In this document: positions 1-64,000 of the stretch, in pieces
How positions within the stretch are numbered: the first letter of the stretch is position 1
Layout: every line of letters starts with the position of its first letter
Assembly: GCA_947490345.1 (NCBI GenBank)
Contig: CANLGL010000001.1
Span: 17,399-81,398 of the forward strand
DNA: 64,000 bases
DNA from: Deltaproteobacteria bacterium
GTDB taxonomy: Bacteria; Myxococcota_A; UBA796; SXON01
Direction: 5' to 3'
Made by a program: the position numbers and the translations under genes
The notes under the pieces: generated by a model
Told to the model about the DNA's origin: nothing
The model's database searches: none
What the model saw: only the letters and a program-made list of their open reading frames with translations

Positions 1-366
1 ATTTCGATTTCTCCCTCGGGGGGCGCGGTCGGCCAGGTCAAGCTCACTGCCACCGACCAGCTCGGACACCGTCTACCCACCACGCTCGGTGTGGAGCTGC
101 GGATTTCGCTGGCGCAGGTGGACCGCGAGGGCTTGGTTATCGAGGGCACTACCGTCGACGGGGTCGTCGGTCGCCGCCTCGACAGGGCCGGCAACGCCGA
201 GGAGTTCGACACGCGCCTCCTCCCGAGCGAAGTGTACAAGCTCCGCTACGAGAAGCTCGTGGACGACGAGTGTGTGGCCATGATCGCCCGGGTCGTCGTG
301 GTTCCCGGGGGCGGTCGGGACCCCATTCCCGTGTGGGAGCAGCGGGTAGCGCTCCTGCCCTCGTGA
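1..366 (+). CDS. C-terminal fragment of a protein that starts upstream of the window (function unknown)
   Basis: Frame 1 is open from base 1 (ISISPSGGAVGQVKLTATDQ...) to the TGA at 364-366. Codon third positions are strongly G/C. No motif recognised. Confidence 0.5.
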   Translation: MSISPSGGAVGQVKLTATDQLGHRLPTTLGVELRISLAQVDREGLVIEGTTVDGVVGRRLDRAGNAEEFDTRLLPSEVYKLRYEKLVDDECVAMIARVVVVPGGGRDPIPVWEQRVALLPS

Positions 367-375
367 GCCTCCGGA

Positions 376-525
376 CTAGCGGCGCCGCACGGGGATCGGT
401 ATCGGTACCAACTCCGGTTCGGGCTGCGGAAACAGGCGATCGGTCAGCTCGTCCAGCCACTCGCGGAGGCCCTCGCGGACCGTTCGTTTGCGGCGCGGGG
501 TCGGCGGGTTCTGTGCTTCACTCAT
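376..525 (-). CDS. Small hypothetical protein (49 aa), below the ORF-track size cut-off
   Basis: ATG at 525 is preceded by AGGAG (536-532) with 6-nt spacing, and the stop is TAG at 378-376. Translation: MSEAQNPPTPRRKRTVREGLREWLDELTDRLFPQPEPELVPIPIPVRRR. Codon third positions are mostly G/C. No homology recognised. Confidence 0.3.
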   Translation of the reverse strand: MSEAQNPPTPRRKRTVREGLREWLDELTDRLFPQPEPELVPIPIPVRRR

Positions 526-583
526 CCGGCGCTCCTGGTCGTCATCTCTACGTTAGCACCCCATCGACCAATCGGGCACCGCT

Positions 584-2203
584 TTGAAGACCGGACCGTC
601 ACTGGGGCTGTGGGTGGCGCTCTTTCTGTACGGGGTCCTCACGTTCGGCACGGTGCGCGCCGTTGGTTTTGTGGGTGAGGTGGACATCGGGTGGGCCCTG
701 GCTACGCCGCCCCGGGTGCTGGTTCAGTGGCGCCCGCCGGTCGAGAGCGAAGAGGGCGGCGAATGGGGCCCGCTCGAAGCGCGGCAGACGCGGCCGCTGG
801 AGTCGCTGGTGGTCGGTTCCACCAGAATCCCCCTCGCGATCAACGCCTACACTGGGGGTGCACCGGACTGGCCGGCCCGCCTCGCCAGGGCAGTGACGGG
901 TGCGCGCGGGGCCGGAGTGGCCGTACACGTCGTCTTTGGGGCGCTGCTCCTGGCGCTCACCCACCGATTCCTCCGCTTCCACGGAACGGCGACCGCGGCG
1001 GGCGGGGTCGCGCTCTTGCTCGCGAGTGACTGGGCGTTTGTATTCTTCAAGAAGGTGCTGGGGGGCACGGAAATCTTGCTCCAGACCGCCGGGCTGCTGG
1101 TTTTATGGTCGTTGTGGAGTCGGCGCTGGAAGGGGGGCCGACACGGGACCGTGGCGCTGGCGCTGGGGGTGGGCCTCGGCCTCGGGGCGAAGTTCACATT
1201 CGTCGCAACACTCGTTGCCTTCGGCATTGCTGCGATGCTGACGCGGTGGGATCGCCCGAACATGCGCCCGCCCGAGGGCGTGCGGCCTGGGCTGCTGGTG
1301 GCGCTGCCCTCTTTGTGCGTGGCGCCGCTGCTGGTCAGCTGGCTGCATCACCTGGCCCTCGACGGCGTTCCCGCGGTGGTCTCGCACGACACCCTGGACC
1401 TCCAACTGGAACGGCTCGCGGCCGGCGCGACGATGGGGCGCGAGTCCGCCGTGAACGTTGCGCGCTTCGTCGGCAACCCGGTCGCGTGGCTCGGCGATGC
1501 GTGGGGCACGATCGCGGTCGAGGCGGGGTCAGCGCCGCGCCTCATCACCCTCGCGCTCGCTGCTGCGGGTGCGCTGATCGAGTGGCGGAGCCGCACGCAG
1601 TCCCCCAGCGCGGCGCTCCTGCGGTTCTTGTCGCTGGCGGTCCCCCTCCAGGTGGGCTTTCTCTTCCTGCTCAATCGCGATCTCCACCACCTCGCGCAGG
1701 CGACGATCCCCTTCGCGCTTCTGGTGGCCCTCGGCGCCGACCGCGTCGCCGGAGAGGTGGCGCGCCCCCGATCCACCTGGCGCGCAATCGTCACGTTTAT
1801 TTGTTTGTCCCCGGCGATCTTCGCGGGCGTGCAACAGCTCCGCGACACCGATGGCATCGTGCGCACAGCGCGCGCGCACTCGTTCACAGCCGACGGCCAG
1901 ATGGCGCTCGCCGAGCTGCTTCGCGAACACGGTGTCGAGCGCGTCGTGGTCTCCAACTACGAGTTGTACGGCCTCTTGGAGCAGTTGGTCCCCGAGATCG
2001 AGGTCGTGCACGGCTGGGGTGCGGTCTCGCGAAAGGACAAGGATGTCGACGGCTTGCGCGCCCTCGGCAAGGGGGGGCACTACGTGACCGTCCGGCCGAC
2101 GGCGCCGTTCATCTACGACTGGCACGCAGACGGCGTGGGCCCTCGGATCGGGGCGCTGAGCGACGGAGAACGCACCTGGGCAGAGCTGTTCCGCGTCGAA
2201 TGA
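584..2203 (+). CDS. Polytopic inner-membrane protein, possibly a GT-C (ArnT/PMT-like) glycosyltransferase with a soluble C-terminal domain
   Basis: 539-aa ORF. The first ~400 aa contain many hydrophobic segments (LGLWVALFLYGVLTF, VVFGALLLALTH, LLVLWSLW, GVGLGLGAKFTFVATLVAF...), followed by a ~130-aa soluble tail. The fold assignment rests on topology only. Confidence 0.6.
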   Translation: MKTGPSLGLWVALFLYGVLTFGTVRAVGFVGEVDIGWALATPPRVLVQWRPPVESEEGGEWGPLEARQTRPLESLVVGSTRIPLAINAYTGGAPDWPARLARAVTGARGAGVAVHVVFGALLLALTHRFLRFHGTATAAGGVALLLASDWAFVFFKKVLGGTEILLQTAGLLVLWSLWSRRWKGGRHGTVALALGVGLGLGAKFTFVATLVAFGIAAMLTRWDRPNMRPPEGVRPGLLVALPSLCVAPLLVSWLHHLALDGVPAVVSHDTLDLQLERLAAGATMGRESAVNVARFVGNPVAWLGDAWGTIAVEAGSAPRLITLALAAAGALIEWRSRTQSPSAALLRFLSLAVPLQVGFLFLLNRDLHHLAQATIPFALLVALGADRVAGEVARPRSTWRAIVTFICLSPAIFAGVQQLRDTDGIVRTARAHSFTADGQMALAELLREHGVERVVVSNYELYGLLEQLVPEIEVVHGWGAVSRKDKDVDGLRALGKGGHYVTVRPTAPFIYDWHADGVGPRIGALSDGERTWAELFRVE

Positions 2204-2221
2204 GCGGCGCCGGGCTACCTT

Positions 2222-3946
2222 GTGGCCGTGCTCGCCCTCGTCGCTCTCGCTCTGGCCTATGACCCCATCCCCGAGGCGGTGGCGGTATCCGTCTCAGCCG
2301 GCGGGCTCGACCGCCTCGGCAACGCGCTTGCGGAGGTGATGCCGGAGTCCTTCGCCATCGGGTCGATCGGGTCGGAGCTGGTGTGTGATGAGGCCGATGC
2401 CAGCGCGGTTCTGAGCCTTGAGGTCGATGCGCTCGACGTGCTCATCCACGTCGACGAGCTCAGCATCGTCCCCAGCCGCGACCGTCTTGACATCGCGGTG
2501 TACGGGGCCATCGATAGCACGCCCACCATGCTGGTCGCGAGTGGTTCCTGCCCGCCGCTGACGGACTTGGAGGAGACCTGCGCGGTCCAGCTCGGTACCA
2601 CGCCGATCGAGGCCCACTTCGGCCTGTCAATGACCCTGGTGGACGGGGTGGTCGACGCTACGGTGGATGAGATCACCGTCGCGCTCGGCACGATCACCAA
2701 CCCGGTGGACGGGTGCGTCGTCGCCAGCGCCATCGGCACGCTCCTCGGCCAGAACCCTCTGGCGCTCACCAATATCTTGCAGGAGCAGATCGATCCCGCC
2801 TTGGCGGACCTCGGTCCCAGCATCGAGACGGCTGTCGAGGATGGCCTCGGGGCGCTGGTGCTCGACACTTCGTTCGCGCTCGGGGTGGCCACGGTGGGGC
2901 TGTCGATCGAGCCGACTGACCTCGACATCGACGAGGACGGCCTCACCATCGTGCTTGGCGCTTCCGTCACCTCTAGCGGCACATCGGATTGTGTCCCCGC
3001 AGGGACGCCGCCGACGGGTGGCGCGCCGCTTCCCGTGCTCGACGGAAACGGCCCGGGCGGCCTCGCCTACGACGTCGGCGCCGTCGTCAACAAGGCCTTC
3101 GTCGACCAGATCCTCTACGCGGTCTACGAGTCGGGCGGGCTGTGTATCGACGCCGGGGGCATGGCCGGGCTCACGCTCGACACCGAGCTGTTGGGCGCAG
3201 CGTTCGGAGCGGATTGGCAGGCGCTCTTCCCGGAGTCCCAGCCGGTAGACCTGCTGCTGCGCCCCACGACGCCGCCGACCATTCGCTTCGAGGAGGACGG
3301 GCCCCCGGTGCGCCTCGACCTCAACGGCCTTGGCCTCACCACCTTTTCCGAGCTCGACAAGCGCAGCGCGCGCATCTTCGCCATCGCGATGAACGGGGAG
3401 GTCGGCGTCGACATCGCCTACGCCGATGGCCTGCTCACGCCGAGCCTGCTCCTCGACCCGGCCAACCTCGGCATGCACGAAGAAGACCACGAGCTGATCG
3501 GCCCAGGGTACGCACTCGGGCTCGAGGAGTTCTTGCCCACGATCCTGTCGGCGGCCCTCCCCGCCGACCTCCTTCCCGTGATCACCTTGCCGACCTGGAA
3601 CGGCATCGGCGTCGAAGCGATCTGGGCGCTCCCGGCGCAGGGTGGGGATTGGCTGGGCCTGTGGGTCACGCTGGATACGGCCCACGTCACCCCCATCGAG
3701 CTGCCCGGGTGCGACGGTGGGGAGATCGGGTGCGACGGCGCGTCGGGCCCGGAGCTGGACCTCGAGTCGGCGCTGGGATGTACCAGCGAGGACGGTGGTT
3801 GTGGCGGCTGCGGCGACACGGCCGGCTGCGGCGACGCCGGTGGTTGTGGGGGCGGCTGCAGCACGGTGCCGGTGCGCCCGGTTATGTTGGGAGCGGCGGT
3901 GCTGGGCGCGCTTTGGCGGCGGCGCCGGCAGGACGGCGGGACATAG
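2222..3946 (+). CDS. Secreted two-lobed protein with a MYXO-CTERM-type sorting tail; the body resembles BPI/LBP/CETP (TULIP) lipid-binding proteins
   Basis: GTG start with signal-like MAVLALVALALA. The C-terminus is GCGGCGDTAGCGDAGGCGGGCSTVPVRPVMLGAAVLGALWRRRRQDGGT, i.e. a Gly/Cys tract, a TM helix and an Arg cluster. The body has two repeated amphipathic beta-rich halves. Confidence 0.8.
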   Translation: MAVLALVALALAYDPIPEAVAVSVSAGGLDRLGNALAEVMPESFAIGSIGSELVCDEADASAVLSLEVDALDVLIHVDELSIVPSRDRLDIAVYGAIDSTPTMLVASGSCPPLTDLEETCAVQLGTTPIEAHFGLSMTLVDGVVDATVDEITVALGTITNPVDGCVVASAIGTLLGQNPLALTNILQEQIDPALADLGPSIETAVEDGLGALVLDTSFALGVATVGLSIEPTDLDIDEDGLTIVLGASVTSSGTSDCVPAGTPPTGGAPLPVLDGNGPGGLAYDVGAVVNKAFVDQILYAVYESGGLCIDAGGMAGLTLDTELLGAAFGADWQALFPESQPVDLLLRPTTPPTIRFEEDGPPVRLDLNGLGLTTFSELDKRSARIFAIAMNGEVGVDIAYADGLLTPSLLLDPANLGMHEEDHELIGPGYALGLEEFLPTILSAALPADLLPVITLPTWNGIGVEAIWALPAQGGDWLGLWVTLDTAHVTPIELPGCDGGEIGCDGASGPELDLESALGCTSEDGGCGGCGDTAGCGDAGGCGGGCSTVPVRPVMLGAAVLGALWRRRRQDGGT

Positions 3947-3951
3947 GTCCC

Positions 3952-4452
3952 ATGCCCCAGGACGCGAGGGACCGCGCGGTCGCCTACGTGGAGCGACTGC
4001 ACGGTGCGGTCGACGAGCTCGTCGCGCCGATTGGTGCGAAGCTGAGCGCGCGACTGGTGTGCCGGAAGGGCTGCTCGGGCTGCTGCGCCGATGACCTCTC
4101 GATCTTCGAGGTCGAGGCGGAGCTGATCCAGCGTCGCCACCCCGAAGCACTTTTGGCTCCGCCGGCACCACCGGGGCGGTGCGCGATGCTCACGCCCGAC
4201 GGCGCCTGCCGAGTGTACTCGGCGCGCCCCTACGTCTGTCGGACGCAGGGCTACCCGCTCCGCTGGGCCGAAGATGAGGCTGAGAAGCGCGACATCTGCC
4301 CGCTGAACGACGACGGCTCCGACCTGACCGAGCTTCCCGAGGCGTTGTGCTGGACCCTGGGGCCTGTCGAGCGACGCCTGGCGTCGGCCCAGGCCCTGAT
4401 TGACGGCGGGGAGGGGCGGCGGGTCGCGATACGGGACTTGTTTGTGGGGTGA
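3952..4452 (+). CDS. YkgJ-family (CxxCxxCC) cysteine-cluster protein
   Basis: ATG at 3952 lies inside the longer track ORF 2989..4452. Motifs CRKGCSGCCADD and PDGACRVYSARPYVCRTQGYPL. Confidence 0.8.
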   Translation: MPQDARDRAVAYVERLHGAVDELVAPIGAKLSARLVCRKGCSGCCADDLSIFEVEAELIQRRHPEALLAPPAPPGRCAMLTPDGACRVYSARPYVCRTQGYPLRWAEDEAEKRDICPLNDDGSDLTELPEALCWTLGPVERRLASAQALIDGGEGRRVAIRDLFVG

Positions 4453-4526
4453 CGTTGGGCTCGGAGAGGTCCGGACGGCGGCCGCCCTGCGGTCGCCGCG
4501 CTTTCGCTGCGGGCGGAGCCCTTCGC

Positions 4527-5312
4527 TCACTCGCTGCCGCGCGCCCGCCGATACGTCTCCCGCCGATCCTTCAGCGCGGGAAAGCTGGCCCGCGCGGCGC
4601 TCACGACGGCTGGATCAATGTCCGCCACGTAGACCGCCTCCGCCTCGGCCCCCCCCGCCAGGGTCTCCCCCCATGGGCTGATGAGCGCGCTGTCGCCTGC
4701 ATAGTGGAGCCCGTCGCCGTCGCCACAGCGGTTGACGCCCACGACGTACGCTTGCGTCTCGATGGCGCGCGCGCGCAGCAGGGTCTGCCAGTGAGCCCGC
4801 CGCCGCTCCGGCCAGTTGGCGATGACGACGAAGGCGTCCGTGTCATCGGCGACCAGGCGGAAGGGCTCGACGAAGCGCAGGTCGTAGCAGATCAGGGGCG
4901 TGATCCGCACGCCGCCGACGGTCCAGGTGTGGACTTCCTCGCCAGTTGCATAGTGCGCGCCCTCGCCGGCGAAGCTGAAGCCATGCAGTTTTCCGGCGCG
5001 CCGGACCTCGCCGTCTGGAGCGACCAGGACCGCGCAATTGCGAGGCAATCCCGCGTCCAGACGCAAAGGCACGCCGGCCAGGATGTGCACACCCAAGCCG
5101 CGAGCGACGTCGGCCAGGAAGCTCTCGGTGGGGCCGCCCGGGGCCTCGGCGACGCGCGCGCTCTGCATGGTGAAGCCGGTGGCGAAGAGCTCCGGCAGCA
5201 CGACCAGCGCGGCCCCGGCGGCGGCGGCCTCCTGAATGCGCGCTTCCGCACGGCGGAAGTTGGCGGCAGGGTCCTCCCAGACGATGTCGAGCTGTACGGC
5301 GGCGACGCGCAT
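4527..5312 (-). CDS. Carbon-nitrogen hydrolase (nitrilase/omega-amidase family)
   Basis: MRVAAVQLDIVWEDPAANF..., LVVLPELFATGF and PLICYDLRFVEPFR supply the E-K-C family motifs. The ATG at 5312 shares one base with the TGA of the upstream gene (TGATG). An alternative start lies at 5333. Confidence 0.85.
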   Translation of the reverse strand: MRVAAVQLDIVWEDPAANFRRAEARIQEAAAAGAALVVLPELFATGFTMQSARVAEAPGGPTESFLADVARGLGVHILAGVPLRLDAGLPRNCAVLVAPDGEVRRAGKLHGFSFAGEGAHYATGEEVHTWTVGGVRITPLICYDLRFVEPFRLVADDTDAFVVIANWPERRRAHWQTLLRARAIETQAYVVGVNRCGDGDGLHYAGDSALISPWGETLAGGAEAEAVYVADIDPAVVSAARASFPALKDRRETYRRARGSE

Positions 5313-7561
5313 CACGGCCCCGTAATCGACCATCGGGCGGGCGGAGCGAGGGCGGCGCCGACCGCGTCGACGTACAGCCGCGTCGGACCCGAGGCAAGCC
5401 GGCCAGCCAGCGCCGGCACCACCGGCAACGTGCCGGACCAGCCGCCGGGGCTGACCCGGTGCAGCACCACCGAGCCCTCCGACGTGCTCCACTCGGAGAA
5501 GGCGCCGGTGCCGACGAGAGCATCCATGCCAGCGGGATCGGGCCGAACTCCGGCGGGGAGCCCGATGGTGACCGTGGCGGTGGCCGCGGACGGGGTCGCG
5601 ATCTGCACGCCGACGTTCGCGACCACGCCGACGCGAGCGTTCTCGGGCGGCACTACGGCCACTTCGGCCGCGCCCGCTTCCGCTGGCCCCCACGGGGCGT
5701 AGCTGCGCGCGTGCCAGGAGTAGACGAGGCCGGGGGAGGGGACGGTCGCGGTGACCTCGATGCGGGCGGCGCTCCCGGGCCAGCGGGCGCGCATCGTGAC
5801 CGGCGCGTGTCCGGTGGCCGCCAGCCGCCCGTTGCCGACGACCGCCCCGTCAACGACGAGCTGCACGTCCGAGGCCACCGCGGCATCGCCGCCAAAAACC
5901 GCGCCGAGGGCGCGGAGCACCATCAGATTGGTGAAGCCATCGCCCCACCCGCCGCCGGGGCGGCGCGCGGCCAGGAGCCCCGTCGCGAGGGCGCTGGCGA
6001 GCGCCTTGTCGTCATGCAGCGCCAACGCCGCCGCGGCCGTGGCCTCCGCGATGCCGATGGGAACGCCGTCGGCGCGGAGATTCCCGGCGGGATCCAGGTG
6101 GGCGCCGTTCTGATCGCGGACCAGCGCCGCGGACAAGGTGGCCACCAGCGACTGCCGCAGCTCGACGTCGGCGATGGCGCCCGACGCCAGCGCCCAGGCC
6201 GCGATGGTCGGGTCGTCCAAGCGGGGTCGGTTCCGCACGAAGAATCCTTCCGCCCGCAGGCGCACGCCAGCGTCGTCGCCCGCCGCGCGCGCGCACGCTG
6301 CGGTTTGAAGGATGGCGCCGTCCACCGTGGCGGCCCCGTTGGTCCACGAACCATCGGGCGCCTGGGCGGCGCGGACCTTGTCGACCATCCGGTCGTGGAG
6401 GAGCCCCTCCGGCGTGCCCGCCGCGGCGCCGCGCAGGCCTTCGGCAAGCAGGCAGGCGTCGCCGGTGCTCGGAGCCCGCCCAGCCCGCGCCAGGGGCTGC
6501 CAGGCCCGGATGCGCAGCGAGCGGACGACCTCCGGGTCAACCTCGCCCGCATCCAGCCCGGTCGCCGCTTGGGCCAGCGCGAAATCGTAGACGGAGCCCG
6601 CGAGCGGCCACCGGGGCAGGATCGTGTCGTCGAACAGCGGGACCACGCCGCCGCCGTTGAGCTCTTCGCGGACCACCGATTCGGCGCCCGACCAGACCTG
6701 CACCACCAGCTCGCCGTCCGGGCCAGGTGCTCCGGCCGGGACCGCACTCACCCCGCCGCCCACCGCCCCGCTGCCGCGGCTGTCGACCGGGCGGCCGTAG
6801 GGGCGCACCGCGAGCGTTCGCTCCACCGAGTCGATGGCCCCGAACGAGGCCACGATGGTCGCGGTGCCAGCACGGTCGGCCACAAGTTGCACCGGCCGGG
6901 CCGACGTTCCCCCCGCCGACACCGACAGCGCCCCGCTTCCGGAGCCCCCCGCCCCAGTGATCCGTACCTCCAGCCGCTCGGAGAGGGCGCCGCCGGTGGT
7001 GTTGACCACTTGAACCGGGAGCGCGAGGACGTCCCCGGTGTAGAGCGCGTTGGGCACCACCACCTCGACGTAGGCGGGCAGCGTCGACAGCACCTCGAGC
7101 GTGGCGCCCGCCTGGGCGCCGCCCGGGCTGAAGCCAAGGCCGAGCACCCGCCAGGTGGTGAGGGAGTCGGGCACGGCCACGTCCAGGGTGGCGATTCCCG
7201 TCGGCCCGATCTCCACGGCGGGGGCCCACAAGAAGCTTTCCGGGAACCAGGAGCGGGCGGGCGCGGCGACTTCGTCGTCCTTCTCGTGCTTTTTGTCGGA
7301 GTCTTCGGTCTCTCCGGTGTTTCCGTCGCGAAAGCCGCCGCCCCCCAGTTGGAGGCCGGACACTTCGGAAATCATGTCAGGCATGGCGGGCGCGGCCGCC
7401 GGTGCATCCTCGTCGCGTCTGCGCTTGGCGCGGGCGCCGCGCTCGGTCTGCCCGACGGAGTCGGACCGGGGATCTTCTTTCTCCGTGCTCGTCGGACCGC
7501 GCGCCTCGAACGCCCTGTCCGCACACGAAAGCACCAACACCAACGGCAGGAAGCGGTTCAT
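5312..7561 (-). CDS. Alpha-2-macroglobulin/C3-like protein, C-terminal chain (lipoprotein; bait-like linker, A2M domain, TED-like domain without thioester, receptor-binding-like domain)
   Basis: Start is MNRFLPLVLVLSC (lipobox) at 7561. A charged low-complexity stretch follows, then SWFPESFLWAP...DSLTTWRVLGLG. TED-like repeats are present (APDGSW, RRPGGGWGD). There is no CxEQ motif. The upstream 500 aa of track ORF 5312..9091 are an Arg/Gly-rich artefact. Confidence 0.8.
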   Translation of the reverse strand: MNRFLPLVLVLSCADRAFEARGPTSTEKEDPRSDSVGQTERGARAKRRRDEDAPAAAPAMPDMISEVSGLQLGGGGFRDGNTGETEDSDKKHEKDDEVAAPARSWFPESFLWAPAVEIGPTGIATLDVAVPDSLTTWRVLGLGFSPGGAQAGATLEVLSTLPAYVEVVVPNALYTGDVLALPVQVVNTTGGALSERLEVRITGAGGSGSGALSVSAGGTSARPVQLVADRAGTATIVASFGAIDSVERTLAVRPYGRPVDSRGSGAVGGGVSAVPAGAPGPDGELVVQVWSGAESVVREELNGGGVVPLFDDTILPRWPLAGSVYDFALAQAATGLDAGEVDPEVVRSLRIRAWQPLARAGRAPSTGDACLLAEGLRGAAAGTPEGLLHDRMVDKVRAAQAPDGSWTNGAATVDGAILQTAACARAAGDDAGVRLRAEGFFVRNRPRLDDPTIAAWALASGAIADVELRQSLVATLSAALVRDQNGAHLDPAGNLRADGVPIGIAEATAAAALALHDDKALASALATGLLAARRPGGGWGDGFTNLMVLRALGAVFGGDAAVASDVQLVVDGAVVGNGRLAATGHAPVTMRARWPGSAARIEVTATVPSPGLVYSWHARSYAPWGPAEAGAAEVAVVPPENARVGVVANVGVQIATPSAATATVTIGLPAGVRPDPAGMDALVGTGAFSEWSTSEGSVVLHRVSPGGWSGTLPVVPALAGRLASGPTRLYVDAVGAALAPPARWSITGP

Positions 7562-10500
7562 TGCAGCTCCGTGGCCACGTAGAGCGGCCAGTTCTCTTCG
7601 TCTTCGGGCAGGTGGCGGGCGTCGGCGACCATGATGCGAGGGTCGGTGAGCGCCAGGAGGTCCTGCGGCAGGATGCCCAAGGAGAGCGGCCGGCCAAAGG
7701 GGTCGGTGGCAGGGTGTTTTGCGAGTGTCGCCTGCCACAAACCCGCCATCGCCGCGGCGGTGAGGACCTCGCCTTCCGCCGCGTCGGCCTCCCACGCTCG
7801 CACCGCGACGCGCGCCTCCGCGTACAGGGGCCAGAACGCGGCCGCGAGGGGCGTTTCGACGTCCGGCGTCCCGTCCGCCCGAGTCGACACGGCATCCGCC
7901 CCAGGTTGGGCCGGCGGGAGTCCGGTGATGCGAAGAACGGTTGCCTGCAGCGCGTTGTCGCCCGCGATCTGCCCGGTCTGCAGGAGCTTGGCATCCAGGA
8001 ATCCGAACGCAGGGCTGTCGCTCGACGCCAGAACCGTGGTGTCGGCCCAGTCGGCCGCCCCCGGCAGCGGGGCCAGCGCGCGCATCGCGACGTCCACGCC
8101 GGCCAACGTGACGACGGCGGCGGTCGGTCCTGTGCGGCCGGTGGACTTCACCGTGATCGTGCCCTTTTCGCCCGGTTTCCAGGCCGTCTCTGCGGAGAGG
8201 GCCAGGTGCAGCTCCTCGGCCGGCCGCACGTACATCACCGCGCGGGCGCCCCCCCACTCCACGCTCGCGAACCCCGACACGCCCTCCGGGACGGTGAAGT
8301 GGCCGACGCGGGCCTCGGGATCGAAGGTGATCTTTTCCAGGAGGCGGTCGCCCTGCATCAGCCGCAGCTCCTTGGGCAGGGTGCCGGTGAAGCTCTTGCC
8401 ACGGACGGCGGTGAGCTCGATCTCGTCCTTGGGCGCGACCACCACCTCGGAGAAGCGAAGCCGCAGTGGCGGGACCTCGCCGATGGGCATGCGCAGGACC
8501 GTGTCGCCGACGCTCTGCACGTCCACCACGAAGGCAAAGCCGGGCCAGCTGGCCGGGCTGGTTCGGGAGGAGACGGAGCTGGCGCCGACCTGATTCGTGA
8601 TCAACACCACGCCGGCCGCCTCGACGTCGGTGGCGGCCACCCGGAGCCCCGCGAGTGCCCGCTGAACACAGCTGGCAGCCCCGGCCAGTTCGTCGAAGCC
8701 ATCGGCGTCCACCGCCTGAATCCGCACCGTGCTGGCCCCTGCCGCTACTTCCCAGACCCAGGCCTGGGGCAGCGCGCCGCCGACGAGCCCAGATGCGCAC
8801 TCCGGGTGGTCGGCGAGCGCGTCGTCCACCGCCACCTGCACGGCCCCCGCGTCGCCGAAGAAGGCGGACACCTCCGCTTCCAGCGAGGCGGCGCCCTGAT
8901 CGTCGAGCCCAAGCGTCACCGCCACGAGGCGCGGCCCGGAGCCGCGGATGCCCACGCCCGACGCCGCGCCCAGCAGGCACCGGTGCATTCCCGGGCTGAG
9001 CGCGGCTCCCCACAAGTCGCTCACGCCGCCGGCAGTCACCCGCAAGGTGAGCGCTGCAGAGGTCGAGCCTCGGCGCGCGCACGGCCGCCACGCGCGGGTA
9101 AGCCCATCCGCCAAGCCCTCCAGCGCCAGGTCGGCACCACCCGCCACGGCGTCGCTGAGCCCGGAGATCACCACCGGCTCGGGAGGCTTCGTGGGGCGGA
9201 CGGGAAGCGTCGGCTCCGTCACCGTGATCGCCGCGCCGGGATCGAGCTGAAAGCGAGCCACCCCATCGGCATCGGCGACGGCCTCCACACCAGGATCACG
9301 TTTGTCCCACTCCCGCCGCAAGGTCAGCCGCGCTCCTGGAACCGTGGCGCCCGCGGGCGTCGTCACCCGCAGGTACATTCGGTTGTTGGCGTCGGCGACC
9401 AGCCCGCCGCCGAGCTCCGTCACCGCTTCGACCGCGATCGAGTCCTCGCTCAGCAGCAGACTGGCGCTCGCCCCCGCCGTCTCGCCCGCCGCCTCGGTCA
9501 CCGCGGCCGACACCGCCACGGTCACGCGCCCGACCAGATCGTCCGGCACTTCGCCCAGGTCCAGCCGGAAGCGACCTTCGCGATCCGTCGTGAGCGCGAC
9601 CTCGGTCGGCCAGTCGTTGGGCGGCGGCCAGTCGCCGTCGGTGCGCAGCGTCAGCCGAACCGGTCCGTCCTGCACCGGCGCGCCGGAGGTGTAGCGGGCG
9701 ACCCCGTTGAGGCCCAGCCCGGAGGCCGGTCCGAACCACGCCCGGTCAGGAGTGAGCTCGACCGTGAAGCGCGGCAGCCGGAACTCCCGCACCTCGAAGC
9801 TCCGCCGGGTGTTCACGTCCCCGGACTGGAGCCCCACCGTCCAAACTCCGACGGGCGCATCGTCGGCGAGCGGGAACGTGAAGTCAGCGACCCCGGTGGC
9901 CCCGGTGTTGTCCTTTTCCTCGTACGCCAACTCCCCGCTGGGGTCGTAGACCTGCCAGCGGCCCGGTCGTTGGAGCGCGGGCGCCAACGAGCCCGCCTCC
10001 AGCAGCACAGCGCGCGCTTTCACGACCTGGCCGGGCCGGTATAGGGGCGCATCCGTCAGCAGGTGCTCCAGGGCCGGACGGAAAAGGGGCAGCGGTGCGT
10101 CGACGGTCATGCTGCCGCGGGGTCCCTCGGCCCGCGCGCGGAGGATGTAGTCGCCGTCGGGCAGCGCCTCGGGGAGCATGACCGACGCCTCCTGGACCCC
10201 GAGCTCGACCCAGTCCCAGCCACTGCCCCAGCGAGAGTGCAGCACCTCGATCGGGGTCTCGGCGCCTGCCGCATCGACGAGGGTGAGCGTGGGCGAGAAG
10301 CGCCGCAGTGGTTGGGTGTCGATGAGCTGGAGCTGGTCGCCGTAGAGCTGCGCCGATGCGCGCACGCGCACCGTGCCCTTGACTCCCCGCCCGACGCGGT
10401 CGGCTTCCACGGAGAGGCTGGCAATCGCGCCCGCGGGGCACTGGTAGACCACGATGCCGTCGCGCCACCACAAGCTCCAGCACGGACCCAAGACCCACCC

Positions 10501-10581
10501 ACACAGCACGGCCGAGGTGACGAATACGGTCACGACACCGAGGAGCAGTTTTTTTCCAGCGGACATCATCGGAGCCGACAT
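7558..10581 (-). CDS. Alpha-2-macroglobulin/C3-like protein, N-terminal chain (membrane-anchored macroglobulin-domain array)
   Basis: N-terminal TM segment KKLLLGVVTVFVTSAVLCGWVL. MG motifs TDAPLYRPGQVVKARAVLLE, VGVWTVGL, FEVREFRLPRFTVEL and VVTLAGVDVAMRALAP. Its TGA overlaps the ATG of the next gene (ATGA at 7561-7558). Confidence 0.8.
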   Translation of the reverse strand: MSAPMMSAGKKLLLGVVTVFVTSAVLCGWVLGPCWSLWWRDGIVVYQCPAGAIASLSVEADRVGRGVKGTVRVRASAQLYGDQLQLIDTQPLRRFSPTLTLVDAAGAETPIEVLHSRWGSGWDWVELGVQEASVMLPEALPDGDYILRARAEGPRGSMTVDAPLPLFRPALEHLLTDAPLYRPGQVVKARAVLLEAGSLAPALQRPGRWQVYDPSGELAYEEKDNTGATGVADFTFPLADDAPVGVWTVGLQSGDVNTRRSFEVREFRLPRFTVELTPDRAWFGPASGLGLNGVARYTSGAPVQDGPVRLTLRTDGDWPPPNDWPTEVALTTDREGRFRLDLGEVPDDLVGRVTVAVSAAVTEAAGETAGASASLLLSEDSIAVEAVTELGGGLVADANNRMYLRVTTPAGATVPGARLTLRREWDKRDPGVEAVADADGVARFQLDPGAAITVTEPTLPVRPTKPPEPVVISGLSDAVAGGADLALEGLADGLTRAWRPCARRGSTSAALTLRVTAGGVSDLWGAALSPGMHRCLLGAASGVGIRGSGPRLVAVTLGLDDQGAASLEAEVSAFFGDAGAVQVAVDDALADHPECASGLVGGALPQAWVWEVAAGASTVRIQAVDADGFDELAGAASCVQRALAGLRVAATDVEAAGVVLITNQVGASSVSSRTSPASWPGFAFVVDVQSVGDTVLRMPIGEVPPLRLRFSEVVVAPKDEIELTAVRGKSFTGTLPKELRLMQGDRLLEKITFDPEARVGHFTVPEGVSGFASVEWGGARAVMYVRPAEELHLALSAETAWKPGEKGTITVKSTGRTGPTAAVVTLAGVDVAMRALAPLPGAADWADTTVLASSDSPAFGFLDAKLLQTGQIAGDNALQATVLRITGLPPAQPGADAVSTRADGTPDVETPLAAAFWPLYAEARVAVRAWEADAAEGEVLTAAAMAGLWQATLAKHPATDPFGRPLSLGILPQDLLALTDPRIMVADARHLPEDEENWPLYVATELQ

Positions 10582-10639
10582 CTTCTACCCGGCGCGTGCC
10601 GACATCAACGGCCCATCGCGGGTTCCGGTATCACGCAAC

Positions 10640-10747
10640 GGGGGAAGGAGGCGGGGCGCGGCCTCCCCCTACCGCGGCGTACCATCCGGCCTCCAAGCTG
10701 CGCTTTCCGGCCTGCGGTCCCGGGCGCGTTCGAATCACGCGTCGGGA
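10640..10747 (-). repeat. Composite REP-like structured intergenic element, copy a
   Basis: Contains the shared core TACCATCCGGCCTCCAAGCTGCGCTTTCCGGCC, flanked by a G-run/C-run hairpin and by hairpin GGCGCGT-tcgaatc-ACGCGTC. On the minus strand it reads GGTAGGGGG plus a hairpin. Confidence 0.7.
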
Positions 10748-10770
10748 TCGGAAGAATCACGCCGACGTCG

Positions 10771-12342
10771 TCACGCAGATTCGATTCCGAGCAGCTTGCC
10801 GAGGATCACGCGATCGCCCTGCAATGCCGTCCGCTGCATGTAGAACGCGAGGCCGCGCTCGCCACCGAGCTCCTCGCCACCACCGGCCCGGCCCGGGCCG
10901 CCATGGATGCAGCCGGGCAAGACCATCCCCGGTGCGATCACCTGATCGGCCACCTTCGACGAGGTCAACATCATCCGCCCGAGCCACGGCGCGCACTCGA
11001 GCATCATCGTGCCGAGCCAGGCGCGGTCGTCGCCGTAGACCGTCGACATCAGGCTGCCCTGGCCCCTCGCGAGCGCTGCGGAGCCGGCTTCGGCGCTGCC
11101 GTCGTAGGGCACCAGCGAGACCGAGGGGCCGAAGACCTCCAGGTCATGAACCGGGCCGGCCGCGGCGCTCGCCAGGCGAATCACGGTCGGCGCCACGAAG
11201 TAGCCCTTGCCTTCCGGGGCGTGCTTCCCATCGATGCGATCGGGCCCGCCGGTCACGACGCGCCCGTGTTCGGCTATCTGGCGGATGCCGCTCAGCACGT
11301 CGCGCAACTGCGAGGCCGTACTCACCGGTCCCATGCCGACCCCGTCCACCAGCGGGTCCCCGACGGTGATGGCGCTGAGCCCCTCGACGACCGACTCCTC
11401 GAACGCGGCGATGAGCGAGTCTGGGACCATCACGCGGCGGATCGCCGTGCACTTCTGGCCCGCCTTCTGGGTCATGTCGGTCACGACGTGGCGAACGGCG
11501 GTGTTCCACAGCTCCGAGCCGACTTCGACATCGGGGCCGAGCACAGCCGCGTTGAGCGAGTCGGCCTCGACGTTGACGCGCACGCCGCGCTCGGCGAAGC
11601 CCGGGGTGTTCCGCAACATCGCGCCGGTGGCGTTGCTGCCGGTGAACGCCAGCGAGTCCTGGGCGCCGAGCCGGGACAACAGGTCGCCGGTCGAGCCGCA
11701 GATGAGCTGGAACGCGCCCTCGGGGACGAGGCCGCTCTCGACCAGCAGCTCCGTCATCCGGTGGGTGAGCTGCGCGGTGGCCGTCGCCGGTTTGGTCACG
11801 ATGGGTGCCCCGGCGAGCCAGGCGACAGCGGCCTTTTCGAAGGTACCCCAGGCCGGGAAGTTGAACGCGTTGATGTGGACGGCGACGCCCTGCCGCGGCA
11901 GGAGCACATGCTGCCCGCCGAAGCGCGGCGCGCGAGTCAATTGTGCCAACTCCCCGTCGAGGAGCCACGGGCGATCGCCGATCCGCGTCGCAAGCACCTC
12001 ACCGAAGGCAGCGTAGGCCCCCAGCGTCCCGATGGCGCCATCCACGTCGAACTTGGCGTCCCCTCGGGTGCTCCCGCCGTTGATCTGGGCGAGGTCCAGA
12101 AGCTCCTCGCGGTGGGCGTGGAACAGCTTCTGCACACCCTTGATCATCGCCGCGCGCGCCGACCACGGCTGTTTCCGAAGCACCGCGCCGGCTTGGCGAG
12201 CGTGGGCGAGCACGGCGCCGTGGTCGATGCCTTCCGCCGAGGTCTCGGCGATCACGGCTTCGGTGGCGGGATTCACGAGCTGTGCGGGCTTGCCCGTGCC
12301 ATCGAACCAGGCACCCGCGACGTAGGACTTCAGGCGCACCAT
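10771..12342 (-). CDS. paaZ: 3,4-dehydroadipyl-CoA semialdehyde dehydrogenase-like protein (PaaZ aldehyde-dehydrogenase domain only, no MaoC hydratase domain)
   Basis: Long collinear matches to the PaaZ N-domain as I remember it: GVAVHINAFNFPAWG, KPATATAQLTH, VEADSLNAAVLG, TQKAGQKCTAIRRVMVP and HGGPGRAGGGEELGG. Confidence 0.85.
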   Translation of the reverse strand: MVRLKSYVAGAWFDGTGKPAQLVNPATEAVIAETSAEGIDHGAVLAHARQAGAVLRKQPWSARAAMIKGVQKLFHAHREELLDLAQINGGSTRGDAKFDVDGAIGTLGAYAAFGEVLATRIGDRPWLLDGELAQLTRAPRFGGQHVLLPRQGVAVHINAFNFPAWGTFEKAAVAWLAGAPIVTKPATATAQLTHRMTELLVESGLVPEGAFQLICGSTGDLLSRLGAQDSLAFTGSNATGAMLRNTPGFAERGVRVNVEADSLNAAVLGPDVEVGSELWNTAVRHVVTDMTQKAGQKCTAIRRVMVPDSLIAAFEESVVEGLSAITVGDPLVDGVGMGPVSTASQLRDVLSGIRQIAEHGRVVTGGPDRIDGKHAPEGKGYFVAPTVIRLASAAAGPVHDLEVFGPSVSLVPYDGSAEAGSAALARGQGSLMSTVYGDDRAWLGTMMLECAPWLGRMMLTSSKVADQVIAPGMVLPGCIHGGPGRAGGGEELGGERGLAFYMQRTALQGDRVILGKLLGIESA

Positions 12343-12427
12343 GGGAGTTTCCGAGAGGGGCGCCGGATAACCAGAAACTCACCGCCCTGTGCTCGGGCAC
12401 CCGCTACGCTGCGGCCGGAAGCTCCAC

Positions 12428-12554
12428 GGCGTAGCCGAGCTTTTTGAGCCGGCGCGGAGGCGGGCTCGCCGCGGAGGGTGTGGTCGCCGCGGAGGCAGCG
12501 TAGTCGCCTCGAAACGCAGTTTTCCGAGGCGTAGCCAGCTCGAAAAGCAGTTTG
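12428..12554. promoter_or_regulatory. GCGTAG-containing repeated motifs in a divergent intergenic region (candidate operator or REP-like sites)
   Basis: GCGTAGTCGCCTCGAAACGCAGTTT (12498) and GCGTAGCCAGCTCGAAAAGCAGTTT (12529) are direct repeats 31 nt apart. A third GCGTAGCCGAGCTTTTTGAGC lies at 12429. Confidence 0.3.
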
Positions 12555-12702
12555 CGGCTGATCGCGCCGTGGTGAGCGCGAATTGTCGGCGTTGGTTCGT
12601 CGCCCGACCCCCGAATCAGGGCCCACCCGACCAGGGCCATCGCGTCCGGCCGCTTGCGTCGCGACCTCAAGACGCGCACACTGCCGACAGGAGGGCGCCA
12701 TC

Positions 12703-13404
12703 TTGTTCCTTATGCTCTGTTCCATCACCTTCGCGGCGCCGAAGCGGACCCTCGACATCCCCGTGGAGCAGCATTCCAGCTCGGTTCCCATCGCCGCCCA
12801 GCAGCGGTACCTCGCTCGGGCGGTCGCCGCTGCCGTCGCCGAACTCGACTTGCACGCCCTCGAAGATCACGACGTTGCGGTCGATGTCGCCGGTGTCTTG
12901 CAGATGTCGGACGACGCACTGGGGGAGTTCATCCTGCAGGAAATCGAGTCTCACATCTCCCTGGCCGGGGCGCGCGTGGACGAAGACTCCGAAGACCGTC
13001 TCATCGTGCGAGTGGCTCAGGCTGGCCTGGATCGGGTCCTGGAGGGGCGGCGAGTGGAGGTGCCCCGGAAGAAGGGATGGCCGATCGCCCTGATGGCGGC
13101 AGGCAGTTCACTTGCGACGGTCGGTGTCGTCGTCGCCTATTCCGATCCCACGTGGAACGGGGTAGCCGTGCCCGCCGGGGTTGTGGGCACCCTGGCCGCT
13201 GGTGCGGGTGTCGGCTTGCTGTTCCTGCCCCCGAAGCGCGTCGAAGTCGAGTGTGAGGTTTTCCGAGCCAGGGTGACCATCGACACCACGTTCGTTCCGG
13301 CTCGCGGAAAGAGCAAGCGCGCGCACGGGGAGTCCGACATCCTCGTGGACGATGCCGACGCCCCCTGCGACGCCGAAGCGGCGGCGGTCCGGCAGCACCG
13401 CTGA
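12703..13404 (+). CDS. Hypothetical membrane-associated protein
   Basis: AGGAGG at 12688-12693 is followed by an in-frame TTG (12703) or ATG (12712). A hydrophobic pair WPIALMAAGSSLATVGVVVAY / VVGTLAAGAGVGLLFL is present. Codon third positions are G/C-rich. Confidence 0.6.
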   Translation: MFLMLCSITFAAPKRTLDIPVEQHSSSVPIAAQQRYLARAVAAAVAELDLHALEDHDVAVDVAGVLQMSDDALGEFILQEIESHISLAGARVDEDSEDRLIVRVAQAGLDRVLEGRRVEVPRKKGWPIALMAAGSSLATVGVVVAYSDPTWNGVAVPAGVVGTLAAGAGVGLLFLPPKRVEVECEVFRARVTIDTTFVPARGKSKRAHGESDILVDDADAPCDAEAAAVRQHR

Positions 13405-13414
13405 AACCCGCCGC

Positions 13415-16459
<3,045 letters not shown>

Positions 16460-16527
16460 GGGATTCCGGGGTCGGGAGAGTGTACCCGCAATGCCCGCCG
16501 GAAGGTGAATCGATCGGCTGCGGTTAG

Positions 16528-17694
16528 ATGCCCGGCCCCGTGTTCTTGCATCGTCTTTTCTATGTTTTGCAGTTGGGCTCGATGGCCGCGTTGTTGCCCC
16601 TTTTGGGGGGGCGCTTCGAAGCTGCGGGTTTCGACGGGCTGACGATCGGCGGTTTGATGGCGACCTTTCCGCTCGGTCGCCTGCTCGCCGCGCCTTTTTG
16701 GGCGGTCCTGGCCGATCGGTACCGCGTGGCGGGCCTCGTGCTCCGATTGTCTGCGGTCCTGTCCGGTGTCGCAGGGATGGCGTTGGCGCGATCGGAGTCC
16801 ATCCCAGCCTTGGCGGTGGCGATCTTCGTCTTCGCGGCGACGCGCGCGCCGATCGGCTCGGTGCTCGACGCCCTCGTGCTGGGCCGGTTGGCTGAGCTGG
16901 GCCGTCCGACGGCGGAGTACGGACGGATTCGGTTGTGGGGGTCGCTCGGGTTTCTGGCCGGCGTGCTTCTGGCCAGCAACTGGGTGGCGACGGGCTTGCC
17001 GCCGCACCTGCTCGCCGACGCAACGCTCGCGGCGGCCGCCGTGGTCAGCTTCGGCTTTCCGCTGCGAGGGGCCGGTGGGCCCGCTCCGATCATGCCGGCG
17101 CTGCGGGAGCTTGCGGCCTCCCCGTTCCTGGTGCCGCTCCTGGTGACCGGCGCGCTTCAGGCGCTCACGATGTCGGTCTACGACACCTTCTTCTCGGTCC
17201 ACGTCGCTGCCCTCGGGTTGCCTGAGGGCGTCGTCGGCGCGTCGGTGGCGCTCGGGGTCGGCTGCGAGGTGCTCTTGATGAGCTTCGGGCGCCCATTCTT
17301 GCTGCGCGTGGGACCGGCGCGGGGTCTTTTGCTGGCGGCGCTCTCCGGGATCCCCCGCTGGTTGGTCACCGCCACCGTCAGCGATCCCGTCGTGTTGGTC
17401 GCCATCCAGGCGCTCCATGGTTTCGGCTTTGCCCTCTTCTGGCTGTCGGGGGTCCACCGCATGGCGCAGGCCGCGCGGCCAGAGATCGCCGCGTCATCCC
17501 AGAGCCTCTGGGCGGCGGCCACCTACGGCTTTGGCGCGTTGGTCGGGGCGGGGCTGGCCGGGTTCGCGCGTCGTGAGCTGGGCTCGGACGGGATATTCTG
17601 GATGCTCGCTTTCGTCTCGCTCCTGGCGACGGTGAGCGCGGTCTGGTTGTGGCGGGTGGATCGAGCTCACTTCGCCGGCGGGCCGGCGCGCTGA
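16528..17694 (+). CDS. MFS transporter
   Basis: 388 aa with about 12 hydrophobic helices. MFS-like loop motif FPLGRLLAAPFWAVLADRYR. Confidence 0.8.
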   Translation: MPGPVFLHRLFYVLQLGSMAALLPLLGGRFEAAGFDGLTIGGLMATFPLGRLLAAPFWAVLADRYRVAGLVLRLSAVLSGVAGMALARSESIPALAVAIFVFAATRAPIGSVLDALVLGRLAELGRPTAEYGRIRLWGSLGFLAGVLLASNWVATGLPPHLLADATLAAAAVVSFGFPLRGAGGPAPIMPALRELAASPFLVPLLVTGALQALTMSVYDTFFSVHVAALGLPEGVVGASVALGVGCEVLLMSFGRPFLLRVGPARGLLLAALSGIPRWLVTATVSDPVVLVAIQALHGFGFALFWLSGVHRMAQAARPEIAASSQSLWAAATYGFGALVGAGLAGFARRELGSDGIFWMLAFVSLLATVSAVWLWRVDRAHFAGGPAR

Positions 17695-18572
17695 ACGACC
17701 ATCGCAAGTCGCTTGCCGTCGGGACTCACCGCCAGCCGCTTGATCGCCCCGCCGACGCCAGGGAGGTCCGCAAGGGTTTCCCAGGTGGCGCCGGGGCGGG
17801 CGCGCAAGAGCCGCGACCCGTGGGCCATCAAGAGCGATCCGTCGGGGAGCAGCCGAAAGTCCTCACTGCGGGCGTCGTCGCCTTCACCCGGCGCGTTCCG
17901 CGGAACCTGCGCGCGAATCAGGGTGCGGGAGCCCGGCCGCGCGCTGGAGACTGCCCAGGCGTCAGCGACGCTCTTGTCGACGAAGAGCACGTCGCCGCCG
18001 GGGTCGGTGCCGAGGGAGCGGCCGGCGTCGGGAGCCAGCGGTGTGAGGGCGCCAGTCGCCACGTCGGCGAGCACCAGGGCGTGCGGGGGCTCGGCTCCAG
18101 GACCGACGAGCACCAACGCCACATGGCTGGCGTCCACCCAAGCGTGGTAGCCGACGCGCCGCACTGCCGGAAACACCGCAGACACCGCGGTCCCGGCGTC
18201 GTCGTAGCGCCACAGCATCTGCGATTCGGTGTAGGGTTCCGCCTCGGCGTCGGGCGCGGACACGCGGATCGCTGAGAAGCCGCCGCCGGCCAGCGGGGTC
18301 GGGGAGAACTCCGCCTCGGGGGTACGCGTCACGCGGGTGCTGGCGCCCGTGGCGAAGGTGTACCGAAAGACGTCGGTAGGCCCGTTCACGTCGGCAACGT
18401 AGAGCAGGCCCGTTCCGTCGGCCAGGAACGCCGGCTGATTGTCGTAGCCGGCCCGGTTGGTGATGTTGACGGGCACCCCGACCTTTCCCGCGGCGAGGTC
18501 GAGCTCGGCCAGGAAGATGTCGGAGTCCGGCGGAGCCTCGGCGCCGAGGGCCAAGGGAACGAAGAGCCACAT
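17667..18572 (-). CDS. Periplasmic TolB-like beta-propeller (PD40/WD40-like repeats)
   Basis: Signal-like MWLFVPLALGAEA at 18572. Repeats NRAGYDNQPAFLADGTGLLYV, EAEFSPTPL and a C-terminal LAVSPDGKRLAMVV. The longer track start at 18704 would overlap the upstream small gene. Confidence 0.65.
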   Translation of the reverse strand: MWLFVPLALGAEAPPDSDIFLAELDLAAGKVGVPVNITNRAGYDNQPAFLADGTGLLYVADVNGPTDVFRYTFATGASTRVTRTPEAEFSPTPLAGGGFSAIRVSAPDAEAEPYTESQMLWRYDDAGTAVSAVFPAVRRVGYHAWVDASHVALVLVGPGAEPPHALVLADVATGALTPLAPDAGRSLGTDPGGDVLFVDKSVADAWAVSSARPGSRTLIRAQVPRNAPGEGDDARSEDFRLLPDGSLLMAHGSRLLRARPGATWETLADLPGVGGAIKRLAVSPDGKRLAMVVQRAGPPAK

Positions 18573-18586
18573 CCGCCCGGCGTAGC

Positions 18587-18844
18587 TCAGAACCACCCGG
18601 CGCGGGCCAACGAGACGCAGAGACGCGCATCCATCGTCGCCCGTCGCGTCTGGGCCAGCAGTCGTTCCGCTTCGGCGCTGCGCCCCAGCTGGCCGAAGGC
18701 CCACGCCAGGTCGAGGGTCGAGCGGAGGTCGTCGCCCGAGGTCACGTGTTCGTGATGGGGTTCGAGCGCCGATACCACCGCGAGCGCGTTGTTATTTGCC
18801 ACACCCCGCCGGGCCTGGCGGATCGCTTCGGAGAGGTCGGACAT
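18587..18844 (-). CDS. Small hypothetical helical protein (85 aa)
   Basis: ATG at 18844 (MSDLSEAIRQARRGV...). It lies between the TonB-dependent receptor and the TolB-like gene on the same strand. The helix pair is TPR-like. Confidence 0.4.
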   Translation of the reverse strand: MSDLSEAIRQARRGVANNNALAVVSALEPHHEHVTSGDDLRSTLDLAWAFGQLGRSAEAERLLAQTRRATMDARLCVSLARAGWF

Positions 18845-18920
18845 GGGGACGCCTGCCGGGGAGGACGGTAGCATGGACAACGGCGCCCACGCGCGGTTTC
18901 GTGGTCGCGAGTTGTCGTCG

Positions 18921-21500
18921 TCAGAACTCGGCGCGCACACCCAGGAAGGGGCGGGTGGGCAGGTGGGCGAGCATCGTGTCCACGCGTTCCCCGTCCTCGA
19001 CCGAGACGATCGGCAAGAAGTCGTTCTGGGCATAGGTCACGTTGAGGACCTCCATGTACACGCTCCATCGCATCTTCAGAAACGCGCGCCGCCACTCCAG
19101 GCGAAGATCGAGCTGGTGAAAGTTGGAGAGCTCTTCGTCGTTGAGCCCGGTGAGCGCCACGGTGTCCGCACCAGCAACCTCGACCGAGCTCATCGGCCGA
19201 CCGGAGTGGTAGTCGTAGCGGGCGCCGAGCCGCCACTCAGGCGCCACCTGCACCTCGGCGCTGACCCCGAGCGTCAGGTCCTGAACGTGACCGGGAACAG
19301 TCGTCTTGGCGTACACTTCGTTGAGCGGATTGAACCGTTCGGCGCTGAGCCAGCCGGCGTTGAACGTTGCTTCCCACCGGTCCCATCGCGTCGCGATGAT
19401 CACATCGACGCCCGCGTTGTGGCCGGTTCCACGGTTGGAATAGCCTGGCGTGGCGCTGGATGACACGTCTGGGTTCACCACGAGGTCCCACATCCAACTG
19501 TAGTAGCCCTCGACGCGGACAAAACTCCCCTGACCAAGCGGGACCCCCTGATCGAGCCCGACCACCAGATGAGCCGCTTTCTCCGAGCGGATGTCGGGAT
19601 TGCCGTACGTCGGGTCGATCACCAGCGGATCCTCGACGACGTGGTGGTACAGGCCCCCGGACACCTTGGGGATGGTGGCACTCGGCAGCGGCACCGAGAC
19701 GCCGGCGGAGGGGGAGAGCAGGAGCTCGTCGGCCCGCCCGACGTACGTGGCCCGCAGGCCCGTTCGCGTTCGGAGCGGTGTGGTTTCGGCGTCATCCCCG
19801 CCGTACCGATGTTCGGCGTACCCGCTGACCGTCGGGGAGAAGTCGGTCTGGGAGAGGGTGAGCTGCGGCAGGCCGAAATCGGCGAGGGGGCGGGCTGCCC
19901 ACGTCGGCAAGGTGCGGGTATCGTCCACCGGGCCATCGAAGGTCGTGCGTCGGCCCATCGCGCTCGCCCCCACAAGGAGCTTGTGCCGGGACCCCAGACC
20001 GAGCGCCAGGTCGGAGCGGCCGAAGAGCTGAAGGCGGTGGGTGGTCCGGTCGGCGGTGCCGGCGAAGTCGCGGAACATGGTCGAGTCGTCTGTCGAGACC
20101 GACAGGGTCGTCTGCACGCTTCCGCGCGCGCCCACCGGCGCCAGGTGATCCACCGTGGCCAGGTACAGCACATCGTTGAGGCGGAAGCTTCCGGGGATGG
20201 TGAACGTGCTGGTGTCCTCAGAGTCGACCAGCGCGAGCGAGTCGCTGGCCCGCATCAGGGTCAGCAAGAATCGGTGGCCGGCGGGACGCCAGGCGGCGCG
20301 GGCGCTGACCTCGTCGTACTCCGGGGCGGCGATGGCGGTGTCCAGTAGGTCCAGCGCCTGCATCACCCCGAAGTAGGCCTCCAGGTAGCTGCGGCGCGCC
20401 GCGACGGCGAAGGTGAAGTTGTCGCCGATGGGGCCCATCACCAGGCCGCGGACGGTGCTCATCGACAAGTCGACCGAGCCGTCCAGGTCGCGTGCGTCGT
20501 CCTTGGGGGCGCCGTCCCAGCTCTGGATGTCCAGGACGGCGGAGGTGGTGTCGGGGTACTCCGCCGGCGCCGCACTGGCGTGGAAACGCACCTTCTTGAC
20601 CATGTCCGGGTTGAAGAGGCTGTTGAAGCCGGCCAGGTGGTAGGGGTTGTCCAGCGGGACCCGGTCGAGAAGGAACACCACCTCGCCCGAGGTGAAGCCG
20701 CGGACTGAGAACGAGGACAGCACGTCGCCGTCGCTCGCGACGCCTGGGAGCTTGTGCACGGCCCGATTGACGTCCTCCAGCGCGCCCGGCGTGCTCTCGA
20801 TGTCGCGACGGGTGAGCTCGTAGACACCGGTCGTCGGCTCGAGGTCGGGCTTGCGCTCCGCTCGCTTTACCTCCCGCCAGTTATGTCGCGACGCGTAGAC
20901 GACGATCTCCTCCGCGGGGCCGTTGGAGACGAGCTCAACGACGAGCTCGCGGTTTTCGCCGCCGTGGACGTCCACCTCCAACCCCGCGGGCGCGAAGGCC
21001 GGGTGGGAGAGGGTGACCTTCCACCTTCCGCTAGACAAGAACGGCACCGTGGCGGTGCCGTCGGCGCCCACGTTGAGGTCGCGCACCGCCGTTCCGGGGC
21101 CGGTGAGGTGGAGCGCGACGTTCGGCACGTCCAGCCCATCGCCGTCGACCACGCGGATGCGGAGCGAAGCAGGCGCGGAGTTGCCGGTCTCGTCGGCGTG
21201 CTGGAGTCCGAAGGAGAACGCGAAGTCGACCGTGGCGGGGACCGGGGCGCCGGCGTCGTCGGTGGCGGGGGCGAAGCTCAGCAGGCGCGCCGCAGCGACG
21301 GCGGCCGCGTCTACATCCGCTCGCACCGGCTGGGTGACCGTCACCTCGGTGACCCGCCCTTCGGCGTCGACTGCGAGTCGTAAGACGACCGTGCCACCTA
21401 CCTTGTCCTGCACCGCTGCCGTCGGGTAGATCGGGCTGGACGAGATCGTCAGGACTGGGAGAGACGCGCCGAGCGCCAGGGTCCAGAGCAACAGCATCAT
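18921..21500 (-). CDS. TonB-dependent receptor with an N-terminal TonB-C-like domain and a carboxypeptidase-regulatory-like domain
   Basis: GGTVVLRLAVDAEGRVTEVTV...LLSFAPA is TonB_C-like. LRIRVVDGDGLDVPNVALHL is CarbopepD_reg-like. Plug motif SFSVRGFTSGEVVFLLDRVPLDNP. The barrel ends in ...FLGVRAEF. Its start overlaps the stop of the KS gene (ATGA). Confidence 0.85.
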   Translation of the reverse strand: MMLLLWTLALGASLPVLTISSSPIYPTAAVQDKVGGTVVLRLAVDAEGRVTEVTVTQPVRADVDAAAVAAARLLSFAPATDDAGAPVPATVDFAFSFGLQHADETGNSAPASLRIRVVDGDGLDVPNVALHLTGPGTAVRDLNVGADGTATVPFLSSGRWKVTLSHPAFAPAGLEVDVHGGENRELVVELVSNGPAEEIVVYASRHNWREVKRAERKPDLEPTTGVYELTRRDIESTPGALEDVNRAVHKLPGVASDGDVLSSFSVRGFTSGEVVFLLDRVPLDNPYHLAGFNSLFNPDMVKKVRFHASAAPAEYPDTTSAVLDIQSWDGAPKDDARDLDGSVDLSMSTVRGLVMGPIGDNFTFAVAARRSYLEAYFGVMQALDLLDTAIAAPEYDEVSARAAWRPAGHRFLLTLMRASDSLALVDSEDTSTFTIPGSFRLNDVLYLATVDHLAPVGARGSVQTTLSVSTDDSTMFRDFAGTADRTTHRLQLFGRSDLALGLGSRHKLLVGASAMGRRTTFDGPVDDTRTLPTWAARPLADFGLPQLTLSQTDFSPTVSGYAEHRYGGDDAETTPLRTRTGLRATYVGRADELLLSPSAGVSVPLPSATIPKVSGGLYHHVVEDPLVIDPTYGNPDIRSEKAAHLVVGLDQGVPLGQGSFVRVEGYYSWMWDLVVNPDVSSSATPGYSNRGTGHNAGVDVIIATRWDRWEATFNAGWLSAERFNPLNEVYAKTTVPGHVQDLTLGVSAEVQVAPEWRLGARYDYHSGRPMSSVEVAGADTVALTGLNDEELSNFHQLDLRLEWRRAFLKMRWSVYMEVLNVTYAQNDFLPIVSVEDGERVDTMLAHLPTRPFLGVRAEF

Positions 21501-23470
21501 CCGCCGACCTCGAGCCAGGCGCCAGGGCCGGCGAGGCTTCCGACACCGGCGGAGACCAGAGCCGCTAACGCTGCCGCTTCCGCGCCCGCGCCCAGTCCAA
21601 ATCGGTCATCCCAGGCGCGCCGCGCCGGCGTGTGGTCGCGCTCGTCCGGCCACGGCTGGCGGCGGTGCCACGCCTCCGCCGGGGCGCCACCGTCGTGCCA
21701 GCGGATGCGCACACCTTCGGTGGCCTCGCCAGTTGACGGGGCGAGCAGGAAGGCGGCCGCGCCCTCCCCCCAGGTTCCGCCGACTCCCAGCGCCGAGATC
21801 CCGTCGCGCACCTCGGGGCAAAGGTCCTCGGCGATGACGACCAGCGCTGGTTTGCCGGTGAGCAGCACGCGACACATCGCGCGCTCCATCGTGCGCCACA
21901 CTGTCGCCACGCCTCCCATCAGCGTTTCCGAGTGGCCGCGCAGGCCCAACTCGATCGAGAGGTGCGCGGCGGGCGCGTTGTGCACCGAGTTCTGGAAGGC
22001 GAGGGGACTGGCGAGCGCGGCGCCACCGAGCCAGTAGCTGCGCAAAAACGCCACCGAGGAGCCGAACTCCCCGCCGTTGAGCCCGACGAAGAGCGCGATG
22101 TCGGAGCCGCGTTCGACCAGGGGTTCGGCCACCACGGCCACGAGTCGCGCTAGGCGGCTGAGGCGACGCCACCCGCTCGCGGACCACCCTTGGGGCCGCT
22201 GGGGATCGGGCGCGAGGCGGAAGTTTGTTTCCACGCTGTCATTCGCAAACAATCTCGCGTCCCCGCCGTGGCAGGACCACGATCGCACGCCGCGAACGCT
22301 CACCTCAAGAGGGGTGGCGCGCGGCGAGTCCTGGTCCGAAGGGGAGCCTTCGTCCGCCCACGCCCGTAGCGCCAACGCCGCATTGTGCCCCCCGAAGGCA
22401 AGGTTCAGGGAGAGCCCCACCCGCTGTGGATGGGGCCGCACCTCGTCTGCGACCTTGGTCCCGTCGAGCGGCTCGACCAGCCCCGCCACCGGTGGCACCA
22501 CCCCCGCCGACATCGACTGCGCCAAGAAAACCGCCTCGATCACGCCCGCCGCCCCGAGGGTGTGGCCAGTGGCCGCCTTCGTCGCGGAAACCAGCGCTCC
22601 CGGACACAGGGCCGCCAGCAGCGCCGCCTCGGCCACATCGTTGTGGAGGGTTCCGGTGGCGTGGGCGTTGACATGGTCCACGCGAGCCGCCACCACCGCA
22701 CCCAACGCCGCCTGAATCGCGCCGCGAAGGCCACGCCCCCCTGGATCCGGCGCGGTGAGGTGGTGAGCATCGGTTGCGACGCCGACGCCCAGCAGCTCGA
22801 TCACACCCCGTTGCCAGGGCTCGACCAACACCCAGCCGGCGCCCTCCCCGATGTTCATTCCGTGGCGCCGCGCCGAGAACGGGCGGCACCGCTCGCCGTC
22901 GTAGACCCCGAGTGACCGGAAGCCGAAGAGCGTCGTTCGGCACAGGGCGTCCACCCCGACCACCAGCGCCCGCGTCGCTCGCCCCGCGCGGACCAGATCG
23001 GCGCCCACCCCGATGGCCACGGTGCCGCTGGTGCAGGCTGTCGAGACCGCGAGGACCGGACCCGTTGCGCCCACCTGCGCCGCGATCGCCTCCGCGACAC
23101 CGTGCAGCCGCGCATCCCAGAAGAAAGCACGCGGGGCCGACAGCGGCTCGCCGCGCACGTACTCCTGGACGACGAGCTCGCCTTCCACCATCGCCCCGGC
23201 GGTGGTGGCGACGACGACGGCCAGCCCACGCCCGTCGAACTCGACGCCGGCCAGGGCGGCGAGGGCCAGGCCGACCCCCCTGGGGAGCGGCACGGGATCG
23301 GCCACCGGCGCTAGCGGCCCCAGCAGCGCGGCGCCATCGGCGTCCTCGAGCCAGCCGAGACCTGCGGGGGTCTCTTTCAGGCCGGTGCCACCGGCGCACA
23401 GGCGTTCGAAGCCGGCCTGCGTGGTTCCCAGCGCGGTCAGCGTGCCCCAGCCGCCCAGTTGCAGACGCAT
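21497..23470 (-). CDS. Fused beta-ketoacyl synthase (active KS) plus CLF-like (KS N-terminal-like, Cys-less) domain
   Basis: The N-terminal half has VSTACTSGTVAIG (Cys), DAHHLTAP, NAHATGT (His) and GHTLGAAG (His). The C-terminal half has FQNSVHNAPAAHLSIELGLRG but no active-site Cys. Confidence 0.8.
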   Translation of the reverse strand: MRLQLGGWGTLTALGTTQAGFERLCAGGTGLKETPAGLGWLEDADGAALLGPLAPVADPVPLPRGVGLALAALAGVEFDGRGLAVVVATTAGAMVEGELVVQEYVRGEPLSAPRAFFWDARLHGVAEAIAAQVGATGPVLAVSTACTSGTVAIGVGADLVRAGRATRALVVGVDALCRTTLFGFRSLGVYDGERCRPFSARRHGMNIGEGAGWVLVEPWQRGVIELLGVGVATDAHHLTAPDPGGRGLRGAIQAALGAVVAARVDHVNAHATGTLHNDVAEAALLAALCPGALVSATKAATGHTLGAAGVIEAVFLAQSMSAGVVPPVAGLVEPLDGTKVADEVRPHPQRVGLSLNLAFGGHNAALALRAWADEGSPSDQDSPRATPLEVSVRGVRSWSCHGGDARLFANDSVETNFRLAPDPQRPQGWSASGWRRLSRLARLVAVVAEPLVERGSDIALFVGLNGGEFGSSVAFLRSYWLGGAALASPLAFQNSVHNAPAAHLSIELGLRGHSETLMGGVATVWRTMERAMCRVLLTGKPALVVIAEDLCPEVRDGISALGVGGTWGEGAAAFLLAPSTGEATEGVRIRWHDGGAPAEAWHRRQPWPDERDHTPARRAWDDRFGLGAGAEAAALAALVSAGVGSLAGPGAWLEVGG

Positions 23471-23479
23471 CGCGCCGGC

Positions 23480-26400
23480 CTATCCCGCGACGACTTCAAC
23501 CCGGCTGGTGCCGAGGCCGGTGGGGACGATGTCCACCCGGGCGCCGACCCTCTCGGCAAGGCCGGGGACGTGCGAGATGATGCCGATGGTGCGACCCCGC
23601 TGCTGGAGCGACTCCAGCATCGAGAGCGCCTGGTCGAGCGCCTTGGGATCGAGGGCGCCGAAGCCTTCGTCGATGAACAGGCAGTTCACGGGTTGGCGTC
23701 GGGCAGCGACGTTGGAGAGCCCCAGTGCCATCGCCAACGAGAGCAAGAACGTTTCGCCCCCCGAGAGGGTGTTGACGCCGCGCGCTTCGTTGGCGCGTTC
23801 GCGGTCGATCACCTGCAGGTCCAGGGGGCTGCGGGCGACGCCTTCGAGTTGGTACCGGGGGGCCAGTTCATCCAGAACATGGTTGGCTTCTTCGAGCAGG
23901 CGGGCGAGCGTCAGGGCCTGGGCGAACGAGCGGAGGGTCTTCCCCCTGGCGTCGCCGATGGTGTCCCTCAGCTCGATCCAGGCTTCGACGTCCGCGCGTG
24001 CTGGCCCCAGGGCGCGATCCCGGCGTTCGTAGTCCTCCCGGCGCGCTTGATCAGCGGCGAGCGTCGCCTGGGCGGTGCCGATTTCGACGAGCAACGCCGC
24101 GTTGGCGGCCTCCGCCGCGGCAAGCTGGTCGGAGAGCGGCGCACCGTCGGCGTCCGCGCCCGCGGGCGGGGCGCTCTCCAACTCCGCCAGGCGCCGGCGC
24201 GTGTCGGCGACGGCGAGGAGGGCCCGCGTCTGTCCGGCGCCGGCTTCGTTCCAGCGGCGGTGACCCTCGGTGGCCCATGCTTCCCCCCGGGCGAGGCTGG
24301 CGGCCACTTCGTCCTGCGAGAGTCCCACCGCGGCGAGCGCGGCGCGGAGGGTCTCCATCGCCACCGCATTTGCGACGTGGAGCGCGGGCCTGGCGTTGGT
24401 GTGGGCGTCGAGGACCGCCCCCGCTTCACCGGCTGCGGCGCGGGCCGCGGTGAGCTCCCGCCCTCGCTCCTCGCTGAGGGCTCGCGCCCGTTGGACCGGG
24501 CCGGCGAGTGAGGCCTCAAAGGCGTCGGCGGAGGCCTCATTCAGCGCACCCTTCCGCTGTTCCTGGAGCGACTCCAGTGTGTCGGCTGCCGCCCGCGACT
24601 CCGCGAGGGCGCGGTCGCGGTTCGCGACGGCGCCCAGAAGCTCGCTCTTCCTGATCGCCACGGACGTGGCCGCGGCGGCCAAGCCCTTCCCGAGGTCCTG
24701 GCGGGCGAGGGTGGTGGTGGTCGCTTCCGCCACTTCGGCAGCCAGTGCGGACCTGGCTCCGGCGCTTCGGTACCGGCTGGCCCAGTCGGGAAAGACACCA
24801 AGTGCCAGGGACAGTCGTTGCGCCAAGTCGTCTGCCCGCTGGCCGATCTCGCCGGTCTTGGCGACGCGGGCCAGGTGCTCGACGGTCAGCGTGCTGGCCA
24901 GCTGCTGTGCCTGCCGGAGCGTGGCCGCGGCCTGATCGGCCGTGGCCCGAGCCGCGTCGGCCGCCGTGGCGAGACGCTGGTAGTCCAGCGCCCGTTGGCG
25001 CTGCGCGCCGATCGCGGCCTCATGGGCGAGTTCGCGTGCCGCGAGCCAGGCGCGCGAGGCCGCGAGCGCGTCGGCCGATTCGGGCGTGCCGTGCTGCGCC
25101 GTCAACGCCAAGCGCTCCGCCGTCGCAGCCCGCATGGCCGCAGCGCTGGTGCGCGCTGAAAGCTCTGCCGCCTCGATGTGCGCTGCCTCGCCGCTGATCT
25201 CACGCGTTTTGGCATCCCGATGCACGCCAAGTTGGGAGACGCGGGCCAGGGCATCGGCCACCGCCTCGTCGAAGCGGGCGTCAGCTTGGATGTGGTGCTC
25301 GGTGGCGCCGCAGAGGGGGCATTCTTGCCCGGGCTGGAGCTGGAGCGCGGCACGGTGGGCGGAGAGGTCCTGACGTGCTTCGAGGGCGCGCAGTTGCTGT
25401 TTCGCTTCGTCGTGGCGCGCGTCGATCACCACGAGCTCGGCCCCGGCGGCTTGATGCCGGGCAGACGCAGCGACTCTGGTCTGCGCGGCTGCCCCGCCGG
25501 CCGTCTCGGCGTCGAGCACCCGCCGGTCGAGCGCCGCTGTCGCCTGCTGGAGCGCCTCAGCCGCTGCCAGCCGCTGCCGGGCGGCGTGGAGGTCGCCCGC
25601 CTGTGCCGCCAGGGCGGCCGCGACCACGGCCTCCTCGGGATCGACCGTGGCGTCGCGGGCGCGGCGGGCTTCAAGCGCGAGGTCGGCCGCCGCCTGGGCC
25701 GGGGCCTCGGCGTCGCGAGCGCATGCCGCCGCGGCATCCGCGGCGACCTTGGCTTTTTCTGTGGCGCGCGCCTCGTCCACGCCCGCCGCCAGGGTGCCGG
25801 CCCAGTCAGCCAGCAGCGGACCCGTCCCCGACCAGCCGGGCGCGAGCGCGACGGCATCCGGGTGCTCCGCGAGCCAGGCGTCGAGCTGGGCCAGCCGATG
25901 CGCTTTGTCCGCGGCGAGCTTCTCGGCGCCCGCCAGTCCTTCGCGTGCCTGGATCAGCCCCCGTTCGACGGCACCGAGCTTGTCCGACGCCGCGACACCC
26001 GCCGCGGTGGCGGCCTGCACCAGCGCGTCGAGCCGCCGCGCCGCCTTCAGCGGCTCCGCACCTTCCTCTTGTGCGCGCACCGCCCCCCGCAGGGCCTCGT
26101 TGACTTCGCCGAGCTTGGCCTCGGCCGGGGCCACCGCGGCCAACGCATTGGCCCGGGCCTTCTCGAGATCAGGTGTCGCGTCATCATGGCGCTGCAAGGC
26201 CGTTGCCGCCTGGTCCGCGACGGCGAGAGGTCCCGACACCCTCCCGGCGCGGTCGGCGACGTCGAGCTGCACGCGAAGGTCCTCGAGGGCAATTACAGCT
26301 TCCGTCGCCTCGGCGGCGGTGCTCTCGAATCGGACGAGCTCAGCCGCCAAGGATGCTCTCGCGTCGTGCCAGACCTTCGCCGCCTGCAGCCGGTGCAGCA

Positions 26401-27148
26401 GGACCGAAGCGCCCGACAGCGCTCCGCGCCGGTCGGACAGTCGGTTTGAGAGGGCGTCGCGCTCGACGTCTGGCATGCGGACGATTCCCCGGAGCGCGGC
26501 CAGTTCTTCCCGCAGGCCCGCTTCGACCGCGGTGGCCCTGAGGTACGCGATTCGCGAAAGGTCGGAGTACAGTTCGGAGTGGGTGATCCACTCCAGTGCC
26601 TCGCCGCGCGCGTCGGCTTTGGCGTGCAGCATTCGCGCGAAATCGCCTTGAGCGAGGAGCACACTTTGGGCGAATGCTTTGAAGTCGAGCCCGAGCACCT
26701 CGACAATGCGCGCCAGGGTCTCGGTTTTGCGGCCACCTTCGGTGGTGGAGGACCCCACCCGACGCAGCGTGATCGCGGGGTTGTCGAACCCGCCCACCCG
26801 CGGCCGCCTCCGGACCGACCATTGCGCGACGTAGCGGACCTCGTCGATGCCGGTGAACTCCACCTCGGCCGAGGCCGCGTCGCAACCCCGGCGTACCAGC
26901 CGGCGCGCGTCGTGAATCCCATACGCGTCGGCACCGTCGCCGACCTCGGCGCCGCCTGGCCCATGGAGCCGCGGGGTGTCGTCGTAGAGGGCCAGGCAAA
27001 GCGCGTCGAGCACCGTGCTTTTGCCGGAGCCGGTGGGGCCCGTGATCGCGAACAGCCCGAGCTGGGCCAGCGGACCCTCGTCGAGGACGATCTCGAACGG
27101 CGCTTCGAGCGACGCCAGGTTGCGACCGGCGATGCGGTGGAGCTTCAC
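23480..27148 (-). CDS. sbcC: Exonuclease SbcC (SMC-like ATPase)
   Basis: Walker A GPTGSGKSTVLDA, long coiled coils, zinc hook GQECPLCG, signature LSGGETFLLSLA and Walker B LFIDEGFG. The GTG start overlaps the sbcD stop (GTGA). Confidence 0.9.
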   Translation of the reverse strand: MKLHRIAGRNLASLEAPFEIVLDEGPLAQLGLFAITGPTGSGKSTVLDALCLALYDDTPRLHGPGGAEVGDGADAYGIHDARRLVRRGCDAASAEVEFTGIDEVRYVAQWSVRRRPRVGGFDNPAITLRRVGSSTTEGGRKTETLARIVEVLGLDFKAFAQSVLLAQGDFARMLHAKADARGEALEWITHSELYSDLSRIAYLRATAVEAGLREELAALRGIVRMPDVERDALSNRLSDRRGALSGASVLLHRLQAAKVWHDARASLAAELVRFESTAAEATEAVIALEDLRVQLDVADRAGRVSGPLAVADQAATALQRHDDATPDLEKARANALAAVAPAEAKLGEVNEALRGAVRAQEEGAEPLKAARRLDALVQAATAAGVAASDKLGAVERGLIQAREGLAGAEKLAADKAHRLAQLDAWLAEHPDAVALAPGWSGTGPLLADWAGTLAAGVDEARATEKAKVAADAAAACARDAEAPAQAAADLALEARRARDATVDPEEAVVAAALAAQAGDLHAARQRLAAAEALQQATAALDRRVLDAETAGGAAAQTRVAASARHQAAGAELVVIDARHDEAKQQLRALEARQDLSAHRAALQLQPGQECPLCGATEHHIQADARFDEAVADALARVSQLGVHRDAKTREISGEAAHIEAAELSARTSAAAMRAATAERLALTAQHGTPESADALAASRAWLAARELAHEAAIGAQRQRALDYQRLATAADAARATADQAAATLRQAQQLASTLTVEHLARVAKTGEIGQRADDLAQRLSLALGVFPDWASRYRSAGARSALAAEVAEATTTTLARQDLGKGLAAAATSVAIRKSELLGAVANRDRALAESRAAADTLESLQEQRKGALNEASADAFEASLAGPVQRARALSEERGRELTAARAAAGEAGAVLDAHTNARPALHVANAVAMETLRAALAAVGLSQDEVAASLARGEAWATEGHRRWNEAGAGQTRALLAVADTRRRLAELESAPPAGADADGAPLSDQLAAAEAANAALLVEIGTAQATLAADQARREDYERRDRALGPARADVEAWIELRDTIGDARGKTLRSFAQALTLARLLEEANHVLDELAPRYQLEGVARSPLDLQVIDRERANEARGVNTLSGGETFLLSLAMALGLSNVAARRQPVNCLFIDEGFGALDPKALDQALSMLESLQQRGRTIGIISHVPGLAERVGARVDIVPTGLGTSRVEVVAG

Positions 27149-28404
27149 GGCGCACCCCCGTTCCGTGCAAGGTCCAGGACCTGGCGGAATCGGCTGAGCA
27201 CTGCCTCCGTTGGCGGCCCACCCCGCTCCCGCTCCCAGTAGTCGAGGAAGATCGCCTCCGGCTCGACCTCGGCCAGGCTGTCCTTCGCGAGGTGGGCTGG
27301 GAGTCGACTGGGTGGCCTGGGCGTGGCGTCCAGGAGGCGGGCGAGGTGGGCGCCGCGGCCGACCAGCGCCTCGTCGATCTGCGCGCGCAGGTTCGGGATG
27401 CGCACGGTGTCGGTGACGACGACATCAAGGAACGGGAGGTCGGACAATCCCTGATTGGGGACGCGGGGGGGCAACGCCTGCAGTTCTGCCAGCACCTCCG
27501 CGAGCGAGGCGGCGGTGCGCTCCTGGGGGATGCGCCAGAACGGAACGGTCCGCGGGATCGGGTGGGAGCGGACGATGGCCGGGCTGCCGCCCGCCAGTTC
27601 CACGGAGAGCACCTGGTGGGTGTAGGTGCGCTCGTCGAGGGCGAGCGGAATCGGCGACCCGCAGTACCGAACATGGTCGCGCCCGCCGACCCGCTGGGCC
27701 AGGTGGAGGTGCCCCAGGGCGACGTAGTCCACGTCGTCGGCGAACATCGTGGCCGGCAGTGCGGCTTCGTTCCCGAGCTGGACCTTGCGTTCGCTGCCGG
27801 AGCTGGCCTGCGCCGCCTCGAACCAGGCGTGTCCCATCGCGATGAGCGCCTGCCCCGGCTGACGCGCCGCGCGCGCGCAGGTAAGCGCCTCGTCGTACAG
27901 CGCGCGGACCGCCTGGACCACGCCGTCCGCGCTACCCAGCGCTGCCGACGGCAGGTCCTGCAACCGGATGAACGGCATCGCCACGACCCAGGCGGCAACG
28001 GCTCCGGAGGCGTCGGTCAGCGGGACGACCAGTCGGCCCACGTCGATCGCGCCGGTCGCGTCGCGTGGCACGGCGCCGACGACCCGCACGCCGAGCTCTT
28101 CAAGCAGGCTGCGCGGCGCGTCGAGCCGATGGCCGGAATCGTGGTTGCCCCCGGTCACCACGACCGCCACGGACGGAAGGGCAACCCGGAGACGCCGGAG
28201 GAAACTGTAGTACGCGGCCTGGGCGCGGGCGGACGGATTGGCGCTGTCGAAGATGTCCCCCGCGATGAGCACGGCGTCGGCGCGCTCGGCCACCGCGTGG
28301 GCGACCAGCCACTCCAAAAAGGCGTGATGTTCCTGGTCACGTTCCCGATCATGGAGGGTGTGGCCGAGATGCCAGTCCGAGGTGTGCAAGAGGCGCAAGG
28401 GCAT
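27145..28404 (-). CDS. sbcD: Exonuclease SbcD (Mre11-type phosphoesterase)
   Basis: MPLRLLHTSDWHLGH, IAGDIFD, VVVTGGNHD and ALGHLH are calcineurin-like phosphoesterase motifs. An alternative start lies at 28422. Confidence 0.9.
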   Translation of the reverse strand: MPLRLLHTSDWHLGHTLHDRERDQEHHAFLEWLVAHAVAERADAVLIAGDIFDSANPSARAQAAYYSFLRRLRVALPSVAVVVTGGNHDSGHRLDAPRSLLEELGVRVVGAVPRDATGAIDVGRLVVPLTDASGAVAAWVVAMPFIRLQDLPSAALGSADGVVQAVRALYDEALTCARAARQPGQALIAMGHAWFEAAQASSGSERKVQLGNEAALPATMFADDVDYVALGHLHLAQRVGGRDHVRYCGSPIPLALDERTYTHQVLSVELAGGSPAIVRSHPIPRTVPFWRIPQERTAASLAEVLAELQALPPRVPNQGLSDLPFLDVVVTDTVRIPNLRAQIDEALVGRGAHLARLLDATPRPPSRLPAHLAKDSLAEVEPEAIFLDYWERERGGPPTEAVLSRFRQVLDLARNGGAP

Positions 28405-28541
28405 GGGGCGTCCGAACCCCACCCCGCTATCGCCTGGGGGTGCCAGAAAATGGTTGGATCGGGGGGAGCCGGCGATTGCGAAAGCGGGCGCAGGTTCTCA
28501 TCACGCCGCGCACTCGGCAGGGCGTGAGATATATCGCCAGA

Positions 28542-29093
28542 ATGTTCTTGGTCGCGATGTCTCCCCTGGCGCTGGCCTATGAGATCGCTCCGTTCGAGTG
28601 CTGCCACGTCGAAGACGTCGAGCTTGCGCGCGCACCGCTCTCGGTCACCGTTGTCCCGGTCGCCGATCGGCGCGGTCCGCTGCTGAACCATCCTGAGGCT
28701 GCCGCCAAGTGGGCCGAGCTCGCGGGCATCGTCAGGGGTGGCTATGGCAACCCTTGGAACCTGTGGGCCGGTCGCGACATGCGCGACTACGTTACCGACG
28801 CCTTGGTGGCCCAGCTAGTGGCTGCCGGACACACGGTGGAGCTGGCGCAAGACGTTGCCCCACGTCCCGGAGCCGTGGCGCTCGGGGCGGCTGAGCTGGC
28901 CTCCGCGGGTCGAGGGGCCGAGCTCGTCGTTCACGGCACGCTCAATGAGTGGGAGGTGGACATCGGCGCCTATGGAACCCGGAAGGTGAAGGCAGACCTT
29001 GAGCTCTTCGCGGTCAACCGCGCCGGAAAGAAGAGCTGGAGCGGCCACCTGCAGCTCAACGACCACTCGGAAGGACTCCGCCTGCTCGGTTAG
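28542..29093 (+). CDS. Hypothetical secreted/periplasmic protein as terminated at the TAG (see next feature)
   Basis: ATG at 28542 (MFLVAMSPLALAYE...). Codon third positions are G/C-rich. It ends at TAG 29091-29093. Confidence 0.6.
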   Translation: MFLVAMSPLALAYEIAPFECCHVEDVELARAPLSVTVVPVADRRGPLLNHPEAAAKWAELAGIVRGGYGNPWNLWAGRDMRDYVTDALVAQLVAAGHTVELAQDVAPRPGAVALGAAELASAGRGAELVVHGTLNEWEVDIGAYGTRKVKADLELFAVNRAGKKSWSGHLQLNDHSEGLRLLG

Positions 29094-29330
29094 AACGAGT
29101 ACACCGACCGGGCGCGCGAGTGGTACGGCCGGGTTGGCTTCAAGTACCTCGAAACGGCCGTCGTCGAGAGCGGCCTGATCGCGCTTTTCGTGGGACTGGA
29201 GATCGACCACGCCGGGGGGGGCCCGCCGGTTTCGCCGGCGGCGGCGCGCAGCTCCGGCGAGGGGTGTGGCAAGGATACTGACTGCAAGGGCAGTCGGATC
29301 TGCACCGACGGAAAATGCGTTTCGCCGTGA
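29094..29330 (+). pseudogene. In-frame 78-codon continuation of the preceding ORF beyond a single TAG; either an interrupted gene or read-through
   Basis: Same frame as 28542..29093. Translation NEYTDRAREWYGRVGFKYLETAVVESGLIALFVGLEIDHAGGGPPVSPAAARSSGEGCGKDTDCKGSRICTDGKCVSP* keeps strong G/C at codon position 3 and has no upstream start codon of its own until GTG 29190. Confidence 0.45.
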
Positions 29331-29352
29331 ACTGCGGCAAAGGAGACGGGTC

Positions 29353-30156
29353 ATGGTCCTCGCCCTTTCAGTATTGACGGCGGTGGCGTGGGCAGGGTGC
29401 GACAAGGACACCGACTGCAAAGGGGACCGTGTGTGCGAATCGAGCGCCTGCGTGGAGCCCGACGATGGCGCACCGGCACCCGCGCCGGCACCCTCCCGTC
29501 GGTCGACCAAGAAACCGACACCACCCAGGTACGACGCCGCGACGCTTCGGCAGGTTTCTGCGGATCGCGCGGCCGCCAGCCGCGGCCAGGCCTTTGGGTA
29601 CAGCTTCGGTGGTGCGGGGGCACTTTTCGCCCTGACGGGCTCCGGCCTCGGCCTGGCGCAGGCCGGCACCGGGGTGTCCGTGGGGGTCGGCGGCGTCGGC
29701 CTGGTCAGCCTTGCAATCGGCGGGCCGCTGGCGGCCGGCGGTGGGACCGCGGCGCGGCACGGGATCCAGCTGCTCGACGGCGATCGCCCCGGGAACGGGA
29801 TGCGCATTGCCGGGTGGAGCTGCTACGGCACCGGCATGTTCCTGGGGTTGGTTGCGATCGGGGTCGGAGTCAGCGGAGATTCGAGCGGGGGTGTGGTCGG
29901 CATCGGGGCGACCCTCACCGCCACGGTGGGCGACATGCTGCTCGCTGCTGACGCCGGGTCAGCCCGGAAGGCGCTTGTGGAGCGGTACGAGGAGGTTCAG
30001 ACCAGTCAGGGCGGAGCGCCGCGCGACGCCGTAGCTTCGGGCCCTTCTGCTGGCGCGGTCGGGGGCGGATCGGCCGCTCGTTCGCGGGTGCTCGTGGCAC
30101 CGTTTGTCTCGCCAGCTTCGTCCGGCGCGATTGTGGGGGTGTCGGGCGTTTTCTGA
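29353..30156 (+). CDS. Lipoprotein with an N-terminal Cys-knot-like module, a Pro-rich linker and Gly-rich hydrophobic segments
   Basis: AGGAGA at 29341 with ATG at 29353. Lipobox in MVLALSVLTAVAWAGC. Cys module CDKDTDCKGDRVCESSACVEP. Gly-rich hydrophobic segments follow (GGAGALFALTGSGLGLA, GMFLGLVAIGVGV). Confidence 0.7.
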   Translation: MVLALSVLTAVAWAGCDKDTDCKGDRVCESSACVEPDDGAPAPAPAPSRRSTKKPTPPRYDAATLRQVSADRAAASRGQAFGYSFGGAGALFALTGSGLGLAQAGTGVSVGVGGVGLVSLAIGGPLAAGGGTAARHGIQLLDGDRPGNGMRIAGWSCYGTGMFLGLVAIGVGVSGDSSGGVVGIGATLTATVGDMLLAADAGSARKALVERYEEVQTSQGGAPRDAVASGPSAGAVGGGSAARSRVLVAPFVSPASSGAIVGVSGVF

Positions 30157-30190
30157 CGGCCCGGGCCGGCCCTCGCCGCGGCGGCGGCGC

Positions 30191-30415
30191 GGCGACTATG
30201 CCCGACTATGCCCCCCAAAATGCGCGCCCCCGGCGAGTATGCTGGCCAAAATGCGCGTCCGGCGCCCAAACGTAGCCGGGGCTGGCGGCGCGCGACGAAC
30301 GAACCTTCCTTTTCTCGCTTGGGCTTCCGTCGCATGCTTGCCGCCACGGCGGAGGCGCGCATCCTGAGGGGCATACTCCGCAGAGGCGCGCAATTCGGGG
30401 GGGATACTCGGCGCC
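30191..30415. repeat. Composite imperfect inverted repeat immediately 3' of the RayT-like gene
   Basis: The left arm 30191-30266 holds two ~32-nt units (GACTATGCCCCCCAAAATGCGCGCC / GAGTATGCTGGCCAAAATGCGCGTC). The right arm 30348-30415 is the inverted copy (GGCGCGCATCCTGAGGGGCATACTC / GGCGCGCAATTCGGGGGGGATACTC). The spacer is ~81 nt. Confidence 0.65.
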
Positions 30416-30419
30416 AGCC

Positions 30420-31256
30420 TCACCGCCGGCCGCGAAACGGCGCCCAACCCGGCAACCGAACCAGCTCGCCAGGCGCGAGGGGCCCGAAGCGGGCGTCGCC
30501 GACGACGCGGACCGCAGCGGCCAGCGCCGGGTCCCGGATGGGCGCGCTTCTGGCCGGGGTGGCGGCCGCGATGCGGCGGACTTGCGACGGCGACAATTCC
30601 AGGATGTCGGCCAACGCCCGGGTGCCGAGCCCGCCGGGCTCCAGGCAGCGATGCGCAGCAGCGGTCTTCACCACCAGCGGCCGTACGGACCGCGTACCGA
30701 CGATGGTGCGGGTCACCGCGCTCACGGCGTCGCGAATCGCGAGGAAGTCGAAAGATTGATATTGGATTTCGGGCAGAGGCGTGCCGGCCGGCTCGACGGT
30801 GGGGTCGCCTGACACGTACGCGTGAAACCGCTCCGCGTTGGCCACCTTCATCCGCCCCGGCGCGGCCGAGAGTCCTACGAAGTCCCGGTGCGTCGACAGC
30901 GGCCAGGACAGGGGATCCGCGACGAGGTGTTTCCGGCAGGGGTTCAAGTGCACGTATCGAATGTTTCGGTCCTCCTTGTCGGGCGTGACGCGCTCGGGCC
31001 GGGGCGCCCCCTCCCACACCGTGACACCGGGCGTCGCGCGCCGGAGATTTCGGTAGCGGGCGTAGCCGCTCATCACGCCGCCGAGTCGCCGTTGGCCCTC
31101 CGCGTGGGGCAAGAGCAGGTGCAGGTGATCGGGCATCACACAGCAGGCGATCATCTCCGGGAACGCGGCGCGGACCATCTCGTAGAGGCGCAGGCCCTCC
31201 TCCCAGGTGCGGAAGAGCAGGCTGTTTCGCTCGGCGCGTGCGACATAGTGAAACAT
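30420..31256 (-). CDS. IS200/IS605-type HUH Y1 transposase homolog (RayT-like) with a C-terminal helix-turn-helix extension
   Basis: HUH motif in CVMPDHLHLLLPH. Tyr motif in IRYVHLNPCRKHLVADP. The C-terminal ~110 aa include an HTH-like TRALADILELSPSQVRRIAAA. Confidence 0.75.
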   Translation of the reverse strand: MFHYVARAERNSLLFRTWEEGLRLYEMVRAAFPEMIACCVMPDHLHLLLPHAEGQRRLGGVMSGYARYRNLRRATPGVTVWEGAPRPERVTPDKEDRNIRYVHLNPCRKHLVADPLSWPLSTHRDFVGLSAAPGRMKVANAERFHAYVSGDPTVEPAGTPLPEIQYQSFDFLAIRDAVSAVTRTIVGTRSVRPLVVKTAAAHRCLEPGGLGTRALADILELSPSQVRRIAAATPARSAPIRDPALAAAVRVVGDARFGPLAPGELVRLPGWAPFRGRR

Positions 31257-31415
31257 GCTGGTGCGGCAGGCAAGCCGCGTGCCAACGAGCGAAGCTACGT
31301 TTCTGGCGTCAGGGGTGACGGAGGTCCGTCGCTCCCTGACGGAGGTCCGACACCAGGACCACGAGCCCCACCCCGAACTGGCTCGCGACGCCCCCCGGCC
31401 ACCGGGAGGGGGAAC

Positions 31416-32567
31416 TCACTCGTAGTACATCCACAACGGCCCCGGAAACAACCACGTTAGCCCCTCGCGAAGGCGATCGCGCCAGTTGATCCAGTTGTGG
31501 CCGTCGGGCGCCTCGGTGAAGCGTGCTTCTTCGGCCGCCCGCTGGAAAACCGGCACCAGGCTGCGATTGTAGTAAATCAACGACTCGAAGGTGCCGCAGC
31601 TCTGGAAGACGCGCGCGTCGAGGGAGGGGGGATCGGCCCGGAAGTCGTTGACGAACTTGACGATCGGGTCCCAGAGGGGGCCCCGTTCGTGCTCGCCGAT
31701 GTCCGTGAACGCAAAACTTCCGCTCTCCAACAGTAGACGACCCCAGGTGCGCGGGTGGCTGACCGCGGCGAACAAGGTCGAGACGGCCCCGAAGGACGCG
31801 CCCATGAGCCCCTGAAACTCGGGGCCATCGAGCACCGGGAAGTTCTCCCGAAGCTCGGGGAGTAGCTCATTCGCCAGGAAGTCGGCCTGCTTGGGGTTGG
31901 CGGCGTACTCCCAGTTGCGCTTGGTGCCGCTGGTGAACGCGACCAGAAGCGGCGCAACCTCGTGGCGGTGGATGAGGTTGTCGAGACAGGTCTGCATCTC
32001 GGCGAAGTGGAGGAAATCGTGCCCGTCGTGGACGATGAGCAGCGGGTATTTCTTGCCGACCCGCGCGCCGTAGGGGACGTAGACCTGGTAGGTGCGATCC
32101 TCGCCGAACGCCGCCGAATGGAGTTTTCCAGCCACCATCGTGCCGGCGCGGACGAAGGGGTCCGCCCGCGTCCACTCGGGGTCCTCGTACGACGACGCCG
32201 GACAGACCGAGTTGCTGCCAAAGGGATCGTAGGCGCGGCGCGGGTTGCGGGGATCTGCCGACCACCGGCCAGCGCCCTTGCGGACGAGCTCGAATTTGTA
32301 CTCGACCCGAGCGCGTTTGGGCAGGTCCAACGGCAGCCAGAAGGCGTCGGTGTGGGGAATCCGGCGCAGCTCGATACGTGACGGGAGCCCGAACACCCAG
32401 TGTTGGAGGAAGACTGCTTCCGTCGGCTCGCGATCCCAATAGAAGAACACGGCGTGGTCGTCGGTGACCAGCGGAAACACCGTGTCCTTGACGAAAGCGT
32501 CGAGCTGCTCGGTCGCCTTGACGCCTGGGCGCTGGATGCGCGCGATGAGGTCAAGCACTCGCTGCAT
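31416..32567 (-). CDS. Esterase of the enterochelin-esterase / putative esterase (alpha/beta hydrolase) family
   Basis: N-terminal Ig-like region followed by YPLLIVHDGHDF and the nucleophile elbow GLMGASFGAVSTL, ending HNWINWRD. Start options are 32567, 32579 and 32627, and all overlap the upstream gene end. Confidence 0.75.
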   Translation of the reverse strand: MQRVLDLIARIQRPGVKATEQLDAFVKDTVFPLVTDDHAVFFYWDREPTEAVFLQHWVFGLPSRIELRRIPHTDAFWLPLDLPKRARVEYKFELVRKGAGRWSADPRNPRRAYDPFGSNSVCPASSYEDPEWTRADPFVRAGTMVAGKLHSAAFGEDRTYQVYVPYGARVGKKYPLLIVHDGHDFLHFAEMQTCLDNLIHRHEVAPLLVAFTSGTKRNWEYAANPKQADFLANELLPELRENFPVLDGPEFQGLMGASFGAVSTLFAAVSHPRTWGRLLLESGSFAFTDIGEHERGPLWDPIVKFVNDFRADPPSLDARVFQSCGTFESLIYYNRSLVPVFQRAAEEARFTEAPDGHNWINWRDRLREGLTWLFPGPLWMYYE

Positions 32568-33465
32568 GCTGACTCCCATCGAGGCCGAGGGTGAAGGCGG
32601 CGCCTGCCTTTCCGGTGTAGCGGCCATCCTCGTAGACCGCGCCGTTCTGGAGACAGACGGCCTTGCGTGGCGCGAGGCGGTGCGCCAGAACGGACAGGTG
32701 GATGGTGTCGGTGAGGTTCAGCCGCTCCTTGGCGTGTGGCAACAACACCGTCTCCCTGAGCAGGCCCATGCCGTGGTCAAGGAACTCGGCGGTGCCGGGG
32801 CCGTAGGCGGTGTGGTCGTGGTAGAGCAACACCCGTTCGGTCAACAGCATGGCACCGGCGCTCCACGCGTAGAGTGGGCGGTGGGTCAGCACCGGGCCCA
32901 CATCCAAGAAAACACAACGGTTGCGTAGCACCCCGATGTGCCCGCCGGCGATGCAGAGCGCCGCGCAACCGTCGAGGTCGGCCCGCACCCCCTCGCGCTC
33001 GCGGCGAACCAAGGGGTGGTCGCTGGGGCGCGCCTCGGTTTCGAACTGGTCGTGGAGGGCGCGCGCCTCGGAAAGGAAGAGCTCATCGGTGTCGCGGAGC
33101 TGCTGCACCGCTTGGAGGAACCACTTGTCGGTTGGCGAACGGAACTCCCGCAAGAGCGCATAGGCGCTGTCGAGGCCGGCGGCAACGCGCATCCGGTAGC
33201 GGTCCTTGATGCGGCGAAGGACGTCTTGTTTGGCGGTGTACCGGGACATCAGCTCGGCCGCGTCACGCTCCAGGTTGCGGAAGCGGTCGTACAGGCGGAG
33301 GTTCTTGACCTCGTTGGGAATCGCGGCCCGGAGCGGCTCGTCGCGCGCTTCGTCGTAGCGCCAGCCGGCGCTGATGAGCCCAACGGGCCCGGTGACACCG
33401 TGCTTGACGAGCAGTTCGGGGAGAGCGCCGTCTGGACGTTCCGGCCCCAGGAGGGTGAGCGACAT
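32551..33465 (-). CDS. Peptidase S51 / class-I glutamine-amidotransferase-like protein with a ~120-aa helical insertion
   Basis: VGLISAGW, ALCIAGGHIGVL, a Ser elbow YAWSAGAMLL and VLLPHAKERL resemble the PepE/cyanophycinase catalytic arrangement. A long charged helical segment (LYDRFRNLERDAAELMSRYTAKQDVLRRIKDRYR...) is inserted after the first strand. Confidence 0.5.
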   Translation of the reverse strand: MSLTLLGPERPDGALPELLVKHGVTGPVGLISAGWRYDEARDEPLRAAIPNEVKNLRLYDRFRNLERDAAELMSRYTAKQDVLRRIKDRYRMRVAAGLDSAYALLREFRSPTDKWFLQAVQQLRDTDELFLSEARALHDQFETEARPSDHPLVRREREGVRADLDGCAALCIAGGHIGVLRNRCVFLDVGPVLTHRPLYAWSAGAMLLTERVLLYHDHTAYGPGTAEFLDHGMGLLRETVLLPHAKERLNLTDTIHLSVLAHRLAPRKAVCLQNGAVYEDGRYTGKAGAAFTLGLDGSQHAASA

Positions 33466-33490
33466 GGGCAGCGGCTGTTAACGGGCGGGG

Positions 33491-34447
33491 ATGATCCAGG
33501 TGCGTGGGCTCACCAAGACGTACCGAGTGCCGGTGCGACCACCGGGGTTGGGCGGGGCACTTCGGTCGCTCTTCTCTCGGGAGTTCCGCGAGGTCAAGGC
33601 GGTCCGCGATCTGAGTTTTTCGATCAAGCCGGGCGAGCGTGTCGGCTTCTTGGGCCCCAACGGCGCGGGAAAGACGACCACCCTCAAGATGCTGTCGGGC
33701 CTCTTGTACCCTACCTCCGGCGAGCTCTCGGTGGCCGGCCACGTGCCGCAGGTGAGAGCCCCGGCGTTCCTCCAGCAGATCACGCTGGTCATGGGCCAGA
33801 AACAGCAGCTGTTGTGGGACCTGCCGGCGCGCGAGAGCTTCGAGCTCAGCCGCGCGATGTACGGGGTCGAACGTGCCGCGTTCCGGAGCACGCTCGACGA
33901 GCTGGTGACGATGCTGCGGGCGGAGGCGCTCCTGGACAAGCCGGTGCGCAATCTGTCGCTCGGCGAGCGGATGAAGTGTGAGCTCATCGCCGCGCTCATC
34001 CACCGGCCGCAGGTGCTGTTCCTGGACGAGCCCACGATCGGACTCGACGTCGAGATGCAGGTGCAGGTTCGGCAGTTCGTCGCCGAGCACAACCGCGAGA
34101 CCGGCGCCACCGTGCTTTTGACCAGCCACTACATGCAGGACATCGCCGCGTTGACGCCTCGGCTGCTCATCATCGACCAGGGCACCCTCCGGTACGATGG
34201 TTCGCTCGATGAGCTGTCGCGACGCGTAGCGCCCGAGCGCCGCATCGTCGTGCAGACGGTGCTGCCCGAACTGGCGGCGCTGGGCTTTGTGCTGACCGAA
34301 GGGCGGATGGTCGCGACCGTCCCCGCGGTGGAGGCCAACGGCCTGATCCAGCGCCTCTTGACGCTGGCGCCGCTGGTCGAGTTCGGAGTCGAGGTGCCGC
34401 CCCTCGAAGAGGTGATCGCGCGCGTTTTCGCCGAGGGGAGGGCGTGA
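33491..34447 (+). CDS. ABC transporter ATP-binding protein (ABC-2 type)
   Basis: Walker A GPNGAGKTTTLKM, signature LSLGERMKCEL and Walker B LFLDEPTIGLD. Confidence 0.9.
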   Translation: MIQVRGLTKTYRVPVRPPGLGGALRSLFSREFREVKAVRDLSFSIKPGERVGFLGPNGAGKTTTLKMLSGLLYPTSGELSVAGHVPQVRAPAFLQQITLVMGQKQQLLWDLPARESFELSRAMYGVERAAFRSTLDELVTMLRAEALLDKPVRNLSLGERMKCELIAALIHRPQVLFLDEPTIGLDVEMQVQVRQFVAEHNRETGATVLLTSHYMQDIAALTPRLLIIDQGTLRYDGSLDELSRRVAPERRIVVQTVLPELAALGFVLTEGRMVATVPAVEANGLIQRLLTLAPLVEFGVEVPPLEEVIARVFAEGRA

Positions 34448-35280
34448 AGGGGGCGCAGCCGGTGCCGCTGGGGTCTGGCGTCGTCGCACGGATCCGTCAC
34501 CTCGTCCGCGCCTGGCCCGCGTTGCAGCAGGTGGCCTTCTCCGGGATGGTCGCCTACCGCGCCGAGATGGCGATCTGGGTGCTCAGCGCCACGTTGCCAC
34601 TGGTGATGTTGTCGTTGTGGAACTCCGCCGCCGCGGCCGGGCCCGTCGGGGACTGGGACCAGCTCGCGTTCACCCGGTACTTCACGGTGAACCTGCTGGT
34701 GAGGCAGCTCACGGGCGCCTGGATCGTGTGGGAGCTCAACTACTCCATCCGCCAGGGCGACCTGTCGCCGCGGCTGTTGCGTCCGGTGCATCCATTGGCG
34801 TTCAACCTGGCAGAAACGTTGGCCGCGCTCCCGTTCCGCTCGGTGATCATCGTGCCGCTTCTGGCGCTCATCGTGTGGTGGCGCCCGGAGCTGCTCTTCT
34901 GGCCGGAGCCGCTGGCCGCGGTGGCCTTCTTCCTGAGCGTGATCCTCGCGTTTCTGGCGTCGTGGTCGGTGCAGGCGATGTTCGGCATGCTGGCCTTCTG
35001 GTTCGAGCAGTCGATGGGCTTCTGGTCGGCGTGGTTCGCGATCTGGGCGCTGTGTGCGGGGTATTTCGTGCCGCTGGATCTCTTTCCGCCCGCTCTGGTC
35101 GGGGCGATCCGCTGGTTGCCGTTCTACTCCACGCTCGGCGCGCCCATCGACATCGTGCTCGGTCGTGTTGATCCGGTCGCGACCCTCGCGGTGCAGACGA
35201 TGTGGGTCGTGATCCTAGGGAGCGGGCTCGGCTCGGTATGGCGCGCCGGCATCCGTCGGTACGGCGCGGTGGGCGCGTGA
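34444..35280 (+). CDS. ABC-2 family transporter permease
   Basis: The GTG start overlaps the ATPase stop (GTGA). Six hydrophobic helices. Confidence 0.75.
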   Translation: MKGAQPVPLGSGVVARIRHLVRAWPALQQVAFSGMVAYRAEMAIWVLSATLPLVMLSLWNSAAAAGPVGDWDQLAFTRYFTVNLLVRQLTGAWIVWELNYSIRQGDLSPRLLRPVHPLAFNLAETLAALPFRSVIIVPLLALIVWWRPELLFWPEPLAAVAFFLSVILAFLASWSVQAMFGMLAFWFEQSMGFWSAWFAIWALCAGYFVPLDLFPPALVGAIRWLPFYSTLGAPIDIVLGRVDPVATLAVQTMWVVILGSGLGSVWRAGIRRYGAVGA

Positions 35281-36068
35281 TCCGCGGCGTCCGGATCGAG
35301 GTGGCGCGAGCGCTGGTCCGGGTGTCGCTCTTGACGGCGATGCAGTACCGCGCCAGCTTCGTCGCCGAGATCCTGGTGGGGGGCCTGTCCGCGTTCGGGG
35401 TCGCGGCGCCGCTCTTCCTGGTCTACGCCCGCGTGTCGGAGCTGCAGGGCTGGACGCTCGATCAGGCGCTCCTGGTGACGGGCTTCTTCCTGCTCTACAA
35501 CGGATTCGTGTCCGGGTTTCTCGAGCCGAACCTCGGCGCGATCGTGGACGGCGTCCGAAGCGGCGCGCTCGACTACCTGCTCATCCGCCCCGTCGATGCT
35601 CAGTTGCTCTTGTCGGTGCGCCGCGTCGCCCCGGTGGCGATCTGGGAACTTCTGGCGGGATTCCTCGTCCTGGGCGTTTCATTGGGCCGGCTCGGCGAGC
35701 CGTCCGTGGCCTCGATGGCGCTCGCCGCGCTGCTTTTCGTTTCCGGCCTCGCCGCCACCTACGGCCTGTGGCTGATGGTCATCTGCACCAGCTTCTGGTT
35801 CGTCCGGGTCGACAACCTGCGCTTCCTGCTCGGCGCGGTCAGTGACGCCGGTCGATGGCCGGTGTCGGTGTACGGGCGGGGAATACGCATCGCGCTCACG
35901 ACGGTGATCCCCGTCGCGCTGGTGTCCAGCTACCCCGCGATGGCGCTCTTGGATCGGTTGGACGTGTCGCTCGTTGCCGGGGCGCTGGGCACGGCGGCGG
36001 CGATGCTTGTCGTCTCCAGGATGGTGCTGATGCGGGCGTTGCGGAGTTATTCGAGCGCGAGTAGCTGA
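35277..36068 (+). CDS. ABC-2 family transporter permease (second subunit)
   Basis: The in-frame GTG at 35277 overlaps the preceding stop (GTGA). Multiple hydrophobic helices. The track start at 35202 would overlap the previous gene by 79 nt. Confidence 0.7.
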   Translation: MIRGVRIEVARALVRVSLLTAMQYRASFVAEILVGGLSAFGVAAPLFLVYARVSELQGWTLDQALLVTGFFLLYNGFVSGFLEPNLGAIVDGVRSGALDYLLIRPVDAQLLLSVRRVAPVAIWELLAGFLVLGVSLGRLGEPSVASMALAALLFVSGLAATYGLWLMVICTSFWFVRVDNLRFLLGAVSDAGRWPVSVYGRGIRIALTTVIPVALVSSYPAMALLDRLDVSLVAGALGTAAAMLVVSRMVLMRALRSYSSASS

Positions 36069-36123
36069 CGATGGGGGGTGGGGTGATCGAGAACGCGTCG
36101 CTGGCCTCGGCTACGGGCGCCGT

Positions 36124-37239
36124 TCAGGGAGCGTAGTCGACCAGGCAGACGGAGCAATATGGTTTGGACGTATCGTAGGCGATGACGATGCGATCGGAGA
36201 ACGCGGGGACATGGGGTCGATTCCCAATTGACGCGACTCTTCGCTGGAGGTGCCGATGGCGTGGGCTCGCCGCGTCCCAAACCCACGAATCGAGCGTGCC
36301 CACCTCGCCGGAGACCGGCGGCAGCGAGATCGTCCGCCAGCACCAGAAGCTGAGCGCCGGCAGCGAAGGGATCACGGCACGCATCGGCATCGCATACCCG
36401 CGGTCCACGCGGGAGCGTACAACCGCGGCCTCCGTCACTTCGAACGCTGCGTCCAGGCGGACCTGTTGTATGACGCTTGCGGCCGACGGGGCCAAGGTCG
36501 ACGGGACCAACAACACGTACGGCTCTGCCGCTGTAGCCTCGTAGTAGGCCGAGCCGCCGTTCGCCATTGGGGTCCCCGCCAGCAACCCCAGCGGATCCGT
36601 CACCATCCCGACCGCAACGTCGGGGAGGGACGGGTCGGCGGCGGTTGCCTCCACCAACGTCAACTCCTCGCCCGCCCTGGCCGGGGGGAACGTCTTGAAA
36701 AAAATCACCACACCGGTGGGCGTTTCGCACATGAACAGGTCGTTCGTGGCGACGTTTGTGGCTGCGGCGACCGAGCGGTATAGGCGGGTGGGTCCGGTGA
36801 CCACGGCGAGCGAGTCGTCCAGGGTGAGCAGTCCGATTCCGACCCCGTCGGCGCCGTCGGCCATGGAAAAGGCAATCCAGTGGCGCCCGTGGGCATAAAT
36901 GTGCCAATGATCCGCATGCGAGGTGGGCGTGCGGAATGCGCTATCCACGGGAAACTGGGCCAGGGCGTCGGTCAAGGCGAGCACCTGCTGCCAGTCCGTC
37001 TCGGTGAGGGTGCCCACGTCGTCGATCGCGCAGCGGACGACGAAGATCCCGCCACCCTGCGTCCGCTCACCTGACCACACCGGCGCCTCCCCGCCGTCAT
37101 CGACAGCGAAGAGCCAGAGTTGAACACCGGGTACCCGAACGGTGGTGAAACTCGCGAGGTCGATTGGCTCGTCCACCCACCCGGGGAGGATCGGCCCCAC
37201 AGGTCCACCCGCGTCCACTCGACCGGGTACGACGATCAT
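36124..37239 (-). CDS. Hypothetical protein (371 aa), third gene of the small-protein operon
   Basis: ATG at 37239 overlaps the upstream stop (ATGA). Beta-rich sequence with no signal peptide. No motif recognised. Confidence 0.6.
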   Translation of the reverse strand: MIVVPGRVDAGGPVGPILPGWVDEPIDLASFTTVRVPGVQLWLFAVDDGGEAPVWSGERTQGGGIFVVRCAIDDVGTLTETDWQQVLALTDALAQFPVDSAFRTPTSHADHWHIYAHGRHWIAFSMADGADGVGIGLLTLDDSLAVVTGPTRLYRSVAAATNVATNDLFMCETPTGVVIFFKTFPPARAGEELTLVEATAADPSLPDVAVGMVTDPLGLLAGTPMANGGSAYYEATAAEPYVLLVPSTLAPSAASVIQQVRLDAAFEVTEAAVVRSRVDRGYAMPMRAVIPSLPALSFWCWRTISLPPVSGEVGTLDSWVWDAASPRHRHLQRRVASIGNRPHVPAFSDRIVIAYDTSKPYCSVCLVDYAP

Positions 37240-38516
37240 CGCCCGCCCCACATCTCGAAGGGGTGGAGGCTCGCGATGCCCCACCCATCGTCGCCGCAGG
37301 CTTCGGTAAACGTGGACGCCAGCAGCGACACCTCCCCGCTCGGCGGCCGCCTCGGCACGAGCCCTCGGCCCTGATATTCAGACCAGAACACAAGAGCTGC
37401 GTCCGCTCGTGAATAGGACCCGGGTTCGATGACGAACAAGTACTGAGGTTGTTTATGGGGATAGCCAGGCTCGGTAGACAATGGGGGGTCGGTTTCGATC
37501 AACTCTGGGCGAGCGTCGCCCTCGGTGTCGACTGCGGTGGCCCACAACGATTCCTCCACCGTCATGAACACGGCTGGGCCCGACGCCCCACCCTCCCACA
37601 CCGTCACGCCATGAACTCCGCCACGATCTGGCGCGCTGAAGCCTGACGTCACCATGTCGGCTGTTCCATCCCCGGTCAAATCCGTCGGCGAGTCGAACAG
37701 ATTCGCACCCTGAAACAGCACCCCTTCGGCCGCGTCGACGAAGAGGGCGCCGGAAACGGGGCCGTGGAACACGCTGGCCGGTTGGGCCGCGTCGGTCAAA
37801 AGGAGGTCGTCGACGCCGTCGCCGTTGACGTCGCCGGCGAAAATATAGCCCAACATCTTGACCGGTTCGTCGCCAAACCACGCGTCCGCGTCCGTCGGCG
37901 TGTACCGGCCCGGCGCCGGGCCGTGGAATAGGGCGAGGTCCGATCCTATGGGATAGCCGTCACCCCACTCCCAAGTGAGCACTGCGAAATCGGGCACGTC
38001 GTCGCCGGAAAGGTCGTTGGCACCTAAGGCGTCGACCACCTTATCTCGAGTGTCCGGGTTGGTTGTGTAGACCAACCAGGGATCCGCCTCGCCGGGCCGA
38101 ACGGCACGCACTTCCTCGTCGAGGTCAATCATGTACCCATCGGTCGTAGGTGCGAGGAACGACATGCGCTCCTCGCCCGCGTCGCGGGCGAACGCGCTCA
38201 GGTTCCATTCGGCTTGCACGCCCGAGATGACATCTGACCACTCCAACAGATCGCCCGATTCGGCGGAACGCAGGACGACCGTGCCGTCGCCAGCTACGCC
38301 CCAGGTGGGGTCAGCGCCCGGTGCCCCGGGTGCCGCGCACAAAACGTCGGTCGCGTTGGCCGCGTCGAACTCGCAGTTGACCCCGGTGGTGCAGGGGCAG
38401 GAGAGCCCGTAACAGGACTCCGCGGTGTCAGCGACGACCGGCTCCGGCACCGTTGGCGCCGGGCAGCCGGTGAGGGCGGCTAGGGCCGCCGCCTCAGCAC
38501 GAATAGATGTCCACAT
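37236..38516 (-). CDS. Lipoprotein with FG-GAP/VCBS-like repeats
   Basis: Lipobox in MWTSIRAEAAALAALTGC. Repeats GDVNGDGVDDLLL, DLTGDGTADMV and DLSGDDVPDFAV. The N-terminal region is Cys-rich. Confidence 0.7.
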   Translation of the reverse strand: MWTSIRAEAAALAALTGCPAPTVPEPVVADTAESCYGLSCPCTTGVNCEFDAANATDVLCAAPGAPGADPTWGVAGDGTVVLRSAESGDLLEWSDVISGVQAEWNLSAFARDAGEERMSFLAPTTDGYMIDLDEEVRAVRPGEADPWLVYTTNPDTRDKVVDALGANDLSGDDVPDFAVLTWEWGDGYPIGSDLALFHGPAPGRYTPTDADAWFGDEPVKMLGYIFAGDVNGDGVDDLLLTDAAQPASVFHGPVSGALFVDAAEGVLFQGANLFDSPTDLTGDGTADMVTSGFSAPDRGGVHGVTVWEGGASGPAVFMTVEESLWATAVDTEGDARPELIETDPPLSTEPGYPHKQPQYLFVIEPGSYSRADAALVFWSEYQGRGLVPRRPPSGEVSLLASTFTEACGDDGWGIASLHPFEMWGGR

Positions 38517-38877
38517 TGCCGCCCGCCGCGATGCCAAGGAGCACGTTGTCCGCCGCGTTGTTGTAGGCCAGATAGCCGAACCGGATGAGTTGCTTTCCGG
38601 TGGTCGCCGCCGAGATGTCCGTCCTCACACCCCGATGAAAGCCGTCTGCCGTCGGCGCGTTTCCGATGGCCACCGCCGGCTCGACCTCGGTTTCGGAGTT
38701 CGCCACCTGGTATGCGAAGCGCCGCTTTGCGTCGGCTTGCATCGCGGCCACCTCGTACATCGCCCGAACCCACTTGACGTCACTGGCGTCAATCCACGCC
38801 GTGCGCGGTACGAACTTCGCGTTGGCCTCATTGCGGAACAGGTGGACGGAGCCCCAAGACAGTGTCATGCGTTTCAT
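38494..38877 (-). CDS. Small hypothetical beta-rich protein P1 (127 aa), first gene of a three-gene operon
   Basis: AGGAG lies 10 nt upstream of the ATG at 38877 (MKRMTLSWGSVHLF...). Third-position G/C is relaxed relative to neighbours. The 3' end overlaps the lipoprotein start by 23 nt. Confidence 0.65.
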   Translation of the reverse strand: MKRMTLSWGSVHLFRNEANAKFVPRTAWIDASDVKWVRAMYEVAAMQADAKRRFAYQVANSETEVEPAVAIGNAPTADGFHRGVRTDISAATTGKQLIRFGYLAYNNAADNVLLGIAAGGNVDIYSC

Positions 38878-38990
38878 CAGGTTTATACTCCTCATCAAAC
38901 GCTAAGCCCCCCCTCCCCTCCGAGCGCCAGACGAATGGCGATGGCGGTAATCTAGATTACGTTTGATGGTTGCGGGGCACGTCGCCCCCG

Positions 38991-40511
38991 TCACAACCCA
39001 TACCCCCCAAGCCGCTCCCGCAGGGGCGCCAAGACCTCCGCATACCGACGCCAGCGCCCCACACTTCCCGTGTGCATCTTCTCCCGCACCTGCAAGATCG
39101 ACGCGGTGCGGACGACGCGCTCCACCTTCTCGGGCGCCAGCACGCGTGCGTCCCACGGAAGCCCCGCAAACGCGGCGATCTCGCGAAGCTCGGTCTCGGG
39201 CGCCGACACCAGGTCCTCGTACCGCACCACGCACAACGGCATCGGCGCCTCCTCCAGCCACCGCGCGGTGACCCGCGCCGAAGCCGCGGCCATGGCCGCG
39301 AGCCCCTCCCAGGTCGACGTCCACGCGTGCGCCGGGCCGAAGGCCTGCTGCCAGCACGACAACAGCGTGTCCATGGGGTCGCGCTGCATGATCACCGCGC
39401 GGGCGTCGGGCAACAGCTGCGCGGCCAGACCTAGGCGGAAGAGGTTGTCGGGCATCTTGTCGGTCACGACGGAGGCTGCCCCACCGCCCGCTGCCGCTCG
39501 CCACATCGCTGCACCCTGGGCGGCGCCGCGATGCACGTTCGCCGCGCACGCCGGCCACGGGGAACCGAGCGCCTCGCCGAAGCGGAGCGCCAGCCGGCGC
39601 AACTCGTCTCGCTCCCCCGCGGCGTGCACCACTGGATGAGCGGCCAGGGCCTGCTCACAGAGGCTGGTGCCCGAGCGGGGCAGGCCGACGATGAACAGCG
39701 GGCGGGGTCCGACGGCCGGCGGCGGCGCCGGAAAGCGCGCCCCCACGGGGTAGGCGATGAGAATGTCGTCGGCCAGGGCGAGGATCGCCGCCGGATCGAC
39801 GCTGACGCCCCGCGCGAGGTGCATCGCCCCGAAGGCCGCCGCCGCCGCCGGCACATCGTCCATCCGATCGAGCAGCAGTGCCTGGGCATGGTGCAGGAGC
39901 GCCCGATGGGTCGGTGCGCAGGTCGTGAGCGCCCGTTCCACGAGGCCGATCGCCTCGGCGGGGCGACCGGCCGCCCCGCACGCGCGGGCTCGCGCCATCG
40001 CCAGAGCGGGCACGGGGGCGCCGGTCCAGGTGTCGAGCATCTCGATGGCCTCGCCTGCCTTTCCCGACAGCGTGCGCACCGTCGCGCGTGCGGCGAGGAC
40101 CTCGGCGTCGGCGCCGCCTCCGAGTCGGGTCGCGGACTCCAACTCGACCTCGGCCTCGACGAGGCGGCCTTCGTTGAGGAGGAAGACGCCGAATGCGGCG
40201 TGGGTGCGGGCGCCGGGTCGAGCCGCCAGGGCCGCGCGGAAGGCCGTCTCGGCGGTGTCCATTCGCCCGAGGGCGGCCGCGGCGCGTGCTCGTAGTCCCT
40301 CTACGATCGCGATGGCAGCGGGCGCACGGACGAGCCCGCGCGCTTTCTGCGCTGCTTCCCACGCTTCGGCCGGGCGTCCGTCCGCCAGGAGCGACTGCCC
40401 GAGGCCCACCCAGGCGTCGGCGTCCTGGGGGACGCGCGCAGACCGTTCCGCAAAGGCGCGCGCGGCCTCGGCGTAGCGGCCGCTCGTGTAGAGCGCCGCG
40501 CCGTCAGTCAC
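38991..40511 (-). CDS. TPR-repeat protein fused to a sulfotransferase domain
   Basis: The N-terminal ~270 aa are TPR-like. They are followed by the PAPS-binding loop FIVGLPRSGTSL and further sulfotransferase-family blocks (TDKMPDNLFRLG, VVRYEDLV). Confidence 0.75.
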   Translation of the reverse strand: MTDGAALYTSGRYAEAARAFAERSARVPQDADAWVGLGQSLLADGRPAEAWEAAQKARGLVRAPAAIAIVEGLRARAAAALGRMDTAETAFRAALAARPGARTHAAFGVFLLNEGRLVEAEVELESATRLGGGADAEVLAARATVRTLSGKAGEAIEMLDTWTGAPVPALAMARARACGAAGRPAEAIGLVERALTTCAPTHRALLHHAQALLLDRMDDVPAAAAAFGAMHLARGVSVDPAAILALADDILIAYPVGARFPAPPPAVGPRPLFIVGLPRSGTSLCEQALAAHPVVHAAGERDELRRLALRFGEALGSPWPACAANVHRGAAQGAAMWRAAAGGGAASVVTDKMPDNLFRLGLAAQLLPDARAVIMQRDPMDTLLSCWQQAFGPAHAWTSTWEGLAAMAAASARVTARWLEEAPMPLCVVRYEDLVSAPETELREIAAFAGLPWDARVLAPEKVERVVRTASILQVREKMHTGSVGRWRRYAEVLAPLRERLGGYGL

Positions 40512-40523
40512 GCGGCTTCCGGC

Positions 40524-41507
40524 TCACTCGCCTGCGGGCTTCGGCACCTTCTCGGTGCGGATCGGTTTCTGCCCGGGGCGGCCGATCGGCGCGAGCCTGC
40601 CGGGCGGCGTCATCGTCGCCGGGGGGCCCTTGCTGGCCTCCTTGATCTCCTTGAGCTCGACGTCGAAGACCAGGTCCCCCGACGGCGCGCCGGGGCGCTT
40701 CGCGGTTTCGCCGTACGCGAGATCGGCGGGAATCCAGAAGCGGGTCTTCTCGCCGACCACCATCAATTGCAGGCCCTCCGTCCAGCCCGGGATCACCCGG
40801 CCCAGCGGGAAGCTGGCGGGCTTGCCTCGCGACACCGAGCTGTCGAACATGGTGCCGTCTTTCTGCCAGCCGGTGTAGTCGACGACCACCACCGACTCCT
40901 TGTTTGGCTTCTCCTTGCCGGTGCCCTTCTGGAGCACCTTGTAGGACAGCCCGGACTTGGTCTTTTTGGCCCCCTTGCCTGGTGCTGCCACGTCTTCAGG
41001 GGCCGGGATCGGCTTCGGCGCGGGGGTGATCGACACCAGCTCGACGTCAAAGACCAGCATGCCGGCGGGCTTCCCAGCCTTTCCCTTGTACGCGAGCGCC
41101 TCGGGAATCCAGAAGCGCGTCTTTTCCCCCACGACCATGAGCTGCAGGCCTTCCGTCCACCCGGCAACGACGCGCTCGACCGCGAACGAGGTCGGCTTTC
41201 CCCGCTTGGTGGACGAGTCGAAGGCCTTACCGTCCGTCGTCCAGCCGGTGTAGTTCACCGTCACCTTGTCCTTGAGGGCCGGGCGCTCCGTACCGGTTCC
41301 GGGCGAGAGCACCTTGTAGGCCAACCCGGACGTGGTGGTGGTGGCGTCGGCGGGGGCCGCCGCGACATCGGGCGGCGGAGGGATGTCGAGCGCCGGCTTT
41401 TCAGCTTTTCCGGCTTTTCCCTCGGTTGCGACGACGGGGGCGTCGGCCGCAGGAGCAGGGGAATCAGCGGTGGAACAGGCGAGGGCAAGGAGCGCGAGGA
41501 ACAACAT
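40524..41507 (-). CDS. Lipoprotein with two tandem FKBP-type peptidyl-prolyl isomerase domains
   Basis: Lipobox in MLFLALLALAC. Two copies of V(T/V)V(N/D)YTGW...GK.FDSS...V(V/I).GWTEGLQLMVVGEKTRFWIP...AYG. Confidence 0.9.
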   Translation of the reverse strand: MLFLALLALACSTADSPAPAADAPVVATEGKAGKAEKPALDIPPPPDVAAAPADATTTTSGLAYKVLSPGTGTERPALKDKVTVNYTGWTTDGKAFDSSTKRGKPTSFAVERVVAGWTEGLQLMVVGEKTRFWIPEALAYKGKAGKPAGMLVFDVELVSITPAPKPIPAPEDVAAPGKGAKKTKSGLSYKVLQKGTGKEKPNKESVVVVDYTGWQKDGTMFDSSVSRGKPASFPLGRVIPGWTEGLQLMVVGEKTRFWIPADLAYGETAKRPGAPSGDLVFDVELKEIKEASKGPPATMTPPGRLAPIGRPGQKPIRTEKVPKPAGE

Positions 41508-41596
41508 CGCGGCGCGCTATCACATCAAAACGCGGCGCGCGGCACTTGCGCAGCGAAGACCCGTGTAATAGCCGCGCCAACTCTTCGAGGCACCTC

Positions 41597-42325
41597 ATGA
41601 TCCGTTTCCTGCTTCCTGCCATCCTCCTCGCCGGCTGCGCGCCCAGCGGCATCTTCATGATCACGGTCCCCTACGCCGAAGGCTCGCTCGACTGCGCTGA
41701 GAGCCTCGACGAGAACTTCAGCGACGGGTACGAGCCCGACGGTGGCGGCGGCGGCAACGACCCGTGGACCTACGACAGCACCTTCGTCGGTGCTGACGCG
41801 ATCATTTTCTTCCACATCTCCCCGACCGGCGATGGTGCGGTGCTCACCTGGGGCAACGCCCCCTACCCCGGCGTTGCCGAGGGCGACGGCTGGACCTTCA
41901 GTTGGACCACGCACAGCGAGTCCGAGGAGCTGTCCGAACATGAGGACGGCTACGAGTACAACGAGTACAGCGTCAGCGATTCCACCGTTGACATCCACAT
42001 CGGGCAGGCGCTCTTCGCCGAGCTCGGCGGCACGGTGTCGGGCACCAGCAAGTCCGAGACAACCTGGGAAGAGAACGACGAGTGGGACATGGACGAGATC
42101 GGTTTTGGTAGCGGCCAGATTCCGTCGTCGACCTACCTGGTCTACAAGGACAGCGGCGACCTGTACCCCCAAGGCAACGACAGCGAAGAAGACGAGTGTG
42201 ACGACAAGCTCTGCTTCATCACCAAGACCGAAGAGTGCACCCAGTCGGCACAGGCGTTCAACGCCACCAAGGTCGAGGGGAACGACGTCCTGATGTACAA
42301 CGACAGCTACGACGACAGCCAGTAG
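41597..42325 (+). CDS. Acidic hypothetical lipoprotein
   Basis: ATG at 41597 with lipobox in MIRFLLPAILLAGC. Asp/Glu-rich with no recognised domain. Confidence 0.65.
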   Translation: MIRFLLPAILLAGCAPSGIFMITVPYAEGSLDCAESLDENFSDGYEPDGGGGGNDPWTYDSTFVGADAIIFFHISPTGDGAVLTWGNAPYPGVAEGDGWTFSWTTHSESEELSEHEDGYEYNEYSVSDSTVDIHIGQALFAELGGTVSGTSKSETTWEENDEWDMDEIGFGSGQIPSSTYLVYKDSGDLYPQGNDSEEDECDDKLCFITKTEECTQSAQAFNATKVEGNDVLMYNDSYDDSQ

Positions 42326-42345
42326 CGTCGCCTCAGGGCGGCGCC

Positions 42346-42369
42346 CGCCGTCCTCCGGAGGGGACGGCG
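42346..42369 (+). terminator. GC-rich hairpin downstream of the lipoprotein gene (no U-tract)
   Basis: CGCCGTCC-tccggagg-GGACGGCG lies 21 nt after the stop codon. Confidence 0.3.
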
Positions 42370-42423
42370 CGGTAGGGGGGAACCGCGAAGCGGTGCCCCC
42401 CCTCTCACAAGGAAGCGGTGCCC
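42367..42423 (+). repeat. Short REP-like element, copy e1
   Basis: GCGCGGTAGGGGGGAACCGC-gaa-GCGGTGCCCCCCCTCTCACAAGGAAGCGGTGCCC. GTAG is followed by a 12-bp stem with one mismatch. Confidence 0.7.
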
Positions 42424-42889
42424 GCGGTCAAGCACCGGCGTGGAGGAGGCGGCTGGAGAAGATGTGCTTGCCCGGCAGCGCGTGGCCGCGATCCGCCGCG
42501 CCGAGGCGCGGCGGGCCGAACCGCTTCGGAGCGCCGAGGCGGTGCCGACGGCGCTGCTCGCGGCGATCCTCGCGCGCCTGGAGATGGTGCCCCCGGCCGC
42601 CGGCGGCGCGCCCGCGTGGCTCGTCGAGGCGATCGGGAACCCGCTCACCTTCTTCTATGAGGCGGCCGTTGGTGTCAAGGTGAGAGTCGTTCTTTTTCCT
42701 CGGTGTTGAGCTGGGCGCGCGGGGGCTGGGGCCCTGCGCTGGTTGCCGTTCGCCCCGGTTGCCGGTCTTTGTCGTGGGGGCCTCCACGGTCGCCGTTGGC
42801 GGTCGCCGGGTGCGGTGCTGGCAACCCGCCTTGGCGGACGCTGTTCTTCTTCGGCGCCTTCTTCGACGAGGTCGTCCCGTTGCCCACGC

Positions 42890-43378
42890 TGTCGACGACG
42901 CCGGACTGGTCGCGTCGCGGGACCAGTCCCAGGTAGGCCGCAGCGGTTCGGCCGTCGGGAAAGCGTGGCGGGTCCTCGATCGTCAAGACGAAGGCGAGCG
43001 CCGTGACGGGGCCGACGCCGCGCACCTGGCGCACGATACGCCCCTCCGGGAACTGGGTCTCCAGCATGGCCTCAAGTTGGGCGTCGTCCCGACTGCGAAG
43101 CACGGTGAGGCCGAGCTCGCGGGCCTCGGAGCGGTGCTCGATCGGGTGCAGAAGCGTCGCGTCTGCGCAGGCCAGCTTCGCCGGGTGACCCAGCCCGACT
43201 GCGCCCCGGCCTCCATCGCGACCTTCGCAAAGCCTTTTCCTTCAAAAGCCTCTCGGACTCCCTCGGGGGTCATCGAGAATTCGAACCAGCCCACCACCAC
43301 CCCTGGCGTGTAGATGCAGGCCACGGAAGTGCGGTCCCCGAGATCGACGCCGACGGTGCAGGTGCGATGATCGTTCAT
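42890..43378 (-). pseudogene. Decayed IS110-family transposase (frameshifted, internally deleted, C-terminally truncated)
   Basis: The N-terminal piece is MNDHRTCTVGVDLGDRTSVACIY...KVAMEAGAQSGW. After a frame change near 43195, the Transposase_20-like piece is VRGVGPVTALAFVLTIEDPPRFPDGRTAAAYLGLVPRRDQSG. About 100 aa of the catalytic domain and the C-terminal ~70 aa are missing. Confidence 0.7.
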
Positions 43379-43739
43379 GGCCGGTGACTCTGTTGAGCTT
43401 CGCTCTATTCAGGATGCACAATGTGCTCCGCGTGGAGCACCGGCCGCCTCATCCATCTTTCCTCGGGGGAGAGATGTGAGCGCGCGGGGCGGTGGCGCGG
43501 GTAAGTCGCAACTCGGCGGGCGCTTCGTTGGCAGGCGCAGGTGGCGGAGTGGTCCTTCGTCGGGATGTGCTGGCCGGGTCAGCGCCACCCCGCCACTCGC
43601 TTCTGTACCGCGCGCGCGACCGAAGCTGTCGCGAGGAAGAAAAGGTGCTTAGAGCGAGTGGCGTCCCGACACGATTGTGCTACGGTGAGCGCAGCTGGGG
43701 TTCACGCGCTTGGGTTCACCACCCAACACAGAGCGTACG

Positions 43740-44129
43740 ATGTCCTGTACTGATTCCAAGACCCTCGGCCCCATCCCCGTCTGGTCCAACAAGACGAACA
43801 ACACGTGGTTGTTCCATCCACTTTCGGCGCCGCAGCCGTCGACCGGTGTGAACTTCGCCAGACCCACCCTCGAGGTTGCCCAGTCTAGCGGCGCGATCAA
43901 AGTGCGTCCCGTGGTCCGGTACTCCAACGACATGCAGACGTGGGATGGGCCGTTCGCGATCGACGCCGCGAACATGACGCAGACCAACGACGGCGTGAAG
44001 TTCGGTACGTTCACCGACATCCAGGGTGGCGCCAAGAACTTCCTCCAGTGGGGGGTGGAGGTGACCGACAGTGCGGGCACCCCCACCGAACTCGCGATGG
44101 TCAGCCTTCGCGTCGACACCAAGGCCTGA
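43740..44129 (+). CDS. Small hypothetical beta-rich protein P2 (129 aa), first gene of a three-gene operon
   Basis: ATG at 43740 (MSCTDSKTLGPIPVWSNK...). Composition is more A/T-containing than the surrounding DNA. Weak by-eye similarity to P1 at 38494..38877. Confidence 0.6.
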   Translation: MSCTDSKTLGPIPVWSNKTNNTWLFHPLSAPQPSTGVNFARPTLEVAQSSGAIKVRPVVRYSNDMQTWDGPFAIDAANMTQTNDGVKFGTFTDIQGGAKNFLQWGVEVTDSAGTPTELAMVSLRVDTKA

Positions 44130-44132
44130 CCG

Positions 44133-44483
44133 GTGGTCGCCCCCAATTGGGTGTACACTGGCGCCGCGAGCGCGGGGTCGGTGGTGACGCGTCTGGGGCC
44201 TGCGGTGGCTGCCACGACTCCGTGGTCGGCCGTGGTCGCGCTGGCGGCTCGCGTCGACAAGCATGGCGACATGACCTGCAGCGAACTTGCAGACGACCAT
44301 GCTAGCCATAAGAAAATGGAAGCGTTTGCCGACTCCATCAAGGAGACAGACCCAGAGCTGTCGGCCGCGATCCTCGAGCTGAGCCGGGCGGGCCGAAACG
44401 AGGTCGTAAGCCTCGCGTGCGCAAAGGGCTGCACCTGGGCGAAGGCCCTCGACCTGTGCCATGGCTCGGACCGCAACAGCTGA
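44133..44483 (+). CDS. Small hypothetical protein with a C-terminal Cys/His cluster
   Basis: GTG lies 3 nt after the P2 stop. The C-terminal half is MTCSELADDHASHKKMEAFADSIKETDPELSAAILEL...LACAKGCTWAKALDLCHG. An alternative ATG start lies at 44269. Confidence 0.45.
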   Translation: MVAPNWVYTGAASAGSVVTRLGPAVAATTPWSAVVALAARVDKHGDMTCSELADDHASHKKMEAFADSIKETDPELSAAILELSRAGRNEVVSLACAKGCTWAKALDLCHGSDRNS

Positions 44484-45342
44484 ACGCGGGGCCGCTGGCG
44501 CGCGGCGCCCGCCCGCGCGCCAGCGTGGCGTGCGTGCGCTCCTCGGTGGCCTTCTGGTCTCCAGCGGCACGATGCTGTTCGTCGGACGGTGGCGCGAGGA
44601 GCCGCGATCACCCGCTGGCGCCCACGTCTCCGCCTCCGCTGAGCAACCGATTCGCCGCGCAGCACGTCGTGAGCCGCAGGCGGTCACCGCTCCCGACCCC
44701 TCGGCCCGCGCCCCCGAGGCGCCAGCCTCCGGCCCAGACGGCCTGAGGCTGGTGGCATGCCGGTTCGTCGGGGAGCCCGAGGCGACCGGGCAGTTCTATC
44801 GGGAGACTCCTGACGAGAGCCCGCCCGCCGCGGAAGGGGTAGCCATGCTTCACAACGGGACGCTTGGTTTCTACGCGAGTAGCGACGCGGGCGAAGGAAC
44901 GGTGGACTTCCGCGACCGGCTCCGGGCCCGCGTGACCTGGGCGCCGGAGCCAGGTGAGTACGCGCGGCGGTGTACGGTGGGAGAGATCGTGCGCTACGAG
45001 GCGACGCTGCTCCTCAGCGTCCCGGGCGCGCCGGGCAGGGTACGGATACTCACCTCGGAGGGAGAGCGCGTTGTCAGGGGGAGCGGTCCCCACGAGCTTC
45101 GTTTTCCGGTGACCTCGGTCCTGGTACAGGTCGCCACGTGGTCTGAGGGCCGGGTGTGCGCCTCGCCCGAGTTGCCCGTCGAGTTGCAATGGGCGGGCGT
45201 GACCAGCCTTGAGGTCGAGCTACCCGAGGAGCCGGGTTGTCGGGCACCAAACGAAGACGAAGCGCGCTGGGATGAAGACGACGCAGCCGACCTCGAGTGG
45301 GCGTATGCGTTTTTGGACCTCAACCCGCCGGCGGAGGAGTGA
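44461..45342 (+). CDS. Single-pass membrane protein with an extracytoplasmic beta-rich domain (hypothetical)
   Basis: Arg-rich N-terminus and TM segment VRALLGGLLVSSGTMLFVG. Overlaps the preceding ORF by 23 nt. Confidence 0.6.
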   Translation: MARTATAERGAAGARRPPARQRGVRALLGGLLVSSGTMLFVGRWREEPRSPAGAHVSASAEQPIRRAARREPQAVTAPDPSARAPEAPASGPDGLRLVACRFVGEPEATGQFYRETPDESPPAAEGVAMLHNGTLGFYASSDAGEGTVDFRDRLRARVTWAPEPGEYARRCTVGEIVRYEATLLLSVPGAPGRVRILTSEGERVVRGSGPHELRFPVTSVLVQVATWSEGRVCASPELPVELQWAGVTSLEVELPEEPGCRAPNEDEARWDEDDAADLEWAYAFLDLNPPAEE

Positions 45343-45433
45343 CGCGGGCCGGAGACTCGGTGCGGGGGCCACGGCCCCGCCTGGCGGATAGATGGGATGA
45401 GGCGGCCGGTGCTCCACGCGGAGCACATGGACG

Positions 45434-45492
45434 CCGCGGCAGGGGGGAACCGCGAAGCGGTGCCCCCCCTCCCACAAGGAAGCGGTGCCCCC
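45434..45492 (+). repeat. Short REP-like element, copy e2
   Basis: GCCGCGGCAGGGGGGAACCGC-gaa-GCGGTGCCCCCCCTCCCACAAGGAAGCGGTGCCCCC, nearly identical to 42367-42423. Confidence 0.7.
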
Positions 45493-45494
45493 TC

Positions 45495-46403
45495 TCAGAG
45501 AATCGTCTTGCCTAGTGCGCTCATCAACAGCCACACGGCAAGGCGGCCCGTGCGGTTTTCGCTGTCGATGACTGGGTTGAGCTCGACCATCTCGAGCCCG
45601 AGCACCTTCCCAGTGGCGGCCACTTTCTCGCAGATCAGGTGGGACTCGCGCAGGCTGAGCCCGCCTGGCACCGCCGTACCCACGCCCGGTGCGTGTTGGG
45701 GGTCGACGCCGTCGAGGTCGAAAGACAGGTGGATGCCGACCGTGCCGTCGGTGCAGCGGTCGATGGCCTCGCGCACGCAGAGGGCGGTGCCGCGCTCGTC
45801 CAGCTCGCTCATGGTGTAGACACGCAGCCCGACCTCGCGGACAAAAGCGCGCTCGCCGGCGTCGACGTCTCGGGCGCCGACCACACAGACGTTGCGGCCG
45901 TCGAGCGCCGGCCGGTCTCCGGCGAGCGCGACCAGCTCAGGAGGCCCGTGACCCAAGAGCACGGCAAGCGGCATGCCGTGGATGTTGCCGGTCGGGGACG
46001 AGTCGGGGGTGTTCACGTCGGTGTGCGCGTCGACCCACAACACGCCGATTCGCTTGCCGCGCTTCCGCCAGTAGCGCGCCATCCCGCTGATGGTGCCGAT
46101 CGCCACCGAGTGGTCGCCCCCCAGCACCACCGGCAGGTGCCCGGCTTCGAGTGCGGCTTCCACCCGATCGGCCAGCTGGGTACACACGCGGGTGATCTCG
46201 GTGAGATAGCGCGCGTGCTCGTCGCCAGACTCGATCATCTCCTGGGTGCGCACGCCGAGCGCGAATGTCTCGGCAACCTCGATTCCAAGCGACTGTACCC
46301 CCGGCTTGAGCCCGGCCAGGTGGATGGCGGAGGGACCCATGTCGACCCCGCGTCGGCCGGCGCCGAGGTCCATGTGCACGTTGCCGATGACGATCGAGCG
46401 CAT
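45495..46403 (-). CDS. rocF: Arginase
   Basis: Collinear with the RocF-type arginase sequence as I remember it: MDLGAGRRGVDMGPSAI, VVLGGDHSVAIGT, WVDAHTDVNTP, GNIHGMPLAV, SFDLDGVDP and GLSLRESH. Confidence 0.9.
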   Translation of the reverse strand: MRSIVIGNVHMDLGAGRRGVDMGPSAIHLAGLKPGVQSLGIEVAETFALGVRTQEMIESGDEHARYLTEITRVCTQLADRVEAALEAGHLPVVLGGDHSVAIGTISGMARYWRKRGKRIGVLWVDAHTDVNTPDSSPTGNIHGMPLAVLLGHGPPELVALAGDRPALDGRNVCVVGARDVDAGERAFVREVGLRVYTMSELDERGTALCVREAIDRCTDGTVGIHLSFDLDGVDPQHAPGVGTAVPGGLSLRESHLICEKVAATGKVLGLEMVELNPVIDSENRTGRLAVWLLMSALGKTIL

Positions 46404-46415
46404 AGCCGAGCCTAA

Positions 46416-47987
46416 CTACTCGACGTGGACGTCGGCGGCGCCTAGCTCGCCCATGGTGGAGTCCTCGTCCCACTCGATGCCGGGCACCAGGTGGGCGGCG
46501 TCGAAGGCGCGCGTCTCCACGATTCCGGCCCGGGGCGCAGTCACGACCCGCATCAGCTCGATGCCGCCCGCGATTCCCGTGCCCGCCCGGCCCTGCGGGG
46601 CCGTCGGCAAGCGGAGGCTGGCCCCGACGGTGCTGCGATTCACGTTGAGTGCGCCGGTACGCAGGCCCTCTCTCAGCTCGGCCACAGCAGCCCCATCGGG
46701 CTTTGCAAACACACTCGTAACCGGACGATACATTGCCCGGTTGTGCAAGTCGATCGCCTCGTCCGGACCGTTGACTCGGTAAACGAGCAACAGAGGGCCC
46801 GGTGGCTCCTCGTTGAGGAACGGCAGCCCGCCCCGCCAGCGCACATCGTAGATGCCCGGCGCGCAATAGTGCCCGCGCCGACCGGAGAGCTCCATCGCGT
46901 CCCCGTCGCAGAGGGCAACGTGGCCCTTGGCCGTAAGCGTCCGACAGTACTTACGAAATCGCGTACGCAGGCTGTCGCTGATGACCGGACCCATGAAGAC
47001 GTCGTCGTCAAAGCCGTAGCCGACCCGCAGGCGCTGAGCGCGGCGGACCAGGTCGGGCACGATCTCGTCCCACGCGGCGGTGTGCACGAAAACGCGCGCC
47101 GTGGACGTCGCCCGTTGGCCGGCGGTCAGGAACGCGCCCACGAGCAACTCGTAGACGGTGCGCTCCCGGGGCGCGTCCTCGTGCACATAGGCGAGGCCCT
47201 TGCCGCCAGTCTGGAACAGCGTCGGTAGTTCGGGGCGTTCGGCGAGGGCGCGGCGCAGCTCGCGAGCGGTTTCGTAGCTGCCGGTGAACAACAGCGCGTC
47301 GATGCCTGGGTGGTTGACGAGGCGCTGTCCGACCGCCGCTCCGGGGCCCTGGACGAGGTTGAACACCCCGCGCGGGAGCTTCACCCGGTCCCACAACTCC
47401 GCCACCGTCTGCCCCACGACCGGGCTGTACTTCGATGGCTTGTACACCACGCCGTTGCCGCCGAGGATTGCCGCCGACGTGGTGAGCACTGCGTTGGTGA
47501 GCGTGAGCACCGAGGGGTTCACGATGGCCACGACACCGCGGGCGACGTAGTCGGTCCGCCCGGCGATGTCCTCCATCACGCGCGGCGCGACCAGGCCCAC
47601 GCCGTCGTCGAGGAGCAGATCCAAGGCGCGAACGCTGGCGGCCACCTCCTGCCGAGCTTCCCACAACGGCTTCCCCGCCTCCCGTACGACGAGCATCGCC
47701 ACCGGCTCTGCCAGCTCCTGGAGCTGATCTCGGAAGCGCTGCACCGCCGCGGCGCGCTCCATCAGGCCGGTACGCCGCCAGCTCCGAGCGCCCCGACCCG
47801 CGGCCTCCACGGCGTCGTCGACCGAGCGGAGCGAAAATGCAAAACGGCCGAGTACGTCGCGCCGGTCGCCGGGGTTGGTCGCGTTGACGTAGCCATCCAC
47901 GATCTCAGGCTTCAGGAATGATCCCCAGACGTAGTCCCCCCGGCGGAGCACACGATCGGGGAGGCCGTTGGCGGGCGTGGGCGGCAC
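46416..47987 (-). CDS. AstD-like aldehyde dehydrogenase superfamily protein lacking the catalytic Cys and Glu (probable pseudo-enzyme)
   Basis: EAGKPLWEARQEV, GVFNLVQGPG and LLFTGS align with AstD. The E-x-G-G motif reads LFQTGGKG. The GQxC motif reads TAGQRATSTAR. Confidence 0.8.
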   Translation of the reverse strand: MPPTPANGLPDRVLRRGDYVWGSFLKPEIVDGYVNATNPGDRRDVLGRFAFSLRSVDDAVEAAGRGARSWRRTGLMERAAAVQRFRDQLQELAEPVAMLVVREAGKPLWEARQEVAASVRALDLLLDDGVGLVAPRVMEDIAGRTDYVARGVVAIVNPSVLTLTNAVLTTSAAILGGNGVVYKPSKYSPVVGQTVAELWDRVKLPRGVFNLVQGPGAAVGQRLVNHPGIDALLFTGSYETARELRRALAERPELPTLFQTGGKGLAYVHEDAPRERTVYELLVGAFLTAGQRATSTARVFVHTAAWDEIVPDLVRRAQRLRVGYGFDDDVFMGPVISDSLRTRFRKYCRTLTAKGHVALCDGDAMELSGRRGHYCAPGIYDVRWRGGLPFLNEEPPGPLLLVYRVNGPDEAIDLHNRAMYRPVTSVFAKPDGAAVAELREGLRTGALNVNRSTVGASLRLPTAPQGRAGTGIAGGIELMRVVTAPRAGIVETRAFDAAHLVPGIEWDEDSTMGELGAADVHVE

Positions 47988-48008
47988 GGCCGCTACTATA
48001 GCGCGCGC

Positions 48009-48752
48009 TCAGCCGGGAACGCCCAGCCGGGCGCACGCTGCGTCGTGGAGCGGGGTGGCCAGCGCGTGACTCCGGGCCGTTGCCTGCAGCCATCCATCGC
48101 GCCACCGCCACTCCTTGACCCCCGCCCGCCACGAGCCGACCGCGAGGCTGTAGGCGCATAGGCGCGCCACCGTGGCGTCGACGGCCAGTGCCGAGCCGAG
48201 GCCGGCGGCACAGACGGGTACCAGCTCTGCGACCAAGGCGCCCACGTCGTCGCGGCGGGCGACGCTCGCCAAGACCGTTTCCCGGTGGAGGTCACCGAGC
48301 ACGCCGAACACCGAGAGCCACAAGAGCTTCGCGGCCACCTCGTCGGGGAAGACCTCGGGTCCCGAAAGTACCCGCGCCGGCAGTCCTGCGCGGCACAGGA
48401 GATACGCCAGACCGGGAGCGTGGCGCCCGACCAGGACCGACTCCGCGCCCGCCTGCGGGGTGGCGTCGATGCTGGGCACCGCCAGCCAGAGCTGGCCTTG
48501 CGTGCAGTCGCCCAGCCCACGCTCCCTGAGCCAGGGAAAAAGCGCGCCGTTCTGAAGGAAGACGAGGTCGTCGGGGCGGGGGCAGACATCGATGACCGCG
48601 GCGACGTCGTCGGCGCGGGTGCACACCACGATGGGCCCGGCGCCGTCCTCGATCGGCTCGCCGCGACCCAGTAGCCGGGCGTCGACGTCCTGATCGGCCG
48701 CCAGGCGCGCCAGGGCGCGACCAATCCGACCGGGTCCGACGATGGTCAGCAT
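48009..48752 (-). CDS. NAD(P)-binding Rossmann protein, ketopantoate-reductase (ApbA/PanE)-like
   Basis: N-terminal MLTIVGPGRIGRALA (GxGxxG). The size and C-terminal helical domain fit the family. Confidence 0.5.
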   Translation of the reverse strand: MLTIVGPGRIGRALARLAADQDVDARLLGRGEPIEDGAGPIVVCTRADDVAAVIDVCPRPDDLVFLQNGALFPWLRERGLGDCTQGQLWLAVPSIDATPQAGAESVLVGRHAPGLAYLLCRAGLPARVLSGPEVFPDEVAAKLLWLSVFGVLGDLHRETVLASVARRDDVGALVAELVPVCAAGLGSALAVDATVARLCAYSLAVGSWRAGVKEWRWRDGWLQATARSHALATPLHDAACARLGVPG

Positions 48753-48775
48753 CCGTCCGCCCTATCCCCGTCGGT

Positions 48776-49264
48776 TCACCCCAGCTTGCCGCCCAACGCC
48801 TGCCAAGCGGCCACGCCGCCCTCGAGGCTCGTGGCGTTGAACAGGCCCTTGGAACGCAAGAGCCTCGCCGCGGTCACACTCCGCATGCCGTGTGCGCAAT
48901 AGCAAACGATTTCATTGCATTTTTCCACCTCGCGCCACCGGGCCTCCAGCTGGCCGAGAGGGATCACGCGCGCGCCGGCGATGATGCCGTGGGTGGTCTC
49001 GTGGGGTTCACGAACGTCGAGCAGCACCACAGGCTCGCCGGCCTCGACCCGCTCCTTGATCTCCTGGGCGCCCGCTTCGAGGTTGGCAAGGGCATCCGCG
49101 TCCGCAACGGGCCCTTCCTCACCGGCGGTGACCGCTACCGGACCGCGACCGGCAGGGGCGGGGGGGCGAGGAGGTGTCGGGGTTGAGGCGGGCGAGACGG
49201 CGGCCGGTGGGGCGCCGCCGATCCTGGACACCACGCTCTTGGCGAACGATCGCAGCAGTCCCAT
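48776..49264 (-). CDS. Rhodanese-domain protein with a Pro-rich N-terminal extension
   Basis: ATG at 49264. Active-site loop IVCYCAHGMRS, with LLDVREPHE upstream. Confidence 0.8.
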   Translation of the reverse strand: MGLLRSFAKSVVSRIGGAPPAAVSPASTPTPPRPPAPAGRGPVAVTAGEEGPVADADALANLEAGAQEIKERVEAGEPVVLLDVREPHETTHGIIAGARVIPLGQLEARWREVEKCNEIVCYCAHGMRSVTAARLLRSKGLFNATSLEGGVAAWQALGGKLG

Positions 49265-49314
49265 CGGGCCTCCTCCTCGCCGCGGCATGCGGCAAGGAGG
49301 GCTATCATGCAACA

Positions 49315-49454
49315 GGGGAAGGGGCCTGCGGCACCTTCCCCTACCGCCGTCTACCCTCCGGCCTCCAAGCTGCGCTTTCCGGCCCACGGCAGCGGGCGGG
49401 TTGAATAACCCGCCCGCCGGGCGACTCTCCCCATCCCGCCCAGCCGCAGAGCGG
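49315..49454 (-). repeat. Composite REP-like structured intergenic element, copy b
   Basis: GGGGAAGG...CCTTCCCC hairpin, core CTACCGCCGTCTACCCTCCGGCCTCCAAGCTGCGCTTTCCGGCC, hairpin GCGGGCGGGTT-gaat-AACCCGCCCGC and tail CTCCCCATCCCGCCCAGCCGCAGAGCGG. Confidence 0.75.
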
Positions 49455-49551
49455 CCTACAGGGCCTGCCGTGTGCCGCTCGCCAGTTTCATGGGGCTGGC
49501 GTCGCGAGACGGCGCGCCCCCGCGGGCGGAACTGCGATAGGCGCTTCCGCC

Positions 49552-50082
49552 GTGAAGCTCTCTCAGCTCCTCACCCTGGCCAGCGCCCTGTCCGCGCTCC
49601 GGCTCGTGCTCGCAGGAGTCCTGCCGCTGTTTCCGCCTGAGTTTTGGGTAGCGGTGTACGCCGTCGCGATCCTGACTGACGTCCTGGACGGGCCGGTCGC
49701 CCGGCGGACCGGGGTCGCCTGTCCGGCGGGAGCTACCCTGGACGCCTGGGCCGACAAGGCGCTGCACGTCAACACCGCGTGGGCGCTGGTGCTCGGCGAC
49801 GTGGTCCCGTCGTGGTGGCTGCTCCTTTGGTTCATCCGGGAGATCATCCAACTGCCGATGGTCTTCATCTTCGCCCACCGGTGGCGGACCGGCGTCGGCA
49901 TGCCGGCAACCCGACCGCTCGGTCAGGCCACATCGATCTCGCTGGCGGCGACGATCGCGCTCGCCCTCGTCGGGATTCCGTCATTGTGGGCCACTGTGCT
50001 CGTCGGTGCGCTCGGCCTTGCTGCGGGAATGGATTACGCGCGGCTACACTTCTCCACACTCCGCCTGGTCGAGGTCCCATGA
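49552..50082 (+). CDS. CDP-alcohol phosphatidyltransferase family protein (small, 176 aa)
   Basis: GTG start. Family motif D-x2-DG-x2-AR...G-x3-D-x3-D in TDVLDGPVARRTGVACPAGATLDAWADK. Hydrophobic helices. Confidence 0.8.
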   Translation: MKLSQLLTLASALSALRLVLAGVLPLFPPEFWVAVYAVAILTDVLDGPVARRTGVACPAGATLDAWADKALHVNTAWALVLGDVVPSWWLLLWFIREIIQLPMVFIFAHRWRTGVGMPATRPLGQATSISLAATIALALVGIPSLWATVLVGALGLAAGMDYARLHFSTLRLVEVP

Positions 50083-52013
50083 AACTCCTTCCCCTTGTGC
50101 TGCTGCTCGGTTGCACCGGCGCCGCCGTCGTGGACGACACCACCGACCACTTCCCGGACGACGAGGACGCCGACGGGTACACTGCCGAAGAGGGGGATTG
50201 CGACGACAACGATCGTGCGGTGAACCCCGGCGCCGCGGAGGTCTGGTACGACGGCTTCGATCAGAACTGTGACGGCGCCGACGACGATGACCAGGATGGC
50301 GATGGCAGCAAGCTAAGTCGCGACTGTGATGACACGGAGCCGGAAGTGCGTCCTGGCGCCGACGAACTGTGTGACGGCATCGACAACGATTGCGATGACC
50401 AGATCGATGACAACCCGGTTGACGGCGTGCCGGCCTATGGCGATAGCGACCTCGATGGCTGGGCGGCAGACAATGCCAACGAGATCCAGGTCTGCGACGC
50501 GGCGGCGCCGGGCCTGGCGACCCAGACCGGCGACTGCGATGATCGTGACGCCGACGTCGCTCCGGACGCTCTCGAGCTGTGCAACGGTGAAGACGACGAC
50601 TGCGACGACGCCATCGACGAGGACGCCGTGGATCCCGACCAGTGGTGGATCGACGCCGATGGCGATGGGTTTGGTGTCGGGACCGAGTGGGTAGTCGGCT
50701 GTACCCAGCCGTTGGGCTACGCATCCTCGTCCGAGGATTGTGACGACGCCCGCGCGGATGCCAACCCCGACGCAATCGAGCTGTGCGACCTCGTCGACAA
50801 CAACTGCGATGGCACCGTGGACAACGACGCTTTCGATGCCACCACCGTCTACACCGACGCCGACCTGGACGGCTTCGGCGTCGATGGCACCGAGGCGACG
50901 GCGTGCGCGTTCAGCGGCGCAGCGGTGGGCGGGGACTGTGACGACGCCAACGCCTCGACGTACCCCGCCGCGGCCGAGCTCTGTGACGAGCTCGACAATG
51001 ACTGCGACACCGAGGTCGACGAGGATGCCTTTCCGGTCGATTATTACGTCGATGGCGATGGGGACGGCTTCGGCGCGGGCTCCTTGGTGGGGACCGATTG
51101 CATCATCCCCGCCGGTCACGCCACCAACGATGCCGACTGCGACGACGGGGACGCCGCCGTCTCGCCCGTGGCGATCGAGATGTGCGACGGCATCGACAAT
51201 GACTGTGTCGGTGACCCCGACGACGGCGCCGTGGACGCATCCACCTGGTACCTCGACGAAGATGCGGACGGCTTCGGACTCGACGATGACAGCGTCAGCG
51301 GCTGTGCCGCGGCGGGCGACCACAGCGCGATCGTGGGGGGTGACTGTGACGACTCGGACGACGCGGCTTACCCGGGAGCGGCGGAGCTCGACGATCTCCT
51401 CGACCAGGACTGCGATGACCTGGCGGACGAGGACTTCGTGGTTGCCGGCGACCTGGTCATCAGCGAGATCGCTCGGCAGACCTGGATGGGCGGTGCCTCG
51501 ACCGACACCGGCGGGCAGTGGTTTGAGGTCTACAATGCCTCGGCTCGCGACGTGGTACTCTCGAACTGGGTGATCGCGCGAACCAGCGCGGTCGGCACCG
51601 ACAGCTTCCTCGTCGAGGACACGGCGCCGACGCTGGCCGCAGGCGAACTTTTCGTCTTCTGCGCCAGCGACGTCTTCACCATCGACAACGACGCCAACAG
51701 CCTGTTGGCTTGCGACTACGTCTGGACGGATTCCGGGTACCCCGACACCTACGAGGGCACCTACCGGGACAACACCTTCCACCTCCAGCGCGACGCCGAT
51801 GGGCTCTCCCTCGCCCTCGACGGGCGCACGGTCGACGATGTGACCTGGGACGCGACCTGGCCCGCGGGCGCCACCCAGTCCATGACCCTGGACGGGGCGG
51901 CCCTGGACGCCACCAGCAACGACGACTCCCTCAACTGGGACATGGAGTTCGACTACGACTGGTGGAACGACGGCGCGAGCAGCCCTGAATACGGGACGCC
52001 CGGCACGTTCTGA
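50079..52013 (+). CDS. Lipoprotein with MopE-like Cys/Asp repeats and a C-terminal lamin-tail (LTD) domain
   Basis: ATG at 50079 overlaps the preceding stop (ATGA). Lipobox in MKLLPLVLLLGC. Repeats CDGIDNDCDDQIDD, CNGEDDDCDDAIDE, CDLVDNNCDGTVDN and CDELDNDCDTEVDE. The C-terminal LVISEIARQ...QWFEVYNASARDVVLSNWVIA is LTD-like. Confidence 0.8.
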   Translation: MKLLPLVLLLGCTGAAVVDDTTDHFPDDEDADGYTAEEGDCDDNDRAVNPGAAEVWYDGFDQNCDGADDDDQDGDGSKLSRDCDDTEPEVRPGADELCDGIDNDCDDQIDDNPVDGVPAYGDSDLDGWAADNANEIQVCDAAAPGLATQTGDCDDRDADVAPDALELCNGEDDDCDDAIDEDAVDPDQWWIDADGDGFGVGTEWVVGCTQPLGYASSSEDCDDARADANPDAIELCDLVDNNCDGTVDNDAFDATTVYTDADLDGFGVDGTEATACAFSGAAVGGDCDDANASTYPAAAELCDELDNDCDTEVDEDAFPVDYYVDGDGDGFGAGSLVGTDCIIPAGHATNDADCDDGDAAVSPVAIEMCDGIDNDCVGDPDDGAVDASTWYLDEDADGFGLDDDSVSGCAAAGDHSAIVGGDCDDSDDAAYPGAAELDDLLDQDCDDLADEDFVVAGDLVISEIARQTWMGGASTDTGGQWFEVYNASARDVVLSNWVIARTSAVGTDSFLVEDTAPTLAAGELFVFCASDVFTIDNDANSLLACDYVWTDSGYPDTYEGTYRDNTFHLQRDADGLSLALDGRTVDDVTWDATWPAGATQSMTLDGAALDATSNDDSLNWDMEFDYDWWNDGASSPEYGTPGTF

Positions 52014-52070
52014 TCAGTTCCCCATGCCGCCCGCAGGTCGGCTCCCGGAGCCATGAAACGCCGAGGCGGC

Positions 52071-52208
52071 GTGGGGGACTGCGGTGAGGGGGAGAGCGCC
52101 ACGCGCGGCGCGTTATCCAACGCGTCGGGCGCCGGAGGCCGGAAAGCGAAGCTTGAAGGCCGGAGGGTATGGCGCGGTAGGGGGAGAGGCCGGCGAGGCC
52201 TTTCCCCC
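52071..52208 (+). repeat. Composite REP-like structured intergenic element, copy d (opposite orientation to a-c)
   Basis: GGCCGGAAAGCGAAGCTTGAAGGCCGGAGGGTATGGCGCGGTAGGGGGAGAGGCC-ggcga-GGCCTTTCCCCC, preceded by the hairpin CGCGTT-atcc-AACGCG. Confidence 0.75.
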
Positions 52209-52222
52209 GAAAAATGATCGAG

Positions 52223-52711
52223 CTACTCGAAGTAGTAGCGGACCCCGACATCGGCGCGCGGCTGCAGGTAGCAGAAGAGCTGTACCGAGGTCGCGCAGTA
52301 GTCCAGTGGATAGCCGCCGAGGCCCACGTCGACGAAGGCGTCCAGCGGCGCGTCGTGAAATTTCAGATCGACGCCGAGACCGGCGCCAAAACCAACCTTC
52401 CCACTCGCGAAGCCGGGAAAAAGCCACACGCCGGCGTCCACGCCCGCCAACCAGTACATGTCGAAGCGGCCGAAGTCGGTGTCCCGAACCGTGAACAGGT
52501 CCATCTCGAAGTTGGCGCGGAACTGCTGGAGCAGACCCCCGTTGCCGAGGTAGGCCGACACGCCTAGATTGGGCTTGAACCAGAACTTACCCGCCGCCCC
52601 GATGAAACCGTTCCCGGAGGAGGCGCCGAGACCCAACTTCCGGACGGTTCCGACCTCGGTCGTAGCGTGGGCGCTGTCGACGAAAAGGGTGAGCGCGAGC
52701 GTGATCAGCAT
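52223..52711 (-). CDS. Small outer-membrane beta-barrel protein
   Basis: Signal MLITLALTLFVDSAHA. Alternating Gly/aromatic beta-strand pattern. The C-terminus is ...DVGVRYYFE. Confidence 0.7.
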   Translation of the reverse strand: MLITLALTLFVDSAHATTEVGTVRKLGLGASSGNGFIGAAGKFWFKPNLGVSAYLGNGGLLQQFRANFEMDLFTVRDTDFGRFDMYWLAGVDAGVWLFPGFASGKVGFGAGLGVDLKFHDAPLDAFVDVGLGGYPLDYCATSVQLFCYLQPRADVGVRYYFE

Positions 52712-52815
52712 GAGGACTCCGGCGCGCCCCTGATAGCCGGTTGGGCGGGCGGCGACACTTGCGTGGGTGTCAACGCCGGTTAGATGGCCGGGCCTTTCCC
52801 AATCACGAGGATCCA

Positions 52816-53268
52816 ATGAAGAAATTCGCACTCATCGCCGCCGCGCTTCTCGCTGCCGGTTGTTCCTACAAGAACCACAGCGCTCCCGGCTTTGGCGCCC
52901 AGTTCGCCAGTGTCGACTACACCGTCCTGGGCGAAACCAGCGCGGAAGCGTGCGGCACCTACGTGTTCGGCATCGACTTCGGCCACCTGTTCTCGGACAA
53001 GTCGGGCGGTACCAAGGGCGGTGGCGGCGGCGACCCCATCAGCATGATTCTGGCGATGTTGGGCGGCAACCCGGAAGAAAGCCGGGCGCTCTACGAAGCG
53101 CTCGACAAGATGCCCGAGGCCACCAACCTCGCGGCCCATCGCACGCACATGACCTACGACGGGCTCACCATGGGCAAGTCCACCACCGTGCTGTTCGGTC
53201 GCAGCTGCGCAACTGTGGTCGCACACGGCGTGAAGATGGGCAAGGGCCCGGTCCCGAACGCGCACTGA
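52816..53268 (+). CDS. Hypothetical lipoprotein (150 aa)
   Basis: ATG at 52816 with lipobox in MKKFALIAAALLAAGC. Contains a Gly-rich loop GGTKGGGGGD. Confidence 0.7.
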   Translation: MKKFALIAAALLAAGCSYKNHSAPGFGAQFASVDYTVLGETSAEACGTYVFGIDFGHLFSDKSGGTKGGGGGDPISMILAMLGGNPEESRALYEALDKMPEATNLAAHRTHMTYDGLTMGKSTTVLFGRSCATVVAHGVKMGKGPVPNAH

Positions 53269-53276
53269 TCCTGAGA

Positions 53277-53448
53277 GGGGGAAGGGGCGGCGCCCCTTCC
53301 CCTAGCGCGCCATACCCTCCGGCCTCCAAGCTTCGCTTTCCGGCCTCCGGCGCGCCGCGCGTTCATAACGCGCGACGACGCGGCGCTCACCCCATCCCGC
53401 CCAGCCGCAGAGCGGAGCGCAGCTGCGGTTTCCGGCCTCCGGCGCCCG
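53277..53448 (-). repeat. Composite REP-like structured intergenic element, copy c, plus a partial second core
   Basis: GGGGAAGGGGC-g-GCCCCTTCCCC, core CTAGCGCGCCATACCCTCCGGCCTCCAAGCTTCGCTTTCCGGCC, hairpin GCGCGTT-cat-AACGCGC and tail CTCACCCCATCCCGCCCAGCCGCAGAGCGG. A partial repeat GCAGCTGCGGTTTCCGGCCTCCGGCG follows. Confidence 0.75.
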
Positions 53449-54324
53449 CTAGAGCAGCTCCTGCAAGAGCGAGGTGGCGTAAATGCCCGGGCCGAGCGTC
53501 ACATCGAGCCAGTAGCCTTCTGGAACGGGGCGGATCGCGGCGTCGATCGCGTGGGCCACCAGTGCCCGCCGCTGTCCCGGCACGATGTGGGCAACCCGAT
53601 CGAGGTGATCGAGAGAGATTCCCGACTCGGCCAGCACCCCTTCCTCCAAGGCCAGGGCGGCCCCGCGGGGCCATCTCATCCGCGCTCCAAATAGCGGCCC
53701 GGTCGCGACACCATGCTCCATCAGGTCTCCCCCGAGGCTGCGCCCGCCGCGCGCGTCGAGCACCCGGTTGAAACCGGCCGCCTGCCAGGCGATGAGGGCG
53801 AAGCGCCGGCGTTGGGGGTCCAAGCGCTCGGATTGGCCGAGGAGAACCTCGTGACCCAATTCCGGAAGGCCGTTGGCCACCCGTTGGGGTCCGAAACGAT
53901 TGGGGAAGCGTGCGAGCTCGACGATGCGACGTGCCGCGATCGTGGCGTCTCCATCGCGCACGAGAATCGAGAAGCGGTTCCCGTCAAGGTCGCCCGGACG
54001 CAGCGGCGCGCGGGTCTCTCCTTGGGCGACCAGCTCCAACCCGGGCGGCATCGAGCGGATGCCGCGAGGTCCGGCGAGCGTGAAGCGCTGCTCGGTGGTC
54101 GCGTCGCGGTCCTTCAGGCCCGCGTAGCCGACGTCTTCGGTTTCGACGCCGGCAGCGCGAGCCAGGGCGCGCGCGACCTCCGGGGTGTCGCGCCCTGAGC
54201 GACGCACACGATACCACCGGACGCCGCGGCCCTTCGGGCACCCGAATGGCAGCTCGCTCACGCGGAAGTCGTCGTTGGAAACTTTGTAGCGGCCGCCGGT
54301 GCCCGGCGGTTGGTCAGTGGGCAT
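53449..54324 (-). CDS. truD: tRNA pseudouridine(13) synthase TruD
   Basis: Catalytic GxKD block VGYAGLKDRDATTEQ, plus GNRFSILVRD, FPNRFGPQR and YATSLLQELL, collinear with E. coli TruD as I remember it. The ATG at 54324 overlaps the upstream gene end by 11 nt. Confidence 0.85.
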   Translation of the reverse strand: MPTDQPPGTGGRYKVSNDDFRVSELPFGCPKGRGVRWYRVRRSGRDTPEVARALARAAGVETEDVGYAGLKDRDATTEQRFTLAGPRGIRSMPPGLELVAQGETRAPLRPGDLDGNRFSILVRDGDATIAARRIVELARFPNRFGPQRVANGLPELGHEVLLGQSERLDPQRRRFALIAWQAAGFNRVLDARGGRSLGGDLMEHGVATGPLFGARMRWPRGAALALEEGVLAESGISLDHLDRVAHIVPGQRRALVAHAIDAAIRPVPEGYWLDVTLGPGIYATSLLQELL

Positions 54325-55294
54325 CGCGAAGGTCCTGTCGCACGACGACCTTGCCGAAAACCTCACGCTGCTCGAGTAGCGCGTGGGCTTCACCGAGCCG
54401 GGTCATCGGCAGAATGGTATGTACGATGGGCTTGATCTCTCCGGCGGCGACGGTTCGCCATGCGGCGATCATTTCCGCGGAGCTCCCCATTGTCGACCCA
54501 AGGATTTCGATCTGCTTGAAGAAGAGCGCGCGTAGGTTCAGCGGCACTTCGGCGCCGGAGGTTGCGCCGCAGACCACGAGGCGCCCTCCCCACCGCAAGG
54601 CACGCAAGGAGGCGGCCCACGTGTCGCGACCCACGGTATCCACGACCACGTCTGCGTCGCGGACCTTGACGGCATCGTAGGGCCACGCGGTGGCGCCCAT
54701 GGCTTCCAAGCGGGTGCGCTTCTCGCGGGTGCTTGCGGTCGCATGGACGTCGCAACCCAGGCGCAGCGCCAATTGGACAGCCAGCACGCCCACGCCGCTC
54801 CCCCCTGCCTGGACCAGGACGCGCTCGCCGGACTGCAGTTGCGCTCGGGTGACCAACATGTGCCATGCCGTCAAGAGCGCCAGAGGAAGTGAGGCGGCCG
54901 CCGCTGCATCCATGCCCGACGGGATCGACAGGACCTGCCAGGCGGGCACAACCACTCGCTCGGTGCACCCACCGTCTGCGCTTTCCCCGCGGATGGAAAA
55001 TTGTCGGCAGTGATTCTGGCGGCCGGCGAGGCACCTTTCGCAGGTCCCGCAGCCCCAGCTCGGATGAAGGACGACCGCTTGGCCATCGACAGTGCCGGCG
55101 ACGTCGCTGCCCGGGACGCGCGGGAGATGAAAGTCGTGTCCCGGAACCCCTCGCCGCACCCACACGTCGAGGTGGTTGAGTCCAACGTGGGTGACGTTCA
55201 CGCTGAGCTCTCCGTGCCCTGCTTCGGGCTCGGCTACGTCGGCGATACGGAGGACCTCCGGTCCCCCGTGCTCTGCGATCACCACCGCTTTCAC
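54314..55294 (-). CDS. Zinc-type alcohol dehydrogenase / quinone oxidoreductase (MDR family)
   Basis: MKAVVIAEHGGPEVL, structural-zinc Cys cluster GCGTCERCLAGRQNHC and the NAD fold VLVQAGGSGVG. Confidence 0.85.
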   Translation of the reverse strand: MKAVVIAEHGGPEVLRIADVAEPEAGHGELSVNVTHVGLNHLDVWVRRGVPGHDFHLPRVPGSDVAGTVDGQAVVLHPSWGCGTCERCLAGRQNHCRQFSIRGESADGGCTERVVVPAWQVLSIPSGMDAAAAASLPLALLTAWHMLVTRAQLQSGERVLVQAGGSGVGVLAVQLALRLGCDVHATASTREKRTRLEAMGATAWPYDAVKVRDADVVVDTVGRDTWAASLRALRWGGRLVVCGATSGAEVPLNLRALFFKQIEILGSTMGSSAEMIAAWRTVAAGEIKPIVHTILPMTRLGEAHALLEQREVFGKVVVRQDLRDAH

Positions 55295-55351
55295 GCGCGC
55301 TCCCGGGCCGTTCTTATCGCGCGCCGAGGGGCGGAGCGCTACCTTCGTCCG

Positions 55352-57442
55352 ATGGCTCCCCCGGCCCGACTCGGCCCCCTACGCCTGGTCCGGCGATACT
55401 TCGAGGCCCGGCGGGGCGATCCCCGGGCCAAGGAAGACCTGTACCACCTGCGTGGCGTGCTCCGCTTCGTGGCGCTTTTCGCGGCAACGATCGGCCTTCC
55501 TGCACTGCTTCTGTCCTACTACGGCATCGCGGGTATCCGCGCCCAGCAGAGCGCGGTCAAAGCACAAGTGGCCCAGGATGCCGAGCTTGCCGCAGACCTG
55601 ATGGGCGCTCAGATCGAGGCGGAGTTCAAATCGTTCGAGGACCTTGCCCTCGGCCGGCTGGCGACGGGCAAGTCGGTCCACAGTCGGCTCAGTGAGCTGT
55701 CGCCGACGTTGAGGGTCGTGTTCCGCTTCGACGAAGAGGGCGGGCTGGCCGCGCCGTTTGTCCGCGGTTCCTCGGGCGGGGTGCTCGACGCACCGTGGCG
55801 GCTCAGCGCAGCGTGGCGCGAGGCGGTCGCGGACGAGCGGCAGGGCGACTATTCCGCCGCGGCGCTGGCGTACGGACGGTTCTCGAGGCGCGCGGGTGAC
55901 CCCACCGCGCGGGCGGATGCCGCCTTCGCTCGGGCCCGCAGCTTGCTACGCGGTGGCGACTCGCGCGGCGCGGAAGCGGCGTTCGCCGACATCGAACGCG
56001 ACAGCCCCGCGGTCCGTGCGGTGGAGGGCTTCCGCCTCGGGGACCTTGCGCGCTTCAAGCAGGCAGAGATTCTGCTCGCCCGCGACTCGGACGCGGGGGT
56101 GATCGCGTTCCAGCGGCTCATCGCCGCGCTCCTTGCGGAAGACTGGACCATGGGGGAGGGGGGCGAGGCCGCTGTCGTCCAGCGAGCGCTCGACAACCTG
56201 GAGGCGATGGGCTCGTTCCGCGAGCAGATACGTCGTGACCGCGACACCGTCGACGATCGACAGGCTCAACTGTACTGGGCCACCATCCTGCAGTCCGAGC
56301 TCGATTCGCTGGGTGCCAAGGGCTCACTCTTACGGCAAGAGACCGGGCGGTTCTACTACCTCTCGACCGAGAGCGCGCTTTGGGCTCGCACCTGGACCGC
56401 CGATGAACAGGTGTTGTTTGCCCTCGAACCCGACGCGCTCTTGAAGCGGCTGAGGGAGCTTGGCGAAGGCGCGATGGGCGTCAACGCGGACGTGGTCGTG
56501 ACCGTGCTTGAGGCCCACGACAAGACGCCGCGTGACGTGCGTGTTCGGCGCCCGCTTGCGCGCGTGCCCCAGTGGTCCATCGTCGCCTACCCGCGCGACC
56601 CGGAGGCGCTGTCGGTTCGCCAGAGCGAGGACACCCGCCGCGGCGTCGGCATCGTGCTCCTGAGCGTCGTGATGATCGTGCTCGGCGCGATTCTGAGCGC
56701 GGGACTGGTGCGCCGCGAGCTGGACGCCGCCCGCCTCAAGAGCGAGTTCGCCGCCAATGTGAGCCACGAACTGCGCTCGCCGATCACCCAAATCCGCCTG
56801 AAGGCAGAGGCTCTACAACTGGGCCTCGCCGAGACCCCCGAGGCTCAGGCGCGGCACTACGAAGTCATCGTGAGAGAGGCCGAGCGTCTGTCCCGGATGG
56901 TGGACAACATGCTCGACTTCGCCGCCATCGAGCGTGGTCAGAAGAAGTACAATCTGCGTCCTGGGGACCTCGCGGGCACCGTGCAGAACGTCGTGGACTC
57001 GGCACGCGTCGCCATGGAGATGCGGCCGATGAAGATCGAGGAATCATACCCGGAGGACCTTCCGCCGGTCTGGCACGACCCCGATGCGGTGGCGCAGGTT
57101 ATCGTGAATCTCTTGTCCAACGCTGCTAAGTACGGCCTCGACGCGGGGTACATCGGAGTCACCATCCGCGCCGCGCCGGGCGAGGTTCTTGTCGAGGTCT
57201 CGGATCGCGGCATCGGAATCGACCCATCCGAACAACAGGCGATCTTCGAGCAATATTATCGCAGCAACGATCCAAATGCTCGCCGCCGAAAGGGGACGGG
57301 TATCGGGCTGACCATCGTAAAGTACATCATGGAGGCACACGGCGGCAGCGTGACCCTCCACTCCACCTTGGGCGTCGGTACCACCTTCGCCCTCCATTTC
57401 CCGATACAACCTCCGCAGAGCCCGGAACGGCAAGGAGCCTGA
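55352..57442 (+). CDS. Sensor histidine kinase with a large periplasmic TPR-like domain
   Basis: Two TM segments (FVALFAATIGLPALLL and GIVLLSVVMIVLGAILSAGLV). H-box FAANVSHELRSPIT. N/G boxes LLSNAAKYG, DRGIGI and GTGIGLTIV. Confidence 0.9.
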   Translation: MAPPARLGPLRLVRRYFEARRGDPRAKEDLYHLRGVLRFVALFAATIGLPALLLSYYGIAGIRAQQSAVKAQVAQDAELAADLMGAQIEAEFKSFEDLALGRLATGKSVHSRLSELSPTLRVVFRFDEEGGLAAPFVRGSSGGVLDAPWRLSAAWREAVADERQGDYSAAALAYGRFSRRAGDPTARADAAFARARSLLRGGDSRGAEAAFADIERDSPAVRAVEGFRLGDLARFKQAEILLARDSDAGVIAFQRLIAALLAEDWTMGEGGEAAVVQRALDNLEAMGSFREQIRRDRDTVDDRQAQLYWATILQSELDSLGAKGSLLRQETGRFYYLSTESALWARTWTADEQVLFALEPDALLKRLRELGEGAMGVNADVVVTVLEAHDKTPRDVRVRRPLARVPQWSIVAYPRDPEALSVRQSEDTRRGVGIVLLSVVMIVLGAILSAGLVRRELDAARLKSEFAANVSHELRSPITQIRLKAEALQLGLAETPEAQARHYEVIVREAERLSRMVDNMLDFAAIERGQKKYNLRPGDLAGTVQNVVDSARVAMEMRPMKIEESYPEDLPPVWHDPDAVAQVIVNLLSNAAKYGLDAGYIGVTIRAAPGEVLVEVSDRGIGIDPSEQQAIFEQYYRSNDPNARRRKGTGIGLTIVKYIMEAHGGSVTLHSTLGVGTTFALHFPIQPPQSPERQGA

Positions 57443-57445
57443 ACC

Positions 57446-58147
57446 ATGGCACGCATTCTGTTCGTCGAAGATGAAGAGGACCTCCTCAGCTCGTTGGTGG
57501 CGTTCTTCACCCGCGAGGGCTTCGAGGTCTTTCATGCCCGCGGCGGCGAGGCCGCCATCCAACTCAGCTCGCGGATGCGGCCGGACATCGCGGTTCTGGA
57601 CGTCATGCTGCACGAGGGGCCAGAAGGTCCGGCGGGCAAGGACGGCTTCGAGGTGCTGCGGGCGCTTCGTGACCGGGGATTCACTGGCCCAGTCATCTTC
57701 CTGACCGCGCGCACGCTCGAACACGACAAGCTCCTGGCCTTTGACCTTGGCGCGGACGACTACATCACCAAGCCGTTTTCGCTTCTGGAGCTTCGAGCTC
57801 GGGTTCGCGCGGCATTGAAGCGCGCGGGTGGCGGCAAGTCGGTCTACCGCTACGGGTCCGTCGAGGTGGATCTGGACAACTACGTCATCCGTCACGGCGA
57901 CGAGCTCGAACGATTGTCAAACCGTGAGCAGGAGCTGCTCAAGTACCTCATCGAGCACCGCGGCAAGGTGCTCCAGCGTGACGAGCTGCTTACCAGCATC
58001 TGGAAGTACAGCGCTGGGGTTACGACGCGAACGGTGGATACCCACATCCTCAACGTGCGGAAAAAACTGCGAGACGACGCCAGCGAGCCGGCGTTCATCG
58101 AGACGCTCCACGGCATCGGCTACAAGTACATCGCGCAGGAATTCTGA
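57446..58147 (+). CDS. OmpR-family response regulator
   Basis: Receiver domain ([25 protein letters not shown]) plus a winged-helix output ([12 protein letters not shown]...[13 protein letters not shown]...HGIGYKY). Confidence 0.9.
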
Positions 58148-58974
58148 TGCTGCTGTGGGCGGCGGCGGCGCTCGCGGACCCGACTGCGGACTGGCGCGCG
58201 CTCTACGAAGCGCGTTTTGTCGAGATCGCAGACGGCACGCCCGGAAACGCGGTACTGATCTACCAGGCGACGCTCTTGGACCGGGACCCCGGTGCGCCGC
58301 TGTTCAGCACCACGGCTTTCTGGTTGGGGCGCGCCCAACTGGCCATGGTGCTGATTCCGGAGGCCCAAGCGAGCTTGCGTGCGGCGGCGGCGGAGCCAGA
58401 GACTCGCGGCGATCGGAGGGCGATATTTCAACTCGACGCCGGGATTCGCGATTCCGCGGCTGCGCTCTTGGAGGAGATGGCACTGGACGCGGCGCAGGTT
58501 TCGGCGCTGCCGGCCGCATGGGACTTCTCAGCCGGCGCGCTCCCTGCGGTGGGTGGGTGGCGTGGGGACGGAGACGATCGGGTGGGAATCGAACCGGTCG
58601 ACGGCCAGCCGGCCTTGCGATGGACCGCCAGCCTGGACCGAGCCGAGCCCCCGCGGCTCACCGTGCGTTTTGGCGGGGGTACCAACGTTCGGGAGTTCGG
58701 GTTCCGCGCGCGCGCTGGCGACCGAGCCCTGGCATTGCGCGTGGTGATGGTGGACGAGTGGGGCGATCGTTGGAGCTCGCCGGGCATCCCGGTGGGGGAG
58801 GGTGCGTGGACGGCCGTGACCATCGACGTACGGGACCTCGAGCCCGCGGGTGTGGCCATCGGTCCGCGTCAGCTTGGCCGTGTCGTCGACGTCCGCCTCG
58901 AAGCGACGCAGCCCGGGGCGGGCGACGAGCCGGGCCCCGGCACACTGTTCCTGGACGATGTGACGGCGAGCTGA
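58147..58974 (+). CDS. Hypothetical secreted protein with a C-terminal beta-sandwich (CBM/CIA30-like) domain
   Basis: The ATG shares one base with the regulator stop (TGATG). The C-terminal region is [22 protein letters not shown]...VRDLEP...FLDDVTAS. Confidence 0.55.
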
Positions 58975-60083
58975 TGCTGTTGGTCCAGAAGTACGGCGGC
59001 TCCTCGGTCGCCGACGTCGCGAAGATTCGGCAGGTTGCATCCCGAGTTGCGAGGTCCGTCGCGGCTGGGCATCAGGTGGTGGTGGTCGTCTCTGCGATGG
59101 GGAACACCACCAACGAGCTCTTGGCGTTGGCCCGCGACGTCGCCAAAACGCCGGGCCGTCGTGAGCTTGATATGCTGATATCGGTCGGTGAGCGCGTGAC
59201 CATGGCACTTTTGGCGATGGCGCTGCACGATTCGGGTGTCCCAGCTCGCAGCTTCACCGGGAGCCAGTCGGGCATCATCACGGACGACGCGCACGCCAGT
59301 GCTCGGGTCGTCGAGGTTCGCCCCGATCGCATCAAGGCCAGCCTCGCGGCGGGCGAAGTCCCCATCGTGGCGGGCTTCCAGGGGGTGAGCCGTTCGCGGG
59401 AGGTCACCACGCTGGGGCGGGGAGGCAGTGACACCACGGCCGTGGTGCTCGCCGCGGCATTGGGAGCGGACGAGTGTGAGCTGTGCTCCGACGTGGACGG
59501 CATCTGGTCCGCCGATCCCCGCGGCGTGCCGGGTGCAGTCAGGCTCGGCGAGCTCAGTCTGGACGAAGCGCTGGCCATGGCGCGCAATGGCGCGCGAATC
59601 CTGTCGGAGGACGCCGTGGCCTGGGCCCATCGTGAGGGCATCACGCTTCGTGCCAGCGCAACCGGGAAGAGTGATGGCGGCACGGTCATTCGGGCGATGG
59701 TGCCTGAGGCGAGGTTCGTGGCCGTGGTGGCCGACGTCCAGCTCGCTCTGGTCTCCGCTGCCGAGATGGGCTTGGTTGAGACCCCTTGCATCCGGGCTGC
59801 CGGTCCGTGGGGCGCGATCGTTGATTGCCGCAACCTGCATGGCACTGAGCCCGGCGTGGGCGTCGCAACAGTCGCGGTGGTCGGGGCTCGCTGTGGTGCC
59901 GATCCTGCTCGTCTTAAGGAGGTGATGTGCCTCGCCAGCGCCTGTCTCGGCGAGGCTCCGGAGCTGTGGTGGGCCTCGACTGATGCGGTGGTGTTGGTTG
60001 TAAAAAGTTCTGATGCGACACGTTTGGAGCGCCACATGCACTTTTCAATTCTCGGCCGCTCCGGTATTTCCGCGCCCCCATGA
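58974..60083 (+). CDS. Aspartate kinase (short form)
   Basis: [42 protein letters not shown] and [16 protein letters not shown]. The start shares one base with the preceding stop. The 382 aa upstream in track ORF 57828..60083 are out-of-frame overlap with other genes. Confidence 0.85.
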
Positions 60084-60859
60084 TTCGCCAGTTCCTCAAC
60101 CCTCCCAACTGGTTCAGCGCCGCGAGCTTGTTCTGCGGGCTGTACGCGGTGCTGCTGTCCGGGGGCGCCAAAGGGGACCCGACCGTGTTCTATCAGGCGG
60201 GATTGTTCGTCTTTTACGCCGGTCTCTTCGACGGACTCGACGGACGTGTCGCCCGACTCACCGGAACCGGGAGCGCGTTTGGGGTGCAGTTGGACTCGCT
60301 GATTGACATCATCAGCTTCGGGCTGACGCCCTCGGCGCTGGTGTATTTCTGGAGCCTGCACGAACTCGGCCCGCTTGGGGTGTTCGGGGCGTTCTTCTTC
60401 ATGTTGTGCGGGGCATTCCGGCTCGCACGCTTCAACGTACAGGTCGATGGGAAGTCCCACACCTTCGGTCCCGGCTCGACCATCACCATCACCGGCGGCA
60501 CGCTCGCGGCGCTCGTGATGTGGCAAGCCGGAGGCGGCGACGGCCTCGAGTTGGACGCGACCCACTTCTTCGCCGCCACGGTGGGGATGGGTCTGTTGAT
60601 GGTCTCCAACATCCCGTATCGGACGATGAAGTCGCTGCGTCGCAACGCCCGCACCTTCGCAGGGATCGTACTGGTGGCCGGGCTCTTCATTTACCTCGGC
60701 GTACGCTACGACATCTCCACCGTGCTCGTCAGCTTCGGCTCACTCGCCGTCCTGTCCGGACCTTTGGAACTGGTCTTCGGCTATCCATCGCGACGACGCG
60801 GTCGGCTGCGGGACGGGGCCGCTGGCATCGAGCGCACCGACCACGGGGACCAGGCCTAG
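60080..60859 (+). CDS. pssA: CDP-diacylglycerol--serine O-phosphatidyltransferase
   Basis: ATGA overlap with the aspartate kinase gene. Motif [27 protein letters not shown]. Multiple TM helices. Confidence 0.85.
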
Positions 60860-60862
60860 CCC

Positions 60863-60877
60863 GGCCTGGCCCAGGCC
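60863..60877. terminator. Short GC palindrome between convergent genes (possible bidirectional terminator)
   Basis: GGCCTGG-c-CCAGGCC, with an alternative pairing CAGGCC(60851)/GGCCTG(60863). No U-tract. Confidence 0.25.
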
Positions 60878-60915
60878 CCGCTGCTCGCCAAAACCTGACC
60901 GCTTCCGCCAGCCAG

Positions 60916-61218
60916 CTATTCGTCTTCGGCGGGCTCCTCGGCCTCTTCCTCGTCGTCCTCGATCTCGTCGTCCTCGGCCTCGGCCTCACCTTCTTCGCCC
61001 ACCTCTTCCTCCTCCGCCAATTCGTCCTCGGGGCGGGTACGTACCGCGCCTTTGCCGCGGTATTTAGCCAGGATGGCGTCGCGCGGATCGGGGTTGGGGT
61101 CGGTCCGCTGATCGACACCGCACTTGGGGCAAAGGGGGTCGGGGCGGTTCAGGTCGTAGAACTTCAGACTGCACTCGAAGCACGTGTAGCGCTTGCCGAG
61201 TTTGCTCTTGTCCTGCAT
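60916..61218 (-). CDS. FYDLN_acid family zinc-ribbon protein with an acidic tail
   Basis: [27 protein letters not shown] followed by a poly-Glu/Asp C-terminus. Confidence 0.85.
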
Positions 61219-61306
61219 GGTACTCTCGCGGGGCGCCCTCTTTACCGGATCGCGGCCTTAGCGCAAGCGCTGACGAGCGTGGCGCGGCGAGTTAGACGCG
61301 CTCTCC

Positions 61307-62764
61307 TTGAGCCGGGGGGACCCGTTGATCACCGTACTTTTAGGGTTCTTCGCCTGTACCCCCGACGCTGTCGATGAGGGCACCCGCGATGTGCGGGTGG
61401 ACCACGCGAGCAAGGATGTTGAGTCATTGGCGCCTCGTAGCTGCGTGAACGACAGCGGGAAAATTTTCGTGGTTTGGACCGACGAACGGGAAGACGTTGA
61501 CGCTGTTTGGCTCAACATGTCCGCCGACGGTGGCGGCACCTTCCTTGCCCAGGACACCCTCCTCAGTCACGGGAAGGTTGCCGCTGCCAATCCCGCGATC
61601 GCGTGTGTCGGCGACCGGGTCTACGTGGCCTGGGAGGACAAGCGTGACGGCGAACTCGAGTACGAAAACATCTACGTTCAGTGGTCCGACGACGCAGGCC
61701 GCCACTGGCAGAAAGAGGACCTTGCGATCGACGTCGATCCCGACGGGCTCGCCGTGAGCATCGCGCCTTCGGTCTTCGCGGTGGGTGATCGGGCGTGGGT
61801 GGTCTGGTCCGATCAGCTCAACGGGGCCTACGATATTTTCGTTTCGACCACCGAAGATGGTGGCGAAAGCTGGTCGGCAGCGCCCGTCCGCGTGGACACC
61901 GACGAAGCTGGGTCGGCCTTTTCATCCCATCCAAGTCTGGTGGCGGACGACAGCGGGAACGTCGTGGTGGCGTGGGAGGATCGTCGCAGCGGCGCCTCGG
62001 ACATCTACGTCAACAATTCGACGGACGGCGGCCAGAGCTTCGGTAGCGCGGATCGGCGCCTGGACGGCGGCGACGAGGCTGGCGCAAGCGACAGCTTCGA
62101 ACCGCTCCTGGCCCTCGCCGACAGCAACGTCTATGTGGTCTGGCAGGACGAACGTTTCGGAGAGAACTCCGACATTCTGATGAACTACAGTCACTCATCG
62201 GGTGACAACTGGCGCGACGAGGCGCTCCGGGTCGAAAGCGACGCGGAGGGGATCGCCGACTCGCGGTATCCGGACCTCGCCGCTCAGGGCGATCAAGTCC
62301 TCGTCGCGTTCCAGGACAACCGGGCCGGCGGCTATGACGTCTACCTTCGTTGGTCGGACAACGCGGGTAGCGACTGGGCCACCGACGAGGAGATTCGGAT
62401 GGAAACCGATGATCCCGGCCAGGCGCAGAGCTACAACCCGCGGATTGCGCTGTCGGGGGACAGTTGGGCGGTCCAGTGGCAGGACTACCGGGATGACCTC
62501 GCGGGCGTGTTCTTCAACGACCTGTACTACAACTACTCGGTCGACGGCGGGACCACCTGGCAGAGCGCGGACGTGCGCATCAACAGCACCGACTACGCGA
62601 CATCTTACGCCGTTGAATCGAGCTTATACCTTAGGAATGACGTAGTCGTCAGCATCTGGGGGGATGGCCGCTTTGGGTCTGCGGATATCTTCTGCGCCGG
62701 CCGCCCGTTGGGCGAGCCCAGCCTGTGGATTGAGCCCGAGGGCGACGCGGCCGCTGCGGAGTAA
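61307..62764 (+). CDS. Lipoprotein, BNR/Asp-box (sialidase-like) beta-propeller
   Basis: Lipobox LLGFFAC. Seven Asp-box-like repeats: SADGGGTF, SDDAGRHW, TEDGGESW, STDGGQSF, SSGDNW, SDNAGSDW and SVDGGTTW. TTG start at 61307, or 61325. Confidence 0.8.
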   Translation: MSRGDPLITVLLGFFACTPDAVDEGTRDVRVDHASKDVESLAPRSCVNDSGKIFVVWTDEREDVDAVWLNMSADGGGTFLAQDTLLSHGKVAAANPAIACVGDRVYVAWEDKRDGELEYENIYVQWSDDAGRHWQKEDLAIDVDPDGLAVSIAPSVFAVGDRAWVVWSDQLNGAYDIFVSTTEDGGESWSAAPVRVDTDEAGSAFSSHPSLVADDSGNVVVAWEDRRSGASDIYVNNSTDGGQSFGSADRRLDGGDEAGASDSFEPLLALADSNVYVVWQDERFGENSDILMNYSHSSGDNWRDEALRVESDAEGIADSRYPDLAAQGDQVLVAFQDNRAGGYDVYLRWSDNAGSDWATDEEIRMETDDPGQAQSYNPRIALSGDSWAVQWQDYRDDLAGVFFNDLYYNYSVDGGTTWQSADVRINSTDYATSYAVESSLYLRNDVVVSIWGDGRFGSADIFCAGRPLGEPSLWIEPEGDAAAAE

Positions 62765-62772
62765 GAACATCG

Positions 62773-64000
62773 ATGGCGCGTGGCCTGCTGCCCTTGGTTC
62801 TTGCGCTCGCGGGTTGTACGCCGGGCCCGCCGGATCCACGCCCGGGAATCATCGCCGGGATCCCCGAGGCCCGGTCGGTTCGCCTCGACGTCGCCGGTGC
62901 CGTGCGCGCGGGGCGCCACTTCGAGGCGTGCGCGGGCCTGAAACAGAGGCTTCGCACCACGGGGGCCGAGGCCGACTGGCAAGCGCTTCTGCTGGTCGCC
63001 GCGCGCGATCCGGCCTGCCTCGAGGTCGAGCAAGGTCGCCGCTTGGCGGGGTTCTTTCGCGGTCGCGCGGGCTGGGTCGATGCGGTCGGCGAGTGGGACG
63101 CAGCGCAAGGGGCGGCAGTGGATGTCGCGACGCTTTCGGCGTCGTCTCGGCTGCGGGTCCTCCTCCGTGGGGAGGACCAGCGCGCCGTCGTCATGGCCGC
63201 GGAGGCGGTACTTCGGGTCCAGGCGGACGACCCGTTTGCCTGCGCGGTGGTCATTCAGGATGCGACGGCGCGCGGAGAGCTTCGGGAGGCCGTCGAGAGC
63301 TGCCCCGAAGCGCAATCGCCGTCGCTCCTGCACGCGCGCGCCGCAGCGCTTGACGAGGCCGGGCGCTTCGAGGAGGCGGTGACCGCGTATGACGCCGCGG
63401 GCTACATCCTGCATGCGGCGGCCATCCTCTACCAAGAGCGCTCCGACCGCGACCTGGACGCGGTCGCGCGGATGGATGAAGCCGTGCCCCCAGCCGCCAT
63501 TCACCGCGCCTGGCTGGCGATCTTGCGAGGCCGTCCGGCCGAGCTCGGCGGGCTCGACGACAGCCCGGAAGCCACGCTCATCAGGGCCCTTTCCGGGGTA
63601 TCCGCGGCGCGGGACGCTCTGGTTGGGTTGGGGACCATTGAGGCCCGCGTGTTGCACGCCCGATTGGTGGGCGACCCGACCGAGCTCGACGCCGACCTTG
63701 CCGCCGACCCTCACCATGAGTTGCTCCTTCGCGCCGACCTCGGGATCCGGGTTGACCGGGGACTCGACACCGAAAGAGCCCTGAGTCGCCTGCTGGCGCT
63801 CGACCCGGACCACATCGTGCTCGCCGCGCGCTTCGGTCGGCGTGAGGCGCCCTGGCGGGCCCTCGTACCGTGGACGTGGCGTGAGCTGGCAACGCGCGTA
63901 CCCGGCCTTTCTTTTGCGGGACGAGATGAGGTGGGTGACCGTTGGCGCGCCGCTCTTGCGCTACCGCAGGGTGCCCGCGAGGCCGAACTGGACGCCCTTC
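62773..64000 (+). CDS. Hypothetical lipoprotein (helical/TPR-like), 3'-partial at the window edge
   Basis: ATG at 62773 with lipobox in MARGLLPLVLALAGC. Frame 1 stays open to base 64000 with G/C-rich third positions. It is not in the ORF track because no stop lies in the window. The opposite-strand track ORF 62605..63813 is its shadow. Confidence 0.7.
   Translation, partial: MARGLLPLVLALAGCTPGPPDPRPGIIAGIPEARSVRLDVAGAVRAGRHFEACAGLKQRLRTTGAEADWQALLLVAARDPACLEVEQGRRLAGFFRGRAGWVDAVGEWDAAQGAAVDVATLSASSRLRVLLRGEDQRAVVMAAEAVLRVQADDPFACAVVIQDATARGELREAVESCPEAQSPSLLHARAAALDEAGRFEEAVTAYDAAGYILHAAAILYQERSDRDLDAVARMDEAVPPAAIHRAWLAILRGRPAELGGLDDSPEATLIRALSGVSAARDALVGLGTIEARVLHARLVGDPTELDADLAADPHHELLLRADLGIRVDRGLDTERALSRLLALDPDHIVLAARFGRREAPWRALVPWTWRELATRVPGLSFAGRDEVGDRWRAALALPQGAREAELDAL

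Follow-up and report, generated by a model that had tools for sequence, protein, structure and literature searches.

The window analysed here is a stretch of 64,000 nucleotides from a Deltaproteobacteria bacterium, and all features described below lie on its minus strand. The first gene of interest (7558..10581) encodes 1007 aa, 105 kDa, and is the beta-chain-like half of an alpha-2-macroglobulin (A2M)/complement C3 architecture; it will be called N-chain. The second (5312..7561; 749 aa, mature form 74 kDa) is the alpha-chain-like half, or C-chain. The two are joined by a coupling junction (7558..7570) in which the TGA stop of the N-chain and the ATG start of the C-chain share the sequence ATGA at 7558-7561, as pointed out in the earlier note, with a GGAG (7567-7570) placed 5-6 nt before it. 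Both open reading frames are more than chance, since each has a coding GC3 signature and hundreds of full-length homologs: the N-chain homologs (276 clusters) are uniform in length at ~1000-1050 aa, and the C-chain homologs are uniform at 720-820 aa. NCBIfam models gave no match to either chain.

The N-chain is composed of a transmembrane (TM) anchor, MG1 to MG4, a Cys-containing insert, MG5, the first half of MG6, an LNK-like segment and a conserved helical tail. Its translation holds all three N-terminal macroglobulin signatures initially proposed: TDAPLYRPGQVV, FEVREFRLPRFTVEL and LAGVDVAMRAL. In the AF2 model (pLDDT 86.7), aa 8-30 are helical, there are stacked beta-sandwiches, and ~aa 909-1005 make up a helical tail, which corresponds to the ~100-aa helical end noticed in the sequence. 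The N-terminal hydrophobic helix (10492..10560, aa 8-30), a signal anchor or a signal peptide, is seen in the model and in the alignment of N-termini, and is followed in the family alignment by an invariant C34...C48-P49 motif. The MG2 domain (9793..10065, aa 173-263) is recognized by Pfam PF01835 with E = 3.4e-16, and in the family profile it aligns with residues ~103-265 of human A2M/A2ML1 and 355-484 of ECAM. The insert (8590..9174, aa 470-664) is specific to the family, is modelled as four helix and beta-hairpin units, has no Pfam match, and bears invariant C501, C535, C595 and C638; the invariant cysteines of the N-chain number six. MG6-beta (8122..8274, aa 770-820) is a four-strand half sandwich including LAGVDVAMRAL (AF2 strands at 770-814) and is supported by hhalign with a probability of 80%. 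The LNK-like segment and helical tail (7561..8121, aa 821-1007; AF2 helices at 909-933, 942-955 and 998-1005) end in ...LPEDEENWPLYVATELQ. This segment contains many invariant residues, with a conservation of 0.63 against 0.56 on average for the N-chain, and, upstream of the break, fills the bait/anaphylatoxin slot.

The C-chain comprises a lipoprotein signal, a disordered linker, the second half of MG6, MG7, CUB, a TED-like domain devoid of thioester, and MG8. It starts with MNRFLPLVLVLSC, continues with a charged low-complexity stretch containing RAKRRR, and then reaches SWFPESFLW...DSLTTWRVLG. The sequence of the short signal (7523..7561, aa 1-13) displays a lipobox, VLSC, with Cys13. The linker (7262..7522, aa 14-100) is charged and rich in Pro, Ala, Gly and Ser; in the AF2 model, whose pLDDT is 82, aa 1-96 fall below 50 and are disordered. 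It is a tether and a candidate bait, standing in place of the C5a/C3a part of complement alpha chains. MG6-alpha (7082..7261, aa 101-160) follows and matches Pfam A2M from profile position 1; the A2M hallmark claimed earlier lies indeed in this region, the Pfam match extending over aa 109-194 with E = 1.2e-10. MG6-alpha is the most conserved segment of the C-chain (0.74), and without its partner it is modelled with a pLDDT of only 55-72; a lowered pLDDT is observed for both MG6 half-domains in the single-chain models. The TED-like region and receptor-binding-like end suspected from the sequence appear respectively as an alpha/alpha domain (5894..6685, aa 293-556, AF2 helices), which reaches none of the Pfam TED models, and as CUB return strands with a C-terminal MG8/receptor-binding-like sandwich (5315..5893, aa 557-749, AF2 strands 564-747). 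The only cysteines of the C-chain are C13, C370 and C423, and its translation has neither 'EQ' nor C.EQ, so that the reported lack of a thioester motif holds.

That the two chains follow one another within a single A2M/C3 architecture was confirmed by profile and fold comparisons. The C-chain family profile spans single-chain bacterial A2Ms from the A2M domain to the C-terminus (hhalign, 621 columns, probability 99.9, E = 7.5e-33), up to the end of the A2M_recep/bMG10 region, and the GCxEQ segment of these proteins lies opposite a gap in it. It reaches metazoan A2M and complement proteins; at E <= 0.01 it did not reach ECAM or Sa-A2M. The N-chain family profile reaches ECAM with E = 2.6e-13. 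In Foldseek, the C-chain matches the C5/C3 alpha chains (E = 1e-30 to 1e-27), with a TM score of ~0.40 to native forms versus ~0.26 to C3b, and the N-chain matches the C3/C4/C5 beta chains (E ~1e-22, TM 0.41-0.47 per target). The break is located in the bait slot, between the end of A2M_BRD (first MG6 half) and the start of Pfam A2M (second MG6 half), which agrees with the split at the bait/linker position previously deduced: the last third of A2M_BRD (profile 87-140 of 140) is matched at ~aa 792-853 in 27 out of 33 N-chain homologs. In alignments to PDB structures, aa 102 of the C-chain corresponds to residue 87 of the C5 alpha chain and aa 101 to residue 14 of C3b alpha', MG6-alpha being aligned with C3 alpha' 14-94 and C5 765-848. 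This position is the site of the protease cut in C3.

The conservation of the split was analyzed in the related Myxococcota loci having enough DNA upstream (n = 72, independent genomes and MAGs, 32-57% identity). A stop/start overlap is present in 72/72, as ATGA (52), GTGA (17), TTGA (2) or TGATG (1), and a Shine-Dalgarno-like purine run precedes it in 69/72. The split is therefore hard-wired genetically, as the earlier note had supposed, and the junction indel named there as a possible refutation is excluded. A sequencing or assembly indel, a pseudogene, or a single chain restored by programmed -1 frameshifting across ATGA nevertheless had some points in its favour. Upstream of the ATG, the C-chain frame runs on without a stop for 578 codons, so that an indel or a frameshift would yield a long fusion, and a database protein of 1801 aa (P0235), the only 'fused' homolog seen, has this appearance. 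However, the P0235 fusion comes from a single-nucleotide indel in a nanopore contig, the conserved N-chain tail and the ATGA being intact in another frame. The overlap is identical in kind in all 72 loci, and a signal or anchor always opens the C-chain directly at the junction, which is unchanged even in variants with a polytopic anchor. Frameshifting is further opposed by the variable nucleotides preceding the stop (GAGGCCCC, GAGAAGCC, GAGGCGCC and others), among which there is no conserved slippery heptamer. We consider explanations of this kind extremely improbable.

Other features are shared by the family as well. CxEQ was found in none of ~100 C-chain homologs, which extends the absence of thioester to the whole family. 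Each C-chain carries a membrane anchor of its own: the lipoprotein signal proposed earlier is correct for this protein, but in the family a lipobox (~60% of N-termini) is one of three anchor types, the remainder having one TM helix or a polytopic domain. The anchor is followed in all full-length C-chains by a linker of 63-128 aa whose sequence is unconserved (0.27); likewise RAKRRR, to which attention had been drawn, is present here but is not conserved. No conserved inter-chain cysteine was found.

We infer from the homology of the two halves, which the above comparisons establish, that they assemble into a heterodimer. Coupling through ATGA would yield the two chains in about equal amounts. 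Each would be exported separately and remain attached to the membrane on its periplasmic side, the 105-kDa N-chain by its hydrophobic helix and the 74-kDa C-chain by a lipid and a ~90-residue disordered linker; the signal or anchor sequences on both chains, together with the six invariant N-chain cysteines, favour a periplasmic location. MG6 would then be formed jointly by aa 770-820 of the N-chain and aa 101-160 of the C-chain, as it is by the beta and alpha chains in C3/C4/C5. The conservation of MG6-alpha and of the N-chain tail and the lowered pLDDT of the lone half-domains hint at such an interface. Alternatively the chains, descended from a gene fission, could now act independently, with adjacency and overlap reflecting mere co-expression. 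The separate export signal and anchor of each chain would suit this reading, as would an orphan C-chain paralog (L064), found in one genome with no N-chain adjoining, which indicates that pairing may not be obligatory. Yet this paralog lies ~22 kb from a complete pair (L072) on the same contig, the N-chain ends and the C-chain begins with a half MG sandwich that is incomplete alone, MG6-alpha is the best conserved C-chain segment, and the overlap persists in 72/72 loci at 32-57% identity. Independent action thus appears quite unlikely.

The closest known systems were then compared. In fold, both chains match complement C3/C4/C5 best, and in identical sequence register: the beta-like chain of these proteins ends in the first MG6 half and a linker, and their alpha-like chain has an N-terminal extension followed by the second MG6 half with an FPESWLW-type motif, so that in both systems MG6 is built from two chains. 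C5 likewise lacks a thioester. In complement the break is produced by furin-type processing of one precursor, whereas here there are two genes and separate export. The pair also differs by the absence of an anaphylatoxin domain (replaced by the disordered linker on a membrane anchor), of a C345C domain and of a conserved inter-chain cysteine, and by the additional ~200-aa insert and ~100-aa helical tail of the N-chain upstream of the break. In the 'cut' form of insect TEP1, a mature form, the N- and C-terminal fragments stay non-covalently associated, with the break in a protease-sensitive region between the MG6 halves; this break results from proteolysis of a single precursor, and TEP1, which bears a thioester, is a soluble protein with LRIM1/APL1C as its stabilising partners.

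Among bacterial proteins, Type I A2Ms (ECAM/YfhM and Sa-A2M) share the order MG, bait, CUB, TED, MG and a membrane-tethered periplasmic location. They are single lipoproteins that bear a CLEQ thioester and additional MG0/NIE domains at the N-terminus and are linked to pbpC; the present pair shows none of these features. The encoded 105 and 74 kDa are almost the sizes of bait-cleaved Sa-A2M, 102 and 77 kDa (PMC5764988). Type II proteins (MagD of P. aeruginosa, YfaS) also lack CxEQ and are periplasmic and associated with the inner membrane. MagD traps protease non-covalently, without a thioester, bait cleavage giving 91 and 74 kDa (MagD-TB; PMC5764988), and is processed in vivo from 165 to 100 kDa (PMC3735191). 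It is a single 165-kDa polypeptide anchored through partner proteins, whereas the present pair has two chains and its own anchors.

The genomic context was examined for functional partners. A C-N hydrolase (4527..5312; YafV/Nit-like amidohydrolase, Pfam CN_hydrolase E = 1.2e-42, NCBIfam PRK10438-like below cutoff) overlaps the C-chain stop by 1 nt (TGATG). It had been taken for a coupled third gene; the overlap exists here, but a homolog is present in only one of 80 related loci, ~570 bp away and uncoupled, and the hydrolase is an incidental neighbour outside the conserved unit. Neither a pbpC or mag-operon context nor a conserved protease or inhibitor partner was found at the related loci. 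Inspection by eye showed about 8 loci with a MurB-like gene 6 bp downstream, and 9 where an MltD-like lytic transglycosylase lies upstream.

By analogy with thioester-less Pseudomonas MagD, the complex would most likely protect the envelope by trapping proteases non-covalently. The sizes of the two encoded chains, comparable to the fragments of the bait-cleaved bacterial A2Ms, speak for this reading. The heterodimer, permanently 'nicked' and without thioester, could instead have another envelope role: it could be a scaffold (structural, adhesive or associated with the cell wall) or a module that binds a ligand. Consistent with this are the family-wide loss of the thioester with a TED-like domain too diverged for the Pfam model, the lack of a conserved protease-related partner, the peptidoglycan genes adjoining in some lineages, and the Cys-containing insert. 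Against it, purifying selection has preserved the complete architecture of a trap (MG ring, CUB, TED, MG8), MagD traps protease despite having no thioester (PMC5764988), and, as weak evidence, the model is nearer to native than to activated conformers. We regard such a role as possible, though rather doubtful, and favour, as somewhat probable, a periplasmic heterodimer, coupled in translation and tethered to the membrane, in which MG6 is completed in trans and which traps proteases non-covalently. Such a trap cannot be triggered by scission of a bait between the halves, since the main chain is open at that position from the outset. The best candidate trigger, a speculative one, is a cut in the exposed linker of the C-chain, topologically equivalent to C3a/C5a removal; the unconserved linker sequence fits a passive tether equally well, and a molecule open at the bait site from birth may not hold the spring-loaded native state needed for trapping.

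The split would derive from an ancient gene-level fission, fixed throughout Myxococcota. We found no published description of a natural 'pre-cleaved', thioester-free, two-gene bacterial macroglobulin. The conservation of the split across Myxococcota points to this pair as such a natural 'pre-cleaved' bacterial macroglobulin free of thioester.

The organization of the N-chain gene (7558..10581, minus strand, 1007 aa) and of the C-chain gene directly downstream of it (5312..7561, minus strand, 749 aa) was analyzed in the window and in related loci. The G+C content of the region is about 70-75%, and both ORFs distribute GC over the codon positions as real genes do. As the earlier note had stated, the TGA of the N-chain overlaps the ATG of the C-chain (ATGA at 7558-7561), and all the motifs it quoted are present in the two translations. 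A GGAG lies 6 nt upstream of the overlap. N-chain homologs form 276 clusters of ~1000-1050 aa, and C-chain homologs 102 clusters of ~720-820 aa carrying PF00207 only. In Corallococcus macrosporus, a cultivable member of the Myxococcaceae with the pair, the N-chain homolog is LILAB_04745. Scanning one genome per species yielded 312 loci. The 80 retained for analysis mostly carry Myxococcota labels (Corallococcus, Myxococcus, Archangium, Cystobacter, Citreicoccus, Pyxidicoccus, Kofleriaceae, Haliangium), the others being MAGs with generic or discordant labels (proteobacterium, Alphaproteobacteria, Enterobacterales). The N-chain lies directly upstream of the C-chain in 72 of the 80 loci, and 7 of the 8 others have no upstream DNA. 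A hard-wired split, as the note had proposed, is what these orthologs display: stop and start overlap in all 72 pairs (52 ATGA, 17 GTGA, 2 TTGA and 1 TGATG), at C-chain identities of 32-57% to the window protein. An indel or a pseudogene at the window junction was therefore dropped as an explanation. The N-chain usually ends in E-[K/A/S]-P, whose GAG-xxx-CCN codons provide an SD-like purine run, and the start codon of the C-chain begins with the last base of the Pro codon.

When 1.84 billion representatives were searched in full with the C-chain profile, 1,299 matched at E <= 1e-30. The best 150 of these are stand-alone C-chains except for one 1801-aa protein (P0235, locus L084:1501-6906), and no natural fusion was found among them. 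P0235 has the appearance of a fused ortholog; at its locus the conserved N-chain tail (...LPEDVESWPAWVAKERP followed by the stop) and the ATGA are intact in another frame, and the fusion is therefore a 1-nt indel, a frameshift artefact of a nanopore contig. The same contig carries, next to it, a carbamoyl-phosphate synthase gene that seems broken too. Programmed frameshifting was rejected as well, since a conserved slippery sequence is absent and the C-chain always opens with its own signal. One genome contains an orphan C-chain paralog (L064:9728-12160, 810 aa, Pfam A2M), with an FGE-sulfatase-domain gene upstream in place of the N-chain, ~22 kb from a complete pair (L072) on the same contig.

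In the N-chain, Pfam MG2 (PF01835) is matched at aa 173-263 (E = 3.4e-16). All 33 homologs analyzed have it too, and 32 of them have a CarboxypepD_reg-like sandwich. The end of A2M_BRD (PF07703) is weakly matched in 27 of the 33 homologs, with a single member exceeding the gathering score, always by the last third of the model (~87-140 of 140) and at ~aa 792-853; the window N-chain by itself has no PF07703 match. Its AF2 model (pLDDT 86.7) comprises a hydrophobic helix (aa 8-30), four sandwiches (aa 51-166, 170-264, 272-378 and 383-455), an insert of four helix + hairpin units (aa 470-664; window 8590-9174, minus strand), a full sandwich (aa 678-763), a four-strand half sandwich (aa 770-814), and a loop region followed by a helical tail (aa ~821-1007). 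With Foldseek this model is matched by the ~640-residue beta chains of C3, C4 and C5 (TM per target 0.41-0.47) and by the N-terminal parts of single-chain A2Ms. In a search of PDB sequences, human A2M/A2ML1 ~103-265 and ECAM 355-484 align to the N-chain MG2; since this domain already occupies aa 170-264, the additional domains at the N-terminus of ECAM have no counterpart in the N-chain. MG1 starts directly after the anchor, as in eukaryotic proteins.

The N-terminus of the N-chain is a TM-like helix, and the alignment of N-termini contains no conserved lipobox. Six cysteines are invariant, two of them membrane-proximal (C34, C48) and four in the insert (C501, C535, C595, C638), a pattern compatible with a periplasmic, disulfide-bonded protein. 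The first two belong to an invariant GPCW...(13 aa)...CP motif at aa 34-49 (window 10435-10482, minus strand), directly after the hydrophobic helix, which probably forms a disulfide loop at the membrane surface. The insert, of ~200 aa between MG4 and MG5, carries one invariant cysteine per helix + beta-hairpin unit; it has no Pfam match, is the folded part of the N-chain with the lowest conservation, and to our knowledge other A2Ms contain nothing comparable between these domains. The LNK-like segment and the tail are conserved above the average of the chain (0.63 vs 0.56); the helical tail showed no detectable homology with single-chain A2Ms.

In the C-chain, A2M (PF00207) is matched from profile position 1 at aa 109-194 (E = 1.2e-10), and in 31 of 31 homologs. 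Pfam TED, A2M_recep and bMG10 give essentially no matches on the C-chain family, and the corresponding regions were reached by profile-profile and fold comparison only. Aligned by hhalign to three single-chain bacterial A2Ms, the C-chain profile covers 621 columns from the A2M domain to the C-terminus (probability 99.9, E = 7.5e-33). With MG2 in one chain and A2M in the other, the two halves are consecutive parts of an A2M, in agreement with the note. The AF2 model (pLDDT 82, 31-sequence alignment) is disordered over aa 1-96, of low confidence over aa 97-135, beta over aa 136-290, helical over aa 293-556 and beta over aa 564-747. The alpha chains of C5 and C3 are its top Foldseek matches in the PDB (E = 7e-30 to 1e-27), with TM ~0.40 to native C3, C5 and A2ML1 and ~0.26 to C3b. 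The order CUB - TED - MG8 is present according to hhalign, AF2 and Foldseek. The thioester is missing: the window C-chain contains neither CxEQ nor any 'EQ' dipeptide, as noted earlier, C.EQ is also absent from ~100 homologs, and the GCxEQ segment of single-chain A2Ms is a gap in the C-chain profile. The window C-chain has three cysteines only (C13 in the lipobox, C370 and C423), and the family conserves none outside the lipobox.

Every full-length C-chain begins with a membrane anchor followed by a linker of 63-128 aa and then WFPE. The linker (~50% Pro/Ala/Gly/Ser, ~16% acidic, ~11% basic) is the least conserved part of the chain (0.27), and the MG6-alpha segment after it the most conserved (0.74). 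The RAKRRR in the window linker, to which the note had drawn attention, is not conserved across the family, and a conserved furin-like site was rejected. The lipobox it had described is present in the window (C13) and in ~60% of the family; a single TM-like helix replaces it in Myxococcaceae and Archangiaceae, and a ~400-aa polytopic domain in one subgroup, where the MG2 N-chain still overlaps by 4 nt. Members of this polytopic subfamily occur at L081-L083 (P0319, 1088 aa), preceded by a 1013-aa MG2 N-chain with the 4-nt overlap, and also include P0321, P0341 and P0342; their neighbours include Peptidase_S41/Tricorn_C1, Peptidase_M28, PAD_porph and Peptidase_C14 genes. Another C-chain, P0237, combines a lipobox with an additional ~190-aa domain.

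To locate the chain break we examined the register of both chains against known structures. In PDB sequence searches C5 765-848 (alpha-chain residues 87-170) aligns to C-chain aa 102-188, and C3b alpha' residues 14-94 to aa 101-176. These alignments set the C-chain on the FPESWLW motif with which the second half of MG6 opens. Single-chain A2Ms have PF07703, a variable bait segment and then PF00207, which places the gene boundary within the bait segment. The ~50 half-sandwich residues at the end of the N-chain and the ~60 at the start of the C-chain amount to one MG domain, and we take them to correspond to MG6-beta and MG6-alpha of C3. Sequence register and domain models thus agree on a break between MG6-beta/LNK and the alpha-chain N-terminal extension, and we infer that MG6 is shared in trans by the two chains.

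Fold and domain order assign the pair to the A2M / thioester-containing protein superfamily, although it has neither the reactive CxEQ nor synthesis as one polypeptide. C5 is a recognised member without a thioester. CxEQ is also absent from MagD, another recognised member (PMC5764988). Complement C3, C4 and C5 are broken at the same position as the pair, by a furin-type cut at a basic site of one precursor, whereas here the chains are separate genes. The anaphylatoxin (ANA), C345C and inter-chain disulfide of complement are absent from the pair; its C-chain has the AF2-disordered linker instead of the anaphylatoxin and ends with MG8 (hhalign, AF2). Type I proteins (ECAM/YfhM, Sa-A2M) are single lipoproteins with a lipobox before MG1, MG0/NIE, CLEQ and a pbpC neighbour, none of which applies to the pair. 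With type II (MagD/YfaS) it has thioester loss in common; type II proteins, however, are single chains in a six-gene mag/yfa operon with MagA/B/C/E/F. No NCBIfam model matches either chain. Both family profiles, A1 and A2, score metazoan A2ML1, A2M, CD109, TEP1 and C5 above E. coli ECAM among PDB sequences (81 vs 52 bits for the N-chain profile), and no bacterial A2M structure was reached by the C-chain profile at E <= 0.01.

The distribution of neighbouring genes was analyzed by ORF clustering in the 80 loci. Conservation is limited to the N-chain/C-chain pair: the clustering found no conserved pbpC, mag operon or protease partner, and none of the recurrent neighbour clusters that were inspected looked like a pbpC-, PBP- or mag-type gene. 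Other neighbours are lineage-specific (PaaZ-like ALDH, MurB-like, MltD-like, AAA ATPase, Ser/Thr kinase), those of the window being the PaaZ-like ALDH and a C-N hydrolase. The hydrolase (4527..5312, minus strand) does overlap the C-chain gene by 1 nt, as the note had reported, its start lying in a TGATG with the C-chain stop; it was rejected as a third subunit, with a homolog in 1 of the 80 loci. The gene of this YafV/Nit-like protein without signal peptide starts in overlap with the stop of an exported lipoprotein gene. Of the related loci only L002, the closest relative, has the two genes as neighbours, there ~570 bp apart and without overlap. The PaaZ-like aldehyde dehydrogenase (10771-12342, minus strand) precedes the pair, in the same orientation, in 15-16 loci of the window's clade. 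In the window the 189-bp spacer between it and the N-chain (10582-10770) contains a G+C-rich inverted repeat (GGGGGAGGC...GCCTCCTTCCCCC), a hairpin without T-run at about 10641-10669 (minus strand), and a simple scan detected no sigma-70-like promoter. In some lineages (~8 loci) the C-chain is followed after 6 bp by a MurB-like gene, and in 9 loci an MltD-like, LysM-rich lytic transglycosylase lies upstream (examples are L011:11953-12855 and L016:3767-5740). Both were recognised by eye, and as peptidoglycan genes they recall the pbpC linkage of type I A2Ms. Further along the minus strand of the window are a 1202-aa protein (13415-17023) that carries 11 MopE-type metal-binding repeats as well as a C-type lectin domain at its C-terminus, and an 859-aa protein combining TonB_C, CarboxypepD_reg and a TonB-dependent-receptor Plug domain (18921-21500).

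Translational coupling would lead to 1:1 synthesis of the two chains, each of which would be exported separately by Sec and tethered to the membrane. Tethering would also raise the chance of the chains meeting, and MG6 would then be completed in trans. Canonical A2Ms are triggered by bait scission. A molecule born open at the bait site must use another latch; speculatively, candidates are the C-chain tether, in the slot of C3a/C5a, and the conserved helical tail of the N-chain. A protease-trap function may be proposed by likeness to MagD, which traps protease non-covalently after bait cleavage into fragments of 91 + 74 kDa (PMC5764988). Those of Sa-A2M are 102 + 77 kDa (PMC5764988), and MagD occurs in vivo as a 100-kDa form (PMC3735191); the two window genes encode 105 + 74 kDa. 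The linker, disordered in the AF2 model, occupies the bait-equivalent slot and is a candidate bait, whose cleavage may trigger a conformational change and trapping. We also consider, as an improbable but specific scheme, a pre-nicked, membrane-bound, complement-like macroglobulin whose metastable state is held, in place of an intact bait, by the tether and by the N-chain tail in the anaphylatoxin slot, and which fires when an invading protease severs the tether. Such severing would be equivalent to convertase-like removal of C3a/C5a, freeing an end like the alpha' N-terminus and leading to conformational change. If this were true, convertase-type activation and trans-assembly of MG6 would exist in bacteria, and the closeness of the profiles to metazoan A2M/complement over ECAM would bear on the origin of eukaryotic thioester proteins.

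Two types of bacterial A2M are recognised, both single polypeptides (PMC5764988). No account of a two-gene bacterial A2M turned up in full-text literature searches, and reviews list none; database names are limited to 'MG2 domain-containing protein' and 'alpha-2-macroglobulin family protein'. The pair is a third, phylum-wide bacterial A2M architecture, without the traits of type I, without those of type II except thioester loss, and without the single precursor, ANA and C345C of complement. It is broken at the point that proteolysis normally cuts, whether to activate A2Ms or to mature C3/C4/C5. The genetic break falls inside a beta-sandwich domain, and each half of the molecule would be exported and anchored separately. 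As a natural experiment the pair bears on two questions of the field, namely how the native state is kept spring-loaded and how macroglobulins without a thioester trap proteases, and the split, separately expressible halves are usable for engineering. Since the family includes cultivable Myxococcus, Corallococcus and Archangium, the predictions are testable in culture. Myxobacteria are protease-secreting predators, and a dedicated envelope macroglobulin may therefore serve them as self-protection.

Follow-up and report, generated by a model that had tools for sequence, protein, structure and literature searches.

P2, the first gene of the cassette studied here, defines a family of small jelly-roll proteins that is unannotated and named in no database, and with the two genes that follow it forms one real, translationally coupled operon. 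The products of this operon may, as a tentative reading, act in conflict or recognition as a membrane complex in which a conserved cytoplasmic jelly-roll partner is combined with diversifying outer parts. The cassette lies in a 64,000-nucleotide stretch of DNA, the whole of which is called the window below. The operon, a repeat upstream of it and the paralogous operon of the same window are located as follows.

43740..44129, + strand: P2, first gene of the operon, 129 aa, M-x-C subclass (Cys3), predicted single jelly-roll without signal peptide
44133..44483, + strand: gene 2, a small protein of 116 aa with a GTG start 3 nt past the P2 stop
44461..45342, + strand: gene 3, 293 aa, overlapping gene 2 by 23 nt
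43696..43723, + strand: 14-nt direct repeat in tandem, TGGGGTTCACGCGC / TTGGGTTCACCACC, lying within the 45 nt before P2 that are conserved
38494..38877, - strand: P1, divergent P2 paralogue as judged by profile comparison, same jelly-roll family, not of the M-x-C type
37236-38537, same strand as P1: second gene of the P1 operon, 433 aa, lipoprotein-like FG-GAP protein
36124-37284, same strand as P1: third gene of the P1 operon, 386 aa

The P2 family of small jelly-roll proteins

P2 is a genuine gene. A 129-aa protein without signal peptide had been described at this position in the first-pass annotation, and the ORF check confirmed it; no hydrophobic stretch is present in its N-terminus (MSCTDSKTLGPIPVW). 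Eleven close homologues were found, each of about 129 aa. The gene is under purifying selection (dN/dS 0.14-0.34), and the substitutions between P2 and its counterpart at locus L027 are biased towards the third codon position (6/4/25). The 14-nt repeat upstream of P2 is kept in the window, at L001 (in three copies) and at L005, is absent from L004, and is presumed to be a regulatory site. A scan for promoters and terminators gave nothing better than shuffles.

The fold of P2 is predicted with confidence to be a single jelly-roll, according to an AF2 model using 70 family members (pLDDT 92.8); the model from an earlier run with the 11 close homologues (pLDDT 57) was discarded. P2 had no match in Pfam (E up to 1), NCBIfam, PHROGs or PADLOC. 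The statement that none of the three cassette proteins has a recognisable domain also stands, as Pfam, PHROGs, NCBIfam and PADLOC were all blank, and genes 2 and 3 had no match when searched by sequence against the PDB.

The profile search retrieved at least 308 clusters of P2 relatives (at 50% identity), and a word-indexed search with the P2-family alignment 19 proteins. The M-x-C subclass comprises 38 among the best 159 family matches. A Cys occupies profile column 3 in 37 of these 38, and Cys is not widely conserved in any further column, the next being column 109 (7/38). A second subclass has a signal peptide and two paired Cys, in profile columns 53 and 120; the Cys patterns of the two subclasses would fit a cytoplasmic M-x-C class and an exported signal-peptide class. 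The family also has 37 members with two domains in tandem (about 265 aa), as well as clusters of paralogues: L024 has a 133-aa member beside a 266-aa one, and L025 has four members. The single-domain, signal-peptide and tandem versions all occur in cellular genomes and bear on the debate about a cellular ancestry of jelly-roll capsid proteins. If the family is as described here, with its at least 308 clusters, confident fold and reproducible three-gene architecture, it merits a family definition of its own.

A match to a well-characterised family, for example of phage structural proteins, had been named beforehand as an outcome that would speak against an unrecognised module; none was found. 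No P2 relatives were detected among 50,697 phage genomes, in IMG/VR or in plasmids with P2, the close-family alignment (A1) and the tandem member (P0027) as queries, the phages and plasmids being searched by tblastn of P2 and the tandem member and IMG/VR being scanned. Only 3 of the 70 family members matched PF00754 (F5/8 type C, discoidin; best E 0.0077), which does not place the family in PF00754. The PDB profile matches, 6n1a and galactose oxidase, span the S-x-D-G-x-T-W motif only, a hairpin motif of the P2 family that also occurs in discoidin and BNR-type proteins.

The resemblance between P1 and P2, noticed earlier by eye, proved to be real. BLASTP aligned the two with 24% identity over 115 aa (E 1e-4), hmmsearch linked P1 to the P2 family with an E-value of 2.6e-17, and a comparison by hhalign of P1 with the profile of 70 family sequences gave a probability of 98% (E 2.9e-13). 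On these comparisons P1 is a true paralogue of P2. P1 also heads a three-gene operon, as had been proposed, since two overlapping ORFs on the same strand (433 and 386 aa) come after it. Apart from a weak FG-GAP_3 match in the gene next to P1, the P1-operon proteins had no significant match in Pfam, PHROGs, NCBIfam or PADLOC.

The operon at nine loci

The same arrangement was found at nine independent loci (the window, L001, L004, L018, L019/20, L027, L009, L022 and L031): an M-x-C jelly-roll gene is followed by a gene for a small, fast-evolving Cys-containing protein and by a membrane or lipoprotein gene, and the three are translationally coupled. Across these loci, identity to the P2 of the window ranges from 34 to 88%, P2 and gene 2 are separated by at most 5 nt or overlap by 1 nt, and gene 2 and gene 3 are adjacent or overlapping. 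A conserved stop-codon read-through that would fuse P2 to gene 2 was considered and rejected, the two being in frame only in the window, L027 and L005.

Gene 2 is present as it had been described, a small protein with a Cys/His cluster that starts 3 nt past the P2 stop. It contains LACAKGCTWAKALDLCHG. Its first 22 or so codons are conserved; after them come a hydrophobic patch that includes Trp and a C-terminal half that varies and has four Cys and one His, ending in the pattern C-x3-C-x8-C-H. The patch is short (9-15 residues), so export of the gene-2 protein is uncertain. DNA homology with the closest relative, L027 (83%), is confined to positions 43714-44198, that is, to P2 and 22 codons of gene 2, and thus ends at a sharp boundary between a conserved and a variable part. 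The gene-2 proteins are weakly related through chained pairwise matches (window-L018, E 3e-5; L001-L018, E 8e-8), and past the N-terminal half their pairwise similarity is weak at most. In the initial 66 nt of gene 2 the substitutions are not biased towards third positions (5/4/7), and the status of gene 2 as a coding sequence therefore rests mainly on positional conservation. A helical type of gene-2 protein common to the window and L031, similar by eye, was dropped, as BLASTP finds nothing.

Gene 3 had been reported as a single-pass membrane protein overlapping gene 2 by 23 nt, and both the ORF and one N-terminal hydrophobic segment (residues about 25-42, hydropathy peak 27-41) were confirmed. 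The segment is followed by a linker rich in Pro and Ala and by a beta-rich C-terminal part. The equivalents of gene 3 elsewhere begin with lipobox-like or transmembrane segments. Those of L001 and L018 are related to each other (37% identical, E 7e-20), and that of L027 resembles them by eye; for the remaining gene-3 proteins no relatives were detectable among the loci. The gene 3 of the window is one of these, without a detectable homologue in the other cassette loci, and a relationship to the gene 3 of L031 was compared and rejected.

The surroundings of the cassette differ in every lineage examined, with no flanking gene in common. This is not the picture of a core and syntenic cassette, which had been set down beforehand as evidence against an accessory module. 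P2 has been inactivated three times independently, by a 41-nt deletion (L005), by a nonsense mutation of W68 to TGA (L027) and by truncation (L021), and mobile-element debris lies beside the cassette in the window and in L027. The varied context, the losses and the debris support the part of the earlier proposal that saw the cassette as an accessory, tightly coupled module; the arguments drawn from base composition and from carriage by the IS110 element find no support, for reasons given in the last section. For the L031-type cassette, all assemblies shown agree in a context that looks like housekeeping. A defence-island context was rejected, since the cassette is surrounded in the window by ordinary chromosomal genes, and so was an accessory role for an eCIS locus, which adjoins the cassette in one lineage only (L027).

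Possible functions of the cassette

Conflict is taken as the most likely function, because the split into conserved and variable parts, the patchy distribution and the repeated loss match conflict or self/non-self systems; the reading nevertheless remains a tentative one. The products of P2, gene 2 and gene 3 would form a three-protein, membrane-associated complex, with P2 as a cytoplasmic single jelly-roll bearing a free N-terminal cysteine. P2 would be the conserved partner and would dock on the conserved N-terminal 20 or so residues of the gene-2 protein, whose variable, usually Cys-rich C-terminal part would be located at the membrane or beyond it, as would the anchored or lipoprotein gene-3 product. 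These outer parts, the gene-2 C-terminus and gene 3, appear to be replaced or to diverge rapidly. They might constitute, for example, a small polymorphic toxin or a surface determinant with a membrane immunity or partner protein. If so, the pairing of a conserved cytoplasmic jelly-roll with rapidly replaced outer components would represent a new small bacterial conflict or recognition module.

Polymorphic toxin and bacteriocin-immunity modules (CdiA-CT/CdiI, Rhs-CT/RhsI and the myxobacterial SitA/SitI) are similar in several respects. Gene 2 has a conserved N-terminus and a sharply variable C-terminus, with homology to L027 breaking off at 44198 as at the boundary typical of such toxins, the next gene is variable and membrane-associated, and the cassette is patchy, often lost and accompanied by mobile-element debris. 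Unlike these modules, the cassette is headed by an additional, strongly conserved jelly-roll gene, it lacks a lipoprotein escort domain, an Rhs core and a VENN/PxxxxDPxGL demarcation, and its variable gene-2 protein, of about 90-130 aa, has no recognisable toxin domain. In the cassette, Pfam, NCBIfam and PADLOC revealed no toxin or immunity domain, and no toxin, immunity, secretion or defence domain was detected in the three proteins when PHROGs, and for genes 2 and 3 the PDB, were included. Neither a T5SS, T6SS, Rhs, lipoprotein-escort or ABC/C39 delivery system nor any other dedicated exporter is encoded near the cassette in the window. Two further observations count against a conflict role: the constant context of the L031-type cassette looks more like that of a stable cellular function, and the Cys patterns of the gene-2 proteins fit cytoplasmic metal binding equally well.

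The cassette might handle metals, a reading that we consider unlikely, in which gene 2 would encode a metallothionein-like protein or metallochaperone, P2 would contribute a Met-x-Cys ligand and gene 3 an anchor, the whole buffering or handing over Cu, Zn or Cd. The gene-2 equivalents of L001, L018, L019 and L027 contain 6-10 Cys within some 50 residues, spaced as CxC and CxxC, the Cys and His at the end of the gene-2 protein of the window would be in keeping with such a role, and Cys3 is the sole conserved Cys of the M-x-C subclass. At L001-L003 the gene immediately downstream of the cassette codes for a CusB/CzcB-type membrane-fusion protein and is followed by an RND pump at L001, the contigs of L002 and L003 ending there. 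However, this efflux neighbour is found in one lineage only, and the other eight contexts are without metal genes. No HMA, CusF or metallothionein profile matched, the regular C-x7-C spacings would also suit a disulfide-knotted extracellular mini-domain, and the quick non-orthologous replacement of genes 2 and 3 would be unusual in a homeostasis system.

It is rather improbable that the P2-family jelly-rolls are self-assembling structural proteins, forming a fibre, a lattice or a capsid-like shell in the manner of Ena, TasA or the viral single and double jelly-roll capsids, the N-terminal Cys acting as cross-link and genes 2 and 3 providing an anchor or nucleator. Foldseek matched the P2 model to birnavirus VP2 (E 1.6e-5, TMq 0.57) and other viral capsid proteins, as well as to Ena3A and Ena2A (8pdz, 9i0y; E about 2e-4, TMt 0.50), and the tandem members and multi-paralogue clusters would suit an assembling protein. 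Over all matches, however, the TM-scores are 0.4-0.64 at 8-17% sequence identity, and lectins, CBMs (CBM86), TNF, BC2L-C-Nt and PirA score like the viral capsids. With scores this modest and these proteins equally good, P2 shares just a generic fold with capsid proteins, namely the eight-stranded jelly-roll of about 130 residues common to viral single jelly-roll capsids, CBMs, TNF/C1q-like lectins (BC2L-C-Nt) and PirA. Unlike the genes of viral capsids, which are located in a virus or provirus with packaging and virion genes, P2 has cellular neighbours, and neither a packaging ATPase nor a virion gene is found nearby; the searches of phage genomes and IMG/VR described above, with the queries given there, also argue against a structural role of this kind.

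The Ena subunits (DUF3992; Ena1A/B, Ena2A and Ena3A) resemble P2 in part. These have about 110-130 aa, a single BIDG/CHEF jelly-roll and no signal peptide, and the P2 model shows a single jelly-roll (about 100 residues in Ena) preceded, as in Ena, by a short Cys-bearing N-terminal extension. The sequence signature differs, DUF3992 being absent from P2 (E up to 1) and from the 70 family members (E up to 0.1). Ena has an N-terminal Cys-Cys connector and two Cys in the jelly-roll core for disulfides between subunits (10.1101/2020.08.21.260141), whereas P2 and most M-x-C members have the single Cys3 and none in the core. As a cytoplasmic protein with a single thiol, P2 would be unable to build a disulfide-linked polymer. 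The P2 family also differs from Ena in that its operon partners are unrelated and in its occurrence in MAGs, at least one of which is labelled Myxococcales, and not in endospore-forming Bacillota.

Finally, it is quite improbable that P2 alone is functional and that genes 2 and 3 are ORFs in GC-rich DNA that arose by chance or are decaying, so that no three-gene system would exist. The window is rich in long spurious ORFs, genes 2 and 3 are without database homologues, third-position bias is missing at the beginning of gene 2, and the GC content at third codon positions (GC3) of both genes, 78-80%, is below that of the housekeeping genes. The same values are however found in the P1 operon and the MopE genes. 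The order of a small ORF and a membrane ORF, with coupling of starts and stops, recurs at the nine loci without DNA similarity there, and the gene-3 match between L001 and L018, like the gene-2 links (about E 1e-5 to 1e-8), argues for real proteins.

Returning to the membrane complex, the conflict reading can be widened to the proposal that the P2 family comprises previously unrecognised, widespread cellular single and tandem jelly-rolls, whose M-x-C members with their two coupled, fast-evolving membrane partners form a new envelope-spanning conflict or recognition system with the N-terminal Cys as working residue. This is not a likely proposal when taken as a whole; in it, the Cys could work by acylation, by thiol-linked attachment of a partner or by metal sensing. 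Were the cassette merely a conserved hypothetical operon with a housekeeping role in the envelope, the gain would be smaller: P1 and P2 could be given a common family annotation as paralogues, and neither the IS110 element nor the low GC content need count as a sign of recent transfer.

The IS110 remnant and the base composition of the locus

The dead IS110 that had been noted next to the cassette is real, and it belongs to a set of features around the operon.

42652..43463, - strand: decayed IS110-family element with frameshifted transposase, internal deletions of about 730 nt and 12-nt subterminal inverted repeats
45386..45428, + strand: solo 43-nt copy of the IS left end, in inverted orientation with respect to the IS and joined without a gap to the right-hand 69-nt repeat
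42362..42430, + strand: left-hand member of a pair of 69-nt direct repeats, with a GC-rich hairpin in it, close downstream of a 242-aa gene
45429..45497, + strand: right-hand member of the 69-nt pair, which overlaps the stop codon of a convergent arginase gene

The ends of the remnant (about 42652 and 43463) were set by the loss of similarity to an intact relative, L007, compared with which about 730 nt are missing. L007 matches DEDD_Tnp_IS110 and Transposase_20 (both E 1e-17) and is 91% identical in DNA to the remnant over the first 284 nt. The remnant itself matches Transposase_20 (E 3e-12) and weakly DEDD (E 0.13), and is on these matches a member of the IS110 family. The solo left-end copy forms a perfect 34-nt inverted repeat with 43421-43454 and is 97.7% identical to positions 3-45 of L007. 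The two copies of the 69-nt repeat are 91% identical, are the sole copies in the window, where none would be expected by chance, and bracket a 3.07-kb block holding the IS remnant and the cassette. Together, the remnant, the solo left end and the 69-nt repeat point to a past IS-linked rearrangement of the locus. The 34-nt inverted repeat had been considered as the terminal repeats of a cassette transposon, a view that was given up because L007 shows it to be an IS110-family left end instead. In Rfam, the whole window gave nothing at gathering score, and 42200-45700 gave one chance sub-threshold match only.

ISPpu9 is able to mobilise a neighbouring module through A boxes of 43 bp and B boxes of 16 bp (PMC12288879). 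The cassette might likewise be IS110 cargo, moved by modular transposition via duplicated boxes of the IS ends, as ssr9 is by ISPpu9, since here too a 43-nt left-end box is duplicated past an adjacent non-IS module, which is thus flanked by inverted copies of the IS left end, and the 69-nt repeat surrounds the entire block. This is highly improbable: the left-end copies are inverted, not direct as in a modular transposon, and no right-end box lies past the cassette, so that excision as a circle is not expected, the transposase is dead, and none of the other cassette loci has this IS or its boxes. Moreover, the DNA conserved with L001 and L005 begins at 43695, 45 nt upstream of P2 and 232 nt from the IS end (with L027, at 43714), the P2 start codon being 276 nt from the IS end. 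The dead IS110 is a bystander, and neither the carrier nor a part of the cassette system.

The first-pass annotation had also taken a drop in GC content beside the IS remnant as a sign of horizontal acquisition. The drop itself was found, the 400-nt segments that start at 43600 and 43740 having 61.8% and 63.0% GC, which is in the lowest 1-3% of the window, but it is due to a non-coding stretch and to the amino-acid composition of P2. P2 has 52% GC at first, 50% at second and 85.4% at third codon positions, the last being the same as in the flanking housekeeping genes (84-88%); with GC3 at the host level, composition gives no evidence for recent transfer. The GC content of gene 3 is 71%.

The cassette genes and the P2 family

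The three cassette ORFs have the positions, 3-nt spacing and 23-nt overlap reported in the first-pass annotation:

43740-44129, plus strand: P2
from 44133 (GTG start, 3 nt past the P2 stop), plus strand: gene 2
44461-45342, plus strand: gene 3, overlapping gene 2 by 23 nt

Searches of Pfam, PHROGs, NCBIfam and PADLOC returned no match for any of the three proteins. The P2 stop (TGA) and the gene-2 start (GTG) share a reading frame, one codon apart (44127-44135). The same arrangement is found in the related loci L027 and L005 but not in six others, where the frame is not matched, and a conserved P2-gene 2 read-through fusion was therefore ruled out.

A word-indexed search detected only 11 close P2 homologues (63-100% identical), all from metagenomes or MAGs and one of them labelled Myxococcales; the full-length ones measure 129-130 aa. 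Judging by the Myxococcales label, a Myxococcota-like MAG is the probable origin of the window. Pairwise dN/dS for P2 was 0.14-0.34. Profile searching against 1.84 billion cluster representatives extended the family to 308 clusters with E up to 1e-3, of which 109 had E up to 1e-10. Among the best 159 hits, 38 proteins of ~130 aa begin with M-[S/A/G]-C (the M-x-C class), with Cys at profile column 3 in 37 of the 38 and no other widely conserved Cys column. A class of 23 proteins is extended at the N-terminus by a signal-peptide-like stretch and carries a pair of Cys (profile columns 53 and 120), 37 proteins of ~265 aa contain two tandem domains, and 59 are other single-domain proteins.

The AlphaFold model of P2 built from 70 aligned sequences was all-beta and confident (pLDDT 92.8, pTM 0.83), and the one built from 11 sequences was poor. 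Foldseek searches of PDB and BFVD with the P2 model retrieved generic jelly-rolls only: birnavirus VP2 (E 1.6e-5, TMq 0.57), Ena3A and Ena2A (TMt 0.5), CBM86, the BC2L-C N-terminal lectin, small viral coats, PirA, a TNF, and uncharacterised phage proteins (TM 0.64 or less). The sole sequence-level echo of the family elsewhere is an S-x-D-G-x-T-W hairpin motif, common to a carbohydrate-binding protein, galactose oxidase and, weakly, F5/8-type-C domains. P2 is a conserved gene under selection that encodes a jelly-roll, and it founds an unannotated family, new to the databases but of ordinary fold.

The by-eye likeness between P2 and P1 (38494-38877, minus strand), which are the only members of the family across the 64-kb window, was borne out by BLASTP (E 1e-4), by hhalign of P1 against the P2-family profile (probability 98%, E 2.9e-13) and by hmmsearch (E 2.6e-17). 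By these three concordant sequence comparisons P1 is a P2 paralogue. It is not of the M-x-C type. As described earlier, P1 heads a three-gene set; the next gene encodes a lipoprotein-like FG-GAP protein and the one after it a 386-aa protein, with no small Cys protein. Elsewhere, four family members are clustered in L025 (8362-15131); part of this cluster is a unit present in duplicate, made up of a 132-aa jelly-roll, an alpha/beta-hydrolase-like protein and a HAF-repeat protein.

A conserved triad with variable parts

The same order of genes was found in nine loci (the window, L001, L004, L018, L019/20, L027, L009, L022 and L031), namely an M-x-C jelly-roll, a small Cys-containing ORF and an ORF opening with a TM or lipobox-like segment. 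Across these loci P2 shares 34-88% identity with that of the window. The small ORF (89-129 aa) begins no more than 5 nt from the jelly-roll stop or has a 1-nt overlap with it, and the third ORF adjoins or overlaps the second. The tight coupling of the jelly-roll gene to two downstream genes thus persists over deep divergence. The exception is L024 (8590-9801), in which a 133-aa M-x-C member immediately precedes a 266-aa tandem member instead of a small Cys ORF.

The gene-2 proteins, connected by weak pairwise matches only (E 1e-3 to 1e-8), have in common a short motif near the N-terminus, x-V-Y-x-G...S-x-G-S, plus a hydrophobic patch that contains Trp, and most carry 6-10 Cys within the last ~50 residues. 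The gene-3 proteins are of several unrelated, non-orthologous types. Those of L001 and L018 are clear homologues (E 7e-20) and that of L027 is similar by eye; no relative of the window's gene 3 was detected among the gene-3 proteins of the compared loci. DNA homology with the closest relative, L027 (83%), is limited to 43714-44198, that is, P2 and the first 22 codons of gene 2, and homology with L001, L004 and L005 to P2 and at most 45 nt upstream. There is a sharp boundary between conserved and variable sequence inside gene 2. Upstream of P2 lies a likely transcription-factor site, present in three copies in L001, found also in L005 and absent from L004:

43696-43723: tandem 14-nt direct repeat (TGGGGTTCACGCGC / TTGGGTTCACCACC), ending 17 nt before the start codon of P2

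We tentatively infer a joint explanation. P2 would be cytoplasmic, since it has neither a signal peptide nor the Cys pair of the exported subclass, and would bind the conserved N-terminus of the gene-2 protein; the variable parts (gene 2 C-terminal region and gene 3) would be membrane-associated or external, and their turnover might reflect conflict or recognition. Metal handling appears unlikely, a self-assembling structure rather unlikely, and a cassette in which only P2 is functional quite improbable; the rest of the probability falls to some function outside the explanations considered here.

Genomic context, composition and the IS110 remnant

The cassette is neither core nor syntenic. No two of the lineages examined have a flanking gene in common:

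L001: DUF2330, CusB/Czc-type RND pump
L004: aminotransferase, NRPS
L022: HNH protein
L031: beta-lactamase-fold protein, transporter
L027: IS21 and group II intron debris, eCIS locus

In L027 (9001-18204; also L028-L030) the cassette lies between the IS21/group II intron fragments and a full eCIS locus with Pvc16_N, two sheath genes and a gp19-type tube. Three lineages carry an inactivated P2, each with a lesion of its own: a 41-nt deletion (L005), a W68-to-TGA nonsense change on 18 contigs (L027-L030, which include the closest cassette relative) and a truncation (L021). Searches of phage genomes, plasmids and IMG/VR with P2, its close-family alignment and the tandem member P0027 gave no relatives. 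Further out, the window holds ordinary chromosomal genes (SbcCD, ketoacyl synthases, a TonB-dependent receptor, a histidine kinase).

Raw GC is indeed low around P2, the 400-nt windows from 43600 and 43740 being in the lowest 1-3% of the stretch (69.3% GC overall). However, this dip is due to GC1 (52%) and GC2 (50%), mirroring an Asn/Thr/Ser/Lys-rich protein, whereas P2 GC3 (85.4%) is indistinguishable from that of the flanking FKBP, arginase and aldehyde dehydrogenase genes (86-87%). Genes 2 and 3 (GC3 78-80%) equal the P1 operon and the MopE-repeat genes. Composition is therefore no evidence of recent foreign origin.

A dead IS110 does lie left of P2, and repeats, not mentioned in the first-pass annotation, bracket the cassette:

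~42652 (right end, ...TTGACACCAACGGCCGCCTCATAGAAG) to 43463 (left end), minus strand: IS110-family remnant, ends set by loss of similarity to L007
42362-42430 and 45429-45497: 69-nt direct repeat, 91% identical copies with a GC-rich hairpin inside, two copies only in the window
43421-43454 and 45395-45428: perfect 34-nt inverted repeat

The remnant (Transposase_20, E 3e-12; weak DEDD domain) is frameshifted and has lost ~730 nt of internal sequence relative to the intact L007 element of another MAG. Positions 3-45 of L007, where its contig begins, match 45386-45428 at 97.7%, which shows the 34-nt repeat to be the terminus of the IS left end. The cassette is thus flanked by the dead left end and a solo, inverted 43-nt left-end fragment, which is fused directly to the right 69-nt copy; the left copy is found 220 nt beyond the IS right end. 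In our reading, a second IS copy was once present and left this scar after a deletion or rearrangement; a Campbell-type integration event at the hairpin-bearing repeat is a possible alternative.

ISPpu9, of the IS110 family, mobilises an adjacent module via duplicated 43-bp and 16-bp end boxes (PMC12288879). That the cassette is similarly IS-mobilised cargo is very improbable, as the orientation is wrong for excision, the right-end box is absent and the IS is missing from the other cassette loci. Of the proposed horizontally acquired accessory module, the accessory nature is upheld by variable context and recurrent loss, but neither the compositional argument nor the implied link to IS110 is supported.

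An ORF without Pfam match (42440-42651, plus strand, beginning MEEAAGEDVLARQRVAAIRR...) runs straight into the IS right end, which raises the possibility that the IS landed in an earlier gene and truncated it. The L007 element (1-2718) has ~450 nt of non-coding DNA past the transposase, and its inverted repeats are subterminal and 12 nt long; both features are IS1111-group-like. It adjoins an IS91-like Y2 transposase gene.

Other repeats in the window

Two further sets of repeats were noted:

10662-10744 (plus), 49315-49454 (plus), 53292-53415 (plus), 52086-52206 (minus): four copies of a ~83-124-nt repeat
13415-17023 (minus), 49779-52013 (plus): two large Cu-binding_MopE Cys-rich repeat proteins, 198-nt repeat period

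The first, which has no Rfam match, may represent a conserved promoter, a 5' UTR or a REP-like element; an 85.6% identical copy lies at 3561-3684 of L027, an unrelated MAG locus, where an amidohydrolase gene follows immediately downstream. One of the MopE-repeat proteins ends in a C-type lectin domain and the other in a lamin-tail domain.

Follow-up and report, generated by a model that had tools for sequence, protein, structure and literature searches.

A gene for an AstD-like aldehyde dehydrogenase-fold protein lacking the catalytic residues is maintained, once per genome, in the core genome of an uncultured Myxococcota order

The window analysed here, a stretch of 64,000 nucleotides, contains an apparent four-gene operon on its minus strand, the third gene of which (46416..47987) encodes a protein of 523 amino acids with an aldehyde dehydrogenase (ALDH) fold. 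This gene starts with GTG. The operon opens with a single-domain rhodanese (48776..49387, minus strand), recognized by its Pfam match. The rhodanese open reading frame as listed carries a low-complexity N-terminal stretch, and since orthologs align only from about residue 39, its true start is probably an internal Met. A short KPR/ApbA-like Rossmann protein of 247 amino acids follows (48009..48752, minus strand). A sequence-only reading of this DNA had called this gene ketopantoate-reductase-like, which agrees with its ESM Atlas features and predicted structure (feature and structure neighbours carry ApbA/ApbA_C/F420_oxidored), but neither Pfam nor PDB yielded a sequence match. The last gene is an arginase of the rocF type (45495..46403, minus strand, 302 amino acids), an identity proposed before and confirmed here by a TIGR01229 score of 279 bits, above the equivalog cut-off of 227.6. 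The tight spacing reported in the same reading is correct: 21 nt lie between the stop codon of the KPR-like gene and the ALDH-like start, and 12 nt between the ALDH-like stop codon and the ATG of the arginase. A scan of positions 44300-50000 for promoters and terminators returned none, with no terminator-like site between the four genes. A TATAGT box within 47988-48008 ends 7 nt before the GTG of the ALDH-like gene and could serve as an internal promoter from which a leaderless transcript starts. Other genomes instead have TATAAT boxes 35-70 nt upstream of the ALDH-like gene, together with a Shine-Dalgarno leader.

Both sequence and fold place the window protein in the ALDH superfamily. The Pfam model Aldedh (PF00171) matches the whole domain (residues 36-482) with 276 bits against a gathering cut-off of 23. 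Both AstD models (TIGR03240 / NF006992) are the top NCBIfam models, and the AstD chains 5u0l and 4kna rank first in a phmmer search of PDB sequences, in line with the earlier description of a 523-residue AstD-like protein; the peptides quoted at that time (EAGKPLWEARQEV, GVFNLVQGPG, LLFTGS, PGPLLLVYRV, LFQTGGKG and AGQRATSTAR) are all located in the protein. The AstD model scores, however, are 219.4 versus a cut-off of 579.3 and 224.1 versus a cut-off of 514. In addition, the rest of the arginine succinyltransferase pathway is not in evidence, as AstA and AstB (PF04958, PF04996) gave no match in the 92%-complete genome while the positive controls, E. coli and Caulobacter, did match. The protein is thus not an AstD by score, by catalytic residues or by pathway context, although it descends from AstD-like enzymes. 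Public databases label family members either as 'N-succinylglutamate 5-semialdehyde dehydrogenase' or as 'aldehyde dehydrogenase family protein'. The same genome has nine other ALDH-family genes, of which the one inspected retains the Asn, Glu and Cys motifs. This second ALDH-family gene in the window (10771-12342, minus strand) likewise encodes 523 amino acids and is canonical (NAFNFP, NVEADSLN, AGQKCTA), and therefore serves as an internal control for the normality of the other ALDHs of this genome.

The catalytic apparatus of the ALDH-like protein is lost. In the phmmer alignments to the solved AstD structures 5u0l and 4kna, LFQTGGKG falls under ALEMGGNN and AGQRATSTAR under AGQRCTCARR. The column assignment of Glu268 and Cys302 made from sequence alone thus holds: the general base has become Gln259 and the nucleophile Ala293. 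The same alignment reveals a third loss that had gone unnoticed, as the Asn of P-Y-N-F-P (Asn169) is replaced by Val160 in NPSVLT. Consequently, the window protein has none of the three residues of a catalytically competent ALDH, i.e., Cys302 (GQxC), Glu268 (ELGGK) and Asn169 (PWNFP).

The Glu/Cys pair is missing in all of the approximately 170 family members examined. The best 120 database homologs (54-94% identity, 505-548 amino acids) all lack it, as do class-level relatives at 37-42% identity, which have N, H or F at position 268 and R, F, H or Y at position 302. Among 121 close homologs, position 268 is Q in 99 and otherwise H, L or M, whereas position 302 is H in 103 and otherwise A, P, S or Y. 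Of the two replacement residues of the window protein, Gln is the prevailing one at position 268 (82% of the family), whereas Ala at position 302 is a minority state next to His (87%). The commonest family state is N169, Q268, C269 and H302, with C, T, S or A at position 269; Asn169 is retained in about 73% of the wider family, unlike in the window protein. The window's genus (at least 66% identity) has V or S at position 169 and A, S or P at position 302. His302 is thus common yet dispensable, as it is lost in a lineage that is still strongly constrained. No Cys column reaches 85% conservation among the approximately 170 members, and Cys348, Cys360 and Cys375 of the window protein are unconserved, which leaves no substitute nucleophile from elsewhere in the sequence. 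The original statement that these losses are incompatible with thiol-based ALDH chemistry stands, since the residue columns hold and the alternative Cys that would have overturned it was looked for across the family and is not conserved.

Despite these losses, the gene is maintained and not decaying, as had been proposed. For the closest ortholog (94% identity) dN/dS is 0.056 at a dS of 0.68 (Nei-Gojobori), a value quoted for this pair only because more distant orthologs are near saturation (dS 0.85-1.2). One copy without internal stops is present in each of 41 genomes of the order (41/41; 24 genera, 7 families), which as related genomes are non-independent samples. In a sample of 301 genomes from the phylum, the gene occurs in 43 of 44 genomes of the order and, at 38-40% identity, in four further genomes of the same class; it was not found in the genomes of other classes in that sample. 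The same substitutions recur in independent metagenome-assembled genomes (MAGs) from different lakes. In this uncultured Myxococcota order the ALDH-like gene thus belongs to the core genome, is present once per genome and is under strong purifying selection. Loss of catalytic residues, purifying selection and phylogenetic retention, the hallmarks of a pseudoenzyme, coincide here, and residues lost from a gene kept under such selection point to a role other than textbook aldehyde oxidation. The label 'maintained pseudo-enzyme' in the sequence-only reading accordingly holds for maintenance and for the lost residues (alignment, dN/dS, 41/41), while the word pseudo-enzyme itself is what we infer. 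According to their record titles, related loci come from environmental MAGs, freshwater ones among them, that carry the label Myxococcota or 'Deltaproteobacteria'. Several MAG contigs (L038, L043, L050, L078, L097 and several 'uncultured Enterobacterales' loci) encode orthologs that are 53-81% identical, in several cases in the same gene order, under GenBank titles naming Klebsiella pneumoniae, Bifidobacterium breve or Enterobacterales; these labels look wrong.

The predicted structure is that of a complete ALDH. The AlphaFold2 model, built from a 90-sequence alignment, has a mean pLDDT of 93.3 and a pTM of 0.90 and contains all ALDH secondary-structure elements, including the oligomerization strands, and the protein has the three-domain ALDH fold (Rossmann cofactor domain, catalytic domain, oligomerization strands). 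Foldseek aligns it with the AstD structures 4kna, 3ju8 and 5u0l at a TM-score of 0.87 by query and 0.93-0.94 by target, and with many solved ALDHs at 0.83-0.87 by query and 0.85-0.94 by target.

Eight of ten classical ALDH motifs are recognizable in the family, and their conservation is uneven around the cofactor. On the adenosine side, K183 (the Lys192 equivalent) and G236 are each conserved in 99% and S237 in 81% of the approximately 170 members, and E394 (the Glu399 equivalent) is conserved in 93%. The window protein has all four of these predicted NAD(P)+-binding motif residues and keeps both FTGS and the G-x-G-x-x-x-G loop, with Lys at position 186 and Pro at position 396. The equivalent of Glu195 is Lys186 in 100% of the family, whereas among 82 canonical relatives this column is E in 58 and K in none. 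Likewise, the Phe401 equivalent (position 396) is Pro in 97% of the family and always Phe in the 82 canonical relatives. In the former substrate channel, conservation reaches 98-100% at R292, R298, R451 and R459, and a conserved LRLP...GR segment takes the place of the usual PFGG loop. Glu195 of ALDHs disfavours the 2'-phosphate of NADP; against this general background, the invariant Lys186 suggests a preference for NADP(H) or another 2'-phosphorylated adenosine ligand. The adenosine side thus appears to be kept, while the nicotinamide or catalytic side seems remodeled (Phe401 to Pro) or free to vary (positions 169, 268 and 302). The picture that emerges from these residue patterns is a family with a putative adenine-nucleotide site and an anion-binding channel that would have given up ALDH-type hydride transfer.

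In phylogenetic terms, clustering at 50% identity places the clade without the Glu/Cys pair in about 15 clusters, and canonical N-E-C proteins appear from about 40% identity down. In a FastTree tree the Cys-less clade is monophyletic and lies beside AstD-like clades that lack Asn169 and/or Glu268. Most of these neighbours keep the Cys, in contrast to the present clade, which lacks it except for one outlying representative. One sister-clade type is M-H-C (PAMLP / LxxHxGAKN / GQRCTA, with Met169, His268 and a retained Cys), another is x-M/L-C. Sister-clade proteins with non-canonical active sites include P0141, P0202, P0220, P0231, P0234, P0239 and P0265, among others, and P0220, P0234 and P0265 carry an N-terminal extension of about 330 amino acids without Pfam match. 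A further protein, P0123 (847 amino acids, from one metagenome contig), has a Ser/Thr kinase domain N-terminal to a Cys-less family member of 46% identity. A search with P0123 found no second kinase-fused protein, and this fusion, the only one to hint at a sensor role, was dropped as support for it, being a singleton that may be a gene-call artefact.

The genomic context of the ALDH-like gene differs across the order. Only members of the window's own family repeat the arrangement rhodanese, KPR-like, ALDH-like, arginase; arginase lies downstream in 14 of 68 loci, all in that family, whereas in 31 of the 68 the ALDH-like gene stands head-to-head with a gene for a PALP plus CBS-domain protein (cystathionine beta-synthase, CBS), neighbour counts that are approximate because the genes of related loci were called with a crude ORF and GC3 filter. 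The head-to-head pairing is the commonest arrangement in the other families of the order, and it extends to class-level relatives at 37% and 42% identity. Downstream of CBS come a Cys_Met_Meta_PP gene (cystathionine gamma-lyase, CGL), often also a GT4 glycosyltransferase gene, and a gene for a PlsB-like acyltransferase. Measured from the start of the CBS ORF, the conserved GDY motif, which in most loci sits about 10 residues into the ALDH-like protein, is mostly 90-200 nt away. K-mer and dyad counts across the 31 divergent intergenic regions revealed no convincing common site for a shared operator; only -10-like TATAAT boxes and the word CCGTGGTAGG were seen there, each in a minority of sequences. 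Synteny by itself can be enough to preserve a divergent gene pair.

The arginase operon put forward in the sequence-only reading is therefore real in the window but a family-level novelty, the linkage being absent from most of the order. Since arginase is confined to the window's family and CBS/CGL is spread more widely, the CBS/CGL operon is the wider and probably the older neighbour and the arginase association derived. An interaction with arginase can therefore not be taken for granted as the explanation of the whole family. The CBS/CGL pair of the window's genome is located on contig 30, where it adjoins a MopE-repeat gene (L136 6065-8683, plus strand; five repeats) that is divergent from the CBS/CGL operon. 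Its paralog in the window (49779-52013, plus strand) encodes a large protein with seven MopE-type putative metal-binding repeats and a lamin-tail domain, and is divergent from the rhodanese operon. These MopE paralogs may mark the rearrangement that parted the ALDH-like gene from CBS.

How, then, is a conserved ALDH without its catalytic residues to be understood? The absence of three catalytic residues could by itself signal a recently inactivated gene heading to loss, or an assembly or sequencing artefact. The conservation data refute this explanation, to which we assign next to no weight: the frame is intact in all 41 genomes, dN/dS is 0.056, independent MAGs from different lakes share the substitutions and the AlphaFold2 model is confident. 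It is also very improbable that the protein is still an aldehyde dehydrogenase of the arginase pathway, of AstD or P5C-dehydrogenase-like type, with a nucleophile and base recruited from elsewhere. Such an enzyme would fit the full ALDH fold, the best family match with AstD and the operon shared with arginase in the window, but no Cys is conserved anywhere in the family, the AstD scores are far under the cut-offs (224 versus 514; 219 versus 579), AstA and AstB were not found in the 92%-complete genome and the arginase linkage is missing from most of the order. Moreover, among the nine other ALDH-family genes of the genome the inspected one is canonical. Precedents in the superfamily, such as omega-crystallin and the C-terminal ALDH-like domain of PutA, bring to mind a purely structural or bulk protein, crystallin-like or serving as an oligomerization module, that binds no ligand. 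We regard this as improbable, given that conservation is among the highest at the cofactor-site residues and the channel arginines, which a pure scaffold could do without.

A stronger contender is a neo-functionalized, thiol-independent enzyme on the ALDH scaffold that would bind NAD(P)(H) and an anionic substrate, for example for direct hydride transfer to a carbonyl or imine or for a non-redox reaction, with His302 and the channel arginines as working residues. The enzyme-like conservation (dN/dS 0.056), the retained cofactor-binding motifs and the position as a single-copy core gene adjoining metabolic operons are all in its favour, and R292, R298, R451 and R459 (98-100%) together with H at position 302 (87%) could mark a new active site instead of a binding site. 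On the other hand, the very positions where chemistry would be expected vary among orthologs, i.e., 302 (H, A, S, P, Y, R, F), 268 (Q, H, L, M, N, A), 269 (C, T, S, A) and 169 (N, V, T, S, P, I). The window's genus lacks both His302 and Asn169 yet experiences the same constraint, and Pro stands in place of Phe401, the residue that packs on the nicotinamide ring. We therefore see this enzyme as possible, though rather unlikely. A narrower version, in which a thiol-independent NADP(H) enzyme with an arginine-rich channel acts on a metabolite of the transsulfuration or sulfur network, is more doubtful; it is suggested by the head-to-head CBS/CGL partner and by the rhodanese in the window's operon. 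A related reading is a sensor of the NADP(H) state that regulates transsulfuration or sulfur pathways. If true, a thiol-independent enzyme would represent a catalytic mechanism not known in the ALDH superfamily.

On balance, and with modest confidence, we read the protein as a non-dehydrogenase that is maintained for binding a nucleotide, an anionic metabolite or both without turnover, because the adenosine side is kept, the nicotinamide side is remodeled and several channel arginines are invariant. In this model Lys186 would confer a preference for a 2'-phosphate, such as that of NADP(H) or of a related phospho-adenosine ligand, and the protein would work as a sensor, regulator or scaffold subunit. 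Across most of the order the gene shares a short divergent promoter region with the CBS/CGL operon, whereas in the window's family it has moved into the operon with rhodanese, the KPR-like gene and arginase. The partner process is therefore more probably sulfur amino-acid or redox metabolism, and less probably the breakdown of arginine as such.

The family described here is a free-standing bacterial ALDH family in which the catalytic apparatus was lost once, early in a Myxococcota order, while the gene has stayed in the core genome as a single copy since then. Apart from a domain of PutA, the known ALDH-fold proteins without catalytic activity are mainly those of animals (ALDH16A1, lens crystallins). 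Searches of the literature turned up nothing specific on Cys-less ALDHs of bacteria or on the present family in Myxococcota. As a consequence of the database labels, metabolic reconstructions of these abundant freshwater MAGs would wrongly credit the organisms with a step of the AST pathway or with semialdehyde oxidation. The retained adenosine side, altered nicotinamide side and new invariant basic residues make the family a tractable case for studying how an oxidoreductase scaffold turns into a sensor or a new enzyme.

Compared to known systems, the family is most similar to AstD (PDB 4kna, 3ju8, 5u0l), with about 30% identity, TM-scores of 0.87-0.94 and common blocks that comprise GKPLWEAR.EV, LPxGVxNLVQG, the GQR box and the C-terminal PG motif. 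It differs from AstD in the replacement of Cys302, Glu268 and Asn169, in the changes of Glu195 to Lys, of Phe401 to Pro and of the PFGG loop to LRLP...GR, in scores of less than half the family cut-offs and in a genome where AstA and AstB were not found. Omega-crystallin and the C-terminal ALDH-like domain of PutA are other non-catalytic cases of the ALDH fold, without specific relationship to the present family. The architecture of ALDH16A1 differs, as it includes an additional C-terminal domain. Mammalian ALDH16A1 is described as a non-catalytic member of the ALDH superfamily that is thought to work via protein-protein interactions (PMC12405490; reviews PMC8160307, PMC10650815). The present family resembles ALDH16A1 as a non-catalytic ALDH-superfamily protein with no specific relationship to it. 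Unlike the eukaryotic ALDH16A1, it is bacterial, has the standard length of an ALDH and is derived from AstD-like enzymes.

Follow-up and report, generated by a model that had tools for sequence, protein, structure and literature searches.

What is the structured sequence that fills the entire spacer between truD and its convergent neighbour in a 64,000-nt stretch of a genome deposited as Deltaproteobacteria bacterium (GCA_947490345.1 CANLGL010000001.1:17399-81398; this whole stretch is called the window below), and why are its helices kept when their sequences differ from copy to copy? The first-pass annotation had described four copies of an intergenic repeat in which flanking stems surround a shared core, and had likened its layout to the REP elements of RayT-type transposases. 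Here we ask whether the copies form one family, how they fold, whether they move, and which enzyme or function may account for them.

Copies of the repeat in the window and in related genomes

The features referred to in the text are listed by position in the window; P1 to P4 denote helices and CM a covariance model built from 21 copies.

53267..53448, minus strand (the folding, GTAG, strand): copy 4, CM 119 bits
53277..53303, minus strand: P1 of copy 4, G-run/C-run hairpin GGGGGAAGGGGC-GGC-GCCCCTTCCCCT
53307..53386, minus strand: three-way junction of copy 4, P2 around P3 and P4
53321..53345, minus strand: P3 of copy 4, near-invariant core hairpin GGCC-TCC-AAGC-TTC-GCTT-TCC-GGCC
53356..53374, minus strand: P4 of copy 4, distal hairpin CGCGCGTT-CAT-AACGCGCG
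53387..53447, minus strand: variant tail of copy 4, block CCCCATCCCGCCCAGCCGCAGAGCGG and a partial core duplicate
52014..52222, plus strand: copy 3, full-length with tail hairpin, three-way junction and P1, CM 139.9 bits
49302..49531, minus strand: copy 2, CM 126 bits
10625..10770, minus strand: copy 1, without the tail hairpin, CM 74 bits
about 42355..42440, minus strand: degenerate relative, P1-variant hairpin GGGGGGGCACCGC-TTC-GCGGTTCCCCCC, CM 27.5 bits
about 45431..45505, minus strand: second degenerate relative, with the P1 variant of 42355-42440, CM 20.6 bits
30420..31256, minus strand: predicted RayT-like HUH/Y1 transposase gene, 278 aa
30204..30409, no strand assigned: array in the 3' flank of the RayT-like gene, four 24-nt units GCGCGCATTTTGGGGGGCATAGTC, two plus two inverted

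The 27-nt core CCGGCCTCCAAGCTKCGCTTTCCGGCC occurs at four exact sites in the window, 10686(+), 49358(+), 53319(+) and 52137(-), where 0.00 are expected by chance from dinucleotide-preserving shuffles, and the four regions can be aligned over about 140 nt with a mean column identity of 70%, confirming the four copies with a common core. Their extents had been drawn too short: real lengths are 146-230 nt, with full units of about 200-230 nt that include a further tail hairpin. Scanning one genome per species with a 21-base version of the core gave 26 loci, 25 of which are the same composite element, spread over eight freshwater MAG assemblies. An Arthrobacter locus and two matches in asnB (L013; L034/L035) were set aside as chance matches of the core word. 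With the CM, 32 strong copies (at least 65 bits) were found in the window and the core-scan loci, together with two weak relatives in the window (42271-42416 and 45390-45483), and a metagenome scan yielded a few further copies. The alignment of 36 copies used below combines the window, the eight MAG assemblies and metagenome contigs; a ninth assembly was found later, and the element is now known from at least nine related freshwater MAGs labelled Myxococcales or Deltaproteobacteria. The 64 kb of the window contain four full and two degenerate copies, and MAG CAMBIK01 has 10 exact-core loci plus three more CM matches when 8-kb flanks were scanned.

Viral contigs gave 0 matches to the composite element and plasmids had no blastn or tblastn match, on which grounds a phage or plasmid origin was rejected. 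Identity with a known RNA family was likewise rejected, as Rfam returned zero matches at the gathering threshold over the whole window and only noise (E >= 0.1) over 49200-53700. The MAGs are titled 'Myxococcales bacterium', 'Deltaproteobacteria bacterium' or 'uncultured proteobacterium' in NCBI, and titles within the clade, which consists of uncultured freshwater bacteria, also include Myxococcota; two of the element-bearing assemblies are titled 'Klebsiella pneumoniae' and are evidently mislabelled.

Helices and covariation

Read on the CTAC strand, the element consists of CTATCA-N-GAAAC, P1, TACCG, the 5' arm of P2, T(A/T)CCCTCC, P3 (consensus GGCC-TCC-AAGC-TNC-GCTT-TCC-GGCC), TGCGG, the distal hairpin P4 of 10-12 bp, the 3' arm of P2, TCTCCCC and the tail, and its CTAC columns are at least 90% conserved among 21 copies. 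On the GTAG strand, a flank ending in (G-rich)WTAG is followed by the long tail hairpin, GGGGGAGAG and a three-way junction in which P2 surrounds P4 and the core hairpin GGCC-GGA-AAGC-GNA-GCTT-GGA-GGCC; after the junction come GGTAG, the G/C hairpin P1 and GTTTCTTGATAG. As had been noticed, GGTAG lies 5' of P1 on this strand in three of the four full window copies, copy 4 having GCTAG instead; one degenerate relative also carries GGTAG, and the tail hairpin likewise has WTAG directly before it.

Pairing was assessed on the 36-copy alignment, in which 92.0% of cells are paired compared with 78.0% in shuffles, 24 of 38 pairs show changes on both sides, and the covariation score is 0.325 against 0.112; none of 500 shuffles equalled the alignment in pairing, both-side-change count or covariation score, and sliding the partners by 1-3 columns lowered pairing to 43-56%. 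The strong covariation found with a model built from the copies thus agrees with the compensatory change proposed earlier and means that selection acts on a folded single strand. It is present in both hairpins that the first-pass annotation had drawn beside the core, with changes on both sides in 8 of 12 pairs of the G-run/C-run hairpin P1 and 9 of 12 pairs of the distal hairpin P4, and in the tail hairpin of full-length copies (12 bp, three covarying), the arms of which read for example AGTCACCCATGGCGC/GCGCCATGGGTGACT or AGTTCCCCATGCCGC/GCGGCATGGGGAACT.

The stem proposed to enclose the core had to be abandoned. When compared on 21 copies, a stem around the core only had 58.5% of its cells paired and one covarying pair, whereas the long-range helix P2, formed by the 5' segment and a segment 3' of the distal hairpin, was 92.1% paired with five of six pairs covarying (pair types include GCACCA/TGGTGC, GCGGTG/CACCGC, GGGCCA/TGGCCC and GCGACA/TGTCGC). 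In copy 4, GCGCC (53307-53311) pairs with GGCGC (53382-53386). Since both the core and the distal hairpin lie inside P2, the fold is a three-way junction.

P3 is nearly constant, with 97.9% of cells paired in each of its two stems; as it scarcely varies it is uninformative on pairing, and the constraint on its sequence is clear. Near-invariance of the core holds for this sub-family and fails in a sister sub-family in the ninth assembly, in which P1, P2 and P4 are kept and P3 is different. The 'invariant core' is therefore valid only for the sub-family that had been picked by its core. On the folding strand P3 of copy 4 reads GGCC-GGA-AAGC-GAA-GCTT-GGA-GGCC, with GCGAAGC within. The tail differs among copies: some, including window copies 2 and 4, have a variant tail with block CCGCCCAGCCGCAGAGCGG, and the block CCCCATCCCGCCCAGCCGCAGAGCGG of copy 4 is common to copy 2 and three loci elsewhere (L011, L014 and L021), with 53420-53447 in copy 4 repeating part of the core's 3' half. 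With the tail full, variant or, as in copy 1, missing, the family is a mosaic. In the degenerate relative at 42355-42440, the P1 variant is followed by TACCGCG and then by an unrelated hairpin.

Mobility and insertion site

Syntenic relatives were found through homologues of the rhodanese protein adjoining copy 2, namely L053 (GCA_009692585.1, SHYX01000002.1; the ninth assembly above), L051 (SXOM01000414.1) and L052 (BJHF01000003.1). L053 is syntenic with the window from 32 to 60 kb at 83-89% nucleotide identity and lacks copies 2, 3 and 4, having 15, 1 and 37 unaligned nt at sites where the window has 261, 204 and 205; its spacer syntenic to copy 3 is 6 nt. Spacers in L051 and L052 are short or empty at the sites of the window copies, and no copy was found in 41 kb. 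The reverse case was also observed: in L053 a copy (10516-10712) occupies the spacer from the rhodanese gene to the one after it, which in the window is 23 nt long. From these filled and empty sites we conclude with high confidence that the composite element is a mobile repeat; its moves into intergenic spacers of this group are recent.

At a clean junction (GTAG strand; a slash marks the element boundary) the empty site is CGGGGATAG/GGCGGACGGATG, or CCGACGGGGATAG/GGCGGACGGATG with a longer flank, and the filled site is GGGGATAG/TCACC...CCGTGATAG/CCCGGACGGATG, in longer form CCGAGGGGATAG/TCACCTGAGCC...element...CCCCGCCCCGTGATAG/CCCGGACGGATG. Copy 4 begins directly after the truD stop codon (CTCTAG/), copy 3 begins after TGA-TCAG/ where the empty site is TGA-ACAG, and a tandem pair in L002 has one CTAC common to both units. 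The left-flank consensus of 17 copies is GGG-W-T-A-G/T(T/C)NCCCAT, with G at position -1 in 17/17, and on the right the element terminates in (T)G(A/T)TAG. Insertion therefore takes place 3' of (G-rich)WTAG, in many cases at a stop codon or a few nt upstream of a start codon, and the target G-run may serve the downstream gene as its ribosome-binding site. Terminal inverted repeats are absent from the ends, 5'-TCACCCATG...GTTTCTTGATAG-3', in which only TCA/TGA could pair. At the left end the tail hairpin begins at +1, and at the right end P1 stops 12 nt short of the boundary. WTAG occurs at both ends, and the WTAG on the right may be either element-encoded or duplicated; likeness between the left and right junctions of a copy was not above permutation (P=0.27-0.63), and the junctions mildly favour the absence of a target duplication. 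An attC-like R' box (GTTRRRY) was considered and rejected, fitting only a few TTAG-type ends.

No recurrent gene family was found beside the copies, and no HUH/Y1 ORF lay near them in 40 loci carrying or matching the element, indicating that the element is non-autonomous; an autonomous element with the same ends was not found among the loci examined.

Folding strand

The stems themselves point to the strand that folds. Non-Watson-Crick cells counted on the CTAC strand are A.C in 53 cases and G.T in 23, although 18 of the 53 are one inherited P1 position, without which the ratio is 35:23, and some of the wobble counts are inherited and hence not independent. Because A.C on the CTAC strand is a G.T wobble on the GTAG strand, it is the GTAG strand that tolerates the changes. 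The tail hairpin, counted on the GTAG strand, has 12 G.U against 2 A.C. This asymmetry of wobble pairs favours the GGTAG strand as the one that folds. Predicted folding energy is also lower on the GTAG strand in 33/36 copies with RNA parameters and 34/36 with DNA parameters, a comparison that we discounted because a G-rich strand folds better for compositional reasons; energy z-scores of the four window copies did not separate the strands, and no replication-strand bias was seen from local GC skew (15:22).

On the GTAG strand the core loop is GCG-N-AGC, in which N is each of the four bases (17, 9, 5 and 2 copies). GCGNAGC is an extraordinarily stable mini-hairpin DNA motif (PMC13037366), and if the motif is relevant here it would point to single-stranded DNA rather than RNA as the folded molecule.

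The RayT-like gene as a candidate enzyme

The ORF at 30420-31256 had been put forward as a RayT-type transposase, and homology searches agree. NCBIfam REP_Tyr_transpos matches it with E=2e-9 and 37.5 bits, under the curated cutoff of 80, and its sole PDB match is TnpA-REP of E. coli (4ER8), in an alignment that brings the HUH (MPDHLHLL) and Tyr (RYVHLNPCRKHLV) motifs into register. When 30 homologues were combined into a profile, it reached 4ER8 with E=6.6e-7, better than its matches to ISDra2 and other IS200-type transposases, and H44, H46 and Y101 are invariant among the homologues. These number 207 and are about 270-280 aa long, and some are named RayT (JGI) or 'transposase [Myxococcota bacterium]' (NCBI). 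Pfam, including Y1_Tnp, gave no match to the window protein, which has a C-terminal extension of about 150 aa. By sequence homology, then, the ORF encodes a predicted divergent RayT-like HUH/Y1 transposase.

A sigma-54-type TGGCAY-N5-TTGC box lies upstream of the gene, and the 3' flank holds the array of 24-nt units (..ATCCCCCCC-GAAT..), two plus two inverted; this module of box and array is conserved around the gene in 6/6 genomes examined, and its units are unrelated in sequence to the composite element. A defining feature of RAYTs is that the gene is flanked by two inverted copies of its cognate REP (PMC2817692). The composite element was absent within 10 kb of the RayT-like gene, both in the window and at five homologue loci from distinct genomes, and six homologue loci (about 87 kb, partly redundant), from genomes other than the element-bearing MAGs, contained no copy. 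As the gene lacks flanking composite elements, we infer the link between enzyme and substrate from their occurrence in one genome, the GTAG-hairpin layout and insertion features that resemble those of Y1 enzymes, and put forward the RayT-like protein only tentatively as the candidate mobilising enzyme.

Genomic context and alternative explanations

All three spacer types are represented in the window, as had been stated: tandem (10.6 kb), divergent (49.3 kb) and convergent (52.1 and 53.3 kb). Copy 1 begins directly after the TGA stop (10771-10773) of an aldehyde dehydrogenase gene and lies about 45-60 nt upstream of an MG2-domain gene; copy 2 lies between a rhodanese gene (start 49264, minus) and a CDP-alcohol phosphatidyltransferase gene (start 49552, plus); copy 3 spans the interval from the TGA of a MopE/LTD gene (52011-52013) to the TAG of a convergent gene (52223-52225); and copy 4 that from the stop of a 175-aa gene (53266-53268) to the truD stop (53449-53451). 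Over the wider set of copies, orientation relative to flanking genes was recorded from crude gene calls based on GC3: of the genes on the P1 side, 22 point away from the element and seven point towards it (binomial two-sided p ~0.008), and those on the tail side are unbiased (11:12). A start codon often lies 5-15 nt from the P1 end and a stop codon often adjoins the tail end, so that many elements fill the whole spacer.

The reading that we favour, by a modest degree of confidence, is that of a non-autonomous REP/BIME-like element that is transposed as single-stranded DNA by an HUH/Y1-type reaction, with the helices serving for structural recognition and the core as a sequence-specific site. 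Movement would proceed through an IS200/IS605- or RayT-type reaction that recognises hairpins and a short tag. Such recognition would account for the conservation of pairing, not of sequence, in P1, P2, P4 and the tail, and the invariant core would be a putative sequence-specific protein-binding site; the most likely enzyme would be the RayT-like protein of 30420-31256. For the Y1-type mechanism taken by itself, we put the chances at slightly under even. Once inserted, the element would be co-transcribed with neighbouring genes and may act like the REPs of E. coli, a possible example being the truD spacer, where it would have replaced a terminator hairpin.

It could instead be that the fold works mainly as RNA, be it a small RNA, a terminator, a stabiliser or a cis-acting 5'- or 3'-UTR element, that mobility only spreads it, and that helices and core are conserved because the transcript interacts with a host factor or regulates the gene downstream. 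The preference of P1-side genes to read away from the element (22/29), and hence co-directionally with the folding strand, would suit such a function, as would the short distance from P1 to start codons; the same bias can, however, follow from insertion 3' of a sense-strand WTAG. In many copies from other MAGs P1 is followed on the folding strand by GUUUCUUG, which is terminator-like, and at the truD spacer relatives have an ordinary hairpin terminator in the place of copy 4. Against this, none of the four window copies was called in a terminator scan of both strands, which rejects a plain intrinsic terminator and upholds the earlier view that the repeats are not simply terminators, and copies also occupy convergent spacers. 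The core on the folding strand has three GGA and two GGAGG motifs, and the inner hairpin recurs within other outer stems in unrelated contigs; yet no Rfam family matches, a conserved promoter is absent (sigma-70, sigma-54 and IHF motifs at the P1 end, judged by eye, are partial matches only), the window neighbours are functionally unrelated (MG2-domain protein, aldehyde dehydrogenase, rhodanese, MopE/LTD protein and TruD), and GCGNAGC is a stability motif specific to DNA. We therefore regard a mainly RNA-based function as unlikely. A small protein encoded on the reverse strand, from GGAGCC-ATG-AAACG to the TGATAG stops, was suggested by an SD-like GGAG followed by ATG in the tail, a double stop (TGA, TAG) at the P1 end and an ORF of about 55-60 codons that is open in some copies. 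It is refuted by the frame through the invariant core, which is 0 or 2 depending on the copy, by in-frame stops at codons 11-27 in several copies, and by loop-length indels and compensatory stem changes that are incompatible with coding.

Movement by another kind of enzyme was also considered, either a DDE transposase acting on a miniature element with a 4-5-bp WTAG duplication or an IS110-type (DEDD, bridge-RNA) recombinase whose element shares a short core sequence with its target. WTAG at both junctions agrees with either, and individual copies are suggestive, L016 having TGAG at both ends and w52 TGATCAG/TGATCGAG, but left and right junctions are no more correlated than under permutation, and a DDE miniature element would be at odds with the lack of terminal inverted repeats. 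A decayed IS110-family transposase fragment at 42.4-43.4 kb adjoins a degenerate relative, and IS110 elements are established to be without inverted repeats and to target REP-like sequences (see PMC11208160; PMC8450116). That fragment is degenerate and single and adjoins no full copy, however, and the target flanks share only about 7 nt, far below a bridge-RNA target. An enzyme of one of these kinds appears improbable to us.

Comparison with known systems

To place the preferred reading, a REP/BIME-like element moved as single-stranded DNA, the family was compared with the REP, BIME and REPIN-RAYT (TnpA-REP) systems of E. coli, Pseudomonas and Stenotrophomonas (PMC2817692; PMC3733652; PMC3479197). 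Like REPs, the repeats are extragenic and multi-copy, have a GT(A/G)G head directly 5' of a G+C-rich imperfect palindrome, maintain their palindromes by complementary mutations, often occupy the spacer from a stop codon to the next gene, and adjoin IS110-family elements; the mosaic, modular build with tandem arrays resembles that of BIMEs, and a RayT-like HUH/Y1 gene is present in the same genome as in REP systems. In contrast, REPs are 20-40 nt long or form inverted doublets, whereas the composite unit is 146-230 nt long with four to five helices, among them a three-way junction with a near-invariant internal hairpin, and its two GTAG-type hairpins (tail and P1) are direct rather than inverted as in REPINs. 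The RayT-like gene also differs from RAYTs in being flanked by other repeats, on the 3' side only, and its product in being very divergent (below the NCBIfam cutoff and without a Pfam match) and extended by about 150 aa at the C-terminus. The host clade is Myxococcota-like, unlike known REP hosts; our literature search found no description of REP/RAYT in myxobacteria, which the REP survey of PMC3733652 does not mention. The proposed REP layout thus stands as regards the GTAG tag with its hairpin, mobility and a RayT-like gene, and does not stand as a simple REP or REPIN with a transposase gene flanked by the element.

The IS200/IS605 family includes ORF-less derivatives, the palindrome-associated transposable elements. 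Like members of this family, the repeat is without terminal inverted repeats, inserts 3' of a short specific sequence, has a hairpin close inside each end and one active folding strand, and ends on its 3' side about 12 nt past the last hairpin; it differs in its internal three-way junction, in the lack of a detected replication-strand bias, and in that no autonomous tnpA/tnpB relative with the same ends was found among 40 loci. ERIC, Correia/NEMIS and RIME elements (PMC3184786) are similar in being intergenic, 100-250 nt long, divided into sub-families, co-transcribed with their neighbours and capable of forming long hairpins, but the composite element, unlike these, has no terminal inverted repeats and a strict WTAG target, and conserves structure by covariation instead of sequence. 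REP/RAYT systems and miniature elements are known kinds. What sets this family apart from described REPs and REPINs is its size, its three-way junction, a GCGNAGC hairpin that is invariant, and two tagged hairpins that point the same way.

Work on REP/RAYT systems has been confined almost entirely to Gamma- and other Proteobacteria, and movement of REPs is still undemonstrated. In the present family filled and empty sites can be compared cleanly, the WTAG target and the folding strand are defined, and there is a candidate enzyme; its modular build separates helices that need only pair from one invariant hairpin, so that recognition and cleavage are directly testable with oligonucleotides. Speculatively, and with little confidence, the element may be pictured as a mobile 'plug-in' module, in which the invariant single-strand core hairpin in the junction would be the specific place where a RayT-like protein docks, one regulated by sigma-54, inherited vertically and bearing a DNA-binding extension at its C-terminus. 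Such a REP/RAYT-type system would be new in architecture and fall outside the described RAYT groups; in it, a host-controlled enzyme would distribute a structured cassette to WTAG sites at gene boundaries, replacing terminators, splitting ribosome-binding sites from start codons and rewiring expression. The insertions probably reshape intergenic regions, taking the place of a terminator and parting Shine-Dalgarno-like G-runs from start codons. The repeat is also a practical marker. Metagenome assemblies of this lineage break at it: several assemblies of the same strain encode an identical rhodanese protein beside copy 2, and their contigs break inside copy 2, as expected of a multi-copy repeat.

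Flanking regions of the RayT-like genes

RayT-like genes, encoding HUH/Y1 transposases, were compared at six loci, that of the window and the homologous loci L047, L049, L058, L059 and L061. A sigma-54-type box precedes five of the six genes (including those of L058, L059 and L061), the match in L047 being only partial, and repeated GACGGAnGTC motifs are found farther upstream than the box. Together, the box and these repeats suggest that the RayT-like gene, apparently a vertically kept, single-copy transposase-like gene, is under regulated expression. On the 3' side, every RayT-like gene examined carries a conserved 2+2 inverted array of ~24-nt units, a REPIN-like structure, in which one half of the unit (..ATCCCCCCC-GAAT..) is conserved and the other is genome-specific. 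Within the 64-kb window, this array occurs at the RayT-like locus alone.

Features flanking the RayT-like genes
window 31257-31300, minus strand: sigma-54-type box, TGGCAC-GCGGC-TTGC, upstream
L049 ~9960-9990: upstream region, sigma-54-type box
window 30204-30409: 2+2 inverted array, 3'
L047 7300-7500: 2+2 inverted array, 3'
L049 10860-11080: 2+2 inverted array, 3'
L058 and L061, 3' flanks: 2+2 inverted array

Core hairpin, sister sub-family and a segment absent from L053

The inner core of the P3 hairpin, UCC-AAGC-UNC-GCUU-UCC, was found again in two metagenome contigs, both of which enclose it in other outer stems: the AT-rich contig has ACC/GGU, and the GC-rich one has GUCUCC/GGAGAC. Since these contexts are unrelated and Rfam contains no matching family, the hairpin may represent a wider motif. 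Moreover, the syntenic relative L053 (SHYX01000002.1) harbors a sister sub-family, two copies of which form a tandem pair downstream of the arginase gene, with the P1/P2/P4 layout unchanged and a different P3, GGCC-GTACGCGAGCGTCC-GGCC.

L032 ~560-660: inner core hairpin
L039 ~3900-3990: inner core hairpin
L053 13967-14101 and 14172-14293: sister sub-family copies

Comparison of the window with L053 also revealed that a segment of ~3 kb (42441-45430), flanked at both ends by the short P1-variant repeat in two direct copies, is missing from this relative. Inside it lies a decayed transposase, and the ORF upstream of the latter, beginning MNDHRTCTVGVDLGDRTS..., had no Pfam match.

window 42678-43103, minus strand: decayed IS110-family transposase (Pfam Transposase_20, E=2.9e-12)

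Other genes of the window

In large paralogous genes at two loci, putative metal-binding repeats of the MopE type are numerous (Pfam Cu-binding_MopE, 7 stretches) and accompanied by a lamin-tail domain; the internal repeats of these genes match across the loci at 65-70%. Copies 3 and 4 have two small genes in divergent orientation between them, for which neither Pfam nor NCBIfam gave a match; both are nevertheless conserved, in syntenic position, in the related genomes L051, L052 and L053.

window 13800-16200 and 49779-52013: MopE-type paralogues
window 52226-52831, minus strand, and 52741-53265, plus strand: small divergent genes
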